Shown here: piece after piece, positions 1 through 64,000 of the stretch
How the letters are laid out: each line of letters begins with the position of its first letter
Position numbering within the stretch: the first letter of the stretch is position 1
NCBI GenBank assembly: GCA_018335335.1
Contig: JAGXKG010000001.1
Span: 253,600-317,599 of the forward strand
Source: Candidatus Thorarchaeota archaeon
GTDB lineage: Archaea; Asgardarchaeota; Thorarchaeia; Thorarchaeales; Thorarchaeaceae
Length of the DNA stretch: 64,000 nucleotides
Direction of reading: 5' to 3'
Made by a program: the position numbers and the translations under genes
Notes under the pieces: generated by a model
Seen by the model: the letters and a program-made list of their open reading frames with translations, nothing else
Told to the model about the DNA's origin: nothing
Databases searched by the model: none

Positions 1-138
1 AGAGACCTTAGAATGTTAGCAAGGGCATGTCAACAGGTTGCAGCAGAGAATCTAAGGAAATCGGGAGATCCAACCGTTACTATCAATATTGCAGAGGCTG
101 TGGCTGAAGCTTATTCTGAGATTCTCAAGGAGGTTAGG
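1..138 (+). CDS. 3' end of an upstream gene (partial, C-terminal ~45 aa ...GDPTVTININIAEAVAEAYSEILKEVR*)
   Basis: Open frame from window edge to TAA at 136-138; next gene's GGAGGT RBS overlaps its end. Confidence 0.3.
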
Positions 139-143
139 TAAAA

Positions 144-422
144 ATGAGTGTTCTTGGAAAATACCGAAAGAAAGAAGAAAAGGAAACAAAGGATGAGGAG
201 GAAGTAGACAGAGAAGAAACAAAGGACAACAGAGAATCTGTTCCCAATAGTGAAAGAAAGAGCCCAATAGTTTCCTTCTCAATTGGGGCGGATTTGAGAT
301 CTTGTCTTCAAGCTGTTAGAGAGGAGAATGCCATAAATTTGAGCATGTGGGTTGATAAACAACTAAGACTAGCGGTATCAGACAGATTTCCAAAAATTGC
401 TGGACAACATCTCAAGTCGTAG
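144..422 (+). CDS. Ribbon-helix-helix (CopG/Arc-like) DNA-binding protein with charged N-terminal tail
   Basis: 92 aa; C-terminal IVSFSIGADLRSCLQAVREENAINLSMWVDKQL fits beta-strand plus two helices of an RHH fold; GGAGGT 6 nt upstream of ATG. Confidence 0.45.
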   Translation: MSVLGKYRKKEEKETKDEEEVDREETKDNRESVPNSERKSPIVSFSIGADLRSCLQAVREENAINLSMWVDKQLRLAVSDRFPKIAGQHLKS

Positions 423-465
423 TGTTGTGATACTTGTAATACGATAATTGCCAGTACCAAAAGTT

Positions 466-1854
466 CTAGCGATTGAGCAACCGGGTATATTCACTCATCT
501 TTGTACAACAAAGTACCGCCATATTTGGGTCGTCGTAGCAAGGGATTCGATTCATCTCTAAGAGATCCTTCCCAGGCTTTCCGATTTCTCCAGCAAGCCA
601 GACCCCAACAACGGGTTTGTCAGTATTGGCTATTCGTATGCCTTCAAGGGTACCGGCCGCGTGTTCTGTCTGCGTCATACCGGCAAAGGTGGGAACACCA
701 CAAATGACTAGAAGAATATCAATGGCAGAATCTTCCAGTAACAACCTAGTTGCTAGTTTGTATTCTCTTCGACCACCGCTTGCAACAACATCCACAGGAT
801 TATCCACACTGGCCATCGGAGATAGCAGCTTCGATAGTTCTTTCCGCGTTGAAGTACTAAGAGGGGGGATGTTAAGTCCAAGGCGGAAGGCTGAATCAGC
901 CGCAAGTACAGCAGCGCCTCCTGTATTACTAATAATACCAATATTACAATTTTTAGGGATGGGTTGATAATCAAAGATTTTTGCAATCTCAAACAGACTG
1001 TCGAAAGTTGGAGCAGTAACACAACCAGACTGACGAATCATACCTTCAAAGACCTGAGGAGAACCTGCTAAAGACCCGGTGTGAGATAGTGTTGCGCGAC
1101 TGCCAGGGTCGCTCATACCACCCTTCAATACAACTACTGGCTTTCTTCTGGATGCTGAACGAAGGGCTTCATAGAATGAGCGTCCCTCCTCTACTCCCTC
1201 AACGTATATCGTTATGACTTTTGTTTGGGAATCTTGTGCCAAGTAGCCGAGAAGATCAGTAAATCCAATATTTGTTGCATTTCCAATACTCACGAATTTG
1301 CTCATTCCAATCCGTTTGGCTTTTGTCGTGTAAATTAGCATACCACCCAAAGCACCACTTTGGGAAATTAGAGCAATGTTCCCTCGTTCAGGCATCATAG
1401 TAAAGGTGCCGTTGAATAGACGCGAATTGGACACACCTACACAGTTGGGACCAATGAAATGCACGTCTGCTTCTCTTGCAGCCTCTTGCAATTCCTGTTC
1501 TAGTTGAGCTCCTCTTTTTCCGGTTTCGCTAAACCCACCGGATATGATAACGGCATTCCTGGCACCGGCCGCTCTTACTTCATGCATTAACTGGGGACAG
1601 TACTTTGCTGCTACAGCAATAATGACCAAATCAACATCTTCTGGAATCTCTTCTAGATTCGGATAAGCGGTAATACCCAAGACCTTCTCTCTACTCCTTG
1701 TGACGGGATACACCTCTACCTCTGAGGCCAAAAGATTCGAAAGAATTGAGTTTCCTAGCTTTCTGTAATCAGCCGAAGCTCCAACAAGAGCAACACTTTG
1801 GGGATTAAAGAAATCATCAATCTCATCGTACGTCAAATTGGGCTCCATCTTCAT
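466..1854 (-). CDS. Acetyl-CoA synthetase (ADP-forming) alpha subunit / CoA-binding NDP-forming acyl-CoA synthetase
   Basis: 462 aa; CoA-binding N-terminus (VALVGAS), phosphohistidine loop SHTGSLAGS, succinyl-CoA-synthetase-like flavodoxin domain; TATA-like TTATAAAA ~25 nt upstream. Confidence 0.85.
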   Translation of the reverse strand: MKMEPNLTYDEIDDFFNPQSVALVGASADYRKLGNSILSNLLASEVEVYPVTRSREKVLGITAYPNLEEIPEDVDLVIIAVAAKYCPQLMHEVRAAGARNAVIISGGFSETGKRGAQLEQELQEAAREADVHFIGPNCVGVSNSRLFNGTFTMMPERGNIALISQSGALGGMLIYTTKAKRIGMSKFVSIGNATNIGFTDLLGYLAQDSQTKVITIYVEGVEEGRSFYEALRSASRRKPVVVLKGGMSDPGSRATLSHTGSLAGSPQVFEGMIRQSGCVTAPTFDSLFEIAKIFDYQPIPKNCNIGIISNTGGAAVLAADSAFRLGLNIPPLSTSTRKELSKLLSPMASVDNPVDVVASGGRREYKLATRLLLEDSAIDILLVICGVPTFAGMTQTEHAAGTLEGIRIANTDKPVVGVWLAGEIGKPGKDLLEMNRIPCYDDPNMAVLCCTKMSEYTRLLNR

Positions 1855-1904
1855 ATCGAAATCTCATTTGTTTGATGTTTTATAACTACCTGACTTTTAG
1901 TAAT

Positions 1905-1916
1905 ACTTGTAATACC
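1905..1916. promoter_or_regulatory. TACTTGTAATAC 12-mer (one of three copies: 431-442, 1905-1916, 10093-10104)
   Basis: Exact 12-mer three times, all in noncoding DNA; this copy sits ~20 nt upstream of the TATA-like box of the acetyl-CoA synthetase gene (minus strand). Confidence 0.35.
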
Positions 1917-2156
1917 ATACAGATTTACGCTAGGAGAATTCCTTCACTAATTGTTACAACTTCCTATGATTCTGACAATCTTCGTTCAGCATTGATTTTA
2001 GTTGAGGGAGAAACCCAGGTCATTTTACGTAGAGATTCCTTATAGATTGAACACAGCGTTCCAAAATTGTAGGAGTATTTATCCTACAAGAAATGGAGGC
2101 TATTACCAAAGCAGATCGTTCGTCATAGAAATTCGATAGTGCAGTTATTAGAGGAG

Positions 2157-2690
2157 TCAAAACGCGTGGGGAATCTTCTGATGGACTATTATGGAATCAT
2201 TTGAGCGGACAATAACATCTGAATTAACTGATTCGATGAACTCTCTGTATCTTCGACTGGTTTCTTCCTTTCTGTAAGCCAAAAGGCCAACGTTAGTGGC
2301 GTTTTTTTTTTCAACGGGTATTGCGAGTTGGTTTCCAAGAGCATTAAGGGTCGCAATATTTTGATCAATAAGCGCCTCATGTAAAGGATGATATTTCTTG
2401 TTACTACGACGTGATAATCCGGATTCTTCGCTCAAATAGTCGGTTTCAATGTCAGGATAGCCTCTACTGATTTGTCGTATTACAGATAATACATCACTGA
2501 AATCTTCGTTGGAAATGAATCTTCCCGTAATCCCCAAATCAACGAGTTGTCGCCTATAGATTTCAGCATACCATAGTGGGATAATATCGAAAGAACCAGA
2601 AACCATCCATGAATCAACCTTGATCAGATTTGTTTGTCGAGGAGATTGTAATCTAATCAGTAATTCTCCATTTGACTCAACAAAACTCAC
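2157..2690 (-). CDS. Hypothetical protein (177 aa)
   Basis: Long ORF with protein-like composition; no recognisable motif; possibly the 3' part of a disrupted longer gene (see 2866-3111). Confidence 0.4.
   Translation of the reverse strand: MSFVESNGELLIRLQSPRQTNLIKVDSWMVSGSFDIIPLWYAEIYRRQLVDLGITGRFISNEDFSDVLSVIRQISRGYPDIETDYLSEESGLSRRSNKKYHPLHEALIDQNIATLNALGNQLAIPVEKKNATNVGLLAYRKEETSRRYREFIESVNSDVIVRSNDSIIVHQKIPHAF
2475..2493. repeat. 19-nt exact repeat TCGTATTACAGATAATACA (copy 1), palindromic GTATTA-CAGA-TAATAC
   Basis: Identical 19-mer also at 4450-4468; arms are exact reverse complements. Confidence 0.4.
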
Positions 2691-2865
2691 AGGACTGAAG
2701 AATAGTGTGTCCCCGTTATTGAATTGTTTCCTTGCTGTTTCTCGAGATATTCTACTGAATGTTCTGAATGCTGATGCATCGATTCACAGGCCCTCACCTG
2801 ATTGACCATTTTCTTCGTTGGAATATCAACTGGCTCAAGTCCAGACTAGTAGAATACAGAGAAGG

Positions 2866-3111
2866 TCACTTCTCTCTGTTTGAGGAGTTCCATTTCCATT
2901 TCTGGGTTCTCAATTCCGATACGACAAAGGTATGTCCAATTCTCTGCTTCCAAAAGAAAATCACAAGCAGTCGATCAACCCAATTTAATTTCGATTCCAG
3001 CGAGGAAATCCATTGCATCTCGTTCTCTTCGATCTGCATTGCTCGAACCAAGAAATCCTTCATCTTTCTGGAATGACCAGCTTCGATTTCCCTTTGAAGC
3101 ATTTCACGCAA
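2866..3111 (-). CDS. Hypothetical 81-aa ORF, possibly N-terminal fragment of a frameshifted gene continuing in 2157-2690
   Basis: Coiled, protein-like sequence; same strand and 175 nt upstream of the 177-aa ORF in a different frame; competing + strand ORFs overlap. Confidence 0.2.
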   Translation of the reverse strand: MREMLQREIEAGHSRKMKDFLVRAMQIEENEMQWISSLESKLNWVDRLLVIFFWKQRIGHTFVVSELRTQKWKWNSSNREK

Positions 3112-3691
3112 TTCGTGAAATCTATCTTCAGGATTCAGCCTCTTCCATATTTGATCTGATACCGTCTACAATAGAATGTTACTTCGATAAAGGAGGAAAC
3201 TGCCAGTCAAGAATCGTATTACAAATATTACGATAAGAATAATTAAGGAATGATTTGTCCTTTGTGTTTGTTGACAGAAATAAGCGGTTTTCAAAATAGT
3301 CGAAAACACCTCGTTCTAAGATTAGAACTATTTACCCTCTTTGTATACTATACCTTGAGTGTGTCAGATTGATGCGTGGTAACCTAACCGGATGCAGGTT
3401 AATCCCCCTTGACTCAACGCATACGATGTTGGCATTTCTATCTCCTCAACAAATCACATACCTCTAAGAAGTTCCAATAGCGAGATCGATGAGTCGGCGG
3501 ACAGAGTTCCGGCAATCCGGTGCCATCATTGATTTGACACACTCGAGCATTTTTTGTAAGTCAGTCGACTTCTGTAATCCAGCTAGTTAACATATGTTGT
3601 ATTCCCATGAGATTGGAGACATGAAAGAAAGTTGGTTTTCATCACCATGTTTCAACTGTAATACATCTAATACGTCAAGTAATTGGCATTA

Positions 3692-4225
3692 TTATGATGA
3701 GTTGGATTGTTTTCTAGAGAGAGTTGTTTTCATAGGCAAGGAGCTTGCCAGCTGATCTATAGCATTTTGGAGTGTCTTCTCAGTAGCTGTATAGCTTTCT
3801 AGCTCTTCATCTGAAATACTTCGTTTCCCTGCTAGCGTTTGCCTAATTCTCCGATAGTTACCGATTCTGGTTGCTACTTCCTCGAAAGGTCTGAAAATCG
3901 TATAATCAAAAAGACCGAGATAAGCTAGAAGAAGCATAGTGTATAGACACTCAGTAACGTTTCGTCGTGCTTGCTTCAATGTTCTATTGAAGGCCCCCCG
4001 TGTTACACCCATTCCTTTACTTCCTGAATTGGATCTCAAATTAGCCTTTTCATCGTAGGTAATGTGGTCACCGTACTTGTCTTCTACGACAATGTCGATG
4101 AGTAGTGTCTCCAGTTGTGTTTCTGTGAGACCAGATTTTGGCAACAATGATTTAAGGATGGGCTCCTTCAGCACCTGTCTTGCATTGCTAGCTAGGTTTC
4201 TCAATTCTCTTTTTTCTTTACTCAA
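3692..4225 (-). CDS. Hypothetical protein (177 aa)
   Basis: ORF only; basic termini, no identifiable domain. Confidence 0.4.
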   Translation of the reverse strand: MSKEKRELRNLASNARQVLKEPILKSLLPKSGLTETQLETLLIDIVVEDKYGDHITYDEKANLRSNSGSKGMGVTRGAFNRTLKQARRNVTECLYTMLLLAYLGLFDYTIFRPFEEVATRIGNYRRIRQTLAGKRSISDEELESYTATEKTLQNAIDQLASSLPMKTTLSRKQSNSS

Positions 4226-4449
4226 CTCAATTCAACCTCAATAGACCAGCTGGCATTCCTTCAAAGGTAGTCTTTTTATCACCGCTCATAAAGCCCCATT
4301 TCATATTTACGGCCTTATGAGAGATGATTGGTCGGGGAAATATCTGTGTGTTTCTACGGATACAGTTCCGTATACGGGATTCTTCCCGGTCTACTTAAGC
4401 TAATCGCTAAGAGAACGAAAACTATAGAATTCGAAATTGATAAAATGAT

Positions 4450-4468
4450 TCGTATTACAGATAATACA
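4450..4468. repeat. 19-nt exact repeat TCGTATTACAGATAATACA (copy 2)
   Basis: Identical to 2475-2493; intergenic. Confidence 0.4.
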
Positions 4469-4479
4469 ACCAACTGGAA

Positions 4480-4893
4480 TTAGAAGGCCCATTGTCTATC
4501 AGGGGGAATTGATACGAATCGAAGAATCACATTCCCCCGAACCTTATCAAAACGGTGAACACCAAAATAATACCCTTTCTCACCTTCTGTCCATTCCAGC
4601 TTTCGTCTTTTTGAATAATAATTGAACAGAGTTCTACATCTCTCACGTATAACTGAGAAGAGGTTCTTATACTGCCTGCGTTGAGATGGTCGTATGTCCC
4701 ACTGATCAAGAATGAACCGATTTGCAAGACTGTTGCTTGATATGAGAAGCGAATTCTTGCATTTCTTCGATTCATCTATTTTCTCCATAAGTGCTGTACG
4801 TAGGCATTGTGGTATAGATGCAAGAATTGATGGCGTTATCTTGGGTTTTCCTCTAGCAGTATGCATGTTGCTCTTTGTTCCACGACCAGTCAA
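4480..4893 (-). CDS. Hypothetical basic protein (137 aa)
   Basis: ORF only, Lys/Arg-rich; lies in an ~830-bp gene-poor stretch. Confidence 0.25.
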   Translation of the reverse strand: MTGRGTKSNMHTARGKPKITPSILASIPQCLRTALMEKIDESKKCKNSLLISSNSLANRFILDQWDIRPSQRRQYKNLFSVIRERCRTLFNYYSKRRKLEWTEGEKGYYFGVHRFDKVRGNVILRFVSIPPDRQWAF

Positions 4894-5061
4894 TGCGAAT
4901 CAGTAATGATATACGCATTGAGCCTTAAGAACATGTAAAACCAAAATTGTGGATATTCCACCACAAAATCATCAGAGACGAGATATTGTCTCGAATTCTA
5001 CTGCCACTCCATTGAATTAATATCATGAAAACTGATAAATTCAGCAGAGGTCCATTCAAGA

Positions 5062-7428
5062 TTGACAATAAGGGCTGAAATCCATGTTACTGGAATTGTA
5101 CAAGGAGTAGGATTTAGGCCATTCATTTACCGCGTAGCTAAGAGAGAATCTCTCAAAGGATATGTTTTGAATCTTGGAGATGCAGGAGTAAGGATAATAG
5201 CTGAAGGTAACCGCCAAAGCATTCTGAATCTAATTGATCACTTAAAGCATAATCCACCATCGATATCCCGGATCGAATCCCTTGAAATTGAATGGAAAGA
5301 AGCCGATGATGAATTCAGCGATTTCAAAATTGTGAAATCATCGGAAAGAAGAAGTGAAGATGCAGCTCCCGAAATTCCACCGGATATAGCTGTCTGTGAT
5401 AAGTGTATAAAAGAAATGCTAGATCCCTCGTCTCGTTGGTACCTTTATCCGTTTACAGCTTGTGCCGCTTGTGGACCCAGGTTCTCTACAATAACAGACC
5501 TGCCATACGATAGGCCAAATACGACTATGGATGAATTTTCGCTTTGTAATAAATGTAATACGGGATATACCAATCCACTGAATCGGCGATACCATGCACA
5601 AACCACAGCTTGCCCTAAATGTGGCCCCACATACAAACTGACAACTAATGAAAAAGAGATCGCACGTGGACATGAAGCGGTCTCTGAAACTGCGCACCTA
5701 CTAGCAAAGGGATCTATTGTTGCAATACAAGGAATTACGGGAACACATCTCGCTACAAAAACTACGGAATTAGAACCAATTAGGAAACTAAGAAGTAGAA
5801 AACAGAGGCCAAACCAACCTTTTGCAATTATGACAGAGAGCATAGAGAGAATGAAGCAATTCCTAGTCTTTTCAGAATATGAAGAGGAATTACTCATGTC
5901 GTGGAGACGGCCTATTGTATTGATTGAGAAGAAAGAAATGCCAATAAAGAATAATCACGGAGCAGTCAGCGGAATGCCGACCAAGTCTTTTGAGGAAATA
6001 GCTCCCGGATTGGACACAGTGGGGGTTATGTTGCCCTATGCTCCGCTACACCATCTACTCTTTCATTTCAGTCAAGAACCAGCATTCGTCATGACAAGTG
6101 CCAATCCAAGTGGGGTGCCAATGTACAAAGATCCAGAGACTATTCTATCACAGCTTACCAATATAGCTGATTACTTTCTAGTTCACGACCGGGAAATCCG
6201 TCAAAGAGCTGATGATTCTGTTTTGAAGGTCGTTCACAAGAAGAATGCGGTTTTCATAAGACGCTCACGGAGTTTTGTTCCAAATCCAATTACCTTGAAA
6301 CAACCAATCAAAGAAACAAAGATAGTTGGAGTCGGACCAGAAGAAAAGGCGACAGCATCCATTTTGAAATCAGGCAGTATCTATATGACCCAACATATAG
6401 GCGACACAAATCGGCTTGAAAGCTTGGAATTTCTCGACGAAGCCATTCAACACATGATGCACCTTCTCGGAATTGAAAACCTAGATGCTATCGCATGTGA
6501 CTTACATCCTCAATTCCTAAGCACTGAATATGCCGAAGAACAAGCTAGATTAAATGACATAGCTTTACACCGGGTACAACATCATCATGCCCATCTAGCC
6601 GCCATACTTGTTGATCACGAATTAGAACTTGATACCCGTATTGTGTGTATTACAGCCGATGGATATGGATACGGACCTGATGGAAGTGGATGGGGCGGGG
6701 AAATCCTGTTAGGCAACGCTTTAGACTGCACACGAGAATCCGGCTTAATGAAGCAAGTATATCCAGGAGGCGATCTTTCAGCCAAGTTCAGCACGAGAGC
6801 GCTCTTGAGTATACTTCATGATTCTATCCCGAGTGATGAAATCATTAAGTTAGTAGGAAATGCACGAATAAGCAAAAATGCTATAGCAACCGAAGATTCT
6901 ATCTCGATGCTTATCGATATGATAGAGAATGACATAAACACGTTGGCAAGTAGCAGTACAGGACGCGTGCTAGATGCAATTGCATCGGCGCTTGGAGTCT
7001 GTTCTGAGAACACTTACGATGGCGAGTGTCCAATGAAACTTGAAGCTCATGCAAAGGAGACGGATCTGCGAATTGAACCAGTGTACCTAAAGACAAGAGG
7101 AGGAAGAGAACTGGATACTACTGAATTCTTGAAATCAGTAGTTGAACTGAAGAAGAAAGGAATTAATTCGCGAGAAATCGCGTATGCTGCTCAATGGTCG
7201 CTCGGTGAAGCGCTTGCTGAATTAGCCGTAAGAACAGCAGACAATGAAAACATACAACGTATTGGATTCTCAGGAGGGGTTGCTCTAAACCGTATTCTTA
7301 CAAAAGCGATAGTATCACAAATAGAGTCTGTAGGGAAAACACCACTGATACATAACAAGGTTCCTCCAGGAGACGCAGGGATTTCGCTTGGGCAAGTTGC
7401 TGTTGCCGCCCTTCACGAAACAGAGTAG
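5062..7428 (+). CDS. hypF: [NiFe]-hydrogenase maturation carbamoyltransferase HypF
   Basis: 788 aa; N-terminal acylphosphatase domain (VQGVGFRPF), two CxxC-x18-CxxC zinc fingers, YrdC-like and Kae1/YgjD-like C-terminal domains; TTG start. Confidence 0.9.
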   Translation: MTIRAEIHVTGIVQGVGFRPFIYRVAKRESLKGYVLNLGDAGVRIIAEGNRQSILNLIDHLKHNPPSISRIESLEIEWKEADDEFSDFKIVKSSERRSEDAAPEIPPDIAVCDKCIKEMLDPSSRWYLYPFTACAACGPRFSTITDLPYDRPNTTMDEFSLCNKCNTGYTNPLNRRYHAQTTACPKCGPTYKLTTNEKEIARGHEAVSETAHLLAKGSIVAIQGITGTHLATKTTELEPIRKLRSRKQRPNQPFAIMTESIERMKQFLVFSEYEEELLMSWRRPIVLIEKKEMPIKNNHGAVSGMPTKSFEEIAPGLDTVGVMLPYAPLHHLLFHFSQEPAFVMTSANPSGVPMYKDPETILSQLTNIADYFLVHDREIRQRADDSVLKVVHKKNAVFIRRSRSFVPNPITLKQPIKETKIVGVGPEEKATASILKSGSIYMTQHIGDTNRLESLEFLDEAIQHMMHLLGIENLDAIACDLHPQFLSTEYAEEQARLNDIALHRVQHHHAHLAAILVDHELELDTRIVCITADGYGYGPDGSGWGGEILLGNALDCTRESGLMKQVYPGGDLSAKFSTRALLSILHDSIPSDEIIKLVGNARISKNAIATEDSISMLIDMIENDINTLASSSTGRVLDAIASALGVCSENTYDGECPMKLEAHAKETDLRIEPVYLKTRGGRELDTTEFLKSVVELKKKGINSREIAYAAQWSLGEALAELAVRTADNENIQRIGFSGGVALNRILTKAIVSQIESVGKTPLIHNKVPPGDAGISLGQVAVAALHETE

Positions 7429-7474
7429 ATATGCAGATGTGAAAGACGGGTCAATCCTTTGGAGCTAGAATCAG

Positions 7475-8089
7475 TTAGTTATTGCTCTCAGCTTTAGAGA
7501 ATCCTAATTCAATCGCCTTTACATTGATTTCTTCGAATTTGCCAGGGAATTTCTTGCGTACAACGTCAATTGCAGTCTCTTTCGTAATTGGGAGCAAATC
7601 AGTAGCTACTATAGCACCTAAAAGCACCATATTCATTGCCCGAGAACTTCCTGCTTCTTTTGCAAGATCCATCGCATTGATTTCAGTAATATTGGAAGTG
7701 AGCTTCTCTATATTCGAAGTTATTTCGTCAAGGGCAGGATACTCGGCCTTTCCCATTGATACCGAAACTGGATATTGAATGTGTGAACTCATCAACACAT
7801 GGCCGTTTTCTTTCATTCTAGTTATTTCTCGAAGAGTCTCTACTGGCTCAAAGCCAACTAAAATATCGGCAAGGCCTTCATCAACGATAGGACCTTTCGC
7901 CATTGGCCCAATCCTAACAGTACAAATTACATGTCCACCCCGCTGAGCCATTCCATGTATTTCTCCAACTCGTACATTATATGACTCCTTTAGGGCAGCT
8001 TTGGCCAACAGTTCTGCTAAGGTGAGAACGCCTTGTCCTCCGACTCCTGAAATCACTATATTTATTGTATTACGAGTATTACTAGACAT
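7475..8089 (-). CDS. iorB: Indolepyruvate:ferredoxin oxidoreductase beta subunit
   Basis: NIVISGVGGQGV...GMAQRGG 2-oxoacid:Fd oxidoreductase gamma-type fold; start trimmed to MSSNTRN ATG at 8089, 2 nt after the iorA stop. Confidence 0.85.
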   Translation of the reverse strand: MSSNTRNTINIVISGVGGQGVLTLAELLAKAALKESYNVRVGEIHGMAQRGGHVICTVRIGPMAKGPIVDEGLADILVGFEPVETLREITRMKENGHVLMSSHIQYPVSVSMGKAEYPALDEITSNIEKLTSNITEINAMDLAKEAGSSRAMNMVLLGAIVATDLLPITKETAIDVVRKKFPGKFEEINVKAIELGFSKAESNN

Positions 8090-8091
8090 CT

Positions 8092-9981
8092 TTATTCCTC
8101 CTGTATAATGGCTCCTACAGGACACACATCCACACAAGTGCCACAGAAGTTACAGAGATCTTCGTCAATGGCCGCCTTGCCTGTTTCGGTATCTAAATAC
8201 ATGGCAGGACAAGATAAACGATTGAGACATCTTTTACACCCTGTACAAAGCTCCTCATCAACATAATAGGGCGAAGGGTGTTCATTGTTTTTTCTTCGTT
8301 CTGCAGCTGTAAGAAGCGCACAGGGAGCCTTTGAAATCATCACAGCAGGTGCTTGATTTTCACGTATCCAATCTAACATCTTTCGGATATCTGCTACAAG
8401 ATCGGCTAATGGACCAAAAGGATCAACCGTTTGCACATATTGAACACCCAGACCCTCACAAACCTTTTCTATATCTAGAGAGGGAACTTGTTCGCCCATA
8501 CCAGTTAAGCCCGTACCGGGATGGGGTTGATGCCCTGTCATAGCGGTCGTTCTATTATCTAGCACAACAAGAGCTATTGGGTGTTGATTATAGACAGCAT
8601 TTGCAATACCCGGCAGTCCAGAAGCAAAGAAGGTACTGTCACCAATGGAAGCAACAACATCCTGATCGGTTACGCGAGCAATTCCACAAGCGGTAGTAAT
8701 TGAAGAACCCATATCAAAAAGGATGTCAGCTGTCTCCAAGGGAGGAGAAATACTCAACGTGTAACAGCCAATGTCTGAAGGGTAGATCGCTTTTCCTCGA
8801 GTGGCAGTTCGAATTGCGTAGTAAGTTGCTCGATGAGGACAACCGGGGCACAAAAGAGGAGGGCGAGGAGGGAGTTCCGGTAACCCCTCTTTCATATCTT
8901 CAATTTCTCGCCAGTCAACAGGTGGCTCTCGATTCATAATTCTTGAGAGGACATTCATTACAATCTTGGGACTATATTCGTATACCTCAGGGAAGTAACC
9001 CTGTTCCTTTCCAAGGATGGTTACATCAATCTCCTCCAATTGAGCTATTCTTCGGGCATGGGTTTCCAGAAAAGGTTGAAGCTCCTCAACGATAATTATT
9101 CGTTCATGTCGACTGAGAAGCTGCTTAATCTTTTCGTCTGGAACAGGATGTGACATTCCAATCTTTAGTATTTCAGCATCGAGCTCCATTGTTGATAGTG
9201 CTTCGAGAACATAGTTATACGAGACTCCACTAGTAAGGATACCGAGATCTCCTGAACCTTCAAAGAAATTCAGTTCAGAGGAGTTGGAAATTTCTCGGGC
9301 TTTTTCTATTTGTTCAAGAAGCCATGGATGTCGTTTCCTTGCCACAGCCGGAACCGGAACAAAACGGAAGGGATCCTTTTCGAATGAAACCGTTTCAGGA
9401 CGTTCCATAATCTTGTCGTAGATGATTGGAGCGCGTGTATGATTGACACGAGTTGTCGTACGAAGAAGAAAAGGTAATTCAAGACGTTCAGAGTATTCAT
9501 ACGCCTTATGAAGCATCTCTTTTGCTTCAATAGGATCAGCGGGTTCAAGCATTGGCACATTTCCCATTAAAGCGTAGTATCGGGAATCATTCTCATTCTG
9601 GGAACTCCACATACTTGGATCATCAGCTACAACAATAACCATACCAGCCCTGACACCCACATATGCCAAGGAGAAAAATGGGTCAGCCGCAACATTGAGT
9701 CCTGGTCCTTTACAAACCATCATGGATCGAGATCCAGAAATAGCCGCAGCACCTGCAACTTCCATAGCTACCTTCTCATTTGAACTAAACTCAAAATAGA
9801 AGTCTTCAAGGTGTGGTGCCATTCTAGCAAGGTTGTTGCCAATTTCACTACTTGGGGTTCCAGGATACAATGCTACAAGACGAACACCAGATTCGAGTAC
9901 GCCTCTTGCAATGGCTTCGTTAGCCAATAATAGAACTTCCTTACCAGATGCATCTTCTAAGAGAGTATCGACTTTTGTCAA
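8092..9981 (-). CDS. iorA: Indolepyruvate:ferredoxin oxidoreductase alpha subunit
   Basis: 629 aa; TPP-binding domain; CPGCPH motif; C-terminal 2x[4Fe-4S] motifs (CTGCKRC...CP, CNFCGTCVDVCP). Confidence 0.9.
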   Translation of the reverse strand: MTKVDTLLEDASGKEVLLLANEAIARGVLESGVRLVALYPGTPSSEIGNNLARMAPHLEDFYFEFSSNEKVAMEVAGAAAISGSRSMMVCKGPGLNVAADPFFSLAYVGVRAGMVIVVADDPSMWSSQNENDSRYYALMGNVPMLEPADPIEAKEMLHKAYEYSERLELPFLLRTTTRVNHTRAPIIYDKIMERPETVSFEKDPFRFVPVPAVARKRHPWLLEQIEKAREISNSSELNFFEGSGDLGILTSGVSYNYVLEALSTMELDAEILKIGMSHPVPDEKIKQLLSRHERIIIVEELQPFLETHARRIAQLEEIDVTILGKEQGYFPEVYEYSPKIVMNVLSRIMNREPPVDWREIEDMKEGLPELPPRPPLLCPGCPHRATYYAIRTATRGKAIYPSDIGCYTLSISPPLETADILFDMGSSITTACGIARVTDQDVVASIGDSTFFASGLPGIANAVYNQHPIALVVLDNRTTAMTGHQPHPGTGLTGMGEQVPSLDIEKVCEGLGVQYVQTVDPFGPLADLVADIRKMLDWIRENQAPAVMISKAPCALLTAAERRKNNEHPSPYYVDEELCTGCKRCLNRLSCPAMYLDTETGKAAIDEDLCNFCGTCVDVCPVGAIIQEE

Positions 9982-10112
9982 TTATTTGCCTCCGATCCAG
10001 TCCAAGGCTAGTTCAAGTTCAGGAGAAATTAAGTTACGCTATCAGTCTTGTGGTGAACGAGCGGAGTTGTTACACGTGTTCTATTATTGTACTACTTGTA
10101 ATACATGACTAA

Positions 10113-10136
10113 CTCCCCTCTATTTCCACTGGAAAT
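10113..10136 (-). promoter_or_regulatory. Origin recognition box (ORB)-like element, reverse orientation, followed by AT-rich stretch
   Basis: Reverse strand reads TTCCAGTGGAAATAGAGGGGAG, matching archaeal ORB core TCCAGTGGAAAC plus G-tract; >75% AT with duplicated AAAAAATGGAGA at 10137-10260. Confidence 0.5.
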
Positions 10137-10747
10137 AAAAAATGGAGAAGCTCAAAAGACATTTGTATATACATTAAAAAAATGGAGATAAAATAAATAT
10201 GAACTAGCCTATATATATATCTTTCCATAGACCTTCTTATTTCTTCATATTTATTCTACACGAAATCAGGGGGTCATATGATCAATTGGAACACGTGTAA
10301 CAAATTATGCAATTCTTTCACCTTTGAACTTCTTGGACTACCTCAAAAATACGAAATTGTACTACGTCTTGGAATTCAGTGAAAAGATCTAAGCATTCTT
10401 GATAACATACTTCTGGAATCAATATGGCAGAATCATTCACTCTGTTTGCATCTTCACATGTATCTAGAAGACCGGGTTTTCTACGTTCTTTATATCCTTC
10501 TGTTGTCTTCCATTTGTATTTGTAACCATACAGCTGCTTTGTGAATGAAACCCGTTTGGAATTTGCCTCCTTTGAGCTATTACAGTCATACAAAAACAAA
10601 AACGATTTCACATATGACACCACAGATAGTGGAACACATGTTCTAAATTTCAAGCTCTGTATTATACTTTTGAGAGGAAAATGTTAAATCGATGTGTCTC
10701 GCGACTTTCAGTATCGACCAACAGATTCATTGAAAGCTGGTGAATAC

Positions 10748-12061
10748 ATGGTTACTTTCGCTATTCGCAAGGAAGAGAAAGCTTTCGAAGCTAGAACGCC
10801 TTTGGTACCTGAACATCTAGGCAAGCTAATTATCGATGAAGGCATTGACTTCATCGTTGAACCTAGTAATCAACGAGCTTTCAATGACAAAGAATACGAA
10901 GATGTTGGAGCCACTCTTTCCAGTGTCAAAGGTAGCAACGCATCGGTTGTTCTTGGACTTAAAGAGATGCCCAATTCCGTTTTTGAACCTAGGAAAGTCT
11001 ATGTTTTCTTTAGTCATACAATCAAAGGCCAGGAGCATAATATGCCTATGCTCAGACAAATAATGAATACTGGTGCAACACTTCTTGACTATGAGCTAAT
11101 TGTTAATGATGAAGGATCGCGGCTGGTATATTTTGGTAACTGGGCTGGTATGGCCGGAATCTCCGATACACTAAGGCTTCTAGGCCGAAGACTTGAATAC
11201 GAGCAAATCGATCCTAATCCATTCCTAGGGTTGAAGCCGACTCTCGATTGTAATGGACTCAAGGGGCTACGAAACGAGTTCAAAAAACTGGGCCGAAGAA
11301 TAAACGAACTAGGTCTTCCTCAATCCACTCTTCCTTTTGTAGTAGGCTTTGCTGGATATGGAAATGTTTCTTCAGGAGCACAGAAGCTCTTTGACATTCT
11401 TCCACACAAGACTGTGAACCCTGAAGATTTGGGCAATTTGGAGCCGCTTGAAGATACCCTGTACAAGTGTGTTTTCAAGGAAGAACATATGTTCAGACCT
11501 CTCGATAAAAGCGCCGATTTTGACTTACAGGATTATTACAAGAAAGGTTCCAAAGCCTATCAAGCTAGATTCCACCGTTATGTCCCGCATATTACTGTGC
11601 TAATGAATTGTATCTATTGGAGTCCTAAGTATCCTCGACTTCTAACCAAGGACTTCATCACGGATCATTGGGACGAAAGCCATCGCACACTCAGGATTGT
11701 TGGAGATATATCCTGTGACATAAATGGAGCAATAGAATTCACTGAAACCTCTACAAAACCAAACAAACCTGCTTTCACATATATTGTCAAAGAGGATAGA
11801 ATTCTTCATGGTGTGAAAGGGGAAGGCCCTGTCGTGGTGGCTGTGGACAATCTTCCTGCTGAACTACCCAAGGAATCTTCGTATTCCTTTAGCCAAACTC
11901 TGCTTCCCTTCATTCCCCCTCTTGCTTCAGCTGATTATTCCTCGTCCTATGCAGAGCTTCAACTTCCCCGTGAGCTCAAGGACGCTATTATTGTCTACAA
12001 AGGCGATTTAACAAACGAATTTGAATATTTGAAAGAGCATCTAACGGAGGAAAAGACATGA
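10748..12061 (+). CDS. Lysine-ketoglutarate reductase (saccharopine dehydrogenase, L-lysine-forming), AASS N-terminal-domain homolog
   Basis: Strong collinear similarity to the LKR half of eukaryotic alpha-aminoadipic semialdehyde synthase (RTPLVPEHL, VYVFFSHTIKGQEHNMPML, VYFGNWAGMAGI); start moved to internal ATG (MVTFAIRKEE) by homology. Confidence 0.85.
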   Translation: MVTFAIRKEEKAFEARTPLVPEHLGKLIIDEGIDFIVEPSNQRAFNDKEYEDVGATLSSVKGSNASVVLGLKEMPNSVFEPRKVYVFFSHTIKGQEHNMPMLRQIMNTGATLLDYELIVNDEGSRLVYFGNWAGMAGISDTLRLLGRRLEYEQIDPNPFLGLKPTLDCNGLKGLRNEFKKLGRRINELGLPQSTLPFVVGFAGYGNVSSGAQKLFDILPHKTVNPEDLGNLEPLEDTLYKCVFKEEHMFRPLDKSADFDLQDYYKKGSKAYQARFHRYVPHITVLMNCIYWSPKYPRLLTKDFITDHWDESHRTLRIVGDISCDINGAIEFTETSTKPNKPAFTYIVKEDRILHGVKGEGPVVVAVDNLPAELPKESSYSFSQTLLPFIPPLASADYSSSYAELQLPRELKDAIIVYKGDLTNEFEYLKEHLTEEKT

Positions 12062-13374
12062 AAGAAATCTTATGTTTGGGAGCAGGCCTTGTTGCGAAAC
12101 CATATGTTGACTATTTGTGCGGCCATGGTTACAATGTAGTTGTAGCTAGCAGAACAAAAGCAAAAGCCGAGAAACTAGTTAGTACATATGACAATGCCGA
12201 GGCGAGTCAATTCAATATCAAAACAGATCATGAACTATTAGAAACCATGGTTTCAAGTGCTGATCTCGTTTGTTCGCTTTTGCCCTATACCTTCCACGTA
12301 CAAGCCGCGAAAGTTGCAATTGAGTATGAGACTCCATTCTGTACTACTTCTTACATTTCTGATGAGATGTGGGCTTTGGATGAGGATGCTAAAGAAGCTA
12401 GCATTATTCTGTTGAATGAATGTGGTGTGGATCCTGGTATAGATCACATGAGTGCCAAAAGAATCATTGACGAAATTCACACCCGGGGTGGCGAGATTGA
12501 GAGTTTCACTTCATATACCGGTGGGCTTCCTGCACCTGATGATAATGACAATCCATTTGGTTACAAGCTTTCTTGGAGCCCAAGAGGCGTACTCTTGGCA
12601 GGAACTAATGATGCTCATTTTCTCCGCGACGGTGAACAAGTTGAGATTCCTGCCTCCGAGCTTTTCGGGAACTGTGAAGAAATGGAGATTCCAGGTTTAG
12701 GTACCTTTGAAGGTTATCCGAATCGAGATAGTATCTCGTACATTGACATATATTCCATACCTGAGACAAAGACAATGATTCGCGGGACTCTTCGCTATCC
12801 CGGTTGGTGTAGAACTCTCAAGGCAATTACTGATTTGGGCCTTCTCAGTCTCGAAGAACAAGATTTCGATGGGATGACCTATTATGGCTTAGTCAGTGAT
12901 TTGACCGGTTCACCTCAGAATAATTTGAGAACCGCTGTTAGCGAACTTGTCAACTTAGAACCGAATGATTCTGTACTGGACAGACTGGAATGGCTTGGTC
13001 TGTTTGATGAAAAGACCATCCCCAAAGATACCAAGACCCCCCTAGATGCGTTATGTAACCTATTCGAGCAAAAGCTACAGTACGGTCCAAATGAGCGTGA
13101 CATGATAGTTATGCGCCATCAGTTTATTGTCAACTATGACAACAAGAAGGAAGAAATCACCTCTACATTAATTGACTATGGCCATCCTGGCGGTGATTCT
13201 TCTATGTCGAGAACTGTTGCATTGCCGGTTGCTATCGCCAGTCATATGATTTTGGAAAACGAAATCAATTTGGAAGGGGTATTCCGTCCCACTCTACCTG
13301 ACATATACGAACCAATCCTGAATGAACTGGAAAAGCATGACATCGAATTTGAAGAACACAGGAAACCAATATAG
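12058..13374 (+). CDS. Saccharopine dehydrogenase (L-glutamate-forming), AASS C-terminal-domain homolog
   Basis: 438 aa; Rossmann N-terminus ILCLGAGLVAKP; collinear with the SDH half of eukaryotic AASS/LYS9 (GVDPGIDHM, GGLPAPDDNDNPFGYKLSWSPRGVL, EGYPNRDS, GTLRYPGW, YGPNERDMIVMRH); ATGA overlap with upstream gene. Confidence 0.85.
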   Translation: MKEILCLGAGLVAKPYVDYLCGHGYNVVVASRTKAKAEKLVSTYDNAEASQFNIKTDHELLETMVSSADLVCSLLPYTFHVQAAKVAIEYETPFCTTSYISDEMWALDEDAKEASIILLNECGVDPGIDHMSAKRIIDEIHTRGGEIESFTSYTGGLPAPDDNDNPFGYKLSWSPRGVLLAGTNDAHFLRDGEQVEIPASELFGNCEEMEIPGLGTFEGYPNRDSISYIDIYSIPETKTMIRGTLRYPGWCRTLKAITDLGLLSLEEQDFDGMTYYGLVSDLTGSPQNNLRTAVSELVNLEPNDSVLDRLEWLGLFDEKTIPKDTKTPLDALCNLFEQKLQYGPNERDMIVMRHQFIVNYDNKKEEITSTLIDYGHPGGDSSMSRTVALPVAIASHMILENEINLEGVFRPTLPDIYEPILNELEKHDIEFEEHRKPI

Positions 13375-13402
13375 ATAGCACTCGCTTTACACTATCCTCA
13401 GT

Positions 13403-14023
13403 TCACTCTCTATGTATCTGGAATGTAGAAAGGATTCTCTCAGCTCGCTTGATATCGCTCTGAACTTGACTCAGTTCAGTCTTTAGTCTATATGTGTATC
13501 CAGTCCTGTTTCCATACCTTTCTAAATCTCCTTGTCCTTCATCCCAGATTCTTGCAAGGTATGTTGAGGCAGTGCTTTTTGGCATTTTTTCGCCAAAAGT
13601 AGTTTCATAGATTTCTGCGACATCCAATGATGAGAACTTTCCATGTTTAAAAGATGCATAGATAACCATCTGCATCTTTTCGAAGTTACTCATGGAATCG
13701 AAATGAATTTCATCTAGTATCGATTCTTGTACTGCTTCTTCTTCGCGAAATTCACAACCTGTGCTAGTCTCAAGAAACACTTGGAATTTCTCGAACATTT
13801 CATCCACAGAACCTCTGATCTGGAAGCTCGATTCTTCCCCTGTGGCTTCATCATGTACTAGAATCTTGAAATCAAAAGGATTCTCGGTAAGTTTCAAGAT
13901 TTTCTTGAATCTATTAAGAGCTTCATCCGGCTGAACATATTTGCATTCGAAAATTTCCCTTGAACCTGGACCAGAGCTGTATGTGAACTCATATACATAG
14001 GGTGTTCGATCACTCTTGTCCAA
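13403..14023 (-). CDS. Hypothetical protein with probable C-terminal winged-helix
   Basis: 206 aa; C-terminal STASTYLARIWDEG...RTGYTYRLK resembles a wHTH recognition helix plus wing; borders the ORB/iteron region. Confidence 0.45.
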   Translation of the reverse strand: MDKSDRTPYVYEFTYSSGPGSREIFECKYVQPDEALNRFKKILKLTENPFDFKILVHDEATGEESSFQIRGSVDEMFEKFQVFLETSTGCEFREEEAVQESILDEIHFDSMSNFEKMQMVIYASFKHGKFSSLDVAEIYETTFGEKMPKSTASTYLARIWDEGQGDLERYGNRTGYTYRLKTELSQVQSDIKRAERILSTFQIHRE

Positions 14024-14059
14024 GTTAATCCCACAATTTCATTTTTGTTGGTGTAGCTC

Positions 14060-14510
14060 CAGTTAAGAAGCCATTCACATCTTTACAATTAGCTCTGCAA
14101 ATAAGTGTAAGTATGTGAATCGTATATACCTCGATAGTAGCTTTATAATGCAACATATTACCAAAAAACCTTCTGTCTCAATTGAAAACAACAAAAACAG
14201 CCTAATAAACCCTTTTAGAACAAAAATACCCCTCATAAATTCCCAAAGTCAATTTAAAGAATTTTCTCCAATCTCTTCCTTGTTCACTTTGCTATCAGAT
14301 TTGTGAATGGTTGAAAAGATGCTTCATAAGTCTCGTATTCAATCTCCAGTGGAAACGAAGGGGTGGCCTTATTCACATGGGTAAACAGAGTTATGAACTC
14401 TTCATTTTGATATTAGAAGTATTTCCGCTTCGTTCACAAAAACGTATTCACATTCTTGGCGCCATTCACACTAGAGCAATGTGAATATGTGTAGATACTG
14501 TGAAATGTAA
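14060..14510. repeat. Iteron-like array of TTCACA(T)/(A)TGTGAA boxes in a 519-bp intergenic region
   Basis: About 9 copies of the hexamer in both orientations in ~450 bp (about 0.25 expected by chance), including GCCATTCACA twice and ATTCACA...TGTGAAT inverted pairs. Confidence 0.45.
14345..14364 (+). promoter_or_regulatory. ORB-like element (TCCAGTGGAAACGAAGGGGT)
   Basis: Near-exact match to archaeal ORB consensus (TCCAGTGGAAAC core plus GGGG tract). Confidence 0.5.
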
Positions 14511-14542
14511 ATATATTCTCGCCCTAATGCCGCTGTTGTGTG

Positions 14543-16360
14543 TTATAGTACTGTTACAGATTTGGCTAAGTTACGAGGTTTATCTGGATCATACCCCTTT
14601 CTTGTAGCCATGTAGTAGCTAAATAGCTGCAAAGGTATCACAAAAGGCATCACTGAAAACTCAGGCTCAATGCCTTGTGGAACTTGGAAAACGTGATCGG
14701 AAAGGTCCTTCAATTCTTCATCTCCTTTTTCAATCACTGAGATGATAGAAGCTCCTCTTGCTTTCATTTCCATGATATTCCCAACAAGCCTTTCCCTTGT
14801 TTGGTCTTTGGGGGCAACAAAAATGACCGGATATCCTTCTTCAACCAATGCTATTGGACCATGTTTCGATTCGCCTGCACTATAGGCTTCTGCGTGATTA
14901 TATGCAATTTCCTTCAGCTTAAGTGCGCCTTCTCTAGCTGTTGCTATAGATATACCACGCCCTAAGAATAGGAGACTTGGAGCATCATAATAGACTCCCG
15001 CTATGCTCCTTGCTTTTTCTTCTTCCGTAGCTATTACTGTAGATATTACATCGGGAATTTTTTCAAGAGATCTTTCCTTTCTCTCAATCAGTTTCTCACT
15101 TGAACCAGAGAAACGACCTAGCTCAATAGCAATCTGGGCCAACGCGGTTAATTGGACCATGAATGTCTTTGTAGCGGCCACTCCAATTTCCGGCCCTGCT
15201 TGCGTAATTATTGTATGATCCGCGACCCTCGTGATTGAGCTACCTACTACATTGGTCACTGCTATCACAGTTGAACCAAACTTCTTTGCATACTTGGCTG
15301 CGCTAACCGTATCAGTAGTTTCACCTGACTGAGTAATTGCCAATACTAGATCATCTTCAGACAAGGTATCATATATCGTGTCTTCAAAATCGCTTGCTAG
15401 CTCAAAAACCGGGACGATTTCTGACATCGATGCAAACATATGCTTACAGGCCATTCCTGCATGACCTGAAGTTCCCATCGCTATTACATAGATTCGCTCA
15501 GAATTGACAATCATTTCTCCCGCCTTCTCAATGGTTTCCTTGCGAATTCTGAGAGTGTTACGTACAGCGTCCGGCTGCTCATGAATTTCCTTCAGCATAA
15601 AATGTGGAAAACCCGCTTTCTCCGCTTGGTCCGCAGTCCAGCTGATTTTCACGGCATCCCTTTCAACTTCAGAACCATCAGAGAGTTTTTCGAGTTTTAT
15701 CTCCTCTGGAGTGATTATGGCAATTTCTCCATCCAATAAAAGAATCATATCTCTTGTCATAGGAAGAAAAGCTGGAATATCGGACGAGACATATGATGCG
15801 TCTTTTCCCTTCCCAATCACGAGTGGGTTTCCATCTCGTGTACAAACTATACGATCTGGTTCGTCTACTCTCATAGCTACTATCGCATATGTACCATTTA
15901 TTCTGGTCGTGACTTGAGCAACGGCTTCTTTCAAATCATAGCCCTGTTCAAGTAAATCTTCAATCATGTGAGGGATAACTTCTGTGTCTGTTTCCGATTT
16001 GAATTTATGGTTTTTCTTCAATTCTTTCCTTAATTTCATGAAGTTATCTATTACACCATTATGTACAACAGCAACTCTGTTATCACAATCAAAATGTGGG
16101 TGTGCGTTTAAAAGAGATGGAACCCCATGAGTCGCCCATCTGGTATGCCCTATTCCCATTCTTCCTGGTAAATCATCCAGATTCAGTCGTTTATGAACCT
16201 CGTCAATTTTTCCCTTGTCCTTCTTAGTGTGAAGCTTTCCTTCGTAGATGGTTGTTAAGCCTACTGAATCATACCCTCTATACTCCAGACGTTTCAATGC
16301 CTGATGAAGAAAAGGTGCAACTTCTCCACGTTTTTGGACGACACCTACTATACCACACAC
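14543..16360 (-). CDS. glmS: Glutamine--fructose-6-phosphate aminotransferase
   Basis: 605 aa; N-terminal MCGIVG class-II amidotransferase nucleophile; two SIS domains. Confidence 0.9.
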   Translation of the reverse strand: MCGIVGVVQKRGEVAPFLHQALKRLEYRGYDSVGLTTIYEGKLHTKKDKGKIDEVHKRLNLDDLPGRMGIGHTRWATHGVPSLLNAHPHFDCDNRVAVVHNGVIDNFMKLRKELKKNHKFKSETDTEVIPHMIEDLLEQGYDLKEAVAQVTTRINGTYAIVAMRVDEPDRIVCTRDGNPLVIGKGKDASYVSSDIPAFLPMTRDMILLLDGEIAIITPEEIKLEKLSDGSEVERDAVKISWTADQAEKAGFPHFMLKEIHEQPDAVRNTLRIRKETIEKAGEMIVNSERIYVIAMGTSGHAGMACKHMFASMSEIVPVFELASDFEDTIYDTLSEDDLVLAITQSGETTDTVSAAKYAKKFGSTVIAVTNVVGSSITRVADHTIITQAGPEIGVAATKTFMVQLTALAQIAIELGRFSGSSEKLIERKERSLEKIPDVISTVIATEEEKARSIAGVYYDAPSLLFLGRGISIATAREGALKLKEIAYNHAEAYSAGESKHGPIALVEEGYPVIFVAPKDQTRERLVGNIMEMKARGASIISVIEKGDEELKDLSDHVFQVPQGIEPEFSVMPFVIPLQLFSYYMATRKGYDPDKPRNLAKSVTVL

Positions 16361-16446
16361 GCTGAAATTCTCCTGATATCTTGTTGTTCAACTTCAAATA
16401 CTGAAGCCAGTGCGTATAAGAAGCTTCAATCCGGAAAAGATGTCTA

Positions 16447-16794
16447 TTAACCAGTAAGTTCTATTTCAATGTATACCGAATCCGGTATCTTTACACGCAT
16501 GATTTGTCTAATGGCTCTTTCGTCCGCATCAATATCAATCAAGCGTTTGTGGATTCTCATCTCCCATTTGTCCCAAGATTGAGAACCTTGTCCACACGGA
16601 GTCTTTCGCGTTGGAACAACCATTCTTCTAGTAGGTAAGGGAATGGGACCAGCCATGCGGACACCTGTCTTGCGGGTGATGCGCTTAATCTGACTGCATA
16701 CATCATCTAGATGTTCAGTACTCGTACTTGACAACCTTATTCTTGCTCTTTGTGACATTTGGAATCGCACCCGCTTGGTAGGTGTCTTTTCCAA
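16447..16794 (-). CDS. rps10: 30S ribosomal protein S10 (uS10)
   Basis: 115 aa; ARIRLSSTS...[24 protein letters not shown] typical uS10; not in the usual tuf operon context. Confidence 0.9.
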
Positions 16795-16909
16795 CCTTTT
16801 TCAATCTGGATAAAAAGCTTGTCTTATGCATGGTCATTTCAAATAAAAGAAAAGAGTAAAAGCTATTATTTGGTTCTCCTGTCTAAGAAAATACCGGTAG
16901 GCTAGTCTC

Positions 16910-17701
16910 TTGAATGACCTAATAATTGTGAAGCTCGGCGGTTCAGTGATTACCAACAAAGGCGAATCACCCCCATCTGTCAACAACGATCGGATACATC
17001 GAATAGCACGCGAACTCGCCAATCACAATGGCCCTATGATAGCTGTGTTAGGTGGTGGGGCCCATGGTCATCAACCAGCCAGTCGCTATGGATTTGGCAA
17101 CCCTAAAACTCCAAGGCAAAAACGTTTGGCCGGTCTTCCCAAAATCCGGAACAATATGTCAATTCTTTCTTCGGAAGTAGTTGGCTCTTTGCAAGATTCG
17201 GGTCTGCCAGCTGTTGCCTTTCCACCTTTTACCTTTGCTCGTCTTAGGAATAACCACATCCAGCATTTCCCCTGTTCGTTCATAGAAAAGGCATTGAATT
17301 CCGATTTCCTCGTCGTCACTCATGGGGATGTATGTTTTGATGAAAAATTAGGAGCTTCCATATTGAGTGGAGATACGATTGTAGTATATTTGGCCAACAG
17401 ACTCAATCCAACGGGAGTTTACATCGGAACAGATGTTGATGGCGTCCATTATGAAAATCCTGATACTAATCCCAAGGCAAAAGTAATACCTGTAATACAA
17501 TCCAATGACATTGAAAAGGCCTTATCCAGCACTGGCCCATCTTCATCTGTGGATGTTACTGGTGGGATGGACAACAAAGTTAGGGAATTACTCACCATAA
17601 ATCAAAGAACAAAAATTGCCATATTCAATCTGAATATTGCTGGACGACTGTCTACTCTTCTAAAAGGTAAGACACCAATCTGTACACTCATTCAACCATG
17701 A
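16910..17701 (+). CDS. Isopentenyl phosphate kinase (amino-acid kinase family)
   Basis: 263 aa; KLGGS, VLGGGAHGH, THGD, LSGDTIVVYLAN, GTDVDGV, VDVTGGM motifs matching archaeal IPK. Confidence 0.85.
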   Translation: MNDLIIVKLGGSVITNKGESPPSVNNDRIHRIARELANHNGPMIAVLGGGAHGHQPASRYGFGNPKTPRQKRLAGLPKIRNNMSILSSEVVGSLQDSGLPAVAFPPFTFARLRNNHIQHFPCSFIEKALNSDFLVVTHGDVCFDEKLGASILSGDTIVVYLANRLNPTGVYIGTDVDGVHYENPDTNPKAKVIPVIQSNDIEKALSSTGPSSSVDVTGGMDNKVRELLTINQRTKIAIFNLNIAGRLSTLLKGKTPICTLIQP

Positions 17702-20700
17702 ACAAACTGCCTAAATTGGAAGAGATCCCTTCTTTCCAATACCTAATTGCTACATTATCTGGTATAGCATCATCATCTTCTATGATACTAGAATCTCCCA
17801 AGATACATACAACCTCATGTGTTTGACATTCATCACAAGCTGTTTCCGAAATTGAATTGGATATGCGTTTCATTCTGTTTTTTCCAGGTAATACCGCATA
17901 AGATTTGTCTCCTACACAAAAATCGAAAGGATAATGGTCCGACACAATCTCCCTTCCCCTTCTTTTCAATTCCTGCACAATAGCTTCCAAAGCTATTAAC
18001 TTGATACTTTGAAACTTCTTCGCTCCAAGCACCCAAAGACCTGGCTCCAAATTGTGTAAATTCGACTCCTTGCTCAATCTAAACAGATGACACTCCCCTG
18101 TCTCGATCATCTGGGAAAGGATTCGCATTCCTTCGCCTTTTTCCAATGGAATCGATCTTGCCCTTTTCGACTGAATGGCTGTTGTACTAATGAAACTGAG
18201 AAAATCCCCCCACTCAATTGCACCTCCAGAAACAGAAAGAAATTCCCTCAATAACCCAAACCAAATTCTTCTACCAACGCTTGTTCCCGATTTCTTGGTT
18301 GCCCCGTTGAACTGCTCCAAAGCCGACTCAATTTCGTGGCTCTTTTCCTTAGGCTCTTTCTCACCTATTTGAGAACCAGTGCACGTACTAAGCATTCTAT
18401 CAATTGAGCTCTGAAACGCAGGCACAATGGTTACCAAGTCGAATCCATCGATTTTTTCAATTCTTTCGCGAACTTTCGCTGCTGCAATGCTTCCTCTAAC
18501 TATAACATACAGCTCTTCAATTGTATTCCCCATTTTTTTCATACTTTCTTTGATTACATTGATTATTGTTTCAATAGATGGTATTCTAATCCGTTCAGGT
18601 ACTATCAAAATAGCGTTACTTCCCACAATAAAATTGGGTGTGGTTTCCGAACCATCATCTTCGAATCTTCGTATCTCATCCGACTTCTCAAGTATGTACT
18701 GCGATATTGCTGCTTCTATCGATTCGTTGGCGTTCCCCGGCACAGAGAATACAAAGCCTCCCTTAACGACAGGAATTGCTTCCCTCTGGATTATTGAGAG
18801 TGATATGAGCTCCTCGATTAGCTGCTCCCGTGTCATATCAATGTGGTCATAGTTGAGGTTCACCAACAACTCCTCCAATTGTTCTTTTGTTACAAAATCA
18901 CGAGATGCAAGATATCCGGTTACTAATCCAGATATTTCTCCTATGACATGTTCTCTTCCTTTTGATGTTCTTCCCCTTTCCACACAAACTCTCTCTTCCC
19001 CATCATGAGATACCATCATGGGAGTGTCATTGCATTCAACCCCCTCAATTATCTCTTCATCAACTCGATTGCGAATATGTGACGTAGATTCTTCCAGCCC
19101 ATATTCCGGCATCAACGTTTTGATTTCGAAGACACTCACATCTGGTAATTTGATCAAAGCATTGCCTACGGTGAGTGACTGCAAATACTCCTCCTGTCTA
19201 TCATCTAGAGAAAGATATCTTCTAGCAACCCCACTATCATACGGTAATCTAAAGGTAATTTTCGTGGAGGTATTGGCCAAAATATTCGATGATATATTGG
19301 GTCTTGTTGAAACCACCACGACACCCTGTCCAGTCGCTCTTTGAAGCATGACCATGGACTCTCCCGTTGTGACATCTGCGGCTGAACTTCTCGTGTAACT
19401 CTCGGGTACCAAATTGTAGGCCTCTTCAAGAACTACAATATGTCGAAGCCCTTCGGTTATACCTCTCTGCATGGCAGAATCAAAGACTCTTTTCACAATA
19501 ACGTTGTACAAGAGCCTCGCTGCATCCATGCCCCCAATCCGTGCTACATAGCTCAAGTCTACAATAACTCTTTCATCAAGTAGTGTTGAAATTTCCAACG
19601 TCTTTTTCCCAGGCCCAAAAACTGTAGCTAAGGGTTCCCTGAATAAGATTTGAAGCCGATTTAGCAATGCATCTCTAGTCATTTCGGAAATGTGGCCTTT
19701 AGTACCCGCAGCAAAAATCATTCGTTCAAGGGATGCCACTGTTTTCTCTTCCTCTTCTAGAACTACTTTTTCCACAGATTCTCGTAGAAGTCTTTCCATG
19801 GCGGGTGAAAGCTCTGCTGAAACACCCCTCTCGTTCAATAACTCTCTGATTATGGCGAAAGTGATATGTGCGTGTCTTTCGGGACTATCTCCTTCTGGCG
19901 CAAAAAGGTTGAGAACGAAATTATTTTCGGCACCAGGAATCAAAACATCAACGGACCCAAACCCTACCTCTCGAAGATCCGAATATTCAGAACCCTTTAC
20001 ATCGAATACTAACCATGGAATTTCCGTTTTGGCACTTAGCTCTGCAATGAGTCTCTTCACCAATGTGGTTTTCCCTGTACCTGTTGCCCCCATCACTGCT
20101 ATATGCTCTCTGAGCCAATCTTTCTTCAATCCAACCTCACTAAGACACCGAGAATTGAATACTGCCCGTCCGATTACTAACTCGTTGTTGATAGTCTCCT
20201 TTTCCGGAATAGAAAAGAATGGTACAGCCTTTCCTGTCACTACTGGCAGTTGCTGGGACGGTGTGTTGAAGTAACCAACAAGTCTCTCCAAATGTATTTT
20301 GGAGCTTTTCACAGGCCGCCTGTTCAATACTCGATAGCCGTTTCTACCTCCTAATTTTACCGATTCAAGTGAAAGATTCCCTTTTTCACCCCATATCGAT
20401 ATTAGAAGCCCCCTAACGCCTTCTTCAGCAAGCCTTAACTCAATTTGCGAGTTAGCTTGTATTGTTACGTAGATACTTGCTTCAAACCATGCATCAACAT
20501 CTCCAATTTCCTTGTACTCCTCCAGCAACCTCTCTTTCATAGCATGGTCAGAGAGTGACTCCCTCTTTTCACGCTCCTTTCTGCGAATCTTCTTCCAGTG
20601 TTTTTCCAATGCCCTTTTCTCTCTTCCAGGATTTGCGGGCTTAAATGCACAAGTCAGACTAGCATTGTAACCTTGTCTTAGAAGCCCTACTAGAAAAGTT

Positions 20701-21416
20701 CCTATCTGTGTCGCTTCTTCGTTAGGATTGATGCTCGGATTTCCAGCAACAACAATGATTTTCCTATGCGTTCCATCCCGGCTAGTTTTTTCTTGCCGCC
20801 TTGTTTCTAGATTCGGTTCACGCATGGTTTCAATAGCTTCTCTTAGTTCTCCCTCCCTCAATCTTTCTACCTCAACCGTATTGAGCGTGCTACGTAAGAT
20901 AGCTTCACATCTAGTAGATTCAATTTGGAGCTGTTGTCGCAAGCTTGTGACTGAATCTCCCCGTGCTGTTATGAATAGTCGGATGAAAGGCTCTTGGTTG
21001 ATAGTACCTACTTCATATGCCATAGACGTATAATCATCCATACCTTCACGAAGAGCAAGAAGTGCTGACACGACATACTTATGCTCTCCATTTTCGTTAA
21101 TCTTAACTGATCCAGTAACCGAATTGAGTTGAAGAACACAAGTTGCGACAATAGACCTATCCAGCTGTACAACAAGAATATCATTCTCTATCAACATCGA
21201 TATCTTCTGTGATTTGATTTTGGAACCTATTACGATACCTCCAGTAATCGGGGGAAATAGAAGAAGAAGACCTTCGACCAAGGCTCTCATAGGTACAGCT
21301 AATGGCGGCGCAACCCCTGTGATTGGCAAGACATAGGCCATTACAAAATAGAATATTGAAAATGCGGTTGAACTTGGCCATGCAATTCGTATGCACTTTA
21401 GAAACTTGACATCCAT
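17688..21416 (-). CDS. Giant membrane-anchored HerA/VirB4-like (DUF87) P-loop ATPase
   Basis: 1242 aa; two N-terminal hydrophobic helices; central Walker A IAVMGATGTGKTT and Walker B-like HIVVLEEAYNL as in HerA/VirB4/TrbE ATPases; ~450-aa C-terminal extension of unknown function. Confidence 0.6.
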   Translation of the reverse strand: MDVKFLKCIRIAWPSSTAFSIFYFVMAYVLPITGVAPPLAVPMRALVEGLLLLFPPITGGIVIGSKIKSQKISMLIENDILVVQLDRSIVATCVLQLNSVTGSVKINENGEHKYVVSALLALREGMDDYTSMAYEVGTINQEPFIRLFITARGDSVTSLRQQLQIESTRCEAILRSTLNTVEVERLREGELREAIETMREPNLETRRQEKTSRDGTHRKIIVVAGNPSINPNEEATQIGTFLVGLLRQGYNASLTCAFKPANPGREKRALEKHWKKIRRKEREKRESLSDHAMKERLLEEYKEIGDVDAWFEASIYVTIQANSQIELRLAEEGVRGLLISIWGEKGNLSLESVKLGGRNGYRVLNRRPVKSSKIHLERLVGYFNTPSQQLPVVTGKAVPFFSIPEKETINNELVIGRAVFNSRCLSEVGLKKDWLREHIAVMGATGTGKTTLVKRLIAELSAKTEIPWLVFDVKGSEYSDLREVGFGSVDVLIPGAENNFVLNLFAPEGDSPERHAHITFAIIRELLNERGVSAELSPAMERLLRESVEKVVLEEEEKTVASLERMIFAAGTKGHISEMTRDALLNRLQILFREPLATVFGPGKKTLEISTLLDERVIVDLSYVARIGGMDAARLLYNVIVKRVFDSAMQRGITEGLRHIVVLEEAYNLVPESYTRSSAADVTTGESMVMLQRATGQGVVVVSTRPNISSNILANTSTKITFRLPYDSGVARRYLSLDDRQEEYLQSLTVGNALIKLPDVSVFEIKTLMPEYGLEESTSHIRNRVDEEIIEGVECNDTPMMVSHDGEERVCVERGRTSKGREHVIGEISGLVTGYLASRDFVTKEQLEELLVNLNYDHIDMTREQLIEELISLSIIQREAIPVVKGGFVFSVPGNANESIEAAISQYILEKSDEIRRFEDDGSETTPNFIVGSNAILIVPERIRIPSIETIINVIKESMKKMGNTIEELYVIVRGSIAAAKVRERIEKIDGFDLVTIVPAFQSSIDRMLSTCTGSQIGEKEPKEKSHEIESALEQFNGATKKSGTSVGRRIWFGLLREFLSVSGGAIEWGDFLSFISTTAIQSKRARSIPLEKGEGMRILSQMIETGECHLFRLSKESNLHNLEPGLWVLGAKKFQSIKLIALEAIVQELKRRGREIVSDHYPFDFCVGDKSYAVLPGKNRMKRISNSISETACDECQTHEVVCILGDSSIIEDDDAIPDNVAIRYWKEGISSNLGSLFMVE

Positions 21417-21657
21417 GTATCAAGACACCCCACAGGCTTTCAAGTGTGTTTGCACTTCTTTCTCTCTCCGTTCTTGGTTCGAAGCTACATCTATCAGGTA
21501 ACCTGTTGAGATGTACCGTACTATGTAATATGAAGTCACCAAATAATCATGATATCAACATCTTTGCGCTAATTCCGTTTCCAGAAAAAGCATCTGCCCC
21601 TCGTTGTACGAGGTTAATAGAGCAGTGTCACAATATGAGTTGGGTTAGAATCTGGAA

Positions 21658-23658
21658 ATGTTGAGCAGTACATCTCAAGAAATCAGGATAAGTTTTGATT
21701 CAGTAGAATCAAGATTCGTTATGATAGTAGCTGTATTACTTTTCATCTTGCTGTCATACAATTCAGTTCCCGTCGCAGGAAGTGAAACTCCCTCTTTTGC
21801 TCGTGGCGAGAAGGTTACTATTGAATGCTACCTTCTTCAAAATGGAACGTACGGCGATCCAGTTCCTAACCAAAAGGTAGAATTCTTTGACCAATCGTAT
21901 GACACCTATATTGATTCATCAATAACCGACGAAAACGGTTTTGCATCTGTTCAATGGCAAATTCCGATTACCCATCCTTTGGGTGATACAATCCTTAACA
22001 TAACTTTCCGAGGGAACGAATCCTTGGCCCTTTCTCCATCAGTACAATGGACTGTTATTACTATACTATCATCTACTAATATCACACCAACCATTCATGA
22101 CACAAGTCTACATCCCTCTGATGTTCTCAATGTGTCTGTGAGACTGACTGACGACACTCGAACCCCTTTAAATTCTCAACTAATCAAGTTTTTGAGCGAT
22201 GGACAAACAATTCAATCTGGTTTCACGGATAATAATGGCTCATTCCAACTCCTTTTACAATGCAATCTATCCTGGGCTAATTTTGGTTACAATACAATCA
22301 ACATAATGTACAACGGAAATTCTACTCAATATCTTCAATCAAGTCATTCAAGTATTGGTTTTAATTTAGAGAAGAAGGCAACGAAACTCGCCATCTCAGA
22401 GAATAACACACTCTATAGCAAACTTAACGATACCCATCGTTTTTCTGTTACTCTATCATCAGGAGAAGAATTAGTAAGAAATGCAAGTATTGAGATTAGG
22501 ATTGACAATGAATATTATGACACCATATTCACTACAAGATTGGGTACAGCATTCGTAGATATCCAATTCAACGAGTCATTCACTCTAGGCCCTCATACAA
22601 TGAACGTACACTATCATGGCAGTGAACGTTATGAAGCATCGACTCTATTTCAAAAGATCATACTATCAAGCCCCTGTTTCATAGATGTTGCTGAGGAAAA
22701 AACTCTGACTGTAAATCTCCGTAATAGACTAACGGTAGAGTTACGCGACACTCTTAATCGTCCAATTCGAAGCGGGAATGTAACCATAACTGATACAATT
22801 TCAAGAAAGAATGTTTCTGGAATTCGGCAAGAAAACGGAATATATTCTTTTACTATTCTTTTGAGAAAAAAACTTGGGAGCCGAGAACTTCTGCTTCGCA
22901 TCTATGATATGCCCTACTTATCGAATCATACATATTCTTTCCAAGTTTATGTGTGGTCCAAGCCCGAATTCGAATTTCTATATTGTAGTACAATAGGATA
23001 TGCAGTACCTGGACAGACTATATCTCTCCTAATCTCATTAACTGATTTTTATGGTCCTATCGTCCACACTGAAGTTCAGATTCTGGTGAATAACAAGGAG
23101 TACGGAAAATCTCATAGTGATGGAAATGGTGAACTCTCTACCAGCATCACTATACCAAAAAAAGAAGGTCATCACTCCATTGCTTTGCATTATGGAGGAA
23201 ACAAATCTGCCTTCGTTCTAAATAGAACCCGAATTTTCAGAATTAACGCATCCCATAGCATCCCAGTTGTTCCATGGTCTATTTCAACCCGATTGATCCC
23301 CATGGAGAAGCGAATTTCTGTCAACATGATGCTGCTTGCCCTTAATGGCTCCAAAATTGAGGGTTTAAAGACTACTTACAACTGGCTAAATCAGAGTTAT
23401 CGCGCCAGAACATCAAAAAGCGGCTCATTGGAGTTTTATCTTAGGCTTCCTAATCATCCTGGTACTTATACTCTAGAATACCATATAGATTCAACTAGAG
23501 GAACAAAAGACTACGATGGTTTTCTCGAAATTGAAATAACGCTAATCGATATTAATGGTTCGAGTGTTTTTGGTTTGTTTCCTTTCACCTTATCCATAGC
23601 CTTCTCATTTTCATTAGTCTTGTTGCCGTCTCTCAGAAAAAGATATCTCTTAGGATAG
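21658..23658 (+). CDS. Secreted/surface glycoprotein with C-terminal transmembrane anchor
   Basis: 666 aa; N-terminal signal-like hydrophobic segment; >30 N-x-S/T sequons; C-terminal hydrophobic segment FGLFPFTLSIAFSFSLVLLP followed by basic tail RKRYLLG. Confidence 0.55.
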   Translation: MLSSTSQEIRISFDSVESRFVMIVAVLLFILLSYNSVPVAGSETPSFARGEKVTIECYLLQNGTYGDPVPNQKVEFFDQSYDTYIDSSITDENGFASVQWQIPITHPLGDTILNITFRGNESLALSPSVQWTVITILSSTNITPTIHDTSLHPSDVLNVSVRLTDDTRTPLNSQLIKFLSDGQTIQSGFTDNNGSFQLLLQCNLSWANFGYNTINIMYNGNSTQYLQSSHSSIGFNLEKKATKLAISENNTLYSKLNDTHRFSVTLSSGEELVRNASIEIRIDNEYYDTIFTTRLGTAFVDIQFNESFTLGPHTMNVHYHGSERYEASTLFQKIILSSPCFIDVAEEKTLTVNLRNRLTVELRDTLNRPIRSGNVTITDTISRKNVSGIRQENGIYSFTILLRKKLGSRELLLRIYDMPYLSNHTYSFQVYVWSKPEFEFLYCSTIGYAVPGQTISLLISLTDFYGPIVHTEVQILVNNKEYGKSHSDGNGELSTSITIPKKEGHHSIALHYGGNKSAFVLNRTRIFRINASHSIPVVPWSISTRLIPMEKRISVNMMLLALNGSKIEGLKTTYNWLNQSYRARTSKSGSLEFYLRLPNHPGTYTLEYHIDSTRGTKDYDGFLEIEITLIDINGSSVFGLFPFTLSIAFSFSLVLLPSLRKRYLLG

Positions 23659-23665
23659 GAATAAT

Positions 23666-23775
23666 TGGTGCTCCGGCCGGGACTTGAACCCGGGTCGGAG
23701 GATCGAGAGTCCCCCATGCTGGGCCGGACTACATTCGGTGGACTTAAGGCAAAGACCTTAGACTTCTACCGGAGC
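23666..23775 (-). tRNA. tRNA-Glu (anticodon CUC) with ~32-nt insertion near position 9/10; CCA encoded
   Basis: Acceptor GCUCCGG/CCGGAGC, anticodon arm GGGGA-CUCUCGA-UCCUC, T-arm CCGGG-UUCAAGU-CCCGG; D-arm AUGUAGUCCGGCCCAGCAU matches archaeal tRNA-Glu; extra AGAAGUCUAAGG...CCACCGA between acceptor and D-arm. Confidence 0.7.
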
Positions 23776-23976
23776 TTCTTAGCACCAGCTCGGAGCGGGA
23801 CAGCACCATTTTGAGCTCAAATAAGCCTTTCTCAACGGCATTTGGTTTTCATAGTCGATTCTTAATAACCACTGCTCTAATACTCCCATTTGTGACATCT
23901 GCAAAGAATCTTTGTATTTACAAGGAGGAAGTGGAAAAATGGTGGAGAGATACCTTCAGTCAAACCCATCAAATTG

Positions 23977-24204
23977 TTAGGGATTCAACAGATTTGATAA
24001 ATTACTCCAACTGTCTTCCAATAATCCAAGCAGATCTGAGATGACATCTTGAGCCCATCCAGTAGCTTGAAGTATAACTGCAATTACGATAGAAACGGTA
24101 ACTACTGCTATTCCCAACAATAGACTCTCTTCAACAAGCGGGCCACCTGTAGTATCTTGCAGAGGGTTGCTTCTTCCTGTCATTATCAACATTCTCAATA
24201 GCAA
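23977..24204 (-). CDS. Small membrane protein, possible Flp/class-III-signal pilin-like
   Basis: 75 aa; ...TTGG-PLVEES-LLLGIAVVTVSIVIAVIL: Gly followed by acidic residues then a ~22-aa hydrophobic helix, like Flp-pilin G/xxxxEY...hydrophobic; directly downstream of a TadA/FlaI-type ATPase. Confidence 0.3.
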   Translation of the reverse strand: MLLRMLIMTGRSNPLQDTTGGPLVEESLLLGIAVVTVSIVIAVILQATGWAQDVISDLLGLLEDSWSNLSNLLNP

Positions 24205-24379
24205 GTTGTTAATGTGCTATTTTAACCCAACAGAGACGGATTATTCTATCCATATTTCAAAATTATGATTTTCTTGAAAATAGTCAATTTTCTTCGGTTC
24301 CACAATTCACCAATGAGAGTGTGTCTCAACATCGACCGTGATCAAGAATCTCCCCCGCAACCGAAACATAGATTCTTCT

Positions 24380-26050
24380 TTATAGCTCTCCGAGGATTCG
24401 TGGCCAATCATCATGATATCCGCTTATTAACACTTCAAGATTCTCTTCAATTGAAACCTCATTGTTCTTAGAAATATCGTTTTCATCTGGTTTGAGAATG
24501 TTAGTGTGATTTAATTTTCCATTCTTCTCATAGAGAATGGTCAAACCGTCAAAAACGATCAAACCATTTTTTCTTATACGTTGAATCTTCGCCACCTCTG
24601 CAACATATCGTTCCGAAACACCTGGCTCTCTCTGTTTCATTGTAATTACCAAATCCATCATTGCAATCTCGTGTTCACTAATTCCATGTGAATCTCTCCA
24701 ACGCGATATCAAACATGATGAGTTTCTACTATGGCAGGTTTGGATTGTTCGTAGCCCGGCCGCTATTGCTTGAAAAAGAGCTGAACTATGCTCGGCTGTC
24801 TGAATTTCTCCAAGAATCATGTAATCTGGAGAGCGATGTAGGCATTTGACGATTTCATTGGTCTTGCTCAGCCCTGCTTTACCCTCATCATAAGGTGGAA
24901 CCCTGAATCTTGTCTGTTTATGATTCGCCCATAGACGACTTTCAATTACATCCTCAATATACAGTTTCCGCCAGTGGGGAGGAGTCATCATATCAAGGGC
25001 ATTTAGCAGAGTAGTTTTTCCACTGCCTGGCTCACCAGTAATTGTTATGTTTGCTCTTCCACGTATAGCTGATATCAGAAAAGCAGCAATTCCTATTGTT
25101 AGGGTTCCATTCTTCAAGAGATCTACAACGGTAAACGGATTTGAGCGTGCACGCCTAATTTCTAGGGTTAGTCCATCTGGGCTTAATGGAGGAATAGCAG
25201 CGGATACCCGCAAGAGTACATCGGCAAGTCCAATTTCGGTCTTCAATGATGGATTGTTATGATCGAGATGGAAGTTACTCTCAGCGCGTACCAAAGTCAT
25301 GAAACGATTGACATCCTCATTGCTAAAGGTAACTTCGGTATCACAACGTCCTAGTCGACAATGATCGAAATAGATATGGGCCCCTGGTCTACTCAAGAAT
25401 ATCTCCTCAACCTCCTCATCAAACAGTAGGGGGAAGATAGGTGCGAGAATAGATTTGCGATGAGCAACGATGTGTGATATTCGTGTTTTCGTGTCGTCAT
25501 TCATTTCAGGAATAATCTCAGAAAGATTTTCAAGGATGATCTCCTTTTCGCTAGTTAACCGTTCATTCAAACCTCCCCTTACAAAGGGGCTATCCCTTTC
25601 TATTTGAGGAAACTCCATACAAACCTCCTCAAACAAGGAATGTTCGAGCGGCGTTCTTAGCATTGGTATTGCATGATGAACTGGTACATTGCTATGATTA
25701 TCTCTAACGAAATATACTAGATACGCTCCTACTCGATATACATCCACAATTTCTGATGAAGAAAGACACATGCTTTCGCCCAAATATGCGGGATCCCATT
25801 CCTTTGTTAACCAAGGTGGCCCTTTCACTTGTTTCGTATTCGAAGGCGCAAGATGAATATACCCCCTCTCAGTTTCAAGTATCACTAAACGAGCATCACA
25901 TTCTTTCTGTTCTTTCCATTGCTGGATTCTCTGACATTTTCCATTTCTGTGACTTTCACATTCAACACAACGGGTTTCAGGACATTCTAGTAGCTCTACA
26001 TCCTGCCTGTTTCTTACCATTCTCTTCTTGCCAACTGTTTCCGAACCCAT
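24380..26050 (-). CDS. Secretion-superfamily ATPase (FlaI/PilB/VirB11/TadA family) with N-terminal Cys-rich zinc-ribbon
   Basis: 556 aa; Walker A TGEPGSGKTTLLNAL, Asp box IEDVIE, RSPDYMILGEIQTAE (= RxxPDxIxxGEiR), His-box-like TCHSRN; N-terminal CPETRCVECESHRNGKC. Confidence 0.75.
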   Translation of the reverse strand: MGSETVGKKRMVRNRQDVELLECPETRCVECESHRNGKCQRIQQWKEQKECDARLVILETERGYIHLAPSNTKQVKGPPWLTKEWDPAYLGESMCLSSSEIVDVYRVGAYLVYFVRDNHSNVPVHHAIPMLRTPLEHSLFEEVCMEFPQIERDSPFVRGGLNERLTSEKEIILENLSEIIPEMNDDTKTRISHIVAHRKSILAPIFPLLFDEEVEEIFLSRPGAHIYFDHCRLGRCDTEVTFSNEDVNRFMTLVRAESNFHLDHNNPSLKTEIGLADVLLRVSAAIPPLSPDGLTLEIRRARSNPFTVVDLLKNGTLTIGIAAFLISAIRGRANITITGEPGSGKTTLLNALDMMTPPHWRKLYIEDVIESRLWANHKQTRFRVPPYDEGKAGLSKTNEIVKCLHRSPDYMILGEIQTAEHSSALFQAIAAGLRTIQTCHSRNSSCLISRWRDSHGISEHEIAMMDLVITMKQREPGVSERYVAEVAKIQRIRKNGLIVFDGLTILYEKNGKLNHTNILKPDENDISKNNEVSIEENLEVLISGYHDDWPRILGEL

Positions 26051-26210
26051 TACTTTTCACATCAAGATACAAATCAATATTAGCTACTTCTCGCGTTCCG
26101 AAATTGAGTCACAGATGATCCCAGTTCCACCCCTCGGTTTTTTGCTACCAATTTAAGCCCCCTGTCGAATTAAGAAATTAGTTTTGAGTTAGAATTAGTG
26201 ATTGGAGTTT

Positions 26211-27236
26211 CTACTGACTTGTTATCCTAATACATTTCTTGATTACTCCGAAATGATCCCGAATACTATATTCTGCTACATCGGTTGCTTCAGAAGTGAG
26301 TTTCTGTGTAAGTGCTGATTGTTTTCCTGCTTTGACAGATATGACTCTGTCAGCGGCATAGGCTGCGGACACAGCAAAAATAAATGGATTTCTGCCACCT
26401 CTTCTTGAGGATGGAAATCCCCTTAAAATCGTCATTAGAATTTCCCTCAACTTGTTTTCGTATTCCTTTAATTCCCAGCCTCTTGATTGAACCCTCTCAA
26501 CTACTTCTGAATTATTCATCAACATAGATAGTATTCTAGGCACATATTCCCTCGGCTTCCGAATCCTTGGAACATAGCCGGTTGCTGACCGAAGATTAAT
26601 CGCTTCCCTGACTATGGTCCGAACACTGACTCTGTGACCACATTTATCGAAGGTTTCTGCTATCTCCTCGAGTGTTATGGGCGCCTCTTCTTTGAATTCT
26701 CTAACGGCCATGAGAAGACAAACTGCAATCAAAATGATATTGTTAGTCATCTTGTCTTCTGCTTCGTTCACCAGTTTCTTGTACAAGTAGGCGGTTCGAT
26801 TTCGAACCTGTTCGCTTATCATCAGGAGCTTAGAAACGCGATTGAGCGTTCTCAGTGCTCGATACTTAGCTTCATCGTCCCCTATTCTGATTCTAGTGCT
26901 ATATACACTCTTCAAACGTTGGAATTTCTTCTGGACTTTTCCTGATAATGCACTTCCTTTAGAATCACGGAAATACTTGTCTCTGTGAAATCCAATATAG
27001 CTTCCCAATCCATCTACTATATGCATTCTATTTCCTAACGATACATACATCGCCGCATCGGGGCTATCATCTGACTTCTGTTGCCCCATCTGATAAGTCG
27101 GATCTACGTATTCTCTTGATACTACTAGTCCACAGTCTAGACAGACGATATACCCCTCACTTGTTGCGAGAGCACCAGAACAATCGGGACAGGTACCAAG
27201 AAGCTCTCGATATGAATCAGCGGAATTGTCTGTCAA
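26211..27236 (-). CDS. tfb: Transcription initiation factor IIB (TFB)
   Basis: 341 aa; N-terminal Zn ribbon CPDCSG...CLDCG, B-reader, two cyclin-like repeats. Confidence 0.9.
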   Translation of the reverse strand: MTDNSADSYRELLGTCPDCSGALATSEGYIVCLDCGLVVSREYVDPTYQMGQQKSDDSPDAAMYVSLGNRMHIVDGLGSYIGFHRDKYFRDSKGSALSGKVQKKFQRLKSVYSTRIRIGDDEAKYRALRTLNRVSKLLMISEQVRNRTAYLYKKLVNEAEDKMTNNIILIAVCLLMAVREFKEEAPITLEEIAETFDKCGHRVSVRTIVREAINLRSATGYVPRIRKPREYVPRILSMLMNNSEVVERVQSRGWELKEYENKLREILMTILRGFPSSRRGGRNPFIFAVSAAYAADRVISVKAGKQSALTQKLTSEATDVAEYSIRDHFGVIKKCIRITSQ

Positions 27237-27502
27237 CGCGTTATACCCGATTATATCCTGTGTAGTCTATTCCCTTTTGGATTTCACAACTTCTTTGTAT
27301 GGAGAAGACAATAGATTATACATTCAATCATATCTCTACTTACCAACTACCAGTCAGATACGGCCTACTGGGAATGGGGGCAACCCGAAACTATTCTCCA
27401 AAAAATCCTGATCCTACGAAAGACACGAGCTACCAAGGTTATTCTAGTGAAAAAACAAAGCCGCTTCAAATGTTCTCGATTTGTCTTCTTTCCCCTAACT
27501 CC

Positions 27503-27895
27503 TTACGAAATAGCAATATAGAACTCTTCTGATTCAAATGATCGTCTCTCAGTTGAAGAAGCTCCCTTAATACTAATCACCATTCTTAATCCTCCAATAG
27601 AACCTACCACCCTTAGATCCTCATTGCCTTTCATTTTGAAAATCGTGCCTTTGGCATAGATACTGGACTGGCTCCCCCTCTTTGTTTCTCTTGGCGAGAT
27701 GTGCACATCTACGGGTTCTTCTGAATCTAGTGTCTCACAAAGCACCTCTGGCAACTCAAGAGTGAGTTTTGCTTCCCCTTCACGTGAAGAAATCTCCAAA
27801 AGCCTTAGATTCTTTGTTTCAGTTTCTTCCATTGATTCAATTTTGGCATTTTCAAGTTTAACAACCATATCCAGAGCTCTCCATAATAGAGACAA
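27503..27895 (-). CDS. Hypothetical acidic protein (130 aa)
   Basis: ORF only; acidic, mixed alpha/beta-looking; no motif recognised. Confidence 0.35.
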   Translation of the reverse strand: MSLLWRALDMVVKLENAKIESMEETETKNLRLLEISSREGEAKLTLELPEVLCETLDSEEPVDVHISPRETKRGSQSSIYAKGTIFKMKGNEDLRVVGSIGGLRMVISIKGASSTERRSFESEEFYIAIS

Positions 27896-27983
27896 ATAAT
27901 CCTCGTTTGGGTCTGAATTAAACTTGTCGTTAGCAGCTTGTGGTCTTTTTTAGAGAGCATACAAACCAATTACAGGTGAAACA

Positions 27984-30656
27984 ATGCGAGTCAAGCTCCT
28001 GCTATCCGTTCAAATATCATGTCTTGTCCTTCTAGCTTTCGTTATGCCAGTTTCAGCCTTCTATTTTCAACTTGATTACTTCCAGACAGATCAGCTGGTT
28101 TATGAAGTGGGAGAAACCATTGAAATGGCCGCCAAGCTTACTGCAGATTTTGGAAGTGATGGTTGGTGTTATGTTTCATTTACTGTGTCTGAAGATTCAC
28201 GACAAATCTACGAAGACGCCTATTTCATTCCTCCTTCTCCCGAACCAAGAGTTCTTCAGTCTTCTTTTGTATTAACGTCCAATACCGTTTCACCAGGTAT
28301 GAATGGCAGTACTGGACATGCGATGTTTGATGTTGAAATGTATGACAAGTACACTCATGGTGAAAGTGAAACCATTCAAATCAACTTTACAAGAGGCGAG
28401 CTATTGGCTTCACCAATCAATCCACTCGAATTCGAATATGGATTGAATCATACATTTGTATTCAAATTAGGATCTAGATACAATCAGGACGTGTTTGAGG
28501 ATGACGTTCCCGTTATGGCAAATCTATATGACTCTGGCAATCGATGTGTTGGCAACTGGTTACCGTCAGTAAATGCCACCGGCCATATCCATTTCGACCT
28601 CAATAATGCAAGTCTTCCGACAGGGGATTACAACTTACGTCTAGAAACTAATGGTACTGATTCATTTGTTCCTTTCTCTAATTCATTTATTGTGTCTATT
28701 TTACCTGCAAACTCCTCACTTACTGTTCTATCTGCAGACTCATCTGTATACTGTCTATCTTCTGACGGAACACATTCCGATTCTGCAAATATAGTTGTTC
28801 AACATCTTAATGGAGAAAACAACCCAATCACTGATAGCTCACTTACATGGTCAACCGCCTTTTCAAGCGGAACAATGAACTCCCTACAGGATGGCAAATA
28901 TAACTGTTCCATTCCCTTTGAAGTTGCTCCTGGTAACTATAGCATCATTATTCATGCAACCAATCCAAGCTATACGTCTGTAAATGTGAGCTTGATAATC
29001 GAAGCTGAAACTCGCCCTATTGACTTTAATATTTCACTAAAAGATAAGGCGCTGGCAGGAAAAAGTGTTGAATTCATCTTATCTGTCCAGGATTTGTTGG
29101 CTAATGAAAACGTGGCAAACCATCCTCTTTTCTTAGAGCTAATGAACAACAACTACTCCATATCTACACCTTTGTTATATACAAACGAATCCGGGATTTT
29201 GTGTTACAACTTCTCGATTCCCCAAGAAATGTGGGGTTCAAGCTCTCTTTTCATCATCTCTAATGAATCAGCATTCTATACTAACAACAACTTCTCCCAT
29301 AGTTTCACTATCTATTATCTTCCCATCATTATAACACAAAATGTGACACAGGCTTTTTTGGATAGCGAAATAGCAATGAATACAACAGTCTTAAATCCAC
29401 TCTATATGCCCGTTTCCGAAATTCAGATTGTAGTAACCGATTGTCGAAACAATACTTTGACGACGGCTTTCACTGACCTCGAAGGCATAGCTAACCTCAG
29501 CTGGAGAGTGAACTCATCCTACTCAACTGGCCCATATGATTTTTGCTTTCACTTAGCATCTTCCCCCGCCAAGTATTCTGAAGAACGAATGTACTGGCAT
29601 ACAATCAATCTCTACCACCCACTAGTTTTCAATTTACAGAATCATTCTCTAGAAACTCTTAGGAACTCAACTTTGACCTTCTCCTTTCAAGTAGATTCTG
29701 AGAATACATATTCTACTTCCGTCGACATTCTACTAACCAACTATGATATCCGTTGCAATCTATCAATCGAAATCTCTACGAGTTCAGCGAAAAATGCAAG
29801 CTTGAAAATACCCACCAATATTTCTTTAGGCCCACACCAAATCAGTTATGAATCGCTCAACACAAGCTACAAGTTCAGAAATCCTTCCTATTTCACTTTG
29901 ATAGTAATAGAAAAAATGAATGCAAGCTGTTCGGATTTTCAAGCTACGTATAACAATGAACTATCATTTGACCTGCTAACGGTTGATTGGGATAATACAA
30001 GCATATCTACAGTGTATGTTACTGCAGAAATTGGAGGGGTACGGATTGCAACCAACATCTTGGCAAACCTGACTCAAACTCCCAACGTTCAAATCAGCTT
30101 GCCTTTGCGTCTTCCTCCGGGACAGCATCAGCTTTTGTTAAATGTTTGTCACCCTTATCGAGTCAATCAGACTATATCTACACAGATAGTCATATGGATG
30201 GAGACACGTATTACAATTACTACACTCGAAGTTCAAGAATTATATGCATCATCTCCTGCTATAACTCAGGATACTCTACGCAATATCTCAGATGGATCTA
30301 TCACGCGCCCTCCACCAATCTTTCTCAATGGCTCCACATCAACTACCCCTTCAGTTGCCCGAGACACCTCTCGACTCAATTGTCCTAAGCTCAGCTCAGG
30401 AACCAATAGTTGTTCTACTGTGGATGCAAAATCCAAAACCTCATCATCCGGGAATGGCCAGACTGTTCTAAGCCTCAGAGATTTTAATGAAGATTGTTCA
30501 TGGTTTTCTGCAATTACTTGTTCTACTGTTCTTGAAGTACACCCAAATGAGATTATGCCCCATTCCGCTTTCTCAGGACCTGTGACGACCGTGTCTTTCA
30601 GAAAATGGGAGTTATTCCTGATTTTCGTAGTTATTCGCCGAACCAACTCATCATGA
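27984..30656 (+). CDS. Large secreted surface glycoprotein (3' end uncertain; real gene probably ends before ~30266)
   Basis: 890-aa ORF; signal peptide MRVKLLLSVQISCLVLLAFVMPVSA; very dense N-x-S/T sequons; last ~130 codons are low-complexity and antisense to korA, so likely read-through. Confidence 0.5.
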   Translation: MRVKLLLSVQISCLVLLAFVMPVSAFYFQLDYFQTDQLVYEVGETIEMAAKLTADFGSDGWCYVSFTVSEDSRQIYEDAYFIPPSPEPRVLQSSFVLTSNTVSPGMNGSTGHAMFDVEMYDKYTHGESETIQINFTRGELLASPINPLEFEYGLNHTFVFKLGSRYNQDVFEDDVPVMANLYDSGNRCVGNWLPSVNATGHIHFDLNNASLPTGDYNLRLETNGTDSFVPFSNSFIVSILPANSSLTVLSADSSVYCLSSDGTHSDSANIVVQHLNGENNPITDSSLTWSTAFSSGTMNSLQDGKYNCSIPFEVAPGNYSIIIHATNPSYTSVNVSLIIEAETRPIDFNISLKDKALAGKSVEFILSVQDLLANENVANHPLFLELMNNNYSISTPLLYTNESGILCYNFSIPQEMWGSSSLFIISNESAFYTNNNFSHSFTIYYLPIIITQNVTQAFLDSEIAMNTTVLNPLYMPVSEIQIVVTDCRNNTLTTAFTDLEGIANLSWRVNSSYSTGPYDFCFHLASSPAKYSEERMYWHTINLYHPLVFNLQNHSLETLRNSTLTFSFQVDSENTYSTSVDILLTNYDIRCNLSIEISTSSAKNASLKIPTNISLGPHQISYESLNTSYKFRNPSYFTLIVIEKMNASCSDFQATYNNELSFDLLTVDWDNTSISTVYVTAEIGGVRIATNILANLTQTPNVQISLPLRLPPGQHQLLLNVCHPYRVNQTISTQIVIWMETRITITTLEVQELYASSPAITQDTLRNISDGSITRPPPIFLNGSTSTTPSVARDTSRLNCPKLSSGTNSCSTVDAKSKTSSSGNGQTVLSLRDFNEDCSWFSAITCSTVLEVHPNEIMPHSAFSGPVTTVSFRKWELFLIFVVIRRTNSS

Positions 30657-31501
30657 ACTTCCGGGTCTGCAGTTTCCCTGAATCCTTTTCTATCGTGAGT
30701 TGATCCAGTTATTAGCAATTTGTGCCCATCCCCAAATCTTGGCATAATCGAATGTCCTGTGTTGTCTACTGTTCCGAATGGTAAGTCACCTTCCTTGGCC
30801 AGTTTTCGTGATACAGTCCTATCTATTGTATCATCAATTTGCACCCTCTCTCTGGAATGTGCGACCACTTCGTCAGCCAAGATAATTACTGGATGTCTTA
30901 GTTTTTCGGCAATTTCAAATCCTCTGATTGTAAGATTATACATTTCTTGCGCAGAATTAGGAGCTAGGACAACACTTTCGTGATCTCCATGTGTGCCCCA
31001 CCTAGATTGCATCAAATCTCCTTGAGCTGCCTTGGTAGCTTGACCCGTACTGGGACCTGTTCTCTGAACGTTTACTATAACACATGGTGTCTCAGTCATA
31101 ATTGCATATCCGAGATTCTCCTGCATCAAACTGAAACCGGGCCCTGAGGTGGCAGTCATCGACATTTTTCCACCCCATGAAGCCCCTATAATCGCTGAGA
31201 TGGCGCCCATCTCGTCTTCCATTTGAAGATATACGCCATCTTCTTCAGGGAGTCTTTCCGACATTACCTCTGCAATTTCAGACGCGGGGGTTATCGGATA
31301 TCCCGAAAAGAAGCGACAACCTGCAGCGAGAGCCCCTTCAGCACAGGCTTTGTTACCTTGCCAAAAATTTACTGAAAGGTTCTTAGAAGACATTGATGTG
31401 ACACTCAGAAAATGGTTTGATGCGAGAACTAGATAAGGCTTCACATGGTGGCCATCTATTGATTCTTTCCTAGGCACGGATTCATCTTCTTGGATATCCA
31501 A
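30266..31501 (-). CDS. korA: 2-oxoacid:ferredoxin oxidoreductase alpha subunit (KorA/PorA type), no adjacent beta subunit
   Basis: GNKACAEGALAAGCRFFSGYPITPASEI N-terminus, QRTGPSTGQATK, C-terminal domain III; true start probably internal Met (MSSKNLS...). Confidence 0.8.
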   Translation of the reverse strand: MDIQEDESVPRKESIDGHHVKPYLVLASNHFLSVTSMSSKNLSVNFWQGNKACAEGALAAGCRFFSGYPITPASEIAEVMSERLPEEDGVYLQMEDEMGAISAIIGASWGGKMSMTATSGPGFSLMQENLGYAIMTETPCVIVNVQRTGPSTGQATKAAQGDLMQSRWGTHGDHESVVLAPNSAQEMYNLTIRGFEIAEKLRHPVIILADEVVAHSRERVQIDDTIDRTVSRKLAKEGDLPFGTVDNTGHSIMPRFGDGHKLLITGSTHDRKGFRETADPEVHDELVRRITTKIRNNSHFLKDTVVTGPEKAEWGIISFGCTSRTVEQVIAENHEQSSLKSLRLRTVWPFPDDEVLDFASTVEQLLVPELSLGQLSREVSRATEGVVDVEPLRKIGGGRVIDPSEILRRVS

Positions 31502-31554
31502 TCATTAGTGTCTTTCGATATGCTTTTATCACAATCCCGAATTCTGCTATTTTG

Positions 31555-31655
31555 GCGGCCGTGGTCTAGCATGGTTAGGACTGAAGCTTCCCAAGCTTCC
31601 GACCCGAGACGGGAATGCAATTTCCGCGGGAATTCAAATCCCGGCGGCCGCACCA
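31555..31655 (+). tRNA. tRNA with 23-24-nt insertion in variable/T region; best reading tRNA-Gly (CCC); CCA encoded
   Basis: Canonical 5' half: acceptor GCGGCCG/CGGCCGC, U8, D-arm GUCU-AGCAUGGUUA-GGAC, anticodon arm GAAGC-UUCCCAA-GCUUC; 3' T-loop UUCAAAUCCCGG present; an extra segment with direct repeat CGGGAAU and a second hairpin (CGGGA-AUGCAAU-UUCCG, GCA) lies between. Confidence 0.6.
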
Positions 31656-31844
31656 TTTTCGTTTTTCGTCATCTTTAAGGGAACACCCTCTACAGATTAC
31701 TAGGCGAGTGATGACTGTTATGACCCCAATGAGTCTTCTTGACGATGATATGGATCTTGAGTGAGGAACTCGCCACTAATACTTTCGGTCACCTCCTATA
31801 TCAGTATTCGATTAAACGTATAAACCGCAAAATGCTTTTAAGTA

Positions 31845-33068
31845 TTGAACCTTCAAAATTCTTTGAATGTAATGCCAGTAGATTTTGTTGAAGATGAACT
31901 TGGTAGACATACAGTATTCAAGTCGGAGCAATATCTATCAATAGATTATGTACCAGAGACCTTGCCTCATCGAGAGAATGAGCTTAGGACACTAGCTCGG
32001 AGCTTCAAAACCCTGATAACCTCACCTGGGAAAACAAGCCACAAATTCATAATTGAAGGTCCTGTTGGTACTGGTAAAACCGCCGTTACAAAACGCTTTG
32101 CGGAGCAAATGCTTCGTGCTGCGAGAAGAAGAAACATTCATCTCCACAAAATACATGTAAATTGCAGAGTAAACAAGAGCAAATACTTGGTCTATCTGCG
32201 AATCCTCAAGGAATTCAAACCCAAATTCCCTCGGAGAGGGCATTCCCCCGAGGAGCTTCTTCAACTGATAATGGATGTTCTTGATTCTGAAGATAGGTAC
32301 CTTCTGCTTATCCTTGACGAGCTTGACTATTTCATAACACAAAAGGGTGGAAGCATAGTCTACGATTTAACGCGTTTGAATGACAATCGCCTCAATTCTC
32401 CCCAAAGGCTTTCAATGATTGGCATCGGGCGGGACATACCTCTAGATGAATCCGCATTCGATTCTAGTACATTGAGTACTTTGCAGCGCAATATTCTACG
32501 GTTTGAGAAATATAACTCAGAAGCACTTTACGACATCGTTAGTCAGCGGTCAGAAATGGCCTTCAAAGACAATACTGTAATGGAAGAAACCCTTCAGGTT
32601 ATTTCTGACATAGCTTCTGAACGTGGTGATGCCAGATACGCCATAGAGATTCTTTGGCGTGCTGGAAAACAGGCTGATACAGAGCGTTCTGATGTTGTGA
32701 TACCGGATTTTGCACGAAAGGCTAAAGCTGATACACACCCGGAGCTAAGAATGGAGGTTTTCTCAACTCTGCCACTACAGAATAAGCTTCTATTGTTGGC
32801 TGCAGCACGCCAGTTGAAAGAAGTACGAAGTGCATATGTAACAATGGGTGAAGTTGAAGAGATGTATCGAACTATTTGTGAAGAATATGATGAAGCCCCC
32901 CGTGCGCATACTCAGATTTGGGAATGGGTTCAGGATTTGAATGCACATGGCGTGATTGACACAAAACGATCCGGTGAAGGACAACGTGGGCAGACAACAC
33001 TCATTGGTCTCTCAGATGTGCCTGCAGGAATGCTGGAAGCATTTTTGCTCGACTTCTTGAATGAATAG
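31845..33068 (+). CDS. orc1/cdc6: Orc1/Cdc6 replication initiator
   Basis: 407 aa; AAA+ Walker A GPVGTGKT, Walker B LILDELD, sensor motifs, C-terminal winged helix. Confidence 0.9.
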   Translation: MNLQNSLNVMPVDFVEDELGRHTVFKSEQYLSIDYVPETLPHRENELRTLARSFKTLITSPGKTSHKFIIEGPVGTGKTAVTKRFAEQMLRAARRRNIHLHKIHVNCRVNKSKYLVYLRILKEFKPKFPRRGHSPEELLQLIMDVLDSEDRYLLLILDELDYFITQKGGSIVYDLTRLNDNRLNSPQRLSMIGIGRDIPLDESAFDSSTLSTLQRNILRFEKYNSEALYDIVSQRSEMAFKDNTVMEETLQVISDIASERGDARYAIEILWRAGKQADTERSDVVIPDFARKAKADTHPELRMEVFSTLPLQNKLLLLAAARQLKEVRSAYVTMGEVEEMYRTICEEYDEAPRAHTQIWEWVQDLNAHGVIDTKRSGEGQRGQTTLIGLSDVPAGMLEAFLLDFLNE

Positions 33069-33086
33069 GGGGCTTATGCTTCTACT

Positions 33087-33371
33087 ATGACTACCAATCA
33101 TGAATCCGACCTGCCAATTGAGGAGGTATTTTCATCCAAAGGTAGAATGAAAATCATCAAAGAACTTGCCCTTTCTCAGGAACTCAACATTTCAGAGCTC
33201 TGTAAGAGAGTTAGCTTGAACCATAGCACAACAAAATCTCATTTAGAAGCCCTTATGGATGCTGACCTAGTAGAAGAGAAGGTTTTCGGAAGAATCAAGA
33301 TTTATCGATATAGAATCGAAGATCTCCGAGCTCGCTCTATTAAGAATCTTATCGACCTCTGGCGGTCTTAG
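33087..33371 (+). CDS. Winged-helix transcriptional regulator (ArsR/TrmB-like)
   Basis: 94 aa; HTH region MKIIKELALSQELNISELCKRVSLNHSTTKSHLEAL. Confidence 0.6.
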   Translation: MTTNHESDLPIEEVFSSKGRMKIIKELALSQELNISELCKRVSLNHSTTKSHLEALMDADLVEEKVFGRIKIYRYRIEDLRARSIKNLIDLWRS

Positions 33372-33385
33372 TGGGTGAGTATTGA

Positions 33386-34195
33386 ATGAGCTCATACTTA
33401 GTTCGTGTTTTCTACCTCGGAAACCGTTATCATGGTTCACAAATACAACCTAATCTAGCAACCATTCAAGGGGAGCTCATTCGTGCCTTTTGTGATTGGA
33501 GTGGTGAAGAACATACAGCAAAAACAATACAGCTTGCCGGGAGAACAGATCGTGGTGTTCATAGTCTAGGCCAAATCGGCATTGTAAACACGAAGAAGAC
33601 CTTGGAACTTGAAGAAGTGAATAGAATCCTTCCTGATGATATAGTTCTCTGGGCAGCTTCTGAAGCGCCCCCGAACTTCAATGTACGTTATGACATTCTA
33701 CTTCGACATTACAGATACTATTGGTCATCCAGTGAACAACTTGATGTCACGAAAATGAAGAAAGCTGCTCAGCAGTTAGTGGGCACTCATGATTTTTCAC
33801 GTCTCTCCAAACCCGACCCAAATCGTACCAACATCTCCACCATCCTAAATATCGCTGTCACAAACCAAGATGACCTCTTCGTAACTGATATACACGGAAC
33901 CAATTTTTTGTGGAAAATGGTTCGGAAGATTGTTAGCTTATTAATCGAAATTGGAATGCATAAGATGAACCCTTCAATCATTGGAAAACTGTTATCAGGA
34001 CAGGGTATTTCGGGGGGAATCCATCCTGCGCCCCCAGAATGCCTTGTTCTGATGGAATCGGTGGTACCTCTCGAAATGAAATCGAATATCAGTGCTCTAT
34101 ATCGAATTCGCGGAAAGATTCGCGATTACCGAGACATGCTTCACCGCGTGACTAGAACTCTAAATGGCCTCAATGACGATTTGCCATTTTCCTAA
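33386..34195 (+). CDS. truA: tRNA pseudouridine(38-40) synthase TruA/Pus1 family
   Basis: 269 aa; catalytic GRTDRGVHS motif; overall TruA architecture. Confidence 0.85.
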   Translation: MSSYLVRVFYLGNRYHGSQIQPNLATIQGELIRAFCDWSGEEHTAKTIQLAGRTDRGVHSLGQIGIVNTKKTLELEEVNRILPDDIVLWAASEAPPNFNVRYDILLRHYRYYWSSSEQLDVTKMKKAAQQLVGTHDFSRLSKPDPNRTNISTILNIAVTNQDDLFVTDIHGTNFLWKMVRKIVSLLIEIGMHKMNPSIIGKLLSGQGISGGIHPAPPECLVLMESVVPLEMKSNISALYRIRGKIRDYRDMLHRVTRTLNGLNDDLPFS

Positions 34196-35393
34196 TGCTG
34201 GTACTTTTCACATTCAGCCATTCTGAGAATTCCTTCGTTAACTTTGGATTCCGTTTAAGAATCGTACTTATGGTTTCTCCATGAGTTTTCATTACTCTGC
34301 TTGTAGAGACTCTTGATAGATTCGATATCCGGGAAAGAATATCTGAGTATTTCTTCTGGCTTCTGTTACCTTTCCAGACCATAAGTGGCCAAGAGGGTCT
34401 TGAATATTCCACGCGGCGAAATGGGGTTTCCGTTCGACTTGTTGCCATTCCTGCTGAAAGAAAATCATACACATAGGACAATAGTTTCCACTCTTGATCT
34501 CTCATTATTCTTCCTAAGAACAGGTCTGCATTAGAAACCGCATCTAGTCCTGCCTCAAGTTCATGATTCTTTCTAAGATGGAGATGAAGATTCTCTTCAA
34601 GCCAAAGCAGTAAATCGTCATAACTAGCATCTCCTTGAGATACAACTCGTCTTGCTGATTTTGTATCAGTACTCATGAATAGCCGTCTTAGTGTATCCTC
34701 CACATCCCTTCTTACATTTCTCGGAGAAACATCATTCATTCCAACTATTGATCCTGCCTTCATCACAGTTTCAAGATCTGAAATCGCAGCACGAAGATCT
34801 CCTTCAGAATTTTCCAAGATTCTTTTGATTGTTCCTTTGTTTATCTTTCCTTCGTGTGCAGAGGCTATACGGTCAAGGACTACTAACATATCTTCCGGCT
34901 CAATAGGCTTGAAATGCAAGACAAGGGATTTCTTCCTCAGTCTTTTCAGCTTCCGACTCTTGGGATCGTTCGCGGTCATAACTATAGGATGGACAGACAA
35001 ATCAAGGATCTTCTTAATTGCCCCAATACCCCCTCTGTCGCTAGTACCAGAAAGCCCATCAACCTCGTCGAGCAAAAGAAGTCTTCGTCTTCCATCAATA
35101 GTTTGTTGGGTAGCTGCTCTCCACACCTGCTTCTCTATGCTGGATTTGTTTCTCTTATCGCTGGCATTGAACTCTACTAATTCCATGTTAAGGTCATTGG
35201 CTAACGCTCCCACTGCAGCTGTCTTGCCCACACCAGGTGGTCCTATTAGTAGAGCCCCCCTTTTCCTAGGTATGTTGTTGCTCCATGACAGAATCCACCT
35301 TCTCAACTCTTGAATACTTCTAGTGTTACCAACTAGATTCTCAGTTGTTTTTGGCCTATGCATTTCTGGCCAAGGTAGACTTTCCCTACTCAT
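34170..35393 (-). CDS. rfcL: Replication factor C large subunit
   Basis: 407 aa; LLIGPPGVGKT Walker A, LLLDEVDG Walker B, arginine finger region, C-terminal extension. Confidence 0.85.
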   Translation of the reverse strand: MSRESLPWPEMHRPKTTENLVGNTRSIQELRRWILSWSNNIPRKRGALLIGPPGVGKTAAVGALANDLNMELVEFNASDKRNKSSIEKQVWRAATQQTIDGRRRLLLLDEVDGLSGTSDRGGIGAIKKILDLSVHPIVMTANDPKSRKLKRLRKKSLVLHFKPIEPEDMLVVLDRIASAHEGKINKGTIKRILENSEGDLRAAISDLETVMKAGSIVGMNDVSPRNVRRDVEDTLRRLFMSTDTKSARRVVSQGDASYDDLLLWLEENLHLHLRKNHELEAGLDAVSNADLFLGRIMRDQEWKLLSYVYDFLSAGMATSRTETPFRRVEYSRPSWPLMVWKGNRSQKKYSDILSRISNLSRVSTSRVMKTHGETISTILKRNPKLTKEFSEWLNVKSTSIRKMANRH

Positions 35394-36348
35394 CCGTACT
35401 ATTCTCCAATCCTATGTATGCTAATAAAGCTGCGAGTTGAATTTCGCCGCTGGATCCTTCCGAAATACGAAACTCCGCCTCTGCTGCTTTCTCTAATGTT
35501 GACATCGTCCTCTTTTTGGACATATCTAGACCAAGAAGTTCTCGATGAATCTGTCTAACCAAATCTATGGGTGATACACCATTCTGATAAATCAGGCTCT
35601 TCATAGAGGCAATTGCTTCTTCATATTTTCCCTCTGACGAGGATTTGAGAAGACCACGAACTTCCTTTGGACTAGCACGACCAGATATGCTGTAAACAAC
35701 AGGGCCAGTGACTTTCTCGCCAGTAGAAGAAGCTGCTTGTAAGAGATTGATCGCAGCACGCATGTCTCCATTTGCCAGATACAATATGGCCTTTATCCCT
35801 TCTTCTTCAGTACTTACATTCTCCGCATCTGCGATGTATTCCAATCTTTCTGTGATGGCTTCGTCATCTAATGGTGAAAATTTGAAAACCGCACACCTAG
35901 ACTGAATGGGTGGTATTATTCTGCTTGAATAGTTGCAAATCAAAATCATTCTGCATGAACTAGCGTATGATTCCATTGTACGTCTAAGTGCATGTTGTGC
36001 ATCTCCTGTGAGATGATCTGCTTCATCCAGAACTAGAATCTTGAAGGGTGCATCACCCGAAGGTATTGATCTTGCAAAGCTTTTGATTTGGTTTCTTACT
36101 ACATCGATTCCTCTTTCATCGCTTGCATTCAGTTCCATGAAATTGCGTCCAAAGGTATCTCCGAATAGGTCTCTAGCCATTGCCATGCCTGCTGTAGTTT
36201 TACTAGTCCCAGGCGGTCCCGCAAAAAGGCAATGGGGTACAGCCCCATTTTCCACGAATCGCATTAGTCTTTGTACAACTGTTTCTTGTCCTATGATTTC
36301 TGAAAGCGTTTTTGGGCGGTACTTCTCGGTCCAGAGATCCAGTTCCAT
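35386..36348 (-). CDS. rfcS: Replication factor C small subunit
   Basis: 320 aa; CLFAGPPGTSKTT, VLDEADHLT, SRC motif (QSRCAVFKF); no intein. Confidence 0.9.
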   Translation of the reverse strand: MELDLWTEKYRPKTLSEIIGQETVVQRLMRFVENGAVPHCLFAGPPGTSKTTAGMAMARDLFGDTFGRNFMELNASDERGIDVVRNQIKSFARSIPSGDAPFKILVLDEADHLTGDAQHALRRTMESYASSCRMILICNYSSRIIPPIQSRCAVFKFSPLDDEAITERLEYIADAENVSTEEEGIKAILYLANGDMRAAINLLQAASSTGEKVTGPVVYSISGRASPKEVRGLLKSSSEGKYEEAIASMKSLIYQNGVSPIDLVRQIHRELLGLDMSKKRTMSTLEKAAEAEFRISEGSSGEIQLAALLAYIGLENSTDE

Positions 36349-36533
36349 TACTATGTTGTCTCCTTATTTGTGAAACCAAATTCATAGATGTTAAATCTAT
36401 ACTAACTTGTATTGGAGTATTCTCTCCTGTTCCTGAATTCTAGAGTTGCTTTTTGGTCTATTGTTCTGCCAATACAGATTCACCCAATATGGGTGTTGGT
36501 TCCACCCATACCTGTGGTTTGTTTGCCCAACTT

Positions 36534-36559
36534 AAAGGCATCGTGAGAACGATGCCTTT
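36534..36559. promoter_or_regulatory. Perfect 10-bp-stem hairpin AAAGGCATCG-TGAGAA-CGATGCCTTT in divergent rfcS/GINS-like promoter region
   Basis: Perfect inverted repeat; no downstream T-tract, so not a typical archaeal terminator. Confidence 0.3.
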
Positions 36560-36624
36560 ATCCATCTATACGACGGGAATCCTTTTGTCTCTCTGGGTAC
36601 TCTCACTACCAGGAAAATGGAGGT

Positions 36625-37200
36625 TTGTATTTGATATCTGAAAATGATACTACTCGAAAGATGGTGCAAAGATACTTGATGCTTTTTCTCAACGCGAAGC
36701 GTAAGTGTATCTTCCGCCAAGATTTCGACGAACTGACAATTGGAGATTGGACGATTGGTCCTTTTAGGGCCGGTGAAGAAGCCCGCCTTCCCAATTGGAT
36801 TATTGAGAAACTCGTCTCAGATGATATTGTTGATATCGCGCCAGAGGATGCATTGGAATCCCTTAGGCGTCTACAAAATCAATATCGCGCTGAAGATAGG
36901 CATCCTCACAAGCTCCAGTCATTTCATCCGAACCTCTATGCGGCACTTGAACGCAAGATGACACGCCTCCAAAGCGACAAAACATCACTGGACCCACGAA
37001 GTTTTGATGAAATCGAGAAAATGCAGCGTATGATTCCATCATTAGTGGAGACAAGACTCTCAAAGATAATCCGAGTAGCCAAATCTGGGGCTTATCAGGA
37101 TAAGCGGGAATACATGACTATGGAAGAAAGGTGGCTTTGTGAAGAATTGGCTGAATTAATATCCTCCTGGAGAACTGCTGTTCGAGAGTGGGGCGCCTAA
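36625..37200 (+). CDS. Candidate GINS subunit (Gins51/Gins23-like), by context
   Basis: 191-aa helical protein 95 nt upstream of mcm between rfcS and mcm; archaeal gins genes are commonly linked to mcm; no strong motif. Confidence 0.35.
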   Translation: MYLISENDTTRKMVQRYLMLFLNAKRKCIFRQDFDELTIGDWTIGPFRAGEEARLPNWIIEKLVSDDIVDIAPEDALESLRRLQNQYRAEDRHPHKLQSFHPNLYAALERKMTRLQSDKTSLDPRSFDEIEKMQRMIPSLVETRLSKIIRVAKSGAYQDKREYMTMEERWLCEELAELISSWRTAVREWGA

Positions 37201-37295
37201 CACGGGTGCTTAAATACACAAACGCGAGACTAGCAAAATGCGGAGTAGTTGTAAGTCCTTGCCGCACATCTTACTATTATCTATCGAGGTGAGAA

Positions 37296-39368
37296 TTGAT
37301 GGCAACATCCAAAGATGGTATCCAAGAGCGCTTCGAAGAGTTTCTACGAACATACAAGAATGAACACGGGAACTTGGTATACTGGCGCCAGATTCAACAG
37401 ATGTCCATCAATGACGAAACGAGTCTAAGTATTGACTTTGAGGACCTCTCAACTTTCGATAATGTGTTCATGGTCGAAGCTGCCGAGAACCCTACTTCCT
37501 TCTTAGAAAAAGCGAACAACGCACTCAAATCGGTTTTAAGAGTGGAGGACCCGGATTATGTACAAAGACTCCCTGAAGGAACAATACGCGCGAGAGTTGT
37601 AAACTATCCCGAGCACGTTGCTCTTAGGGCTTTGCGATCTAAACATATTGGTCGCCTCATACAGATAAGTGGTCTTATGATGCGTGCGAGTGAAGTCAAG
37701 CCGCTTCTTGTAGATGCTGTGTTCAAATGTAGGATATGTGAGGAGGAAATTTCGCAAAGACAAGAAGATGGACGCTATACAGAGCCCCCTATTTGCCCAA
37801 TTTGTGGAAAAAAAACCTCGATGAGATTACTTCCGAAGAAATCCAGTTTCATGGATTGGCAAAAAGTCCGGGTTCAAGAATCCCCCGAGGAACTACCACC
37901 AGGGCAAATGCCACGGTCGGTAGATGTTGTTCTTGAAGGTGATATCGTGGATTTATCGCGCCCCGGGGATTTGGTGCGGATAACGGGAATTCTTCAGACT
38001 TCTCCCGACTTTTCCAGACGTCGAGGCCGTCTGGCAACATTCAATGTCCACATTGATGCTGTTGGTATCGAAATTGCAGAAAAAGAATATGAACAAGTAG
38101 ATATCACTGAAGAAGATGAAAGGCGAATCAGGGAATTGGCTGAGGATCCCTATGTTCACGAGAGAATCTATGCCTCAATCGCTCCTTCTATCCATGGCCA
38201 TGAACGCATCAAAGAATCAATAGCCCTGCTCCTATTTGGCGGCGTTAGTAAGACCCTGCCTGACGGAACACGATTACGAGGCAAATCAAATATTCTGATG
38301 ATTGGTGACCCGGGTACTGGCAAGAGCCAGATATTGAAATTTGTTTCAAGCTTGGCGTCACGAAGTCTTTATACATCAGGAAAGGGTACAAGCGCAGCTG
38401 GACTCACGGCTGCTGTTGTTCATGATACTGATACTGGTGCTATGACGTTGGAAGCAGGAGCATTGGTACTAGCAGATCAAGGCATTGCTTGTATTGATGA
38501 GTTTGACAAAATGGACCCGAATGATAGAACTGCAATTCACGAGGCGATGGAGCAGCACACCGTAAGTATCGCTAAAGCTGGCATCGTTGCCACTCTGAAT
38601 GCTCGAACCTCAATACTGGCTGCTGCAAATCCTTCCCTTGGTAGATATGAGCCCCAGCGTTCGGTTCAAGACAACATCAAGTTACCATTCACCATCCTTT
38701 CGAGGTTCGACTTGTTGTGGATTCTTATAGACCGCGTAGAAGCAGAAAAGGATCGTGAGCTTGCGCAGTTCATCTTGGGAATGCACCAACTCAAGCAAAC
38801 AAAAAGTCAAGAAGGCGTACCTCCCATCGATCCGGAGTTTCTTCGCAAATACATTGGCTATGCAAATAGATATGTAATTCCGAGATTGACTGCTGAGGCT
38901 GCGGAGGTCATTGAAGATTTTTACGTTGGTCTTCGAAAGGGCGCAGAAGGTGGAGGCCAACCGGTTCCAATTACAGCACGCCAGCTGGAATCACTTGTTC
39001 GCCTAGCCGAGGCCAGAGCAAGAATGGGCTTGAGGTCCGAAGTAACAAAAGAAGACGCTCAAGCCGCTGTGCGACTCATGGAGGAATCCCTTCGCATGGT
39101 AGCTCTGGATGGAACGGGCAGAATTGACATTGATAAACTTGTTTCAACGATGAGTGCCGCACAGCGGAGCTCTTCTGATAAGATTCTTGATGCTATGAAA
39201 GAATTGGAAACTGAAGATTCATCAACTGTTAGCGAAGAAGCGCTACTTCAGAGAGTCTCAGATATGGGTGTTTCACGGGAACGAGCGGTTGAAGTAATAG
39301 AGAAACTTCTCGCTGAGGGGCTTATCTATAGCCCCAGCGAAGGCAAGATTGAGCGAATAAAGGGCTGA
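37296..39368 (+). CDS. mcm: MCM replicative helicase
   Basis: 690 aa; Zn finger C-x2-C...C-x2-C, Walker A GDPGTGKSQ, Walker B IDEFDKM, arginine finger, C-terminal wH; no intein. Confidence 0.95.
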   Translation: MMATSKDGIQERFEEFLRTYKNEHGNLVYWRQIQQMSINDETSLSIDFEDLSTFDNVFMVEAAENPTSFLEKANNALKSVLRVEDPDYVQRLPEGTIRARVVNYPEHVALRALRSKHIGRLIQISGLMMRASEVKPLLVDAVFKCRICEEEISQRQEDGRYTEPPICPICGKKTSMRLLPKKSSFMDWQKVRVQESPEELPPGQMPRSVDVVLEGDIVDLSRPGDLVRITGILQTSPDFSRRRGRLATFNVHIDAVGIEIAEKEYEQVDITEEDERRIRELAEDPYVHERIYASIAPSIHGHERIKESIALLLFGGVSKTLPDGTRLRGKSNILMIGDPGTGKSQILKFVSSLASRSLYTSGKGTSAAGLTAAVVHDTDTGAMTLEAGALVLADQGIACIDEFDKMDPNDRTAIHEAMEQHTVSIAKAGIVATLNARTSILAAANPSLGRYEPQRSVQDNIKLPFTILSRFDLLWILIDRVEAEKDRELAQFILGMHQLKQTKSQEGVPPIDPEFLRKYIGYANRYVIPRLTAEAAEVIEDFYVGLRKGAEGGGQPVPITARQLESLVRLAEARARMGLRSEVTKEDAQAAVRLMEESLRMVALDGTGRIDIDKLVSTMSAAQRSSSDKILDAMKELETEDSSTVSEEALLQRVSDMGVSRERAVEVIEKLLAEGLIYSPSEGKIERIKG

Positions 39369-39412
39369 ACTAGTCGCTTCAAATAAGGACGTTTCCAAAG
39401 GACAAGCCGGCG

Positions 39413-40468
39413 TCAGAATATTAAATCTTCTAGACGATTCCTAACATTACCAACCAATGACTTCGTGTAATCGATGGCTTTTTCCTTCTCTAGGTACCTT
39501 TCTTCCCGCGGTTTCTGCTCCAAATCAAGGAGCTCTCGAACCAAGTTACACGATCCTTCTCCAAGAACACCGAGCTCATAACCGCCTTCTAGGAAGTAAA
39601 CAATTTTGCCCCCTGTGTACTTTAGAGCAAGTTTAGCAAGTCTTGAGTTGATACGAGCAATTCCTGACATGGTTAATCCCAAATTGGTCAGTCTGTCGCT
39701 ATAATGACAGTCGAAGCCTGCTGAAACTAGCACAAACTCTGGATGATATACATCAAATAGGTCGTCAATCATCCTTTCAAAGACAAGTGAATAAGACTGG
39801 TCTCCGCTTCCAGGATACATTGGGAAATTCACATTGTACCCTTTTCCTTTATTGATTCCAAGATCTTCACAGGAACCGGTTCCAGGAAAGAGTGTTCTAC
39901 CGTCTTGATGAATGCCAATGTACAGAACTCTCTCATCCGAGTAGAAGGCGTTCTGCGTGCCGTTACCATGATGTGCATCATAATCCAGTATCAGAACTCT
40001 ATCGAGTTCCTTTTCATTGACTAGATAGCTTGCAGCTACTGCTATATTGTTTATATAACAGAAACCCATAGCTCGTGAATATTCGGCATGATGCCCCGGT
40101 GGTCTACAGACTACATATGCATTATCGTACAATCCCCCAAGTACCCCTTCTACTGCATCTATTCCTCCGCCTGCAGATAGTAATGCTGCTTCATAGGTAT
40201 ATTCATTGGCCGAAGTATCAAGTGTGAACCATCCTTCCCCTTGTTTCGATTTGTACTTGATATCCTTAATATACTCTTTATCGTGTATGGTGTATACCGA
40301 TTCCAACCGTGCTTTTGAGGGTGTGACAATCTGAGCCATGTCATCTTTCAATAATGATTCTCGTTCTAGGCTCTCAATTATCGTTTTCACACGTTCAGGT
40401 CTCTCTGGGTGCCCCGGACTTAGCATATGCTTTTCATATGACGGGTGATAGAAAATGCCTGTAGACAT
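39413..40468 (-). CDS. Histone-deacetylase-family Zn-dependent deacetylase (AcuC/acetylpolyamine amidohydrolase-like)
   Basis: 351 aa; GFCYINN, DYDAHHGNGTQ metal-binding signature. Confidence 0.8.
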   Translation of the reverse strand: MSTGIFYHPSYEKHMLSPGHPERPERVKTIIESLERESLLKDDMAQIVTPSKARLESVYTIHDKEYIKDIKYKSKQGEGWFTLDTSANEYTYEAALLSAGGGIDAVEGVLGGLYDNAYVVCRPPGHHAEYSRAMGFCYINNIAVAASYLVNEKELDRVLILDYDAHHGNGTQNAFYSDERVLYIGIHQDGRTLFPGTGSCEDLGINKGKGYNVNFPMYPGSGDQSYSLVFERMIDDLFDVYHPEFVLVSAGFDCHYSDRLTNLGLTMSGIARINSRLAKLALKYTGGKIVYFLEGGYELGVLGEGSCNLVRELLDLEQKPREERYLEKEKAIDYTKSLVGNVRNRLEDLIF

Positions 40469-40646
40469 AGCAAGAATTCCCTATGAACTCTTGTATTTCT
40501 TGTCTTATGAATTACTCACATTTGAGAATGATTCTAAGAATTCTACTGTTTGAACATAAGTTCTATCTAATGCAAGCTTGCGAAACACCTTTGTTCAATA
40601 AGTAATCTTTATCTTATCCTCTATTCACCGCAAGAACCACACTGAA

Positions 40647-40751
40647 GGGTCGGTAGTCTAGCTTGGTATCTACCTGAGACTATCAGGTAGCCAAACTGAT
40701 TCATGCTTGGGGTGCATGAGACCGCGTGTTCAAGTCACGCCCGGCCCACCA
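40647..40751 (+). tRNA. tRNA-Pro (anticodon GGG) with ~26-29-nt insertion in the D-arm region; CCA encoded
   Basis: Acceptor GGGUCGG/CCGGCCC; canonical 3' half CAUGC-UUGGGGU-GCAUG, var AGACC, T-arm GCGUG-UUCAAGU-CACGC; 5' part has 48 nt where ~19 expected; AUCA-GGUAGCCAAAC-UGAU can form the D-arm after removing GUCUAGCUUGGUAUCUACCUGAGACU. Confidence 0.7.
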
Positions 40752-40761
40752 TACCTTCTTC

Positions 40762-41340
40762 CTATCTATTCTCCCTACTGGATTCTACTTCCCATAGAGT
40801 GTCGTATATCGGACCGGATGAGGTTAATGTGCTCTTCTTCATCCTAACAGAATCAATAATCATTTCACCAATTGTAACTTCTGATAGACTATCGATACAG
40901 CTTACGATGTTGCGCTTGTTTTTTACATGACGCACGCGCGCTATCGTTGCATGAGGTGTATATTCCCTGCGTTCAGGTTTATATCCCAATTTCCGAATTC
41001 TGTCATCTATTTTCTTTTTCAGCTTCTTGAATCTCTCCGCGTTATTTGAAACTCCAATCCAGATAATTCTTGGGCGGCGAAGAGCCGGAAACACGCCAAC
41101 CCCCTCCAATCTAATTCTAAAGGGTTGAAAGCTCAAATCCTTCAGACTTTCTTCGATTTCGTCAAGTCTTACAGGTTCCGTATCGCCAAAGAATTTCAGC
41201 GTAAAATGGACATTCTCTTGTGATATTAGCTTCATCTTAGCAGCATCTTGGTCAAGCTTTGATTGAACTCTATTTATCCTTGAAAGCAGATCTTTATCCT
41301 CGATGTCTATACTGAGAAAGGCTCTTACCGAATCACTCAA
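40762..41340 (-). CDS. thpR: RNA 2',3'-cyclic phosphodiesterase / 2'-5' RNA ligase (LigT, 2H family)
   Basis: 192 aa; two H-x-T-x motifs (HFTLKF, HATIAR). Confidence 0.75.
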   Translation of the reverse strand: MSDSVRAFLSIDIEDKDLLSRINRVQSKLDQDAAKMKLISQENVHFTLKFFGDTEPVRLDEIEESLKDLSFQPFRIRLEGVGVFPALRRPRIIWIGVSNNAERFKKLKKKIDDRIRKLGYKPERREYTPHATIARVRHVKNKRNIVSCIDSLSEVTIGEMIIDSVRMKKSTLTSSGPIYDTLWEVESSRENR

Positions 41341-41587
41341 CTCACTTCACCAGGTACCCGAAAAGTGGCTTGGGGGTAATAGTGTTTTTGAACCATGAGG
41401 ATTTACTCAAAACTTCGGATTTTCTTCCATTCTTGGGATACATTCGTCCCAGTGAACCTACATCGTATTGCTCTGCGGACATACCTCATTCTTAAAACCC
41501 ATTAGGAACATACCGAATCAAAAAGTAACATTCACTCCTTTGAACTAATTCCCCTCTGATGATTACACTCGTGGAGACAAAACACCA

Positions 41588-42133
41588 ATGGATTTGATTT
41601 TGATTACGGGTATGCCCGGTTCTGGAAAGACCGAGGTTGCTGATGAATTCGGCAAGGCCGGAGTCCCTGTTATTGTAATGGGTGATGTTATTAGAACAGA
41701 GACCCGACGTCGCGGGTTGGAACCTGATTCGATTAATACAAAAAGTGTAATGCTCGATATGCGTCAGGAAAATGGTCCCGGAGCTGTCGCAAAAAGGTGT
41801 GTTTCCAAACTCGATGGCTTAGAGTCTAATATTGCTGCAATCGAAGGTTGCAGAAGTCTTTCAGAGGTTGAAGTATTTGAGGAATACGCTGAATCTGTTA
41901 AGATTCTTTGTGTCCATGCTTCACCCTCTACAAGATTCAAGAGATTACAGAATCGTGGCAGAAAGGACGCTCCACTAGATTGGGAGTCTTTCAAGGAACG
42001 GGACTTACGAGAGATTTCCGTGGGGCTTGGAGGGGTGATTGCATTAAGTGATATAATGTTGGTAAATGAAGGAACAATTGATGAAATTCGCAATTCCACA
42101 AAAAAACAAGTTGAGGTGCTCAAATCAAGTTGA
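41588..42133 (+). CDS. UPF0200-family P-loop nucleotide kinase
   Basis: 181 aa; ILITGMPGSGKTEVA...PVIVMGDVIRTETRRRGLEP pattern of archaeal UPF0200/adenylate-kinase-like proteins. Confidence 0.6.
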   Translation: MDLILITGMPGSGKTEVADEFGKAGVPVIVMGDVIRTETRRRGLEPDSINTKSVMLDMRQENGPGAVAKRCVSKLDGLESNIAAIEGCRSLSEVEVFEEYAESVKILCVHASPSTRFKRLQNRGRKDAPLDWESFKERDLREISVGLGGVIALSDIMLVNEGTIDEIRNSTKKQVEVLKSS

Positions 42134-42555
42134 AACTAAGAGTTGAATGTCCAGTTTATCCAACAGAAGAGATTGAGCGTGTAGAAGCTGCGGTGAAAAA
42201 TCTTTTTGGACACCATTCATTCGAAATCATCTCAGAGAATCACGAGAAAAGATTGCTATTCGTTTCGGAGGAACGCAGTACTGTTGATTTAATTCGGGAT
42301 TTGATTTATGATTTACAGATTCTTGACGTTGTACGTGCTAGGTTAATTCGCAATCTCGAATCTCTGGAAACCGACATATTTCTAGACAAACAAGCTGCGT
42401 ACTCGGGTCGACTAAGAGTAATTGATCAACTCCAACACAACCCCTCGCTAGGTTCAATACGACTTCATATGTCGTTTGTTAGCCGAAGTGAATTCGACGA
42501 TTTCCTGCGGTGGTTTTCTCCGAGGACAGAAGGAGGCGAGATAGTCCGTGCTTAG
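42130..42555 (+). CDS. Conserved archaeal protein co-located with UPF0200 kinase (UPF0201-like)
   Basis: 141 aa; ATGA-type overlap with upstream kinase gene; UPF0200/UPF0201 genes are typically adjacent in archaea. Confidence 0.4.
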   Translation: MKLRVECPVYPTEEIERVEAAVKNLFGHHSFEIISENHEKRLLFVSEERSTVDLIRDLIYDLQILDVVRARLIRNLESLETDIFLDKQAAYSGRLRVIDQLQHNPSLGSIRLHMSFVSRSEFDDFLRWFSPRTEGGEIVRA

Positions 42556-43583
42556 TTCTTCAACACGACTATTTCTCTTGTCAGACTCCGATGAACTCTG
42601 ATACTGACTTTTCTTTCAATTGTAAACCCCCTCTCTTCCGCAAGATTCCCCAGTTTCAACTCGCTGGAACTACATATACAGGCCCTTCCCTCTTTGCCCA
42701 GAATCTCGGGTATCTGTTCTAATAACGCAGAAAGAAGGTCTTTGGCTCTTGAACCGTATGTAGAGCTCGCCTGACCGTATGGTGGATCTGTAACAACGCC
42801 ATTGCAATGAGTCAAGGGCATGCGTTGAGCGTCGCTTTGAATTAAATTAAATTCCCCTCCTTTCAGACTTGAGAGATTATTCTTGGCTCCCTGCAAACGT
42901 AACCATTCTACATCCATACCAATGACCTTGCAACCTATTCTTGATGCTTCAAACAGTATTCCCCCAACACCACAATATGGGTCAAAAACCAAATCGTCTC
43001 TCTCTAGCTTGGCCAGATTACACATCACCATTGCTACTAAGGCATTCATAACTGAAGGATGAAACGATGGAAGCCTTTGTGACTGCTTCTTAATAAGATG
43101 GGAACGTAGACTAGATTCAATCGATTTGCAGACAAACATTACATCTCTCATCACAAAGAGACGGAATTCCACATCGGGATTCTCCAGAGACACGCTTGCT
43201 CCTGTGACCCTTTGTATTATGCTACCAAGAGCGATAGTTATCCTTCTTCTCACTTCGCTGCTATCATCCGAATCTAGGGACTGCGTTCTTATGCGAAATG
43301 ATTCCTCGTGTTCAATCATAGATTCTATCTTCGACTCGGAAATCTGCCCAATTTCTTTAACTGCCGTTTTTACCTCTGCAATGACTATTCCACTATACTT
43401 GAGCATTGCAGCTCTTTTTCGAAGGAACTTGGTATGATCCTCCTTAGTTTCAAAAATACCCAATCTGCCAAACCAGGAAATATCGGGATCTACACCCCGT
43501 AGTTCTAGTAATGCTTCCGTCTCATTCACTCCTAGAGTTCGATTCTCCCCGCTCAGAAACACAAAGAATTCTGGCAATTGCAC
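42552..43583 (-). CDS. tRNA (guanine10-N2)-methyltransferase Trm-G10/Trm11 family (THUMP + class-I MTase)
   Basis: 343 aa; N-terminal THUMP-like region; SAM motif I VFDPYCGVGGILFEASRIG; DPPYG motif IV. Confidence 0.7.
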   Translation of the reverse strand: MQLPEFFVFLSGENRTLGVNETEALLELRGVDPDISWFGRLGIFETKEDHTKFLRKRAAMLKYSGIVIAEVKTAVKEIGQISESKIESMIEHEESFRIRTQSLDSDDSSEVRRRITIALGSIIQRVTGASVSLENPDVEFRLFVMRDVMFVCKSIESSLRSHLIKKQSQRLPSFHPSVMNALVAMVMCNLAKLERDDLVFDPYCGVGGILFEASRIGCKVIGMDVEWLRLQGAKNNLSSLKGGEFNLIQSDAQRMPLTHCNGVVTDPPYGQASSTYGSRAKDLLSALLEQIPEILGKEGRACICSSSELKLGNLAEERGFTIERKVSIRVHRSLTREIVVLKN

Positions 43584-43586
43584 ACC

Positions 43587-44357
43587 TTACCATCCTGGAC
43601 TGTAGTCTTCTCCTCCTGCGAATATCCGCTGCATTTCCCCATACAGCTGCTCCATACCGGTCATCATTTTTCCAGAAACAGGAATGACGCTTGTCCCCCT
43701 CTGTGTATCATCAAGGAGTCTTAATATCGATCTAGAGTATTGACGAACCAGCCCCTGTGTGGTGGCATCAACCGCATCTTCCAATATGAACTGATTGCTT
43801 GACCATTCTACTATTCGATCAACTTCTTCCTTCGTAAGAATATCTGGTTTGCTAAGTATGCTCAACTGAGGAAGACCGAAGCGGATGTTAATAGATACAC
43901 CAAGCAACATAGAAGACAAGTAACCCCTTGGAGTACGAGCAATATTCGAGTCTAACAGATAGAGCGAGAGACCGATATCTTGACCTTTCAGACTGGAAAC
44001 CATCAGCGGGCCAGAATTGCGATATGCGAAAAGCTCCATCTGACCTGGGCAGTCTACAATAACATAGTTCCTTCCCATGGCCAGTATCTCCTGTCTAATC
44101 TCTTCGATTTGATTCACGGCCATATCGATTGACGCCACAAGACCCCCATTTGGCCCCAAGTTGAATTTGTCCATCAACTCCCAGTAATCCACATACTCGC
44201 GAATATCGACATCACTGGTGTACGGTGGGGATTCAACGCCTGGATCAAGATTTACGACCGTCACACTCATTTCAGAAGACGTTAGCCATTTTTCCATGGA
44301 TGCTGCTAACAGAGACTTTCCCGATCCCGCCGTGCCGACAATAAATGTCCAGAACAT
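43587..44357 (-). CDS. GPN-loop GTPase
   Basis: Walker A VGTAGSGKS, eponymous GPNGG loop; start trimmed to internal ATG (MFWTFIVG). Confidence 0.8.
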   Translation of the reverse strand: MFWTFIVGTAGSGKSLLAASMEKWLTSSEMSVTVVNLDPGVESPPYTSDVDIREYVDYWELMDKFNLGPNGGLVASIDMAVNQIEEIRQEILAMGRNYVIVDCPGQMELFAYRNSGPLMVSSLKGQDIGLSLYLLDSNIARTPRGYLSSMLLGVSINIRFGLPQLSILSKPDILTKEEVDRIVEWSSNQFILEDAVDATTQGLVRQYSRSILRLLDDTQRGTSVIPVSGKMMTGMEQLYGEMQRIFAGGEDYSPGW

Positions 44358-44465
44358 CAATAAAACCAAGATGACGAACCTCTGATCCCTCTTTGAGTTC
44401 TTCGGTTGACAAAAACCTCTTTCTACTGCAAAAGTCTTATGTGAATACACCTTCTGTTAGATATC

Positions 44466-45209
44466 ATGGAACTGGGAGACTCACTGCATCGCTTGGCTGA
44501 AGCAATGGCCGGGGAAATATGTCTAGCTGAAAATAATCCTGGTGCAGTAATGAAACGTTGGCGGGAGAAATTTCAAATCTCCCAGAAAACCCTCGCGGAG
44601 CATCTAGATGTTTCCCCGTCGGTTATTAGTGACTATGAAAGTGGACGGCGAAAATCCCCTCGTGTTGATACCATACGTAGATTCGTTGAGGGCCTCATAG
44701 AAATCGATGCAGAAAATGGTAGCCGGATTGCTGCGGCTTTTGAAAAGCTCCTAGCCCCCGAAATTGCTTCTGATGCTCTTCTTGATAGTCGTGAATTTGG
44801 ATTCCCGATACCCGCCAGATTATTAGTGAATCAATTGGATTGCAAGATTCTGACTCATGGTAATCTGCTTGATCGTGATATATATGGGTACACAGCTTTG
44901 GATAGTGTAAAGGCAATTGTCAATCTTACTCCTAAACAGTTACTACGTTTGTATGGTGGTACTACACAAAGAGCGGCGATTCTTACCAATGTATCTACTG
45001 GGAGATCCCCGATGGTGGCCATAAAGGCAAGCCAAATAGGGACGTCGGTAGCAGTAAAACCTGCAGTTGTTGTGATTCAAGGAGTAGAAGAATTGGACCC
45101 ATTAGCGGTCAGAATTGCTGATAACATTCATGTTCCCTTGTGTATATCTGAGCTAGAAACAACGGAGGTTCTCATAAGGAGCATTAGGTCATTTGAGCCC
45201 AAGATATAG
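44466..45209 (+). CDS. HTH XRE-family regulator with C-terminal conserved domain
   Basis: 247 aa; Cro/C1-type HTH QISQKTLAEHLDVSPSVISDYESG. Confidence 0.55.
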   Translation: MELGDSLHRLAEAMAGEICLAENNPGAVMKRWREKFQISQKTLAEHLDVSPSVISDYESGRRKSPRVDTIRRFVEGLIEIDAENGSRIAAAFEKLLAPEIASDALLDSREFGFPIPARLLVNQLDCKILTHGNLLDRDIYGYTALDSVKAIVNLTPKQLLRLYGGTTQRAAILTNVSTGRSPMVAIKASQIGTSVAVKPAVVVIQGVEELDPLAVRIADNIHVPLCISELETTEVLIRSIRSFEPKI

Positions 45210-45224
45210 GAGGTATTTCTCTAA

Positions 45225-46520
45225 TTGGACTTTGATATCGACATCAATGATCCCGTTCATGGTTTCATTAGTCTTACAGATACTGAAGCTGAAATCATCG
45301 ACACTGTTGCTTTTCAACGGCTCAGATTTGTAAAACAGCTTTCGGGAGGTCATTTTGTATATCCTACTGCAGAGCATACACGATTCAGTCATTCATTAGG
45401 GGTAATGTACATAGCAGGCCTCATCGGTAAAAGAATTATCAGTCAGATGGAGCTTCCTGAGGATACACTTCAAGAAATCAGGATAGCTGCACTTCTTCAT
45501 GATTTGGGCCATGGCCCCTTTAGCCATGTATTCGAAGAAGTACTTGGTGAGAAGCGCGAGTTGAACCATGAAGATGTTACAGAATGGTTAATAGAAAAGA
45601 GTGAAATTGGGGACATCCTAGATGACAGTACTGCTTCAAAAGAACGGATTTGTGATTTAGTTCGCGGCCGAGCAACCAACAAGATAGATGCAGTTCTTAG
45701 CGCCATTGTTGCGGGTCAAGTAGATTCTGACAAGATGGATTATCTAATTCGAGACTCTTTCTATTGTGGAGTGAATTATGGGCTTGTCGATATCTACCGA
45801 CTGGCTAATAGCATCTTTGTTTCTGAGAATGGTATGATTGAATTTGATTTGGCTGCCAGAGGTGCCTTGGAGTCATTCCTAGTAGCAAGATATGAGATGT
45901 TCCTAAATGTATATTATCACAAAACTGTTCGAAGCGTCGAAATTATGCTTATCCAAATGATGAAGGCTGCAGACCGTATTCTCAACCTAACCGGTTTCTC
46001 CACTCCTGATGAATTCTTGCGGCTTCATGACTATTCTATAGTATCTCAAGTTCGTCGTATTGATGAAAACGCTTCCCCCTCAGCTCGAGAGGCCTCAAAA
46101 ATCGTAAATCTCCTAGACAATCGTATTTTGTATAAATCCGCATTTGAGAAAGTTTTGCATACAAAAGACCATTTTGTTTCCAAGATTCTAACAAAACCAA
46201 AAGTTCGAGGAAGCATAGAGCAAGAAATCGCTTCAAATGCTGATATTCCACCTTCCCGGGTAATCGTAGATGTACCCACATTACCTTCAGTACCTTACAA
46301 TCCTCACCAATTGGATCCCATGGAAGTGGGTATCTTCGAATTGATAGATGGAAAACGGCATTCTCGTAATCTGTCCGACTATTCGAATATTGCAGAGATG
46401 ATGAAGGTATATCTTGATGTAATCCGTGTATATACCACAGATGAACATAGAAGAGAAGTAGGGCAAGCTGCTAGGGAGATCTTTCAAGAAGTGCCGGATG
46501 CTGCTCTGATTCACATGTAG
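45225..46520 (+). CDS. HD-domain phosphohydrolase (dNTP triphosphohydrolase-like)
   Basis: 431 aa; HD signature FSHSLGV...LLHDLGHGPFSH, downstream D...D. Confidence 0.7.
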   Translation: MDFDIDINDPVHGFISLTDTEAEIIDTVAFQRLRFVKQLSGGHFVYPTAEHTRFSHSLGVMYIAGLIGKRIISQMELPEDTLQEIRIAALLHDLGHGPFSHVFEEVLGEKRELNHEDVTEWLIEKSEIGDILDDSTASKERICDLVRGRATNKIDAVLSAIVAGQVDSDKMDYLIRDSFYCGVNYGLVDIYRLANSIFVSENGMIEFDLAARGALESFLVARYEMFLNVYYHKTVRSVEIMLIQMMKAADRILNLTGFSTPDEFLRLHDYSIVSQVRRIDENASPSAREASKIVNLLDNRILYKSAFEKVLHTKDHFVSKILTKPKVRGSIEQEIASNADIPPSRVIVDVPTLPSVPYNPHQLDPMEVGIFELIDGKRHSRNLSDYSNIAEMMKVYLDVIRVYTTDEHRREVGQAAREIFQEVPDAALIHM

Positions 46521-46687
46521 CTACAACTCCCTACAGATTAGTTAGTATCTGTTTTCTTGTTGTGGTTCTATTTTGGGCGTCCCTTGGCAAATGATAGTAT
46601 TTCGGATCAATCTCTTATGCTGTTGGAGCTTAAATACTTCCGTGGGAGAATCTACTTTGAACTATGCACTAGTTCGGAGCCCATATT

Positions 46688-47632
46688 GTGACTGACGAAC
46701 TCAACGATTCACTACAGGATATTCGCTCGATTACTGGTGTGGAAAATGTCGTGCTTATCCAGAAAGATGGCTTACCAGTAGCGAGTGCTGGCATTTGGTT
46801 TAGCAAGGATGAGGTGTTCGCAGTAGCTTCCGCAGCGTGTGGGATATTTGGTGTCGTTAAACTAGTGCACCGGGATTTCAAGTACCTATTGATGGAATCA
46901 GATACTTCCAAAGTTTTCCTAGCTGCCCTCCCTCGGACTCCCAATTACTTCTTGACCATTACGACTGCACCCAGAGTTAATTTAGCTGCTCTATTTATTG
47001 AAATGCGTAGTACCCTCTCTCGCATATCATACATCTTGAATGAGCAAATGGGTGATTCTCTTCCTCCTTTGAGGTCTTTTAGCTCAGAGGAAACTAGACA
47101 TGTACTTCGAGGATTTTCGGTTGCTGAAGGACGGAAAGATACGCAACAGATTAGCCGAGAAGTCATTTCCTTGACAAGGAAGCAGACTTCTGAGCTAAGA
47201 ACTATTCTTGCACAAGTACATGACAACATATCAGATGTTCAATCCACTTTCCTTGCACTGAGTGGAGGTGTTCGGATATCGCTTGATGGTTTCACAAGCG
47301 ATCGGCTTGCTGCGATGTCTTTCGCCCTGCACGATACTTCAGAACAGGTCATTCGTACCTTGAGAAACAGTAAACTCCATACAGTCCTTTGTGAAACAAA
47401 CAATCGGCGTCATTTCATTTACGATGTTCCCCATGGTGTCTTCAGCCTCTGGGTTTCAAAAGAAAGCCAAAAGCTGGGTCTTATGCGACTTCTTCTTAAG
47501 CATTACATTGCAGAACTCAGACGAACTCTGAAATCTGCTTCTGTTTCTAGTCCTTCGCTACCTGATGACTTGCGTGATTTGCTTTTCTCCAAAAGGCCGG
47601 ATAGCGAATTAACGGTGGCGAGGCGAGACTAA
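46688..47632 (+). CDS. Tandem Roadblock/LC7 (MglB-like) domain protein
   Basis: 314 aa; GTG start; N-terminal IRSITGVENVVLIQKDGLPVAS...FAVASAACG fits Roadblock fold; second Roadblock-like repeat near residues 190-290. Confidence 0.6.
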   Translation: MTDELNDSLQDIRSITGVENVVLIQKDGLPVASAGIWFSKDEVFAVASAACGIFGVVKLVHRDFKYLLMESDTSKVFLAALPRTPNYFLTITTAPRVNLAALFIEMRSTLSRISYILNEQMGDSLPPLRSFSSEETRHVLRGFSVAEGRKDTQQISREVISLTRKQTSELRTILAQVHDNISDVQSTFLALSGGVRISLDGFTSDRLAAMSFALHDTSEQVIRTLRNSKLHTVLCETNNRRHFIYDVPHGVFSLWVSKESQKLGLMRLLLKHYIAELRRTLKSASVSSPSLPDDLRDLLFSKRPDSELTVARRD

Positions 47633-48549
47633 TGACTTATTCTGTGATGCAACTAATCGAGATTCTCGATGAGAAGTTTCCCCATGTACTCAATACTATT
47701 ATCAATAGAAATCCCCTCTTGGTAAGTGGTCCAGATACCGAATTGCTTGACGATTTAGTATCAAGTCTAGCGTTTCTTTGCCCACAACGTCATCAGATGG
47801 TCTTCTGGCGGCACTTCACTACCCAAGACGAACTTCAGGCTGTTTGGACGGAGGAAAAACATAATACTCACGTAGACAGGAGCGTTTTCTGTTGTTTTTC
47901 CTGCAATATTAGCTTAATGATTGAACGCATATCCAATTTCTCAAGTTGGATTATCGCAGTTCCTACGTCAAATTCGGTTACTGAATCACACGCCAAGAAC
48001 GCAGCCTCAGTTATTAAGGAGAAAGCCTTGAAGCATTGTGGTAACATCGGGACCCTCTTGGTGAAATCCCCCTCTGTTATGTCCTTCTCACTTGCGAGGC
48101 CCCCCAAAGGGAATTTGGAGCTCGAAAGGAGTATTGTGAAGAAAATAACCATCAAAAGGAGTCAATCTCTTGAACGAATTCGTAGATTGCTTAGCAAGTC
48201 TCTTCGTGACTTGAATGTGTCCGATGATATAATGCGAATTGTCTTGGAATTGGAGGATGAGGCGGAGAAACTGACAATTGATGTATTTGATGAGGAGGTA
48301 AACAAGTACATTCATGCTGCACGACGAGCAGCTACAATACTTTCTAGGGTTAGACTTGCTAGGGAGCTAGGTGCTCCTACAACTCTTACTTACAGAAGCC
48401 TTTGTGAGGCAATTGGTTGGGAAGAGGGTGATATAGATTCACTTCTACAACTAATATGTGCAGAGTGGCATGAAGACTTCACTGATTGTGTAAGAAACGG
48501 GAGATTCTCTGGTCTCGGTGCTTGGGTCGATAGCATGTGGGGCGGATAA
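47632..48549 (+). CDS. Hypothetical protein co-operonic with Roadblock and small GTPase (candidate GAP/GEF/partner)
   Basis: 305 aa; start overlaps upstream stop (ATGA); no recognised motif. Confidence 0.45.
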   Translation: MTYSVMQLIEILDEKFPHVLNTIINRNPLLVSGPDTELLDDLVSSLAFLCPQRHQMVFWRHFTTQDELQAVWTEEKHNTHVDRSVFCCFSCNISLMIERISNFSSWIIAVPTSNSVTESHAKNAASVIKEKALKHCGNIGTLLVKSPSVMSFSLARPPKGNLELERSIVKKITIKRSQSLERIRRLLSKSLRDLNVSDDIMRIVLELEDEAEKLTIDVFDEEVNKYIHAARRAATILSRVRLARELGAPTTLTYRSLCEAIGWEEGDIDSLLQLICAEWHEDFTDCVRNGRFSGLGAWVDSMWGG

Positions 48550-48579
48550 GCGCAAAACAATAGATATGGTGATACATAA

Positions 48580-49158
48580 GTGATTGTTGATTATAGCTCA
48601 AAAACGATATCTTTGAAGATAGTCTTCTATGGCCCTGCCATGAGTGGTAAAACGACAGCAATCCGTTGGCTCTTCTCTTCATTTGATTATATTGATGAAC
48701 TCGCATCAATAGAGAATACAGTTGGTCGTACCATGTTCTGCGATTACGGTTCCATACCATTTCTTTTGGATAATGATTGGAAAATTGACACTCATATATG
48801 GTCTGCTACAGGGCAAGATTTCTACAGGTCTACAAGAGAAACCGTGCTCGTGGGGACAGACGGTCTTATCTTCATTGCAGATTCACAAAAGCATCTACTA
48901 GATACAAATCTGGAAAGTTGGCATGAACTGAACTCTATGTTCAATCTGGAAAACAAATCGCTTCCCATTGTAATCTGTTTGAATAAGCAAGATTTGCCAG
49001 ATACTGTGCATGAGAGAAAATTTCGAAAAGAGCTTGGTATCCCCCACTCAGTTGAGATATTACATAGTGTTGCACTTGATGGAACAAATATTATGCAGGC
49101 TTTCAGAATGATTTTTGACAGTGCTATGCGTTCAAGTTTACTGGCTTCACCTAGTTAG
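48580..49158 (+). CDS. Ras-superfamily small GTPase (MglA/Arf/Rag-like)
   Basis: 192 aa; G1 GPAMSGKTT, switch-II WSATGQD, G4 NKQD, G5 SVALD. Confidence 0.75.
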   Translation: MIVDYSSKTISLKIVFYGPAMSGKTTAIRWLFSSFDYIDELASIENTVGRTMFCDYGSIPFLLDNDWKIDTHIWSATGQDFYRSTRETVLVGTDGLIFIADSQKHLLDTNLESWHELNSMFNLENKSLPIVICLNKQDLPDTVHERKFRKELGIPHSVEILHSVALDGTNIMQAFRMIFDSAMRSSLLASPS

Positions 49159-49274
49159 AGTTGCAAATCTTGTCTGGGTTAATCCCCTACTAACGAATAA
49201 CTTAAACAGCATCAGGAGTTTGCGAGTGTCAAACCGGGAAGCTACATTCCTGCCCTGAATGTGAGGATATTCAT

Positions 49275-50951
49275 TTGAGTGATCAAAGATTTGAAACACG
49301 TTTCGTATTCGTAACAGGTGGAGTACTATCGGGAATTGGTAAAGGTGTCACAATTGCATCGTTGGCGAAGCTGTTTCAGTTCAGAGACTACAATATTCGA
49401 ATAATCAAAATCGACCCATATCTCAATATTGATCCTGGCACGCTAAATCCAATTGAACATGGCGAGGTCTTTGTTACTGACGAACCCTGGATATTTAATC
49501 CAGCTGGTGATTTTGAATTCAAAATATCTGAAATCGACTTGGATTTTGGCACCTATGAACGATTTACAGGTATGCAGGTTCACCCTTCACAGAACATAAC
49601 TTCTGGACAGATTTATACTTCGGTGATTCTAGGTGAGCGAAAGGGCAGTTTTTTAGGTCGTACTGTTCAAATTATTCCCCATGTAACTGACCAAATCCAA
49701 TCGCGAATATGGGATGTAGTTAGGAAGAAACCGGTGCCTGATGTTCTGCTTGTGGAAATCGGCGGGACTGTTGGTGACATTGAAGCGATGCCATTTCTAG
49801 AAGCGGTCAGGCAACTGGCTATTGACGTTGGTAGAAATCGAGTTGCTTTTGTCCATGTCACTCTTGTTCCATTTCTTCAATCTACTGGGGAATTCAAGAC
49901 AAAACCTACCCAGCACAGTGTGCGAACCCTTCAAGGATTAGGTCTACAAGCAGACGTGATAGTTTGCAGGGCAGAAAGTGAGTTAGGCGAGCCCGAGAAG
50001 AGCAAAATTGCACTATTCTGTAATGTGTCTGAAGACCGGGTGATTTCGAATCCCGATATCCCTGTAATCTATCGATTGCCATTATTCTTTGAGGAACAAA
50101 ATCTTGGAAACATTCTCATAGACCATCTAGGTATGGAACACAAGGACCCTGAAACAGACATGTGGAGAGAAATGGTACGATCCTTCGAAATGCCAACCAA
50201 GAAGGTCGTAATTGGTATGCCTGGGAAGTACACCACACTTAGTGACTCATACAAGAGCATAAATGTCGCACTATCACATGCAGCTGCTGCTCTTGGTGCT
50301 AAGGTTGAAAGGAAGTGGATTGAGACGGAAGATTGCTCTTGCAAAGAATCTATTGAATCAGATTTGGATTCGGTAGATGGAGTTCTCTTGACTCCTGGAT
50401 TTGGTGACCGCGGTGTTGAAGGCATGATATATGCTGCTACAGTATCACTTGAATCGAAGATTCCATTTCTGGGGATTTGTTATGGAGCTCAATTGGGTAC
50501 AGTCGCTTTTGCCCGGGAAGTGATGGGCTGGGACGGTGCCCATACTACGGAGGTAGACGAAGCAAGTCTCTATCCTGTTATAGATCTCTTGGATGAACAA
50601 AAATCAATTGAAAGTAAAGGCGGAACGATGCGTCTTGGAGGCCAAGAGGTGCGGATTGTTGAGGGCACTCACCTTCACGAAGTATACAACACATCAAGAA
50701 CGCGAGAGCGTTTTAGACACCGATTTCATCTCATTGAGCGATATGTGAATAAAATGAAAAGCAAGGGTTTAGAGGTTTCTGCTTATGATAGAACTGGTCA
50801 AATAATCAACGCTGTAGAGATAGATGACCATCCTTTCTGGATTGGTGTTCAGTATCATCCGGAGTTTAAATCTCGCCCCGATGAACCGCACCCACTATAC
50901 GTTCAGTTCATTAAGGCCGCGCTAGAACAAAGGAAAAAGAGAGGCAAGTAG
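49275..50951 (+). CDS. pyrG: CTP synthase
   Basis: 558 aa; N-terminal synthetase domain [14 protein letters not shown]; C-terminal GATase (GICYG, HPEF); TTG start. Confidence 0.95.
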
Positions 50952-50953
50952 CT

Positions 50954-52114
50954 ATGGATGAATCCCTTGATCGCGCTTTATCTGATTTAGTCGAGGAGAT
51001 AGAGCAGATCGAGAAAACCCGCAGAGCCTTCGGAGAGGTCATGAATCAGATAAAGAATGATATTGATTTAGCCAGTTTTCCTTCGGTTTCTGCTCGTCTC
51101 CCTGAGACGGTTCTAATCAATACTGTGAAACCAACTAGTCTTTCAGGACTCAAGGTTGCAGGTGTTGATGGTGGGTTAGTTCGAAAACGGTTTCGTTCAA
51201 TGGATCTTCTTTTCACTCGAGGAATTGGTGTAGTATTTGGGTTTGGATTCGAAGAAGGCCCAAATGTTGAATTCTTTCCCCAGCCATTTCCAAATCCAGA
51301 AGTTAGGCCTCTCACGCAAAAGATATCAACTTCAGAACTGGATCAAATTGCCTCACTCGAGCGTATAAGAAGTGAGCTACGGGTTGCCATTGGTCTAATT
51401 GAAGAGTATCATGCAGATCTTATTCTTATGGATGGCTCCCTCGTTTTTCATCCTCGAGACCGCCCAAACCGTAAATCCATGGCTTATTCAAAATTCCAAG
51501 AAGTTGCTGCGCTTTATCGTCAGCTCTTCCATAAGAGTAGTAAGAAGCGAACAATTCTACTGGGAATCGTTAAAGATAGTAGATCAACACGGATTGTAAA
51601 GACTCTTGGAGAAATCCTTCCTCATCTTCTCAAAGATCCTGCTCTCTTTGAGCTCATGGAAGGAGTAGACTACAGATGGTTGCTTAAAATCTCAAGAGAT
51701 TGTGACCTCCTTGATACGTTTCTCGAAGAAGGAGAACGCACTTTTGCCTTTCCGCTATCAGCAGAAATAGCGAACGAAAGGAAAGATAACAATCACGCCT
51801 TATCCTCTTGGACTTCTTCGATTTGGGTCACGTATTTGAAAGCAGCAAGGAATGACTTGCCTATCCGAGTTGAGATTCTTCTGAATGAAAATGATGATTT
51901 GAAGAAGATGGAAAAAGCACTATCTGCTATTTTGCCGCTTTCGTGGCAGCATCCTGAATATGGTGTACCCACACCTATCCTAGAGGCCGATGCCCGAGCA
52001 AGAATAAGCAAATCGGAAACTGATTTGATAGTTGACCGTCTCATTGCGCTATCGGGCCTTGCCTACTCTACACTCAACAAACGCCGCTCTCGAAATCCCT
52101 TTGGAGGTTCATAA
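50954..52114 (+). CDS. nurA: NurA 5'-3' nuclease
   Basis: 386 aa; VAGVDGG N-terminal catalytic motif region, RNase-H-like fold signature; immediately upstream of herA. Confidence 0.65.
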   Translation: MDESLDRALSDLVEEIEQIEKTRRAFGEVMNQIKNDIDLASFPSVSARLPETVLINTVKPTSLSGLKVAGVDGGLVRKRFRSMDLLFTRGIGVVFGFGFEEGPNVEFFPQPFPNPEVRPLTQKISTSELDQIASLERIRSELRVAIGLIEEYHADLILMDGSLVFHPRDRPNRKSMAYSKFQEVAALYRQLFHKSSKKRTILLGIVKDSRSTRIVKTLGEILPHLLKDPALFELMEGVDYRWLLKISRDCDLLDTFLEEGERTFAFPLSAEIANERKDNNHALSSWTSSIWVTYLKAARNDLPIRVEILLNENDDLKKMEKALSAILPLSWQHPEYGVPTPILEADARARISKSETDLIVDRLIALSGLAYSTLNKRRSRNPFGGS

Positions 52115-52115
52115 G

Positions 52116-53627
52116 ATGGAATATGCTCCCATAGAAACAAAACTTGGAACCGTTGTTTGTACAAACAATGGCCCTAGTGTTAATGCTTTTGATTTTGTTC
52201 TTGAGGACGAAACACCATCGGTGCGGCGGGGCGAATTCGTATCTTCTGTTGTGCAGGAAGGCGTGACGGTAATTGCTCGTGTACACGATTTGGTACGAAC
52301 AAATCGTTATTTCGAACATGCTGAGGCTGTGCGAGAATATCAATCACGCGGCCAATCGCTCCGCTCCATGTTTCCAACTGATCGCTGGCAATATACAATA
52401 GCTCAGACACAGGTAATCGGATTCTGGGCTGATAACCGGGCAATTCGTCCGTATTCAGCAGTTCCTCCCGGAGCCTCGGTCACAAGAGTAGATGAAGAAA
52501 TATTGAACGCCTTTCTTAAATTGGACAAAGAAAACGGTCTTAATCTCGGAACACTTGGGCATCATGATCTCAAATTCGTACCATCGATGAACCGCCTTTT
52601 ATCAAAACATCTTGCAATCTTGGCAATGAGCGGGGCCGGGAAGTCGTATTTTGTTTCAGTTCTGTTAGAGGAGATACTCTCACGAACCAAAGAAGAAGGA
52701 AGACTTGCTGTTGTAGTTGTTGATGTACATGGTGAATATACGTATCTGAAGGAAATGAAGGGAGATGATCTTGGCAAACCTGATTTAGATCTCGACATTG
52801 AGCATATTCGAGCATCTCACTTCCAAATCCCGGTTATTTCGCTTAGTGCTGATGCTATTGGGGCTCTTGTTGCGGGAATGAGCTCTGTTCAACGTCGCGA
52901 ACTGCGCAAAGTCATTTCTAGGATGCGGAGTCATTCGAAATCCGGGTACACACTCAGCGATGTCATTACCACCGTACGAGAAGACGATAATATCAATACG
53001 AATACCAAGGACGCTCTCATCGGATGGCTGCTCAATCTAGATGATACCGCCCTTTTTGGCAAAGAACCCACTCCCAGAATTGAGAAAGCAATCCGCCCTG
53101 GTAAACTCCTACTAGTCGACTTGAGTGACTTCGTGAGCCTGAAAAAGAAGCAAATCCTCGTATCCTATTTGGCTAATGAGCTTCTCTATCTTAGACGGTC
53201 CGGAAGAATACCACCGTTTCTCCTTGTCTTGGAAGAAGCCCACCAGTTCTGCCCAGAGAGTCGAAGAGAAATTGCTATACCAAAGGATCGCATAGAGACT
53301 ATCGCCAGGGAGGGACGAAAATTCTTTGCCTTGCTTTGCCTGATTTCTCAGCGACCTGTAAAACTGTCAACCACGGTTCTAAGTCAGTGTACAAATCAGG
53401 CAATATTCCGCTGCACTAATCCTTATGACTTACAGCATATTGGGCGTAGCAGCGAGGGGATAGATCAATCGTCCCTCGACGCGATAACCTCTCTGGAAGT
53501 TGGAGAATCTCTCATGGTAGGAGAGGTTGTGAGTGTTCCAACGTTTGTGAAGATAAGACATCGTCGCTTCGAACCGAAAGGAAAAATTACCAACCTTCTA
53601 GATGCTGTACGCGAAGCAGAGCGCTAA
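52116..53627 (+). CDS. herA: HerA bipolar DNA helicase
   Basis: 503 aa from MEYAPIETK (GGAGGT RBS 8 nt upstream; ATG 1 nt after nurA stop); Walker A MSGAGKSYF, Walker B LLVLEEAHQF. Confidence 0.85.
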   Translation: MEYAPIETKLGTVVCTNNGPSVNAFDFVLEDETPSVRRGEFVSSVVQEGVTVIARVHDLVRTNRYFEHAEAVREYQSRGQSLRSMFPTDRWQYTIAQTQVIGFWADNRAIRPYSAVPPGASVTRVDEEILNAFLKLDKENGLNLGTLGHHDLKFVPSMNRLLSKHLAILAMSGAGKSYFVSVLLEEILSRTKEEGRLAVVVVDVHGEYTYLKEMKGDDLGKPDLDLDIEHIRASHFQIPVISLSADAIGALVAGMSSVQRRELRKVISRMRSHSKSGYTLSDVITTVREDDNINTNTKDALIGWLLNLDDTALFGKEPTPRIEKAIRPGKLLLVDLSDFVSLKKKQILVSYLANELLYLRRSGRIPPFLLVLEEAHQFCPESRREIAIPKDRIETIAREGRKFFALLCLISQRPVKLSTTVLSQCTNQAIFRCTNPYDLQHIGRSSEGIDQSSLDAITSLEVGESLMVGEVVSVPTFVKIRHRRFEPKGKITNLLDAVREAER

Positions 53628-53657
53628 CGCTGAAACTTCTTGAGACCCCTTCTACTG

Positions 53658-53942
53658 TCAGGGTGTCAAGTCCATGACGATTTCATCAACCGCGGTCCAT
53701 GAGATTTTCTTTAATCCATGTTGACCGGGCTCGTGGCGGCAATCTAAAAGACCGGCTTCTTGAAGGATTTTTATCTGTGCACTTGCATTGGCCTCAGTAC
53801 CGCCAAGATGTTTTGCAACCCGGGTAACATCTTGTTCTTTCTGTAAGAGGAATTGCAGTATTTCTAGGCGTGTGCCTGAAGAAAGTGCGCTTGCTATTCT
53901 TAGGATGTCGTCGTCGTTGGCTATTTCTAGTGTTTCTGGCAC
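53658..53942 (-). CDS. ArsR/SmtB-family transcriptional regulator
   Basis: 94 aa; TRLEILQFLLQKEQDVTRVAKHLGGTEANASAQIKILQEAGLL HTH. Confidence 0.6.
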   Translation of the reverse strand: MPETLEIANDDDILRIASALSSGTRLEILQFLLQKEQDVTRVAKHLGGTEANASAQIKILQEAGLLDCRHEPGQHGLKKISWTAVDEIVMDLTP

Positions 53943-54079
53943 TTATCGCACCTCACGTGAATCTGGCCAGTTGTTCAAGCATGTCTTTATTATAGTTGTT
54001 GTTTGCAAATGGTTTGGTATCGAGTACACCTATGAAGCCATGTTAAGCCTTTATAGCGAACAATCAAGGATTAGTTTGA

Positions 54080-56104
54080 GTGCGACCCTCCATGGATAAT
54101 GAAAGCGAGTTCATCATGGGCTTTGATATCCTTCCATTTCATAGTCCTCGCTCTCGAACTCCTGCGAAATATGCTTGCGTCATCATGCGAGAAGGGGCAG
54201 TACTCAATGAATATGACGAGATATCTCGCCGCTCACTGCTAAATCTGGTTAATGAAATCAGTCCCAAATGGCTTTGTACAGATAACATCTTCGAGATTAT
54301 CCCTGATAGCAAGTCGGTGATACATCTAATAGAAGATCTCCCCCCTACGACCAAATTGATTCAAGTTACGGGGGTCCCTCCCCGCCAAGTATCATTGGCA
54401 CGCTTAGCTAGGCGGCATGATCTCCCTTTCTCCGGGAAACCATCTCCATTGGAAGCGGCTAGGATTGCTGCCCAACTGGCATCTCAGGGTGTTGGATACA
54501 GCTTAGAGTGTTTCAGTGCACAGACAGAAATTCAGGTTGTGAGAGGTCGTCGACCAGGGCGGGGCGGACAGAGTGCAAATCGATTCAGACGAAGAGTACA
54601 ATCGATGATTCAACAAATGACGAGGGAGATTGAGTCTAAACTCAAGAGAGCTGAAATCGAGTACGATATCAGCATAAGAAAGGCTGATTTCGGGTATGCT
54701 AGTTCAAGGATAGTTGCCTATGCACCATTACACATTGTCCGTGGTATTGTGGATTTAAAGCGCAGTGGCGATTTCAAAGTACTCGTAGAACCAATTCGGA
54801 AACAAACGGAATTCGTGCCTCTAGAACCAACGCAGGCTCCCAGAAAAACAAAAACTCAGTATTTTATTCTTGGTATCGATCCCGGTACGACAGCTGCAAT
54901 CTGTCTACTGACATTACACGGAAAGGTTCATTTCCTTGAAAGCAAGAAGGCTCTAACGCGTGCTGATATCATCAGGATGGCCTATTCCAAAGGCACCCCC
55001 GTGATGGTTGCGAGTGATGTAACCCCTGTTCCCAATATGGTAAAGAAAATTTCAAGCACAGTGAACGCTGATCTATTCACACCGAATAGCAATATCCCTG
55101 TTGCAGAAAAGAACGAAATAGCACGTGAGTTTGGTGATGGTGTTAACATCAGCAATGCCCATGAGAGAGACGCTCTAACAGCGGCTGTATATGCATATCG
55201 AAGTATTGTTCCGAAGTTGCGACAAATCGATCGCAAAGTTAGAGAAGAGCGTCTGGATGTAGACCGAGACCGTCTAAAAGCGATGGTTATTCGCGGCAGC
55301 CCCATGAACGAGGCGATTGCACGGCTCACAAAAGAAGCCGAAGAGGCGACCCCTTCGGAACCAAAAGAAGTCGAAGAGATGCCGGAAGAGACAATCGAGT
55401 CTCTCAGGGCGCGCTATAACGAACTCAAAGATGAAAATGAAATCCTTGAACAAAAGATTGAAGATTTGAATCGGTTAGTAGACTACCTTCGATTCAAAGA
55501 GAACGAATTATCTCACAGCCTCGAAATCATCAGTAAACAGAACTATTGGAAAGTCAAACGAGATCGAAAAGTGGCCAAGAAGAATTCCGAGATTAAGCGA
55601 TCACGAGAGAGGATTCACAGTCTCGAGGATCAGATTGAGGATCTTGAGAACCTCCTATCTAAGCTACGAGGAGTTAAACGTCTTGAAATGCGCGGAGATA
55701 TGCTTACGGTTAAGAGGATTGAAAAATTTACACAGGAAAGCATTCAGAGATATATGCGGGAAGTAGCCCCCCTAAAGAAGGGGGATGTTGTTCTCTTTGA
55801 TGATGCTTCTGGTGCAGGACCGCAAACAGCTCATATCTTAGCAGAGAAGGGGATTCGGGCAGTGATTGTAGATACGTCGTTATCTCATTTAGCCGAGAAT
55901 GAATTAATCAAAGCTGAAATCCCTGTTATTAGGGCGGATGAAGTTAAGCTGAGACGAATTGATGAATTTGCGTTTATTGACCGTGGTAGATTTGAAAAGA
56001 ATATGTCGAATTTCAAAGAGGAAGTCCACGAGAAAGCCCGACAGAAACGCGAAGATCAACTTGTGGAAATGGTAGAACGATATCGCCGTGAATCATCCCA
56101 TTAA
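54080..56104 (+). CDS. DUF460/COG2433-like protein: RNase-H-fold (YqgF/RuvC-like) domain plus long coiled-coil
   Basis: 674 aa; YFILGIDPGTTAAICLL resembles YqgF/RuvC GxDxGT; central ~150-aa heptad-rich coiled-coil; KH-like C-terminus. Confidence 0.45.
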   Translation: MRPSMDNESEFIMGFDILPFHSPRSRTPAKYACVIMREGAVLNEYDEISRRSLLNLVNEISPKWLCTDNIFEIIPDSKSVIHLIEDLPPTTKLIQVTGVPPRQVSLARLARRHDLPFSGKPSPLEAARIAAQLASQGVGYSLECFSAQTEIQVVRGRRPGRGGQSANRFRRRVQSMIQQMTREIESKLKRAEIEYDISIRKADFGYASSRIVAYAPLHIVRGIVDLKRSGDFKVLVEPIRKQTEFVPLEPTQAPRKTKTQYFILGIDPGTTAAICLLTLHGKVHFLESKKALTRADIIRMAYSKGTPVMVASDVTPVPNMVKKISSTVNADLFTPNSNIPVAEKNEIAREFGDGVNISNAHERDALTAAVYAYRSIVPKLRQIDRKVREERLDVDRDRLKAMVIRGSPMNEAIARLTKEAEEATPSEPKEVEEMPEETIESLRARYNELKDENEILEQKIEDLNRLVDYLRFKENELSHSLEIISKQNYWKVKRDRKVAKKNSEIKRSRERIHSLEDQIEDLENLLSKLRGVKRLEMRGDMLTVKRIEKFTQESIQRYMREVAPLKKGDVVLFDDASGAGPQTAHILAEKGIRAVIVDTSLSHLAENELIKAEIPVIRADEVKLRRIDEFAFIDRGRFEKNMSNFKEEVHEKARQKREDQLVEMVERYRRESSH

Positions 56105-56112
56105 TCTGGTCT

Positions 56113-56343
56113 TCATTCATTCAACTGAATCCATAGTATATTGTTACCACGTATTAACACTTGGCCATACTTCGCTTTGACTACCTCCCCCTCAAGTTCC
56201 TCGGCCGATGTGAGTGTCATATTCATGTATGGATCACATGTGTTGAGGCGCCCTCTGAATATTCGTTCATCTTTCAACTTCACAGAGATAATCGTATTCA
56301 TGGACTGCTGTAGAATCCTTATTGGTTTCTCCTTTTGGGGCAC
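56113..56343 (-). CDS. Sm-like archaeal protein (SmAP/LSm)
   Basis: 76 aa; Sm1/Sm2 pattern (VKLKDERIFRGRLNTCDPYMNMTL ... VLIRGNNI). Confidence 0.85.
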   Translation of the reverse strand: MPQKEKPIRILQQSMNTIISVKLKDERIFRGRLNTCDPYMNMTLTSAEELEGEVVKAKYGQVLIRGNNILWIQLNE

Positions 56344-56457
56344 CGATTTTCTCCTCGTTGCAGTGGCTCAATGAGGATGATATAAATGCTTGCACATTTC
56401 GACACTGCTCAATCTTTAAGATTGCCAAGGTGTTAGTGAAACTTAAGAGATGATTCA

Positions 56458-57453
56458 ATGCCGATATTATGTCTTGGTTTAGAAGGTACAGCACATTCAT
56501 TCGGTGCAGGAGTTGTCTCTAGTGATGGAAGAGTCTTATCAAATGAGTGGGATATGCTTACTCCTGAGAAAGGGGGGATTCACCCCCGAAAAGCCAGTAG
56601 GCATCATTCTCGTCTGGGTCCCCAGTTGATTAGCAAAGCCTTGAAAAAGGCGGGAAAACGACCTGACGACATCGACATAATTGCTTTCTCAAGGGGGCCT
56701 GGCTTGGGTCCTTGCTTAAGAACAACAGCAACAATGGCTAGAACACTTGCTCTCAGTCTTAATGTGCCTCTTGTAGGTGTGAATCACTGCGTTGCTCACA
56801 TTGAGATTGGCTGTCTGGAATCTGGTTTCGAAGACCCCGTTACCGTCTATGTTTCCGGCGGTAATACTCAAATTATTGCTTTTGCTGGTGGTAGGTATAG
56901 AACCTTTGGCGAAACTCTTGATATAGCACTGGGCAATATGCTTGATACTCTTGGCCGTGAGATGGGCATGAAGTTTCCTGCTGGTCCAACCATCGAGGCC
57001 TATGCGAGGGAAGGAACATCCTACTATAATCTTCCTTATTCCGTGAAGGGGATGGACGTAAGCTATTCCGGCATGTTGACAGCAGCAACTCGGCTTCATA
57101 CTGAAAATGTTGCCATGGATAATATCTGTTTCAGTGTTCAAGAAACGGCTTTTGGAATGATTGCGGAAATTGCTGAGAGAGCCATCGCACATACTAAGAA
57201 AGATGAGCTTCTGCTCACCGGTGGTGTCGCTAGGAATGAGCGTCTCACATCAATTCTTAGGGGCGTTTCAGAGCGGCATGAAATCGGTTTCCATAGGGTC
57301 TCCAAATCGCTAGCTGGAGATCAGGGGGCCATGATTGCTTGGACTGGTATAGTGCAATATCTTGCTGGAGATATACTCAATGTAGAAGATTCTACGGTAC
57401 TCCCTCGGTGGCGAACAGATGAGCAAGACATAGTGTGGAATAACGCGGAGTAA
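56458..57453 (+). CDS. kae1: tRNA N6-adenosine threonylcarbamoyltransferase Kae1 (KEOPS)
   Basis: 331 aa; LCLGLEGTAHSFGAGVV, HCVAHIE, metal-binding His pair. Confidence 0.9.
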   Translation: MPILCLGLEGTAHSFGAGVVSSDGRVLSNEWDMLTPEKGGIHPRKASRHHSRLGPQLISKALKKAGKRPDDIDIIAFSRGPGLGPCLRTTATMARTLALSLNVPLVGVNHCVAHIEIGCLESGFEDPVTVYVSGGNTQIIAFAGGRYRTFGETLDIALGNMLDTLGREMGMKFPAGPTIEAYAREGTSYYNLPYSVKGMDVSYSGMLTAATRLHTENVAMDNICFSVQETAFGMIAEIAERAIAHTKKDELLLTGGVARNERLTSILRGVSERHEIGFHRVSKSLAGDQGAMIAWTGIVQYLAGDILNVEDSTVLPRWRTDEQDIVWNNAE

Positions 57454-58083
57454 ATGACGATGGAAATGATAGCTCAAGGGGCGGAATCCTGTGTCTATAG
57501 AATCAAAAAATGGGGCAAGACACTTGCGATGAAATCCCGCCCCGAGAAAGGGTATCTTCTACCTGAGATTGACAAATCTATCCGCTCCAGAAGAACATCC
57601 AGAGAATGCAAAATGTTGACCTATGTTCGCCAATTAGGTGTGCCCACACCAGCTGTTTACTCGATAGACAAGGCAAATCATAGCATAATAATGGATTACA
57701 TTGAAGGAAAACAGCTCAAGGAACTCGTAGCAAATTTGCCGAAGAGAAAGTTGGTAGTGCTGTGCAGAGAATTTGGACACTACATCGGAATAATGCACAG
57801 TGCAAATGTGGTTCATGGAGATCCAACAACCAGCAATGTAATCATGGATTCAGCCTCTAAAATGTGGTTCATTGATTTCGGTTTAGCGGAGAAAAATGCC
57901 ACTATTGAAATGAAGGGGGTGGATCTCCATCTTATTCGCCGAGCGCTTGAAACAACCCATTGGGATTGTCAGAATCTTATGTTCGAAGCCGTCTTGGAGG
58001 GCTACACTCAGACTGTAGGTTCCCAATCTACCGAAATTCTCTCACGGATGAATAGCATTAGGGAACGCGGAAGATATCATTGA
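57454..58083 (+). CDS. bud32: Bud32 atypical kinase (KEOPS)
   Basis: 209 aa; GAESCVY glycine loop, catalytic HGDPTTSNVIM, DFGLA; start overlaps the kae1 stop. Confidence 0.85.
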   Translation: MTMEMIAQGAESCVYRIKKWGKTLAMKSRPEKGYLLPEIDKSIRSRRTSRECKMLTYVRQLGVPTPAVYSIDKANHSIIMDYIEGKQLKELVANLPKRKLVVLCREFGHYIGIMHSANVVHGDPTTSNVIMDSASKMWFIDFGLAEKNATIEMKGVDLHLIRRALETTHWDCQNLMFEAVLEGYTQTVGSQSTEILSRMNSIRERGRYH

Positions 58084-58184
58084 TTCTTCTATTTCCGACA
58101 CTTCCTATCATAAATCTTATATCTCTTCCCAAGAAGGATTACCAGACCCGTTTTTGGGAATTGACTGACTCAGAGGAAATTATT

Positions 58185-58646
58185 ATGGCAAGAATGCATA
58201 CAAGGCGAAAAGGCCAATCTGGGAGTAAGCGCCCCTCTACTCTGCGCATTCCTGAATGGCTAGATGAAGAGAAGAACGCAGAATGGGTCGAAGACAAAAT
58301 TATCGAATTGGCTAAAGCTGGTAACTCTCCCTCTATGATTGGAGTGATTCTCAGAGATCAGTACGGAATCCCATTGGTGAAGGTTATAACCGGGAAGAAG
58401 ATTACCGAGATATTAGAACAGCACGATTTAACGCATGATGTTCCTGAGGATCTTTGGAATCTAATTGCGAAAGCAGCGTCAATTCACAGGCATCTTGAAG
58501 ATAATAAACGTGACAATGTAGCGAAACGCAATTTACAACTCACAGAAAGCAAGATTCATCGCCTCACAAAATACTACAAGAAGAAACGCGTTTTGCCTTC
58601 GGATTGGAAGTATTCTCCTGAAAAGGCAGCAGTTCTATTGCGCTAG
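58185..58646 (+). CDS. rps15: 30S ribosomal protein S15 (uS15)
   Basis: Start set at MARMHTRRKGQSGSKRP (typical archaeal S15 N-terminus). Confidence 0.9.
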   Translation: MARMHTRRKGQSGSKRPSTLRIPEWLDEEKNAEWVEDKIIELAKAGNSPSMIGVILRDQYGIPLVKVITGKKITEILEQHDLTHDVPEDLWNLIAKAASIHRHLEDNKRDNVAKRNLQLTESKIHRLTKYYKKKRVLPSDWKYSPEKAAVLLR

Positions 58647-58680
58647 CCTTATCACGACACATACAGTTAATTTATCTCAA

Positions 58681-60006
58681 ATGATTGACCAATCTGATGA
58701 TGCTTTCAGCGTAGAGCAATTAGACAGTTTGTGGGCGGACTTAGAGCTTAGTGGTAATGAAAAAACCCTCATCATTACTTCCCCTCGACCCGAGTCCCTC
58801 TTCGCAGCCTCTCTAATCTGCAGAGCTTACTTGACGAATCATACTCCCTTCACATTGACCTATGCTGATCCGGTTTCAGAGATTGATTGGATTGAAAACA
58901 TATCCCAGGCACAAGGTTCCCCTCTTACGATTGCGGTGGGAATGGAAATCCATGGCCCAGTAGAGGATTCTCCAAATCGATGTATTTTCTTGGGCTGTGA
59001 CTTGCCATCAGAGTCTTCAAAGCGATTTTTGGGCTCTCTTGCTTCACTCTCAAACATCTCTTTTGCTTTTGCCGACAGGATTGTTTCGCTTGACCGTTGG
59101 CATAGGCATCTTGCTGCTTCTGTAGTGTTAGCACAGAAATGGAGGAATTTTACCCCTTCTCCTGAAAGCGAAAACATCATTCATAGAGCGCTAGAAACAG
59201 GCATACTGGAACAAAGAAGAGGATTGCGGCTTTTTGGCATCAATCATCTCTCCACAAAAGATGTCCTATTTCATAGCATATATCCGTATTTAAAGGGATT
59301 AAGCGGTGTTGAGGATGCATGTGAAAAGCTAGTTAAGGATGCAAACGTCCCGCTTTCAAAACGAACTCTGCCTATGATGTCTCTTTCTAATGATGAGAAA
59401 GAGAGGATAAGCCAGATTGTTATTCATGATTCATCAAATGCTGCCATCGACACCATGTTTGGTGAAGACTATGTTTTTCTACATGAAAGCAAAGAAACAC
59501 CTGCCCGGTTCTTTTCTTCAATGCTTCCACTTTTGAGAACCTGCTGGAAACTTCTTGAGTTAGGAACTGCTGCTTCAGTTTGTATCGGTGACCGTTCACG
59601 TCTACTCCATTCTCTTATCAAATCCCATATTGAACATTGCAAAGGTACAACTAGTGGTTTTCACACACTAACAAAGCGTGCTGACGAAGGAAACTTCCAA
59701 ACTTCAGATAACTCTGTAATCATTTCGGATTTGGGGGTAAAACCGAGCGTCTTACCCGATGTTGGACGTATTGCCTTCGATACTGGTTTATTTGAACCAC
59801 AGCGTCTTCTGTTGCTAGAGTCCAATCATCATACGGAGGTAGTATGGAATAGTGGAACCCATACAATTAACGAGATTCTCACGACATTAGAAAACGGAGA
59901 ATCACGGATCAAGTCTACATCTCCATATTCCCTTCGTTTATTCGATGGAGGGAAGTCCTCGGAAATAGCTGAGATGATACATGATGGAATTAAAAATACG
60001 TCTTGA
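58681..60006 (+). CDS. Hypothetical protein; possibly a degenerate RecJ/Cdc45 (DHH-family) homolog, by context
   Basis: 441 aa immediately downstream of rps15, the conserved position of archaeal recJ/cdc45-like genes; no intact DHH motif found. Confidence 0.3.
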   Translation: MIDQSDDAFSVEQLDSLWADLELSGNEKTLIITSPRPESLFAASLICRAYLTNHTPFTLTYADPVSEIDWIENISQAQGSPLTIAVGMEIHGPVEDSPNRCIFLGCDLPSESSKRFLGSLASLSNISFAFADRIVSLDRWHRHLAASVVLAQKWRNFTPSPESENIIHRALETGILEQRRGLRLFGINHLSTKDVLFHSIYPYLKGLSGVEDACEKLVKDANVPLSKRTLPMMSLSNDEKERISQIVIHDSSNAAIDTMFGEDYVFLHESKETPARFFSSMLPLLRTCWKLLELGTAASVCIGDRSRLLHSLIKSHIEHCKGTTSGFHTLTKRADEGNFQTSDNSVIISDLGVKPSVLPDVGRIAFDTGLFEPQRLLLLESNHHTEVVWNSGTHTINEILTTLENGESRIKSTSPYSLRLFDGGKSSEIAEMIHDGIKNTS

Positions 60007-60235
60007 GTTTACTAGTCCGGATGCTGCTGAGCGGATTCTCGATGCTGTTAGTCCAGATAACGAGCCGCTCCCCCCAGGTCTAATTATCGACTCGAGACAG
60101 GTGGACGATTCTCTACAATTCTGGATTGATTGTACGCGGAGTATTGACAGTTTACGACATACCTTTGAAGACTTGATGGGTGCTGTAGACCTCTCCTTGA
60201 GAACAACAGAACAATTGAATTCACGAAACCCATAG
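59981..60235 (+). CDS. Pcc1-like KEOPS subunit candidate
   Basis: 84 aa; LKIRLEFTSPDAAERILDAVSPD matches Pcc1 beta-alpha pattern; near kae1/bud32. Confidence 0.4.
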   Translation: MMELKIRLEFTSPDAAERILDAVSPDNEPLPPGLIIDSRQVDDSLQFWIDCTRSIDSLRHTFEDLMGAVDLSLRTTEQLNSRNP

Positions 60236-60239
60236 CATT

Positions 60240-61715
60240 TTACTCTTTCTTCTTGTTTTTCTTCTTCATACCTTCGTATATTGCCTTGGCTTTTCTCTCT
60301 ACTGTATCCGCCATTCTCTCCGTAATGAAACCTCTTTCAACAGCTCGCTTGAGGAGATGTTGATCAATTATCCTCGCTTCCTCATTAATCGGGTTTACAA
60401 TATCAATTTCTAAATCTATGTAGCGAACACGACTTGGGTTGTCGCTATTACTTGGATATACTTCTATGGCCGTATTTAGATTCACATAGGCCCCCTTCAG
60501 TCTTCCATCACGTGAATAGTACTTAGTAATTAACGTCTGTGCTCCAGGTACTACCTTGGTGACAGCGTAGTCCCCTTCCGTACAAGAGACATCCACATCT
60601 TCCGAACGCTTCCGATTCAGCTTAAGTTTCCGATTTGTATATCTGAACTTGCGGCGTATTGTTAGACTGCCTGTATTGACCTCTGTTACTAGCCCACGGG
60701 ATAGAACAATATTCCGTCCGTCGAGTTTAACGTGTTCGATGTTAATGGGGTCATTCACCCTAGGCATATCTCGCGATACTACTCTTTCCAGCTTGGATGT
60801 CATGTATTCCCTTTCTTCAGGTCTTTCTTCAATAATCAATTCCGCGAAGTCTACTAGGGGGCTGTAGTTGGCACTTTTGTAGAAATGATGGTGTTTCATA
60901 GTTGATCTAATCTTACCGCGTGTCTCATCAAGGGCCTTTTTCACTTCGGCGGGGAATTCTATGTCCGCATTACTTGTCCCTTCAAACAAACGCCCGGGAT
61001 CATTTATCTTTTCAAAATCGGCGTATATCTTCTGTGACACATCCAGAAGATCGTCAACACCGTCTCTAAGCTCTTTCTCTGTTAGTTTTGCCGCCGCTGT
61101 CCTCCAAAGGATACCCCAGCCTTCTGTATGCTGTCGAAGCTTCTTGCCAAGGGCTGTCAAATATTGGCGTTTACTCTCATCTTTGATTTTGGTGCTGATT
61201 CTTACAACCGGCTCAGGAAGTAGCACGGCGACTTTTCCAGGTATTGTGATGTTAGTACTCAGCACAGGGGATTTTCTACCATAATCGTGAGCTCGAACTT
61301 GGACCATTCTGTAGGAATCTGGTTTTGCCCCCTTTTCTGGCAAAAGTCCATATATTTTACCCAGATCTACTTTCATTTGTCCAGTTCGCTTGTCTTTTCC
61401 TATGACCTTGCCTTTGTATATCGAACTCTTGGCAACCCTCGGTGTACGCGTGATTATCCAACCAAGTCTCCTGCGAAGTATCTCTGCAAGTTTGCTTAGC
61501 AGAGACTCGTATGCTATCGCGACAATTCCTTGTAAATCACTTCTATCCCAAATATCGATATCGGGAATTGCATCTCTAAAAGGTAATCCAAAACGCCGGG
61601 CTACATCAGGAGATGGCTGCACTATTTCAAAGTGATTTTGCAGAAGGATTTGAGCCAGTGACTGCGAGTATATACCTCTGATTCTGACTTTGATATTAGA
61701 TGCCTCTGATTCCAT
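60240..61715 (-). CDS. FAU-1/RNase E-G-like ribonuclease (DUF402 family)
   Basis: Start trimmed to internal Met (MESEASNIKVRIRGIYSQSLAQILL, archaeal FAU-1 N-terminal signature); Lys-rich C-terminus. Confidence 0.6.
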   Translation of the reverse strand: MESEASNIKVRIRGIYSQSLAQILLQNHFEIVQPSPDVARRFGLPFRDAIPDIDIWDRSDLQGIVAIAYESLLSKLAEILRRRLGWIITRTPRVAKSSIYKGKVIGKDKRTGQMKVDLGKIYGLLPEKGAKPDSYRMVQVRAHDYGRKSPVLSTNITIPGKVAVLLPEPVVRISTKIKDESKRQYLTALGKKLRQHTEGWGILWRTAAAKLTEKELRDGVDDLLDVSQKIYADFEKINDPGRLFEGTSNADIEFPAEVKKALDETRGKIRSTMKHHHFYKSANYSPLVDFAELIIEERPEEREYMTSKLERVVSRDMPRVNDPINIEHVKLDGRNIVLSRGLVTEVNTGSLTIRRKFRYTNRKLKLNRKRSEDVDVSCTEGDYAVTKVVPGAQTLITKYYSRDGRLKGAYVNLNTAIEVYPSNSDNPSRVRYIDLEIDIVNPINEEARIIDQHLLKRAVERGFITERMADTVERKAKAIYEGMKKKNKKKE

Positions 61716-61801
61716 ATTGTAACACTTACCTGACGAGGCGCCGGCGGCACTATGACGTTGCAGATACCCTGCAACACAGATTACTGTGGATTCTAGTAGG
61801 A

Positions 61802-62140
61802 TTAGTCTCGAATCGGTTCGAGCAGACTTGAGACATGCCATATTTTGGTGCGGGCATGGTTAGGACAATTAGGATCTTGACTCGGCTCATCGAGAACTGA
61901 GATTGCATTCTGTGCCTTTGCGGCAGGAGAATCCGTCTCGTCTTCAAGTATAGCAATAGCTTCGTTGGCTGCACGTCTTATATTTCGTGGAACCGAGGAA
62001 TCTTCTGATATCTGCTTAAGTAGGTGAATAGACTGATCAATGCTTTTCTCTGTTTCGGGGTCCAATGGACTCACCTCTGAAATTATCATGGCGCACGTAC
62101 CGAGTGCGAACAACAAAATCATGTGACTGGCCGTCAGCAT
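61802..62140 (-). CDS. UPF0147-family conserved archaeal protein
   Basis: SSVPRNIRRAANEAIAIL...NMP-like NCPNHARTKIWHVSSLLE pattern typical of UPF0147. Confidence 0.5.
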   Translation of the reverse strand: MLTASHMILLFALGTCAMIISEVSPLDPETEKSIDQSIHLLKQISEDSSVPRNIRRAANEAIAILEDETDSPAAKAQNAISVLDEPSQDPNCPNHARTKIWHVSSLLEPIRD

Positions 62141-62194
62141 ATCAACATTTCTGTATGAATACTCTGTTGCTGAAGTATAGAACTACTATGGGGA

Positions 62195-62611
62195 TTGCCT
62201 TATATTCAAAGCAAACCAATCCCTTGTTGTGAAATGATGTCAAATCGAGATGGACCCGCTGTTCGAAAGATGGCTGAATTGCTACGGAAGGGTGCAAGCA
62301 TGCTTGCAGAACCATGTCCTAATTGTGGTTCACCTTTACTGAAAATGGGTGATAAAATCTACTGTGCTAGCTGTGAACAACAAATCGCTGAACAAAGCAG
62401 TGAACAGCCTACTGTATCTCAATCTGTTGATTCCTCTGATTCACCTAATATTCTCGTCAACTTGCATAACGTTCTTGTTGGAAAATTGAAGCTTATTGGA
62501 GAAAGTATCGAAGAACATCAGACGGTTGAATCATTGACCCAACTGGTTACTCTTCTTCTTCGCGTCTTGGAAGCCTTGGAAATAATTGAAACGGCTATGC
62601 AAAGGAGATAG
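62195..62611 (+). CDS. Zn-ribbon protein (UPF0148/Sjogren autoantigen-1-like)
   Basis: 138 aa; MAELLRKGASMLAEPCPNCGSPLL...YCASC zinc ribbon. Confidence 0.45.
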   Translation: MPYIQSKPIPCCEMMSNRDGPAVRKMAELLRKGASMLAEPCPNCGSPLLKMGDKIYCASCEQQIAEQSSEQPTVSQSVDSSDSPNILVNLHNVLVGKLKLIGESIEEHQTVESLTQLVTLLLRVLEALEIIETAMQRR

Positions 62612-62657
62612 ATTTTTCCCCTTCAGGATAATTTTCCTGTTATCCAATACAGTTTGC

Positions 62658-63296
62658 CTATTCCTCTTTCCTACGAAGTCTTTCTCGTCTCTCTTTGACT
62701 TCCTTGGGGCCTTTGAGTACCTTACTCTTGCGAATATTGCATTGCCTGATCGGTATTATTGTCTTGACCGCCCCGTAAACCTCGGATGCCAATTCGCCCA
62801 TTACGATTAGTTGTACAAGCTCTTCGAAAGTATGCTCCTTGGCGTGGCTTCGGATTATTCGTTCAATTGTCTTCCGCATTGCATGTTTGTGACTACTCTT
62901 TGCCCGGGTCATTGTGAATACAATTACTGATATCCGCATCAAATAATCGTCTTTTGTAAGAATTGGCCCAATCCAATCGATTCTTGATGTTCCCCTCTTA
63001 ACCAGTCCCCTGAGATAATCCGAACTCCATTTATGCCCACGAAACGTCGTACGGGCCTGTTTTCCCTTCACTTCGAAAACTTTGAATCGGAGCTTGACAT
63101 GAATCTGATCGAAATCCCCTGTTAAGTCATAAAGAGTCGGAGTAACGGTGCGACCTATTACTAAATCGGGATTGCTTGCCGGTGTACTTCCGACGCTCTT
63201 GTTGTCGAAATAATCTGGCGCAATGAGCTCATACCAGTCCTTTTGCCGCCACTTGTCCCTTGTTCTTCCGGCTGACTTTTTACCCTTGGATGACAT
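62658..63296 (-). CDS. rps3ae: 30S ribosomal protein S3Ae (eS1)
   Basis: 212 aa; KDWYELIAPDYF...VIGRTV hallmark of S3Ae. Confidence 0.9.
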   Translation of the reverse strand: MSSKGKKSAGRTRDKWRQKDWYELIAPDYFDNKSVGSTPASNPDLVIGRTVTPTLYDLTGDFDQIHVKLRFKVFEVKGKQARTTFRGHKWSSDYLRGLVKRGTSRIDWIGPILTKDDYLMRISVIVFTMTRAKSSHKHAMRKTIERIIRSHAKEHTFEELVQLIVMGELASEVYGAVKTIIPIRQCNIRKSKVLKGPKEVKERRERLRRKEE

Positions 63297-63552
63297 CTTG
63301 ATATCGCACCCTCTGTTATAGGATGTTTGAGTGCTCGGAGAATCTCATTCTAATGTATTGATTCTCAACTAACAATCTAGCGGACATTCTGTGGTCCTCA
63401 TAAAAACGTTATGACATGTCCTTCTTGTGGAGTTTCGAGCTTCTTCCCAAGAGTCTATTGGCTCACTATTCCTCGATATGGTGCTGCGAGGTAGTTTTGA
63501 TATGGTCCCCTCTTTCAAAACGGTTATATTTTGTCCAAATTATCTGCAGTCA

Positions 63553-63640
63553 GCGGAGGTTACCAAGCCAGGCCAAAGGTGCGGGACTTAGGATCCCGTC
63601 TCGTAGGAGTCCGCGAGTTCAAATCTCGCCCTCCGCACCA
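63553..63640 (+). tRNA. tRNA-Leu (anticodon UAG), class II, no intron, CCA encoded
   Basis: Acceptor GCGGAGG/CCUCCGC, D-arm GUUACCAAGCCAGGCCAAAGGUG, anticodon loop CUUAGGA, long variable arm UCUCGUAGGAGUC, T-arm GCGAG-UUCAAAU-CUCGC. Confidence 0.85.
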
Positions 63641-64000
63641 CTTTTCATCATCCAGTATAAGCTGCTATTCTCTAGAAAGAGTCATAGAGACGAAATGATA
63701 CCTTTCAGCCATCTGGGGCATCTTGTGCTTGAGTGTCCTTCACCCAAGTTACCAAGATAATTGGATAATAACATAATCAAGATGCCGCTTTTTGAGAAAG
63801 CAATTAGTGAAGGAATTATTGATTATGCCTACAAATTCTGCACAGCAGCATTCTCAGGTACGGAGGTTGCTGAATATTTGGGGGGTCCATTGAAGGCCCC
63901 ACTCAAAGGACATAGCAATTTGTTGTCCTTTTTTTGAAGATGGTTATTCGATACTATCATTCTGATTAGCAATAATGTCCAAATCTCCAACTATCATGGC

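Follow-up and report, generated by a model that had tools for sequence, protein, structure and literature searches.

What does a 1242-aa protein do in Thorarchaeia when it joins a membrane anchor and a HerA-clade ATPase core to a long C-terminal region of its own? We analysed its gene within a window of 64,000 nucleotides, the whole stretch of Thorarchaeota DNA considered here, and compared the protein with its homologs and with known motors.

Gene, membrane anchor and ATPase core

The 1242-aa ORF that a sequence-only reading had reported here runs without a break from its ATG (21416) to its stop codon (17688-17690). It lies on the minus strand, which that reading had not given; on the plus strand, stops occur throughout the interval. 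The protein is 100% identical to one from a Thorarchaeota MAG (P0001, on a 448,733-bp contig), and full-length homologs, over 100 of them and 38-83% identical, rule out a chance ORF. We counted 79 loci of the family, from the genomes of about 75 Thorarchaeia species and including a closed chromosome; the gene is chromosomal, in the same conserved position across the Thorarchaeia sampled, and no member was found on viral contigs. We conclude that the gene is real and strongly conserved in Thorarchaeia (Asgard archaea). The protein comprises, in order, a two-helix membrane hairpin, an N-terminal domain of ~330 aa, a HerA-clade P-loop ATPase, an acidic disordered linker and four C-terminal domains (Table 1).

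Table 1. Features of the ATPase gene and of other genes in the window
Feature	Position	Strand	Basis
Complete ORF, membrane-anchored CedD/VirB4-like ATPase with family-specific C-terminal module	17688..21416	-	ORF reading; P0001 identity
Two-helix membrane hairpin, aa 1-68	21213..21416	-	Hydropathy, 42-homolog alignment, structure model
N-terminal alpha/beta domain, predicted VirB4-NTD-like fold, aa 72-400	20217..21203	-	Foldseek to VirB4/TrwK
HerA-clade (DUF87) P-loop ATPase domain, aa 405-768	19113..20204	-	Pfam DUF87, NCBIfam CedD, hhalign
Walker A, GATGTGKTT, aa 443-451	20064..20090	-	Invariant in 42 members
Walker B, HIVVLEEA, aa 659-666, Glu-Glu for the usual Asp-Glu	19419..19442	-	L663, E664, E665, A666 invariant
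Acidic linker, poorly conserved, predicted disordered, aa 769-816	18969..19112	-	pLDDT, family comparison
Winged-helix-like domain 1, aa 818-894	18735..18965	-	H-H-H-E-E topology, pLDDT ~90, Foldseek
Alpha/beta (Rossmann/CARF-like) domain, aa 896-1013	18378..18731	-	Model, Foldseek, 42-member conservation
Winged-helix-like domain 2, aa 1046-1131	18024..18281	-	Model, 42-member conservation
Terminal alpha/beta domain with Cys cluster, aa 1132-1226	17739..18023	-	Model, weak Foldseek, conservation
Divergent intergenic region, common to ATPase and Ig-like protein genes	21417..21657	.	Intergenic comparison
Ig-like-repeat surface protein, 666 aa, divergently transcribed partner	21658..23658	+	Pfam Big_3_5, Big_1, MG4; hydropathy
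Flp/type-IV-like mini-pilin, ~68 aa	23977..24183	-	Motif, family comparison
T2SSE-family (TadA/FlaI/VirB11-like) ATPase, 556 aa, N-terminal Cys-rich segment	24380..26050	-	Profile searches
Divergent TFB (TFIIB) paralog, 341 aa, upstream of T2SSE ATPase	26211..27236	-	TFB profile
nurA, directly before herA	50954-52114		
Canonical herA, DUF87 and weak HAS-barrel match	52032/52116-53627		Profile search

Residue invariance and the positions of hydrophobic segments were judged from 42 homologs. The hydrophobic helices lie at about aa 17-41 and 39-64 (Kyte-Doolittle 1.8-1.9), and in the structure model the hairpin consists of helices 3-33 and 44-68. In the alignment, both segments have counterparts at the same positions in most of the 42; the exceptions are a few homologs with one above-threshold segment only and P0043, which is N-terminally truncated. 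Basic residues flank the hairpin on both sides, and E48, at the start of helix 2, is invariant. Hydropathy, alignment and model all point to a conserved membrane hairpin rather than a signal peptide. VirB3-VirB4 fusions, to which a likeness had been suggested, as well as CedB and CedD start in the same way. The domain that follows has no Pfam match, but the Foldseek alignments with VirB4/TrwK (~800-830 columns) take in both this domain and the ATPase, and in one homolog (P0093) a CedB profile match extends into it.

The Walker motifs of HerA/FtsK/VirB4 type noticed earlier are both present, in the stretches IAVMGATGTGKTT (aa 439-451) and HIVVLEEAYNL (aa 659-669), within a DUF87 match of E 2e-14. 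Residues G443, T445-T450, L663, E664 and E665, plus others of the ATPase, are invariant in the 42 members. The best NCBIfam model is CedD (61.7 bits, aa 408-761), which also ranks first in six of seven diverse members; these scores, 41-97 bits, are far under the equivalog cutoff of 600 bits (NF053655), so the protein is not a CedD ortholog. CedB reaches 24-37 bits in some members, with matches that run on into the N-terminal domain, far under its cutoff of 700, and the VirB4 model TIGR00929 reaches 21.5 bits (cutoff 643). With hhalign, the core aligns with the HerA encoded in the window (95.8%, E 7e-9), whereas the comparison with TrwK is not significant (probability <1%). In fold, however, a model of aa 1-790 matches full-length VirB4/TrwK best (E 5e-18), ahead of HerA (7e-12) and TrwB (2e-9). 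The best curated profile and the best fold thus speak against the core being simply a canonical HerA, yet by sequence profile the core is placed in the HerA clade; "VirB4-like" therefore describes its architecture and predicted fold, not membership of a sequence family. CedB and CedD are likewise classed as HerA-clade ATPases (PMC11868833).

Among known systems, CedD (SiRe_1715, NF053655), on which DNA import by Saccharolobus islandicus depends, shows the same order of transmembrane segment, N-terminal domain of VirB4-NTD-like fold and C-terminal HerA-clade ATPase (PMC11868833), and is likewise chromosomal and lineage-conserved rather than plasmid-borne. CedD differs in length (527 aa), in its N-terminal domain, about half as long, in having no 470-aa C-terminal module and in its host phylum, Thermoproteota rather than Asgard. 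VirB4/TrwK, from the type IV secretion system of R388 (PDB 8rtd, 7o41-7o43), is the best fold match of N-terminal domain plus ATPase, and a T2SSE/VirB11-family ATPase is encoded near our gene too; unlike the R388 protein, ours is chromosomal, off mobile elements, without genes for VirB6, B8, B9 or B10, and extended by the C-terminal module. CedB and TedB, the archaeal VirB4/HerA-like ATPases of the Ced and Ted systems, are also membrane-associated HerA-clade motors, and serve domesticated T4SS-like DNA transfer (PMC9905601).

The C-terminal module and the neighbouring genes

The last ~450 aa had been described as novel and free of motifs. The novelty stands: nothing in Pfam, NCBIfam or the PDB sequences matched the C-terminal ~470 aa, and the module was not found outside the family among 1.84 billion representative proteins, so that at the level of sequence it is new and confined to this family. 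The region is, however, conserved, with many invariant residues, and four domains are confidently folded in the model. Nor does the protein end in the acidic motif EDDDAIPD, which occupies aa 1212-1219 and is followed by 23 residues.

The linker has pLDDT <50, 9% identity and a net charge of about -7. Winged-helix-like domain 1, matched by Foldseek to RTP, MarR, LmrR and cullin winged-helix domains, is also found in the distant P0129. So is the first alpha/beta domain, but its RGS motif is not conserved there, whereas R974-G975-S976 and A1000-F1001 are invariant in Thorarchaeia. Winged-helix-like domain 2 has as invariants W1052, W1069, F1075, P1090, G1096, R1113 and G1126-L1127-W1128; both it and the terminal domain are absent from the P0129/P0130 lineage. 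The terminal domain carries the Cys cluster C1167, C1194-x2-C1197 and C1204, and weakly matches restriction-endonuclease-like folds. For the module as a whole, fold matches are weak (best E 3e-4, TM <0.2). Throughout the family, each of the winged-helix-like and alpha/beta domains has a negative net charge, of about -5 to -6, and this speaks against non-specific binding to DNA.

Upstream, the intergenic region of most Thorarchaeia loci includes a TATA-like box, which is conserved, and a uORF element; in our sequence they are degenerate. The Ig-like protein has, by hydropathy, an N-terminal signal/transmembrane segment and a C-terminal transmembrane anchor; its gene was detected in 74 of the 79 loci and adjoins the ATPase gene in all 74, including four rearranged loci. 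The mini-pilin combines a variable leader with a near-invariant G|GPLVEE hydrophobic helix, like a type IV/Flp prepilin with Glu at +5; it is ~72% identical across Thorarchaeia and has a sub-threshold Flp_Fap match (E 9e-4). The T2SSE ATPase aligns with VirB11/TrwD, and the TFB paralog scores 60.5 bits against a TFB model with a cutoff of 384. All five genes recur in a distant lineage of 30% GC (two genomes; E-values 1e-100 to 9e-9), in which the remaining neighbours are entirely different: the Ig-like homolog keeps its position (E 3e-20), the T2SSE ATPase (E 2e-73) and mini-pilin (E 9e-9) are retained, and the TFB paralog is 48% identical, its ORF overlapping the T2SSE ORF. Because the Thorarchaeia neighbourhood is mostly syntenic anyway, support for linkage comes mainly from this lineage and the four rearranged loci.

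What the motor might move

We tentatively propose that the protein serves as motor in a chromosomally fixed, Ced/T4SS-like surface module that moves a macromolecule across the membrane, with DNA as the favoured substrate. The hairpin would anchor the protein on the cytoplasmic side of the membrane, with both termini probably cytoplasmic; the VirB4-like N-terminal domain and an ATPase that, by its motifs, appears catalytically intact would form a motor of the HerA-FtsK superfamily, probably hexameric. On its flexible acidic linker, the C-terminal module (winged helix, alpha/beta, winged helix, alpha/beta with Cys cluster) would most likely recognise a substrate or partner. The other four products (Ig-like protein, T2SSE ATPase, mini-pilin and TFB paralog) may work physically with the motor, which would presumably move its substrate at cell-cell or cell-surface contacts. 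That substrate could be DNA or a pilin or other protein.

The CedD-like architecture, the top CedD profile, the top VirB4/TrwK fold, the invariant Walker motifs and the retained five-gene set all count for this proposal, as does the closest relative found outside the family (P0105), which adjoins a TraG/VirD4-like gene. A chromosomal, lineage-wide distribution off viral contigs is in keeping with domestication, as in Ced. Against the proposal count the sub-cutoff CedD, CedB and VirB4 scores, the non-significant TrwK alignment, and the acidity, weak fold matches and missing nuclease motif of the C-terminal domains. Moreover, neither a VirB6/CedA-like polytopic membrane protein nor a two-helix VirB2-like pilin is encoded in the 64-kb window or conserved flanks, and no CedA, CedA1 or CedB gene, CedA/TedA channel or CedA1/TedC VirB2-like pilin was found in the neighbourhood.

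VirB4 has an established role in pilus biogenesis. Our protein might similarly drive a pilus, adhesin or protein-secretion system without DNA, extracting or assembling the mini-pilin together with the T2SSE ATPase, much as VirB4 acts as pilin dislocase with VirB11, or exporting and anchoring the Ig-like protein; we consider this somewhat unlikely. The constant adjacency of the Ig-like gene and the co-conservation of mini-pilin and T2SSE ATPase argue for it, and since none of the nearby genes codes for a PilC/TadB-like platform protein, another membrane motor could take the platform role. The acidic winged-helix domains would then be protein-interaction modules, as winged helices also bind proteins (cullin and Vps25 are among the fold matches). 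DNA-binding winged-helix proteins and nuclease folds are, however, among those matches too, the putative recognition helix of winged-helix-like domain 2 keeps T/Q/S/K/R residues, and the nearest characterised profile relatives, CedD, CedB and HerA, handle DNA.

An analogue of FtsK/SpoIIIE, pumping double-stranded DNA to clear or segregate the chromosome at division, is rather improbable, even though the layout is parallel (anchor, linker or N-terminal domain, superfamily motor, C-terminal winged helices in the place of FtsK gamma), the chromosomal position is constant across Thorarchaeia, Orc1/Cdc6 lies ~12 kb away and MCM is also in the window. FtsK_SpoIIIE scores 17.8 bits on the P-loop, under its 24-bit cutoff, and the 50 best Foldseek matches of the aa 1-790 model include VirB4, HerA and TrwB but no FtsK structure. 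FtsK also lacks the VirB4-like N-terminal domain; the winged helices here are acidic, unrelated in sequence to FtsK gamma, and the second is missing from the distant lineage. Such a pump would leave the conserved linkage to surface protein, pilin and secretion ATPase unexplained.

We find it very improbable that the protein is a HerA-type anti-phage defence ATPase with a CARF-like and nuclease-like sensor/effector module. Weak PADLOC matches (mad8, E 4.5e-15, and many defence HerA models), the CARF-nuclease proteins Cdn1, Can2 and VC1899 as top, though weak, C-terminal fold matches, and a distant relative (P0106) in a TIR-DUF87-nuclease island suggest it. The gene, however, holds a fixed position in a housekeeping neighbourhood, not in variable islands, in every Thorarchaeia genome sampled; no nuclease catalytic motif is conserved across the family, nor is there a conserved (D/E)xK motif in the terminal domain, and the divergent P0119 has lost its key Cys/His/Asp residues; and the listed defence HerA proteins have neither membrane anchor nor VirB4-like N-terminal domain. 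An enlarged paralog of the repair HerA with a part in DNA end resection is hardly credible despite the homologous core, since the protein is membrane-anchored, has no significant HAS-barrel match (compare NurA-HerA, PDB 4d2i), a different N-terminal domain, the extra C-terminal module and no NurA, Mre11 or Rad50 neighbour. The true NurA-HerA pair stands elsewhere in the window, and from its HerA our protein is, as had been stated, a distinct paralog (24% identity, ATPase domain only).

Returning to the transfer motor, the combination of a VirB4/CedD-type motor, a C-terminal module found only in this family, and a surface protein, secretion-type ATPase and tiny pilin beside it suggests that the gene may point to an Asgard apparatus for transfer at the cell surface that has not yet been described. 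The proposed module has a parallel in Sulfolobales, which combine Ups pili, Ced ATPases and the TFB paralog TFB3 (PMC9905601).

Architecture and affinities of the ATPase

The gene forms one open frame on the minus strand (see table); the plus strand of this interval is riddled with stops, and a reading there was rejected. Its product, the target, is 100% identical to P0001, which is encoded on a 448,733-bp contig of a Thorarchaeota MAG and is named "DUF87 domain-containing protein". The 3' ends of the target and the adjacent isopentenyl-phosphate kinase (IPK) gene overlap convergently by 14 nt. Both the Walker A and the Walker B motifs quoted by an earlier, sequence-only reading are indeed present. 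An alignment of 42 family members shows no variation in Walker A (G443, T445-T450) or Walker B (L663-E664-E665-A666), nor at about 90 more residues of the ATPase domain; judging by this invariance, the ATPase looks catalytically competent. Its DUF87 match, invariant motifs and fold matches place it in the HerA-FtsK-VirB4 superfamily.

Positions of the ATPase, its domains and its neighbours (nucleotides of the window, or residues of the protein where marked aa)
Feature	Position	Strand	Remarks
IPK	16910-17701	+	
Target ATPase	17688-21416	-	ATG at 21416, stop 17688-17690; 1242 codons, uninterrupted
Membrane hairpin	aa ~17-41 and 39-64		hydrophobic helices; modelled at aa 3-33 and 44-68
N-terminal domain	aa 72-400		mixed alpha/beta, no Pfam match
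ATPase domain	aa 405-768		DUF87 (PF01935), E 2.3e-14, 54 bits against a 23-bit cutoff
Linker	aa 769-816		acidic, unconserved, predicted disordered
C-terminal module	aa 818-1226		four domains, pLDDT ~90
Winged-helix-like domain 1	aa 818-894		
Alpha/beta domain	aa 896-1013		RGS and AF motifs invariant in Thorarchaeia
Winged-helix-like domain 2	aa 1046-1131		preceded by a second disordered linker
Terminal alpha/beta domain	aa 1132-1226		C1167, C1194-x2-C1197, C1204
Ig-like surface protein	21658-23658	+	Ig/MG domains, signal peptide, C-terminal TM anchor and basic tail
Mini-pilin	23977-24204	-	tiny gene downstream of T2SSE ATPase, putative Flp-like pilin; counterparts L001 7316-7546, L003 7377-7577, L004 7295-7501, L087 2714-2923
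T2SSE ATPase	24380-26050	-	counterpart L087 1127-2692
TFB/TFIIB paralog	26211-27236	-	60 bits against a 384-bit cutoff; counterpart L087 187-1143
Second large Ig/MG-domain protein	27984-30656	+	N-terminal signal peptide
Orc1/Cdc6	31845-33068	+	
MCM	37296-39368	+	
NurA	50954-52114	+	canonical
HerA	52032-53627	+	canonical, pairs with NurA
DUF460 protein	54080-56104	+	674 aa, after the NurA-HerA pair

The N terminus is a membrane anchor in hairpin form rather than a signal peptide. In the great majority of 42 homologs the two helices fall at matching places in the alignment, with basic residues on both flanks and an invariant E48, and both ends of the hairpin probably lie in the cytoplasm.

We classified the protein by profile scores, hhalign and Foldseek ranks. 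Among curated models the best was CedD (NF053655), which led in six of seven diverse members (41-97 bits) and gave the target 61.7 bits, far under its equivalog cutoff of 600; the HerA, CedB and VirB4 models all scored 37 bits or less against the family. Every curated-model score fell far under its cutoff, including that of the VirB4/CagE model TIGR00929 (21.5 bits against 643), so that on profile scores the target belongs to no curated family. In hhalign comparisons with the family profile, the window's own HerA matched over the ATPase domain only (95.8% probability, E 7e-9), and TrwK was not significant (0.7%). PDB and plasmid sequence searches matched only HerA-clade or DUF87 ATPase domains, the plasmid tblastn matches being generic DUF87 domains at 25-27% identity.

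Structure comparison gave a different ranking. With a Foldseek probability of 1.0 for VirB4, HerA and TrwB, the model of aa 1-790 best matched full-length VirB4/TrwK chains of the R388 T4SS (E 5e-18 to 1e-12, ~800-830 columns), followed by HerA (E 7e-12, ~600 aligned columns) and TrwB/VirD4 (E 2e-9, ~430 aligned columns); TM-scores were only ~0.3, and the N-terminal domain was searched jointly with the ATPase. A comparable case is described for CedB and CedD, which combine HerA-clade ATPase domains with N-terminal domains resembling that of VirB4, and the target has the CedD layout of TM segment, N-terminal domain and C-terminal HerA/VirB4-like ATPase (PMC11868833). We therefore place the target in the HerA clade by sequence and with VirB4/CedD by architecture.

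The C-terminal module

The module has no Pfam match in the target or in 14 members; a PDB profile search and a viral fold library gave nothing significant, and for the winged-helix-like domains no sequence match turned up, to FtsK gamma or to any other protein. When 1.84 billion representative proteins were searched exhaustively with the module's profile, only 24 matches came back: family members, fragments, and one relative from a distant lineage, P0129 (937 aa), in which just domains one and two of the four are present. We regard this four-domain module as a clean example of lineage-restricted invention on an ancient motor. The acidic string EDDDAIPD, which had been taken for the end of the protein, in fact lies at aa 1212-1219 with 23 residues after it.

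Though weak, the fold matches are coherent, and among them are DNA-binding winged helices (RTP, MarR, LmrR), restriction-endonuclease folds (FokI, BspD6I, EcoO109I) and the CARF-nuclease proteins Cdn1 (E 3e-4), Can2 and VC1899; those of the terminal domain to nucleases have E values of 0.02-0.1. In the terminal domain only D1165 of a PD-(D/E)xK motif is near-invariant, and the third strand (S1172-Y-V) has no conserved acidic-x-Lys in the 42-member alignment. P0119, the most divergent family member, has lost Cys, His and Asp residues here, including D1165 and three of the four Cys. We therefore rejected a nuclease reading of this domain, which has no conserved catalytic motif. All four domains are net acidic family-wide. 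Given the weak fold matches, the lack of (D/E)xK and this acidity, we treat the module as a candidate recognition or regulatory module, not a nuclease, in which DNA binding is unproven.

A conserved five-gene set

Because the ~24 kb surrounding the target are syntenic across Thorarchaeia, conservation of its neighbours says little by itself; two observations tip the balance. The divergently transcribed Ig-like surface protein was found by tblastn at 74 of 79 loci and adjoins the target in all 74, including four rearranged loci (L024, L065, L066, L069) in which other blocks have moved. A distant lineage, represented by P0129/P0130 (locus L087), has a target only 26-29% identical, a GC content of 30%, an Arf-family GTPase nearby and entirely different housekeeping neighbours, yet the five genes are still together: target, Ig-like protein, T2SSE ATPase, mini-pilin and TFB paralog. 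There a divergent Ig-like protein of ~648 aa, with a signal peptide and a TM anchor, lies directly upstream of the target (E 3e-20), and ~7 kb off are, in this order, a TFB-like protein (48% identity, E 1e-100), a T2SSE ATPase (33%, E 2e-73) and a 69-aa protein (39%, E 9e-9). Directly downstream of the Ig-like gene this lineage also encodes a 114-aa PRC-barrel protein (L087 7556-7900, minus strand), with no counterpart detected in the window. The genes for the Ig/MG proteins flanking the module evolve faster than any others in the region (orthologs 29-35% identical), as expected for exposed surface proteins.

The putative mini-pilin keeps ~72% identity between genomes whose targets share only ~41%. 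A variable leader precedes the near-invariant GGPLVEESLLLG[IL]AVVT[VI]SIVIAVILQATGWAQ[DE]V; the motif [KR]G|[GS]PL[VI]EE (near-invariant G|GPLVEE) and a hydrophobic helix of ~22 aa are conserved. With Gly at -1 and Glu at +5, the motif resembles a Flp/type-IV prepilin signature, and the Flp_Fap model (PF04964) gives 19.4 bits, under its 32.2-bit cutoff, for the distant homolog only. Its surroundings showed no gene for a prepilin peptidase or a platform protein. Models for TadA, FlaI and VirB11 give the T2SSE ATPase similar scores, and it aligns with TrwD/VirB11; orthologs from Thorarchaeia saturated the matches listed in its homolog search. The T2SSE ATPase is always preceded by the divergent TFB paralog, and in the distant lineage the two frames overlap by 17 nt, implying co-transcription. 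An operon of TFB paralog, secretion ATPase and pilin is unusual, and recalls the control of ups/ced genes by TFB3 in Sulfolobales.

Upstream of the target start, most loci from Thorarchaeia have a conserved box, GGTTTTTA[TA]TCTCCTATAG (for example L016, L017, L026, L036, L039, L040, L061 and L079). It stands ~27-30 nt before GGGG[AT]GTTC[AT]TATG, an SD-like sequence plus an ATG that opens a uORF of 8-25 codons, ~85 nt upstream of the real start. Hand translation gave conserved peptides (MLNEGTMVRF..., MPRTGTMVRFW, MANTDTMVRF, MSNSSTRVWFD), and variation at third codon positions suggests that the uORF is coding. Box and uORF are degenerate at window positions 21417-21657, and the clade to which the window belongs (the window and L008) no longer has the ATG.

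The gene content marks the organism as archaeal: the wider neighbourhood includes archaeal IPK, a eukaryote/archaea-type uS10 and TFB. Orc1/Cdc6 and MCM, 10-18 kb from the target, give the module a replication-gene-rich setting that is possibly origin-proximal; Cdc6 is kept at about -11.6 kb in many loci from Thorarchaeia.

Candidate functions and distribution

No known prokaryotes are more closely related to eukaryotes than the Asgard archaea, and to our knowledge almost nothing is known of their DNA exchange or of how they contact partner cells. Canonical type-IV-filament (TFF) systems are largely absent from Asgard genomes in a 2026 survey (bioRxiv 10.64898/2026.04.22.720090), and our literature search found no description of the target family, nor of a Ced/T4SS-like system in Asgard archaea. 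The best-supported account of the target is a membrane-anchored VirB4/CedD-type motor that serves the conserved five-gene surface module. We classify this motor as of a known kind, and the fused C-terminal module and the partner set as new. The five genes can be read as a domesticated Ced/T4SS-like transfer apparatus; the layout of the motor, its affinities and the conservation of the gene set are demonstrated, whereas the substrate, the way it travels and the physical interactions are inferred.

Tentatively, Thorarchaeia and the related AT-rich lineage may possess a minimal machine for DNA exchange of a Ced/T4SS-like type, fixed in the chromosome, which would be the Asgard equivalent of the DNA-exchange system that Ups, Ced and TFB3 form in Sulfolobales. 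Sulfolobales combine Ups pili, Ced ATPases and TFB3, and this set of pilus, motor ATPases and TFB paralog parallels the five-gene module (PMC9905601). Such a machine would have VirB3, VirB4 and a substrate-recognition/processing module fused into one polypeptide of 1250 aa, with the last replacing a coupling protein or relaxase; its partners would be a VirB11/TadA-like ATPase, a Flp-like mini-pilin and an Ig-like adhesin, all under a TFB paralog dedicated to them. More generally, a VirB4/CedD-type motor that is chromosomally fixed across the lineage and coupled to a surface adhesin, a mini-pilin and a secretion ATPase would provide a concrete, testable candidate for cell-cell transfer of DNA or protein in Asgard archaea, and would extend domesticated conjugation-like machinery beyond Thermoproteota.

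The main weaknesses of the transfer-apparatus reading are a missing channel and the acidity of the C-terminal domains. Unlike VirB4 systems, the locus lacks a VirB6-like channel, a VirB2 pilin and a VirB8 partner, having only the fused VirB3-like hairpin, the T2SSE ATPase and the one-helix Flp-like pilin. Neither the 64-kb window nor the conserved flanks encode a polytopic membrane protein, which rules out a local VirB6/CedA channel or PilC/TadB platform. These two features keep alive a DNA-free motor for a pilus, adhesin or secretion, an explanation that we consider somewhat doubtful. They also leave room for an FtsK-like segregation pump, which is unlikely: FtsK_SpoIIIE (PF01580) reaches 17.8 bits, short of its 24-bit cutoff, over the P-loop only, and FtsK chains do not appear among the top 50 Foldseek matches.

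A role in a defence system is very improbable on distribution, and the architecture is also unfavourable. The target is a lineage-wide chromosomal gene, not mobile-element cargo or a defence-island gene. About 104 database clusters hold full-length proteins (~1250 aa, 38-83% identity), after which scores fall sharply to E 1e-13. GTDB species-representative genomes contain 79 loci in ~75 genomes, nearly all labelled Thorarchaeota and one of them a closed chromosome of 2.58 Mb; a metagenome scan added to the family only further loci of the Thorarchaeia type, and the viral contigs searched held no relatives. Distribution and architecture make a repair HerA least credible of all: as the sequence-only reading had proposed, the target is distinct from it, with 24% identity, no HAS-barrel by Pfam, and IPK and the Ig-like protein as neighbours in place of NurA. 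No Mre11 or Rad50 was found among the ORFs scanned near the NurA-HerA pair.

The nearest proteins outside the family, P0106 and P0107, were set aside for their unrelated context, a bacterial TIR-DUF87-nuclease island; P0106 (890 aa, DUF87) sits in a defence-island-like Band_7 - TIR - DUF87 - Endonuclease_NS_2 cluster (L005 7025-13459). P0131 is on a short, uninformative contig. Metagenome contigs L129-L140 (for example L133 9806-11926) encode separate, soluble DUF87 ATPases of 650-710 aa that have IPWxxFDxK and SSELSPAME motifs in common with the target family, lack a TM segment and possess a distinct helical N terminus (MNEFEKEWIEETRE...). Finally, four MAGs contain a second, different copy of the target (L063, L070, L077, L078, beside full-length copies L035, L060, L022, L018), explained by a bin of mixed strains or else by a genuine second module. 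These copies are on short contigs; where flank exists (L070, L077, L078) each has its own Ig-like gene, and L077 also has a pilin gene.

Follow-up and report, generated by a model that had tools for sequence, protein, structure and literature searches.

The locus raises the question of whether a tRNA gene that is interrupted close to its 5' end is a working gene with an intron and, if so, where the intron begins and ends and how its boundaries could be recognised. The window, i.e., the whole stretch of 64,000 nucleotides that was analysed, is part of a contig of Candidatus Thorarchaeota and carries on its minus strand (23775..23666) a complete tRNA-Glu(CUC), which is split near the 5' end by exactly 32 nt. 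The 5' acceptor strand is a perfect complement of the 3' strand, displaced 32 nt further upstream. The gene is very probably a functional tRNA-Glu(CUC) with a 32-nt intron of the bulge-helix-bulge (BHB) type at G10|U11, which would be excised by the splicing endonuclease. Upstream of it lies a conserved leader motif, for which a role in the folding of the precursor appears possible.

Anatomy and detection of the gene

The minus-strand sequence, taken 5' to 3' between 23775 and 23666, reads GCUCCGG-UAG / AAGUCUAAGGUCUUUGCCUUAAGUCCACCGAA / U-GUAGUCCGGCCCAGCAU-G-GGGGA-CUCUCGA-UCCUC-CGAC, continued through 23666 by CCGGG-UUCAAGU-CCCGG-CCGGAGC-A-CCA. It consists of three parts:

23766..23775, minus strand: 5' exon, nt 1-10 (GCUCCGGUAG), with acceptor strand 1-7, U8, A9 and G10, as given by ARAGORN on the spliced form
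23734..23765, minus strand: intron of 32 nt at site 10/11 (AAGUCUAAGGUCUUUGCCUUAAGUCCACCGAA); its in-silico removal yields tRNA-Glu(ctc), and the site is shared by orthologues
23666..23733, minus strand: 3' exon, nt 11-76, with U11, the rest of the D-arm, the CUC arm, the T-arm, the 3' acceptor strand, A73 and CCA

The exon junction predicted for the spliced tRNA is GCUCCGGUAG|UGUAGUCCGG. The joined exons provide 7/7 acceptor pairs, a D-arm, the anticodon loop CUCUCGA, a T-arm and an encoded CCA, and the cloverleaf features include U8, A14, G18-G19, the T-arm CCGGG-UUCAAGU-CCCGG, a 7-bp acceptor stem and a 7-nt anticodon loop. The molecule belongs to the tRNA family (Rfam RF00005), isotype Glu, anticodon CUC. 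An earlier, sequence-only reading of this DNA had named the same isotype and anticodon, which was borne out by ARAGORN on the spliced sequence and by the intact exons. It had also described the insertion as about 32 nt long; the length is 32 nt exactly, and removal restores a 78-nt tRNA call. Its statement that all arms are intact apart from the insertion holds, except for the "A" with which the D-arm was said to start (AUGU...), since this is the last base of the intron. Its guess at a host of the Asgard type was a good one: an adjoining 556-aa ATPase of the T2SS/T4P type agrees at 100% identity with a protein from a 448-kb contig of a Candidatus Thorarchaeota MAG, and the genome matches are Thorarchaeota.

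The gene escapes standard finders. With the unspliced 110 nt ARAGORN made no tRNA call, even in intron mode, and after in-silico removal of the 32 nt it reported a 78-nt tRNA-Glu(ctc); over the whole window it reported only a tRNA-Leu at 63553. Rfam at the gathering threshold gave no match in the whole window. Once the threshold was relaxed, a match of 28.5 bits to the tRNA model of Rfam appeared at 23735-23677, limited to model positions 9-63 (gathering score 29). Two intronless CUC orthologues with identical exons scored 59.1 and 60.5 bits against the same gathering score of 29. Since ARAGORN and Rfam (at the gathering score) miss the gene, knowledge of the intron is useful mainly for annotation. 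An ORF of 49 aa (23665-23814, plus strand) lies antisense over the entire tRNA-Glu gene and is almost certainly spurious; automatic gene callers could report it instead of the missed tRNA.

The six nearest ORFs (17688-30656) code for a HerA-like ATPase, an Ig-repeat protein, a T2SS/T4P ATPase, a weakly TFIIB-like protein, an MG2-domain protein and one protein without a Pfam match. No link to the tRNA-Glu gene was evident, and none of the six is a splicing endonuclease or an RtcB-type ligase. In relatives the cluster keeps its gene order, the split tRNA-Glu included, at 72-85% identity. It contains a DUF87/HerA-like ATPase of 1242 aa, an Ig-repeat surface protein of 666 aa and an MG2-domain protein of 890 aa, and may represent a secretion or pilus-type module. 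The protein of 341 aa (26211-27236, minus strand) has only sub-threshold matches to a TFIIB zinc ribbon and a TFIIB repeat and looks like a divergent TFB-like factor; its position is conserved in the relatives L001 and L004. A PYLIS_3 match in Rfam (16407-16510, minus strand; 25 bits, gathering score 38) was dismissed as a chance match; it falls within the gene for ribosomal protein S10 (16447-16794), beside glmS (14543-16360).

Conservation, junction and splice motif of the intron

Orthologous loci were first reached via homologues of the ATPase with 85% and 72% identity, and the contigs carrying these homologues share both the gene order and the split tRNA-Glu. A scan for the D-arm string GTAGTCCGGCCCAGCAT, with one genome per GTDB species, matched at least 120 stretches; the matches listed were mostly from Thorarchaeota, with one from Hermodarchaeota, several from unclassified "Promethearchaeota" MAGs and some chance bacterial ones. 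At least 90 distinct tRNA-Glu genes could be parsed, of which at least 63 contained an insert of 26-36 nt at the shared site and at least about 27 did not. An insert at the same site in at least 63 distinct orthologues from Thorarchaeota and related Asgard archaea is not a matter of chance. On the complete Thorarchaeota chromosome CP070658.1, the intron-bearing gene L050 was the sole CUC match listed, besides one intronless UUC gene (L023); the window gene is probably also the only tRNA-Glu(CUC) of its genome. Further introns were seen in related Asgard archaea, namely in the T-loop and the variable region of tRNA-Glu(UUC) genes (L043, L054, L094) and in tRNA-Pro genes (L199, L191, L229), some of which carry two (e.g., L199, over 130 nt). 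They illustrate the richness in introns of these lineages.

The position is non-canonical, as had been noticed from the sequence, i.e., 10/11 and not 37/38. The insertion had been placed between nt 9 and 10, and this assignment has to be shifted by one base. By itself the window sequence permits 8/9, 9/10 (both of which leave A9 A10 in the product) or 10/11 (A9 G10). All intronless relatives, with UUC or CUC anticodons, read GCYCCGG-U(A/G)GU-GUAG, i.e., N9 G10 U11 (at least about 27 distinct genes). The intron-bearing genes (at least 63 distinct ones) always have GGU(A/G)G plus one variable base on the 5' side and CCG-NN-UGUAG on the 3' side, where NN is AG, AA, AU, UA, UG, AC, CC or UU; the second N, if taken as exon position 10, would in many cases not form a pair with U25. 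In the canonical case at 37/38, each 3-nt bulge of a BHB motif has a 4-bp helix on its 5' side and is cut between its second and third base. Applied to the window gene, this rule places the cuts after G10 and before U11; applied to the tRNA-Pro of the lineage, it gives the junction which is known independently from intronless genes. On sequence comparison the junction is thus G10|U11, by three agreeing lines: the intronless relatives, the variable NN and the geometry of the BHB motif.

The elements of the motif are:

23768..23771, minus strand: 5' strand of helix H, C5 G6 G7 U8 (acceptor bases and U8), from local fold and RNAalifold
23736..23739, minus strand: intron bases ACCG, the 3' strand of helix H, with the 3' bulge A-A|U11 after them, from local fold and RNAalifold
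23741..23763, minus strand: inner intron hairpin h', from local fold

The central helix H of 4 bp, formed by C5-U8 and the intron bases ACCG, is paired at 4/4 positions in 63/63 orthologues among the matches listed, and in RNAalifold it is the sole consensus helix of the 5' part (paired in 61/61). Its intron strand varies only by A->G and C->U, so that wobble pairs are kept; over the 61 genes, G-C is changed to G-U in 2 cases and U-A to U-G in 17. Two 3-nt bulges flank the helix, in the window gene A9-G10|A on the 5' side and A-A|U11 on the 3' side, and cuts within them would rebuild the mature tRNA, G10|U11 being the sequence of the intronless relatives. Folding around the junctions, which the sequence-only reading had named as a check, gave a motif at 10/11 and none at 9/10.

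An inner hairpin h' is present in all introns and is imperfect in the window copy, where an AxC mismatch is followed by G-C, UxU, C-G, U-A, a bulged A, A-U, A-U, G-C and G-C and by the loop UCUUUG. In L001, the closest orthologue among the matches listed, h' is a perfect stem of 9 bp. The minimum free energy of the inner hairpin against shuffles had a mean z-score of -3.64 over 61 introns, with 92% below -1.64, and the hairpin is kept despite sequence divergence (median pairwise identity of the 61 introns, 0.5). A strict register, with a 3-nt 5' bulge and the hairpin abutting bulge and helix H, was found in 24 of 63 genes, the others being offset by 1-3 bases. The window copy is among the looser motifs: its 5' "bulge" is actually a 4x1 internal loop, and in the thermodynamic optimum of its 5' half G10 and the first intron base are paired. 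The strict hBHBh' form, the substrate of alpha4 and alpha'2 endonucleases, has directly at the 3' bulge an outer helix h with two or more base pairs. Here only C4-G12 could pair next to that bulge, and in the folds C2 pairs with G12 and G1 with U13, beyond a 2x3 loop; without a stable outer helix, the motif is therefore classed as relaxed HBh' and not as strict hBHBh'.

In the pathway which we propose, exon bases C5-U8 of the precursor would pair with the intron ACCG to form the 4-bp central helix, and the middle of the intron would form the inner hairpin. The tRNA splicing endonuclease, presumably the Asgard (alpha-beta)2 enzyme with its L1 loop of broad specificity, would then cut after the second base of each bulge, and an RNA ligase would join G10 to U11, yielding a normal tRNA of 78 nt including CCA.

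An intron at 9/10 (or at 8/9, with the same product), which would give a mature tRNA with A10, is improbable. The ambiguity of the window sequence by one or two bases would allow it, and ARAGORN accepts the product spliced at 9/10 as a tRNA-Glu with an A10-U25 pair, but every intronless relative listed has G10, and the would-be position 10 is A, G, U or C among the relatives, with U or C breaking the 10-25 pair. A cut after A9 would also need a helix of C4-G7 (CCGG) with CACC, which does not form, whereas a cut after G10 gives a perfect helix in 63/63 genes among the matches listed. Even less credible is a tRNA-Glu pseudogene inactivated by a random insertion of 32 nt. That standard finders miss the gene and that the inner hairpin of the window copy is imperfect could be expected of such a relic; against this stand the intact exons, the conserved promoter (see below), the recurrence of insert, 4-bp helix and hairpin at one and the same site in 63 or more distinct genes of numerous Asgard species, and the chromosome CP070658.1, in which the intron-bearing L050 is the only CUC match listed. 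That the mature tRNA retains the 32 nt, as an additional arm separating acceptor stem and D-stem, can hardly be believed at all, since the arm would part G10 from U11 within the D-stem, bears the hallmarks of an endonuclease substrate and is precisely absent from close relatives. An intron at G10|U11 is thus the preferred reading. Kept in dozens of species-level genomes, it is an old and stable non-canonical intron, and with its precise loss in several lineages it should be a good marker for intron gain and loss.

Three of the four tRNA genes of the window are split, at three different non-canonical sites (10/11, 21/22 and 53/54). The other two are:

40647-40751, plus strand: tRNA-Pro(GGG), with a 28-nt intron (40669-40696) between A21 and U22 in the D-loop
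31555-31652, plus strand: tRNA-Gly(CCC), with a 24-nt intron (31609-31632) at 53/54, the junction of T-stem and T-loop

The tRNA-Pro insertion had been reported from the sequence to lie at the same place as that of tRNA-Glu; fold and comparative data put it at 21/22 instead. Its local fold has H = UUGG/CCAA, the bulge U-A|U and a hairpin of 8 bp. In a metagenome scan with the 5' part of tRNA-Pro (at least 120 stretches), the large majority read ...GGUA-UGAU... without interruption, and several tRNA-Pro genes among the matches listed also have an intron at 21/22, with H' = CCAA, CCAG or CUAA. An insert after base 9, with the D-arm AUCAG...CUGAU, contradicts the relatives and lacks a BHB motif. 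The mistake is understandable, since the intron has a 3' half that looks like a D-arm; ARAGORN accepts both splice models, and the comparative data decided for 21/22. In tRNA-Gly(CCC), detected in the permissive Rfam scan, 31 nt take the place of the 7-nt T-loop. The local fold shows a clean motif (H CCCG/CGGG, a 3-nt bulge and a hairpin of 6-7 bp), and the T-stem of the spliced form has an A52xC62 mismatch.

The conserved leader and its possible role in folding

Two conserved elements were found upstream of the gene:

23785..23796, minus strand: leader motif GCUCCGAGCUGG (family GCUCCGG-R-CUGG), 21 nt upstream of tRNA +1, from conservation footprint and predicted pairing
23818..23833, minus strand: putative archaeal promoter, a BRE rich in purines (GAGAAAG) and, after it, the TATA box GCTTATTTG, conserved in orthologues

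The TATA box of the window lies at 23825-23818 (minus strand). A promoter-like block, GAAAGSCTTATTTG, precedes the intron-bearing tRNA-Glu(CUC) genes (window, L001, L003, L006-L121), and the 12-mer GCUCCGG-R-CUGG follows it after 21-25 nt, 19-25 nt upstream of tRNA +1. The 12-mer is near-invariant in 61 of 62 intron genes, with varying flanks; each position carries 1.5-2 bits of information, except for the variable R with 1.1, and the flanks mostly have less than 0.7 bits. Positions 11-12, which were not used for locating the motif, are conserved at 100% and 97%. Bases 1-7 repeat the 5' acceptor strand of the tRNA itself (in the window copy as GCUCCGA), and the CUGG part complements C20a-G22 of the D-arm (CCAG). 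In the standard geometry of archaeal promoters the TATA box is centred near -26, and transcription would be expected to start within about 3 bases of the first G of the leader motif. The intronless tRNA-Glu(UUC) served as a yardstick: its TATA box (TTAATAA) ends 27-28 nt before the mature 5' end, a spacing which implies a leader of a few bases only.

A second upstream copy of the acceptor strand was seen in 68 cases among 228 tRNA-like 3' ends, and 59 of the 68 were tRNA-Glu(CUC); the remaining ones were mostly AT-rich chance matches. No such copy was found in about 100 tRNA-Pro genes, whose introns lie elsewhere and do not use acceptor bases.

A splice helix made from acceptor bases raises the question of how the endonuclease can see the motif: helix H uses acceptor bases 5-7, and helix H and acceptor stem are thus mutually exclusive. 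Without the leader, the 110-nt precursor folds with a normal acceptor stem and without helix H; in partition functions averaged over 62 genes, the probability was 0.89 for the acceptor stem and 0.11 for helix H. When the native leader was included, mean values were 0.96 for pairing of the leader with the 3' strand, 0.003 for the true acceptor stem and 0.72 for helix H (0.93 in the window gene). Shuffled leaders gave intermediate values (acceptor stem 0.44, helix H 0.41). Pairing of leader CUGG with CCAG had a mean P of 0.62 in per-sequence ensembles. On 50 full precursors, RNAalifold joined leader positions 1-6 to the 3' acceptor strand. When the pre-splicing model was applied to the alignment of these 50 precursors, 98% of the cells were paired for leader and 3' strand, 99% for CUGG:CCAG and 100% for H, compared with 25-58% for slid controls.

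The leader copy would offer a testable answer. The transcript would start with a leader resembling the 5' acceptor strand as well as a part of the D-stem, and this leader would hold the 3' acceptor strand and the CCAG of the D-arm. The real bases 5-8, freed from the acceptor stem, would be available for the intron, and their pairing with it would display the splice motif. Maturation would then run from splicing through refolding to removal of the leader by RNase P. That the leader acts in this way, as a built-in decoy enabling helix H in the tRNA-Glu(CUC) precursor, is a tentative hypothesis to which we give somewhat less than an even chance, conservation being its support; compensatory covariation is lacking since the partners of the leader in the tRNA are invariant. 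After in-silico splicing the leader was still predicted on the 3' strand (P 0.875), and the decoy model therefore needs tertiary folding or the pull of RNase P; persistent pairing of leader and 3' strand would hinder RNase P unless tertiary folding wins.

Several other pairings and models for the leader were considered. RNAalifold also proposed a competing helix of leader RCUGG with exon CCGGU, which would block helix H; as the main pairing it was rejected (P 0.09 against 0.62 for CUGG:CCAG) and is kept as a minor alternative, also disfavoured by the invariant leader U10, which fits A21 as a partner better than G6. Pairing of leader CCGGACU with AGUCCGG of the D-loop had an ensemble probability of about 0.003 and was rejected. 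A C/D-box guide RNA in the leader was discarded, there being no C box, CUGG being no D box and the upstream part probably being untranscribed. In a two-intron model, with the leader copy as the true 5' exon, no BHB motif could be drawn (CUCC against CUCC), and the window copy GCUCCGA would spoil the 7-66 pair.

The decoy has to be weighed against a leader that is unrelated to splicing. Such a leader could be an initiator, a promoter-proximal element or a site where a protein binds, or else a relic copy of the 5' end that is retained for another purpose, e.g., to control the processing of the 5' or 3' end. We hold a leader unrelated to splicing to be an even bet. The location at the predicted transcription start, the lack of compensatory covariation and the competition with the true acceptor strand that would persist after splicing all agree with it, but to our knowledge a near-invariant block of 12 nt goes far beyond the known archaeal initiator signals, and conservation is found exactly where the leader is complementary (1-7 with the 3' acceptor strand, 9-12 with CCAG), including the U10 that fits A21. 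All four lineages of intronless CUC genes are altered at otherwise invariant leader positions (GCUUCGGACUCG, GCUCCGGGUGG, a decayed form, or absence of the motif), as would be expected of an element tied to the intron, yet the L027 lineage has kept most of the motif, recognisable at the same distance. The lack of an acceptor-strand copy in the tRNA-Pro genes mentioned above speaks again for a connection with splicing. A literature search for a leader decoy device in pre-tRNA found no description. If the decoy model is true, the leader would be a cis-acting RNA device which makes an intron in the acceptor/D-region processable and fixes the order of maturation, and thus a new way to steer the folding of pre-tRNA.

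Comparison with known systems

For Crenarchaeota/Thermoproteales, relaxed HBh' introns at non-canonical positions have been compiled (Marck & Grosjean 2003; Sugahara 2008; both cited through PMC4090602). The tRNA-Glu(CUC) intron resembles them in being short and outside 37/38, in its 4-bp helix of exon and intron bases and its inner hairpin without an outer helix, in the 3-nt bulge cut after the second base, and in exons which rebuild a standard cloverleaf. It differs in its host, an Asgard archaeon (Thorarchaeota), in its location inside the D-stem with a helix from acceptor bases 5-7 and U8, and in being kept across a class-level lineage and not sporadically. Position 10/11 is absent from the intron positions given in the review PMC4090602, to which the comparison is confined. 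Since HBh' introns are known in Thermoproteales and have been reported in Asgard archaea, the tRNA-Glu(CUC) intron belongs to a known kind.

According to the literature, relaxed motifs are cut only by endonucleases of the (alpha-beta)2 or epsilon2 type that carry a specific loop. For Asgard archaea an (alpha-beta)2 EndA with the L1 loop is reported, in a survey whose tRNA predictions included Thorarchaeota SMTZ1-83 (PMC5829648). From Atabeyarchaeia and Freyarchaeia, two other Asgard lineages, tRNA introns at non-canonical sites, also several per gene, are reported in abundance (PMC11291895). As far as the accessible parts of these two reports go, the present gene shares with theirs the superphylum, the many non-canonical introns and (alpha-beta)2 EndA as the inferred processor; the introns of tRNA-Glu(CTC) in Atabeyarchaeia sit elsewhere in the gene, unlike the one at 10/11, and no description of the 10/11 intron or of the leader element was found in those parts. 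Taken alone, the intron is one more case of the intron-rich tRNA genes of Asgard archaea; the interest lies in the class-wide conservation of the 10/11 intron together with the copy of the acceptor strand in the leader.

For the leader, the nearest likeness is with the split tRNAs of Nanoarchaeum equitans and with permuted tRNAs, in which pairing of leader and trailer sequences creates the BHB substrate (PMC4090602). In these systems, as would be the case here, sequence outside the mature tRNA builds a structure required by the endonuclease, in cis or in trans. There, the extra sequences form a helix beside the cut sites; the leader proposed for Thorarchaeota would act away from the cut sites, replacing the 5' acceptor strand and so freeing the real one for the splice helix.

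Follow-up and report, generated by a model that had tools for sequence, protein, structure and literature searches.

A tRNA-Pro(GGG) gene at positions 40647-40751, on the plus strand of the 64-kb stretch of DNA analysed here (the window, whose host belongs to the Thorarchaeota, a group of Asgard archaea), carries within it a 28-nt intron located between A21 and U22, where the D-loop meets the D-stem 3' strand. We establish the gene, its exon boundaries, its conservation and the fit of the intron to bulge-helix-bulge (BHB) geometry, and we favour, with a probability of roughly 90%, the reading that this is a single syntenic tRNA-Pro(GGG) gene whose transcript, made from a putative promoter, would undergo ordinary archaeal protein-catalysed splicing at a relaxed BHB motif at 21/22, predicted enzymes carrying out the predicted cleavage and ligation. 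The clade to which the window belongs has the D-loop intron only, whereas the other Thorarchaeota orthologues have an intron at 37/38 and, in some cases, another in the T-loop.

The gene, its neighbourhood and its spliced product

The tRNA gene is flanked by protein-coding genes in an order, MCM-HDAC-tRNA-LigT, that most of the fetched Thorarchaeota loci have kept. The MCM protein of the window shares 70-79% identity with its counterparts in many Candidatus Thorarchaeota MAGs (GTDB), and 43-51% with those of other Asgard archaea and of Thermofilaceae. A Thorarchaeota MAG at NCBI has a LigT identical to the window protein, and the host is accordingly taken to be an uncultured member of the group. 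The parts of the locus are:

37296-39368: MCM gene, the upstream neighbour of the tRNA gene
39413-40468, minus strand: neighbouring gene of the histone-deacetylase family (HDAC)
40608-40615, plus strand: putative archaeal TATA-like promoter box TTTATCTT, with AATC before it, 32-39 nt upstream of the mature 5' end
40647-40668, plus strand: exon 1, with the acceptor 5' strand GGGUCGG (1-7), U8 and A9, the D-stem 5' strand GUCU (10-13) and the D-loop AGCUUGGUA (14-21)
40669-40696, plus strand: intron of 28 nt, UCUACCUGAGACUAUCAGGUAGCCAAAC, made up of U, CUACCUGA, GACUA, UCAGGUAG, CCAA and AC
from 40697, plus strand: 5' portion of exon 2, with the D-stem 3' strand UGAU (22-25), U26 and the anticodon arm CAUGC-UUGGGGU-GCAUG
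40709-40711, plus strand: anticodon GGG
to 40751, plus strand: 3' portion of exon 2, with the variable loop AGACC, the T arm GCGUG-UUCAAGU-CACGC, the acceptor 3' strand CCGGCCC and A73
40749-40751, plus strand: encoded CCA
40762-41340, minus strand: neighbouring gene for a LigT-family 2',3'-cyclic phosphodiesterase

When 40669-40696 is deleted in silico, ARAGORN recognizes the remaining 77 nt as a tRNA-Pro(ggg) with its four arms complete, the predicted junction 40668/40697 joining ...GCUUGGUA to UGAUUCAUGC.... The product has the features of an archaeal elongator tRNA-Pro. The acceptor stem has 7 bp and is followed by U8, A14, G18G19 and A21 are present in the D-loop, the anticodon stem of 5 bp closes a loop of 7 nt that contains U33 and G37, the variable loop is 5 nt long, and the T-stem, also of 5 bp, closes the loop UUCAAGU. 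Its D-stem pairs G10-U25, U11-A24, C12-G23 and U13.U22, and both the stem and its loop are the same in 35 orthologues. The first-pass annotation of this DNA had recognized a tRNA-Pro(GGG) with a canonical 3' part from the anticodon arm, 5-nt variable loop, T arm and acceptor, and this identification stands; it had also judged the 5' part to be about 29 nt too long, and extra sequence is indeed present there, but it amounts to 28 nt. No insertion breaks the anticodon loop, so that a single intron at 37/38, which had been held out as the competing model, is not possible.

A box of the AAYSTTTATYTT type lies 30-40 nt upstream of the orthologous tRNA-Pro genes in most of 43 distinct upstream sequences, among which the bases around the box vary, and we infer from this pattern that the box at 40608-40615 may be a promoter element.

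Orthologues fix the exon junction

A strict scan of the MCM loci for tRNA-Pro matched only the window, because the orthologues carry an intron at 37/38; a BLAST search with the exons then found them, and 35 loci, among those that we number L003-L076, could be parsed end to end. In these 35 orthologues GGGUCGGUAGUCUAGCUUGGUA is followed directly by UGAUUCUUGCUUGGGG (UGAUUC), uninterrupted at the D-loop junction of the window, and UGAU is therefore the 3' strand of the mature D-stem, which fixes the junction independently of any rule about splice sites. The first 22-23 nt of the gene, corresponding to exon 1, are 100% identical in most of the fetched Thorarchaeota loci, and the neighbourhood, the D arm and the splice-site geometry are likewise those of the window gene. 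The introns themselves are elsewhere: all 35 have one of 29-33 nt at the canonical 37/38 position, where no Thorarchaeota orthologue parsed outside the window clade lacks an intron, 18 of them have a further intron of 28-30 nt in the T-loop, and none of the 35 has an intron in the D-loop.

This comparison was used to place the boundaries because ARAGORN alone cannot do so: when given every single deletion of 10-45 nt, 2610 in total, it accepted 520, including products with wrong anticodons.

The orthologue junction also bears on where in the D arm the extra sequence lies. The first-pass annotation had proposed a non-canonical D-arm intron near 9/10, and while the D arm was correct, the junction puts the position at 21/22. 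For an intron at or near 9/10, GUCUAGCUUGGUAU would have to be an intronic look-alike of a D arm whose true counterpart lies downstream, a reading suggested by the nearby position (10/11) of the intron in the window tRNA-Glu gene and otherwise by the impression of the raw sequence alone. Yet no D-loop, that is, no GG in a suitable loop, occurs downstream before the anticodon stem, and GUCUAGCUUGGUA, which had been dismissed as a look-alike, is the true 5' strand of the D-stem together with the D-loop, identical in about 40 orthologues and conserved as the D arm in all. We consider a 9/10 intron extremely improbable.

Splice-site geometry

In a BHB intron the last bases of exon 1 pair with the last bases of the intron, and cleavage on each strand follows the second nucleotide of a 3-nt bulge. 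Applied to the intron at 21/22, this gives the following elements:

40663-40666, plus strand: exon half of the central 4-bp BHB helix, U17 U17a G18 G19 (UUGG), pairing with CCAA at 40691-40694
40667-40669, plus strand: 5' splice-site bulge UA|U, predicted cut between 40668 and 40669, after A21
40670-40677 with 40683-40690, plus strand: inner intron hairpin with an 8-bp stem, CUACCUGA/UCAGGUAG, and the loop GACUA at 40678-40682
40691-40694, plus strand: intron half of the central helix, CCAA, seen in the MFE and centroid folds and in the rule check (4/4)
40695-40697, plus strand: 3' splice-site bulge or internal loop AC|U, predicted cut between 40696 and 40697, before U22

In the window the boundary is ambiguous by one base, as U stands at both ends and deletion of 40670-40697 gives the same product. 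We place the intron at 40669-40696 on the strength of the BHB rule and of L082, a second D-loop-interrupted locus described below, in which the junction GGUA|A is unambiguous. The cut positions predicted in this way agree with the exon junction of the orthologues.

The 105-nt pre-tRNA has a predicted MFE of -45.1 kcal/mol (z = -3.4), and none of 200 dinucleotide-preserving shuffles folds as well; its fold contains the acceptor stem, the anticodon arm and the T arm, with a long composite hairpin in the place of the D arm. The UUGG/CCAA helix, with all four of its pairs, appears in both the MFE and the centroid folds, as is characteristic of the central helix of a BHB intron, and the 5' site UA|U is a clean 3-nt bulge between this helix and the 8-bp helix in every predicted conformer. 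The 3' site is less tidy. In the MFE fold AC|U is partly paired (AG/CU), and the conformer in which it is a 3-nt bulge lies 3.4 kcal/mol above the MFE and has four unpaired bases opposite the site, which set off a nascent 3-bp D-stem from the central helix. The helix adjoining the 3' site consists of either 1 bp (C16-G23) or the displaced 3-bp D-stem (GUC/GAU), so that the strict hBHBh' form is not attained. Because its 3' site is closed only weakly, the splice motif of this tRNA-Pro is, on the predicted folds, a relaxed, one-sided BHB.

The same rule describes the other introns of these genes. When pairs were counted for each intron between exon bases -6 to -3 and intron bases -6 to -3, the D-loop introns scored 4/4 in all four distinct sequences, the 37/38 introns of the orthologues had three or four pairs in 32 of 33 distinct sequences, and the T-loop introns of the orthologues had 4/4 pairs in 14 of 19. 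The 37/38 introns of the other Thorarchaeota build their central helix on an exon tetramer UUGG, as does the D-loop intron of the window. A self-splicing group I or group II intron was considered and rejected, the insertion being 28 nt long as against a catalytic core of hundreds of nucleotides, and no Rfam intron model matching at the locus.

It might also be asked whether the 28 nt are removed at all, or are kept in the mature tRNA as an additional hairpin on the D-loop. That hairpin is conserved as well as stable, and splicing is itself something that we infer. Retention would, however, part G18/G19 and A21 from the D-stem, sequester U17-G19 and block the contact between D-loop and T-loop that every elongator tRNA needs; moreover, the ends of the insertion match the splice-site rule of the other introns of the lineage, and the hairpin is absent from all other Thorarchaeota orthologues. 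We think retention quite unlikely, and removal by splicing remains the reading that we pursue.

The intron in close relatives

Relatives of the window lineage came from protein searches with LigT and HDAC, in which they form steps of 94-96%, 84-86%, 78% and 76% identity, separated by a clear gap from the next matches at 59% or less. Their contigs are from Logan (SRR14023877, ERR2437277 and SRR25621648/39/42), JGI (3300012002 and 3300022699), ENA (ERZ27241916) and NCBI (GCA_964448665.1). The 28-nt intron is present at the same site, and complete, in L083-L086 and L088-L091; the contig of L087, the 78% lineage, begins inside the intron and still reads CAAAC|UGAUUC. No intron at 37/38 or in the T-loop was found in the window-clade contigs that cover the gene. 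The exons of the fully covered relatives are identical to those of the window, and the partly covered L087 differs at one base of the variable loop.

Within the clade the intron has accumulated five substitutions, two of which are pair-preserving changes in the stem (one C-G to U-G in L083-85 and one U-A to U-G in L088) and three of which are changes in the loop (GACUA to UAUUA in L088), while CCAA and the bulge bases are invariant. There are three distinct variants and the stem changes are wobble rather than double compensatory changes, so that the covariation evidence within the intron is thin.

These variants speak to a two-intron model, in which AGAC in GAGACU (40677-40681) would be the 3' strand of the D-stem and would form a 5-nt mini-exon between introns of 8 and 20 nt. 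The pairing GUCU/AGAC would be perfect, the following U would take position 26, and multi-intron tRNAs do occur in the group, L082 having three introns. Against this, the loop of L088 reads GAUAUUA, with no AGAC and with unchanged exons; in 35 orthologues the D-stem 3' strand UGAU comes directly after GGUA; an 8-nt intron cannot form a BHB; and AGAC falls in the terminal loop of the 8-bp hairpin. The second GAGAC, which the first-pass annotation had pointed out alongside the supposed D-arm look-alike, belongs to that hairpin loop, and the two-intron model has next to nothing to recommend it over a single intron at 21/22.

A chimera or other assembly artefact might be suspected in a window that derives from a metagenome-assembled genome, but the same structure recurs in independently assembled contigs from several samples and pipelines (Logan, JGI, ENA and NCBI), and we regard the chance of an artefact as practically nil.

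Relative to the exons of other Thorarchaeota, those of the window clade differ by three fully compensatory stem changes: one in the anticodon stem, from CUUGC/GCAAG to CAUGC/GCAUG (U-A to A-U), and two in pairs of the T-stem, from GGGAG/CUCCC or GGGCG/CGCCC to GCGUG/CACGC. Together with the conserved TATA-like box, these changes argue for a functional gene. The first-pass annotation had allowed that the locus might instead be a pseudogene, decaying under a 28-nt insertion while a functional copy served elsewhere in the genome. Such a copy could exist outside the window, and standard tRNA finders do miss the gene; nevertheless, the locus is a conserved syntenic orthologue, its exons are identical even in relatives in which the identity of LigT and HDAC falls to 76% and the flanks have diverged, the compensatory changes preserve the cloverleaf, the insertion has BHB geometry and structure-keeping substitutions, and the promoter-like box is retained. 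Decay is in our judgement improbable.

A second lineage with a D-loop intron, and intron turnover

A scan of metagenomes for D-loop-interrupted tRNA-Pro genes with identical exons returned one locus, L082 (JGI contig Ga0209986_10000026), and the D-loop intron is thus known in two separate Thorarchaeota lineages, this one and the window clade. L082 has three introns, two of 31 nt at 21/22 and 37/38 and one of 30 nt in the T-loop; the one at 21/22 ends, like the window intron, in CCAA and two further bases. In sequence, the window D-loop intron scores no better than shuffles when compared with the D-loop intron of L082 and with 17 orthologous 37/38 introns (best p ~0.06-0.2). The LigT of L082 is 55% identical to that of the window and 60-65% identical to that of several lineages that do not have the D-loop intron. 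An NJ tree built from 172 columns of LigT recovers the window clade as monophyletic in all 100 bootstraps, and that clade groups exclusively with L082 in 2 of the 100. As judged by this one short marker, the 21/22 intron may have arisen twice, or once with repeated loss.

A search of the window for second copies of the intron with up to 3 mismatches found only the site itself and its palindromic reverse strand, and similar introns elsewhere, the mark of a transposed intron family, are lacking within the 64-kb window and among the orthologue introns compared. A mobile-intron history, which the first-pass annotation had also suggested, gains no support from these two comparisons but may have occurred all the same.

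The D-loop site, G15 C U U G G U A21|U22 G23, and the canonical site of tRNA-Pro, G30 C U U G G G G37|U38 G39, do have their exon surroundings in common, both conforming to GCUUGG-NN|UG. It is tempting to speculate that an intron ending in CCAA-NN might be spliceable from either site by way of the duplicated UUGG context, although we hold this to be doubtful. The shared context could make 21/22 a permissive landing site, or could allow relocation from 37/38, but we assign a low probability to either idea because no similarity of intron sequence stands behind it. Were it true, it would explain how a clade comes to be without a 37/38 intron and yet with a D-loop intron, through intragenic relocation or replacement, as well as the presence of a 21/22 intron in L082, which the LigT tree does not place as sister to the window clade, and it would provide a natural case of exon sequence predetermining the sites of archaeal tRNA introns.

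Other tRNA genes of the window and their detection

Of the four tRNA genes in the window, three have one non-canonical intron apiece, each at a different position. Besides tRNA-Pro, these are:

23666-23775, minus strand: tRNA-Glu(CUC), with a 32-nt intron at 23734-23765, position 10/11, central helix CGGU/ACCG
31555-31655, plus strand: tRNA-Gly(CCC), with a 24-nt intron at 31609-31632, position 53/54, central helix CCCG/CGGG

ARAGORN accepts both the Glu and the Gly products when they are spliced by the BHB rule. The suggestion in the first-pass annotation that two tRNAs share an insertion position is not borne out, as the positions are 21/22 in tRNA-Pro, 10/11 in tRNA-Glu and 53/54 in tRNA-Gly.

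On the raw window, ARAGORN calls tRNA-Leu (63553-63640) and does not call tRNA-Pro, and so sees one of the four tRNA genes. At the gathering threshold, Rfam finds none of the four window tRNA genes; with permissive filters it finds tRNA-Leu and tRNA-Gly but neither tRNA-Pro nor tRNA-Glu. For tRNA-Pro, the permissive search with the tRNA model RF00005 yields only a partial match at 40686-40742, which scores 21 bits where the gathering score is 29; an unspliced locus below that threshold is to be expected from an intron in the D arm. Apart from this partial match and a chance match to a viral element, Rfam reported nothing at the tRNA-Pro locus.

Discussion

If the reading of a single intron spliced at 21/22 is correct, transcription would give a pre-tRNA of about 105 nt with one 28-nt intron, in which the intron 3' end CCAA would pair with UUGG of the D-loop (U17-G19) to form the central 4-bp helix. 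The 5' site would then lie in the UA|U bulge, next to the 8-bp intron hairpin, and the 3' site AC|U on the opposite strand, four bp away. EndA would cut at both sites to give 2',3'-cyclic phosphate and 5'-OH ends, the exons would be joined by a ligase of the RtcB type, and splicing would restore a normal D arm with the loop AGCUUGGUA. No gene for EndA (tRNA_int_endo, Pfam) or for RtcB was found within the 64-kb window, so that the type of enzyme is taken here from the literature on another Thorarchaeota genome.

Non-canonical BHB introns in tRNA genes are well established in Crenarchaeota, where one review covers introns at D-arm positions such as 20/21 and 22/23 as well as tRNAs with multiple introns and the transposition of introns (PMC4090602); those of the Thermoproteales have been described by Marck & Grosjean 2003, Sugahara et al. 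2008 and Fujishima et al. 2010, as reviewed in PMC4090602. Like these, the window intron is short, protein-spliced in our reading and located outside 37/38, has splice sites marked by two bulges and by a helix of 4 bp in which its 3' end pairs with exon 1, and presents a relaxed motif that would need an endonuclease of broad specificity. It differs from them in its host, an Asgard archaeon of the Thorarchaeota, and its position, 21/22, is not among the D-arm positions that the review names as examples in a list left open-ended with 'etc.' (PMC4090602). The claim of transposition in the Thermoproteales is based on families of similar introns spread over several genes, whereas none was found for the window intron within the scope of the window.

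Closer to the host, the genomes of Atabeyarchaeia and Freyarchaeia, which belong to the same superphylum but to a different Asgard class, are reported to have frequent non-canonical and multiple introns, with 92-95% of their tRNA genes containing introns (PMC11291895). One tRNA-Pro(GGG) of Atabeyarchaeia has a single 25-nt intron that starts at gene position 18 (Supplementary Data 4 of PMC11291895), in the D-loop region like that of the window but, by the tabulated coordinates, starting ~4-5 nt earlier.

According to published work, one-sided BHB motifs require an EndA of the (alpha-beta)2 or epsilon2 type that carries a specificity loop, and Asgard genomes, including Thorarchaeota SMTZ1-83, are reported to encode an (alpha-beta)2 EndA with the L1 (Crenarchaea-specific) loop (PMC5829648). 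By analogy, this is the class of enzyme that might be expected to act on the relaxed motif of the window. The first-pass annotation had raised the possibility of a lineage-specific endonuclease specificity, which holds in the broad, already published Asgard sense (PMC5829648) and is otherwise unsupported. Both non-canonical introns and a broad-specificity endonuclease are already on record for Asgard archaea, and the window intron is a tidy example of the former.

Current understanding is left unchanged by this locus, whose value lies mainly in annotation and in a well-resolved case of intron turnover. With regard to annotation, Thorarchaeota genomes annotated with tools such as those used here would seem short of essential tRNAs, and incomplete tRNA sets in Asgard genomes have already been noted by Kaneta et al. 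(PMC5829648). With regard to turnover, the locus offers a clean and well-sampled instance at one orthologous gene, the canonical intron having been swapped for a D-loop intron in one clade. It also supplies a defined relaxed BHB substrate with which the specificity of Asgard EndA could be tested, an enzyme that attracts interest because it is related to the tRNA splicing endonuclease of eukaryotes.

Introns of tRNA-Pro(GGG) across Thorarchaeota

The orthologues of the window's tRNA-Pro(GGG) were collected from syntenic loci of other Thorarchaeota (L003-L076), in which the gene lies ~3.5 kb downstream of MCM, and 35 of them were parsed. All 35 carry a 37/38 intron of 29–33 nt, and 18 of the 35 have an additional T-loop intron (about 58/59) of 28–30 nt. 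Three introns are found together in a lineage that is separate from the window clade in the LigT tree (L082, JGI contig Ga0209986_10000026):

L082:560-720, (-), tRNA-Pro with introns at 21/22, 37/38 and in the T-loop; gene length about 165 nt

The window gene, which is interrupted at 21/22, contains the exon context GCUUGG-NN|UG (the bar marking the cut site) twice, at 40663-40670 in the D-loop before 21/22 and at 40705-40714 in the anticodon stem-loop before 37/38, and the same UUGG forms the exon side of the central bulge-helix-bulge (BHB) helix for both the 21/22 and the 37/38 introns.

Surroundings of tRNA-Pro

When window positions 40592-40646 were compared with the sequences in front of the orthologous tRNA-Pro genes of L011-L089, most orthologues were found to share a box, AAYSTTTATYTT, which precedes the mature 5' end by 30–40 nt and is probably a BRE/TATA promoter. 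One subgroup (L003-L008 and L017) lacks this box and instead shares ...GCAGUCAUGAG...

Two protein-coding genes close to tRNA-Pro:

40762-41340, (-), LigT-family 2',3'-cyclic phosphodiesterase / 2'-5' RNA ligase
42552-43583, (-), UPF0020 (RMKL-like) methyltransferase domain protein, 343 aa, assigned by a Pfam domain match

The LigT-family gene is convergent with tRNA-Pro, its end lying 10 nt from the tRNA 3' end, and the adjacency is kept across Thorarchaeota; a link to the 2',3'-cyclic phosphate ends that tRNA splicing produces would be conjectural. The UPF0020 family includes the tRNA G10 methyltransferases; the window's UPF0020-domain gene lies 1.8 kb from tRNA-Pro, which carries a G10-U25 pair.

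The MCM of a close relative of the window lineage (L088:3517-3579, NCBI GCA_964448665.1) is 1219 aa long, the gene extending beyond the locus edge, with Intein_splicing and LAGLIDADG_3 domains inside its MCM domain, whereas the window MCM (690 aa) is without an intein.

Other interrupted tRNA genes

Two further tRNA genes of the window contain a single intron each:

23666-23775, (-), tRNA-Glu(CUC), 32-nt intron at 23734-23765, position 10/11
31555-31655, (+), tRNA-Gly(CCC), 24-nt intron at 31609-31632, position 53/54

The tRNA-Glu intron has CGGU/ACCG as its central helix and AG|A and AA|U as its bulges. ARAGORN made no call on the unspliced gene, which scores 28.5 bits in Rfam against a threshold of 29, whereas the spliced sequence is called as tRNA-Glu(ctc), 78 nt. 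For the tRNA-Gly intron the central helix is CCCG/CGGG, and splicing yields a T-stem of CCGAG/CCCGG with an A52.C62 mismatch; the intron site and the mismatch both recur in one other Thorarchaeota locus. Among the fetched loci, ARAGORN called more than 20 intron-free tRNA-Gly(CCC) genes.

Other features of the window

A weak PYLIS_3 Rfam match at 16407-16510 (-) scores 25 bits, below the gathering score of 38 (E = 0.46), and is most likely due to chance. The remaining features are protein-coding:

46688-47632, (+), Roadblock/LC7 domain protein
48580-49158, (+), Arf/Ras-like small GTPase
50954-53627, HerA/NurA
56458-58083, Kae1 (TsaD domain) and Bud32-like kinase

The Roadblock/LC7 and Arf/Ras-like GTPase genes are eukaryotic-signature-like and typical of Asgard archaea.
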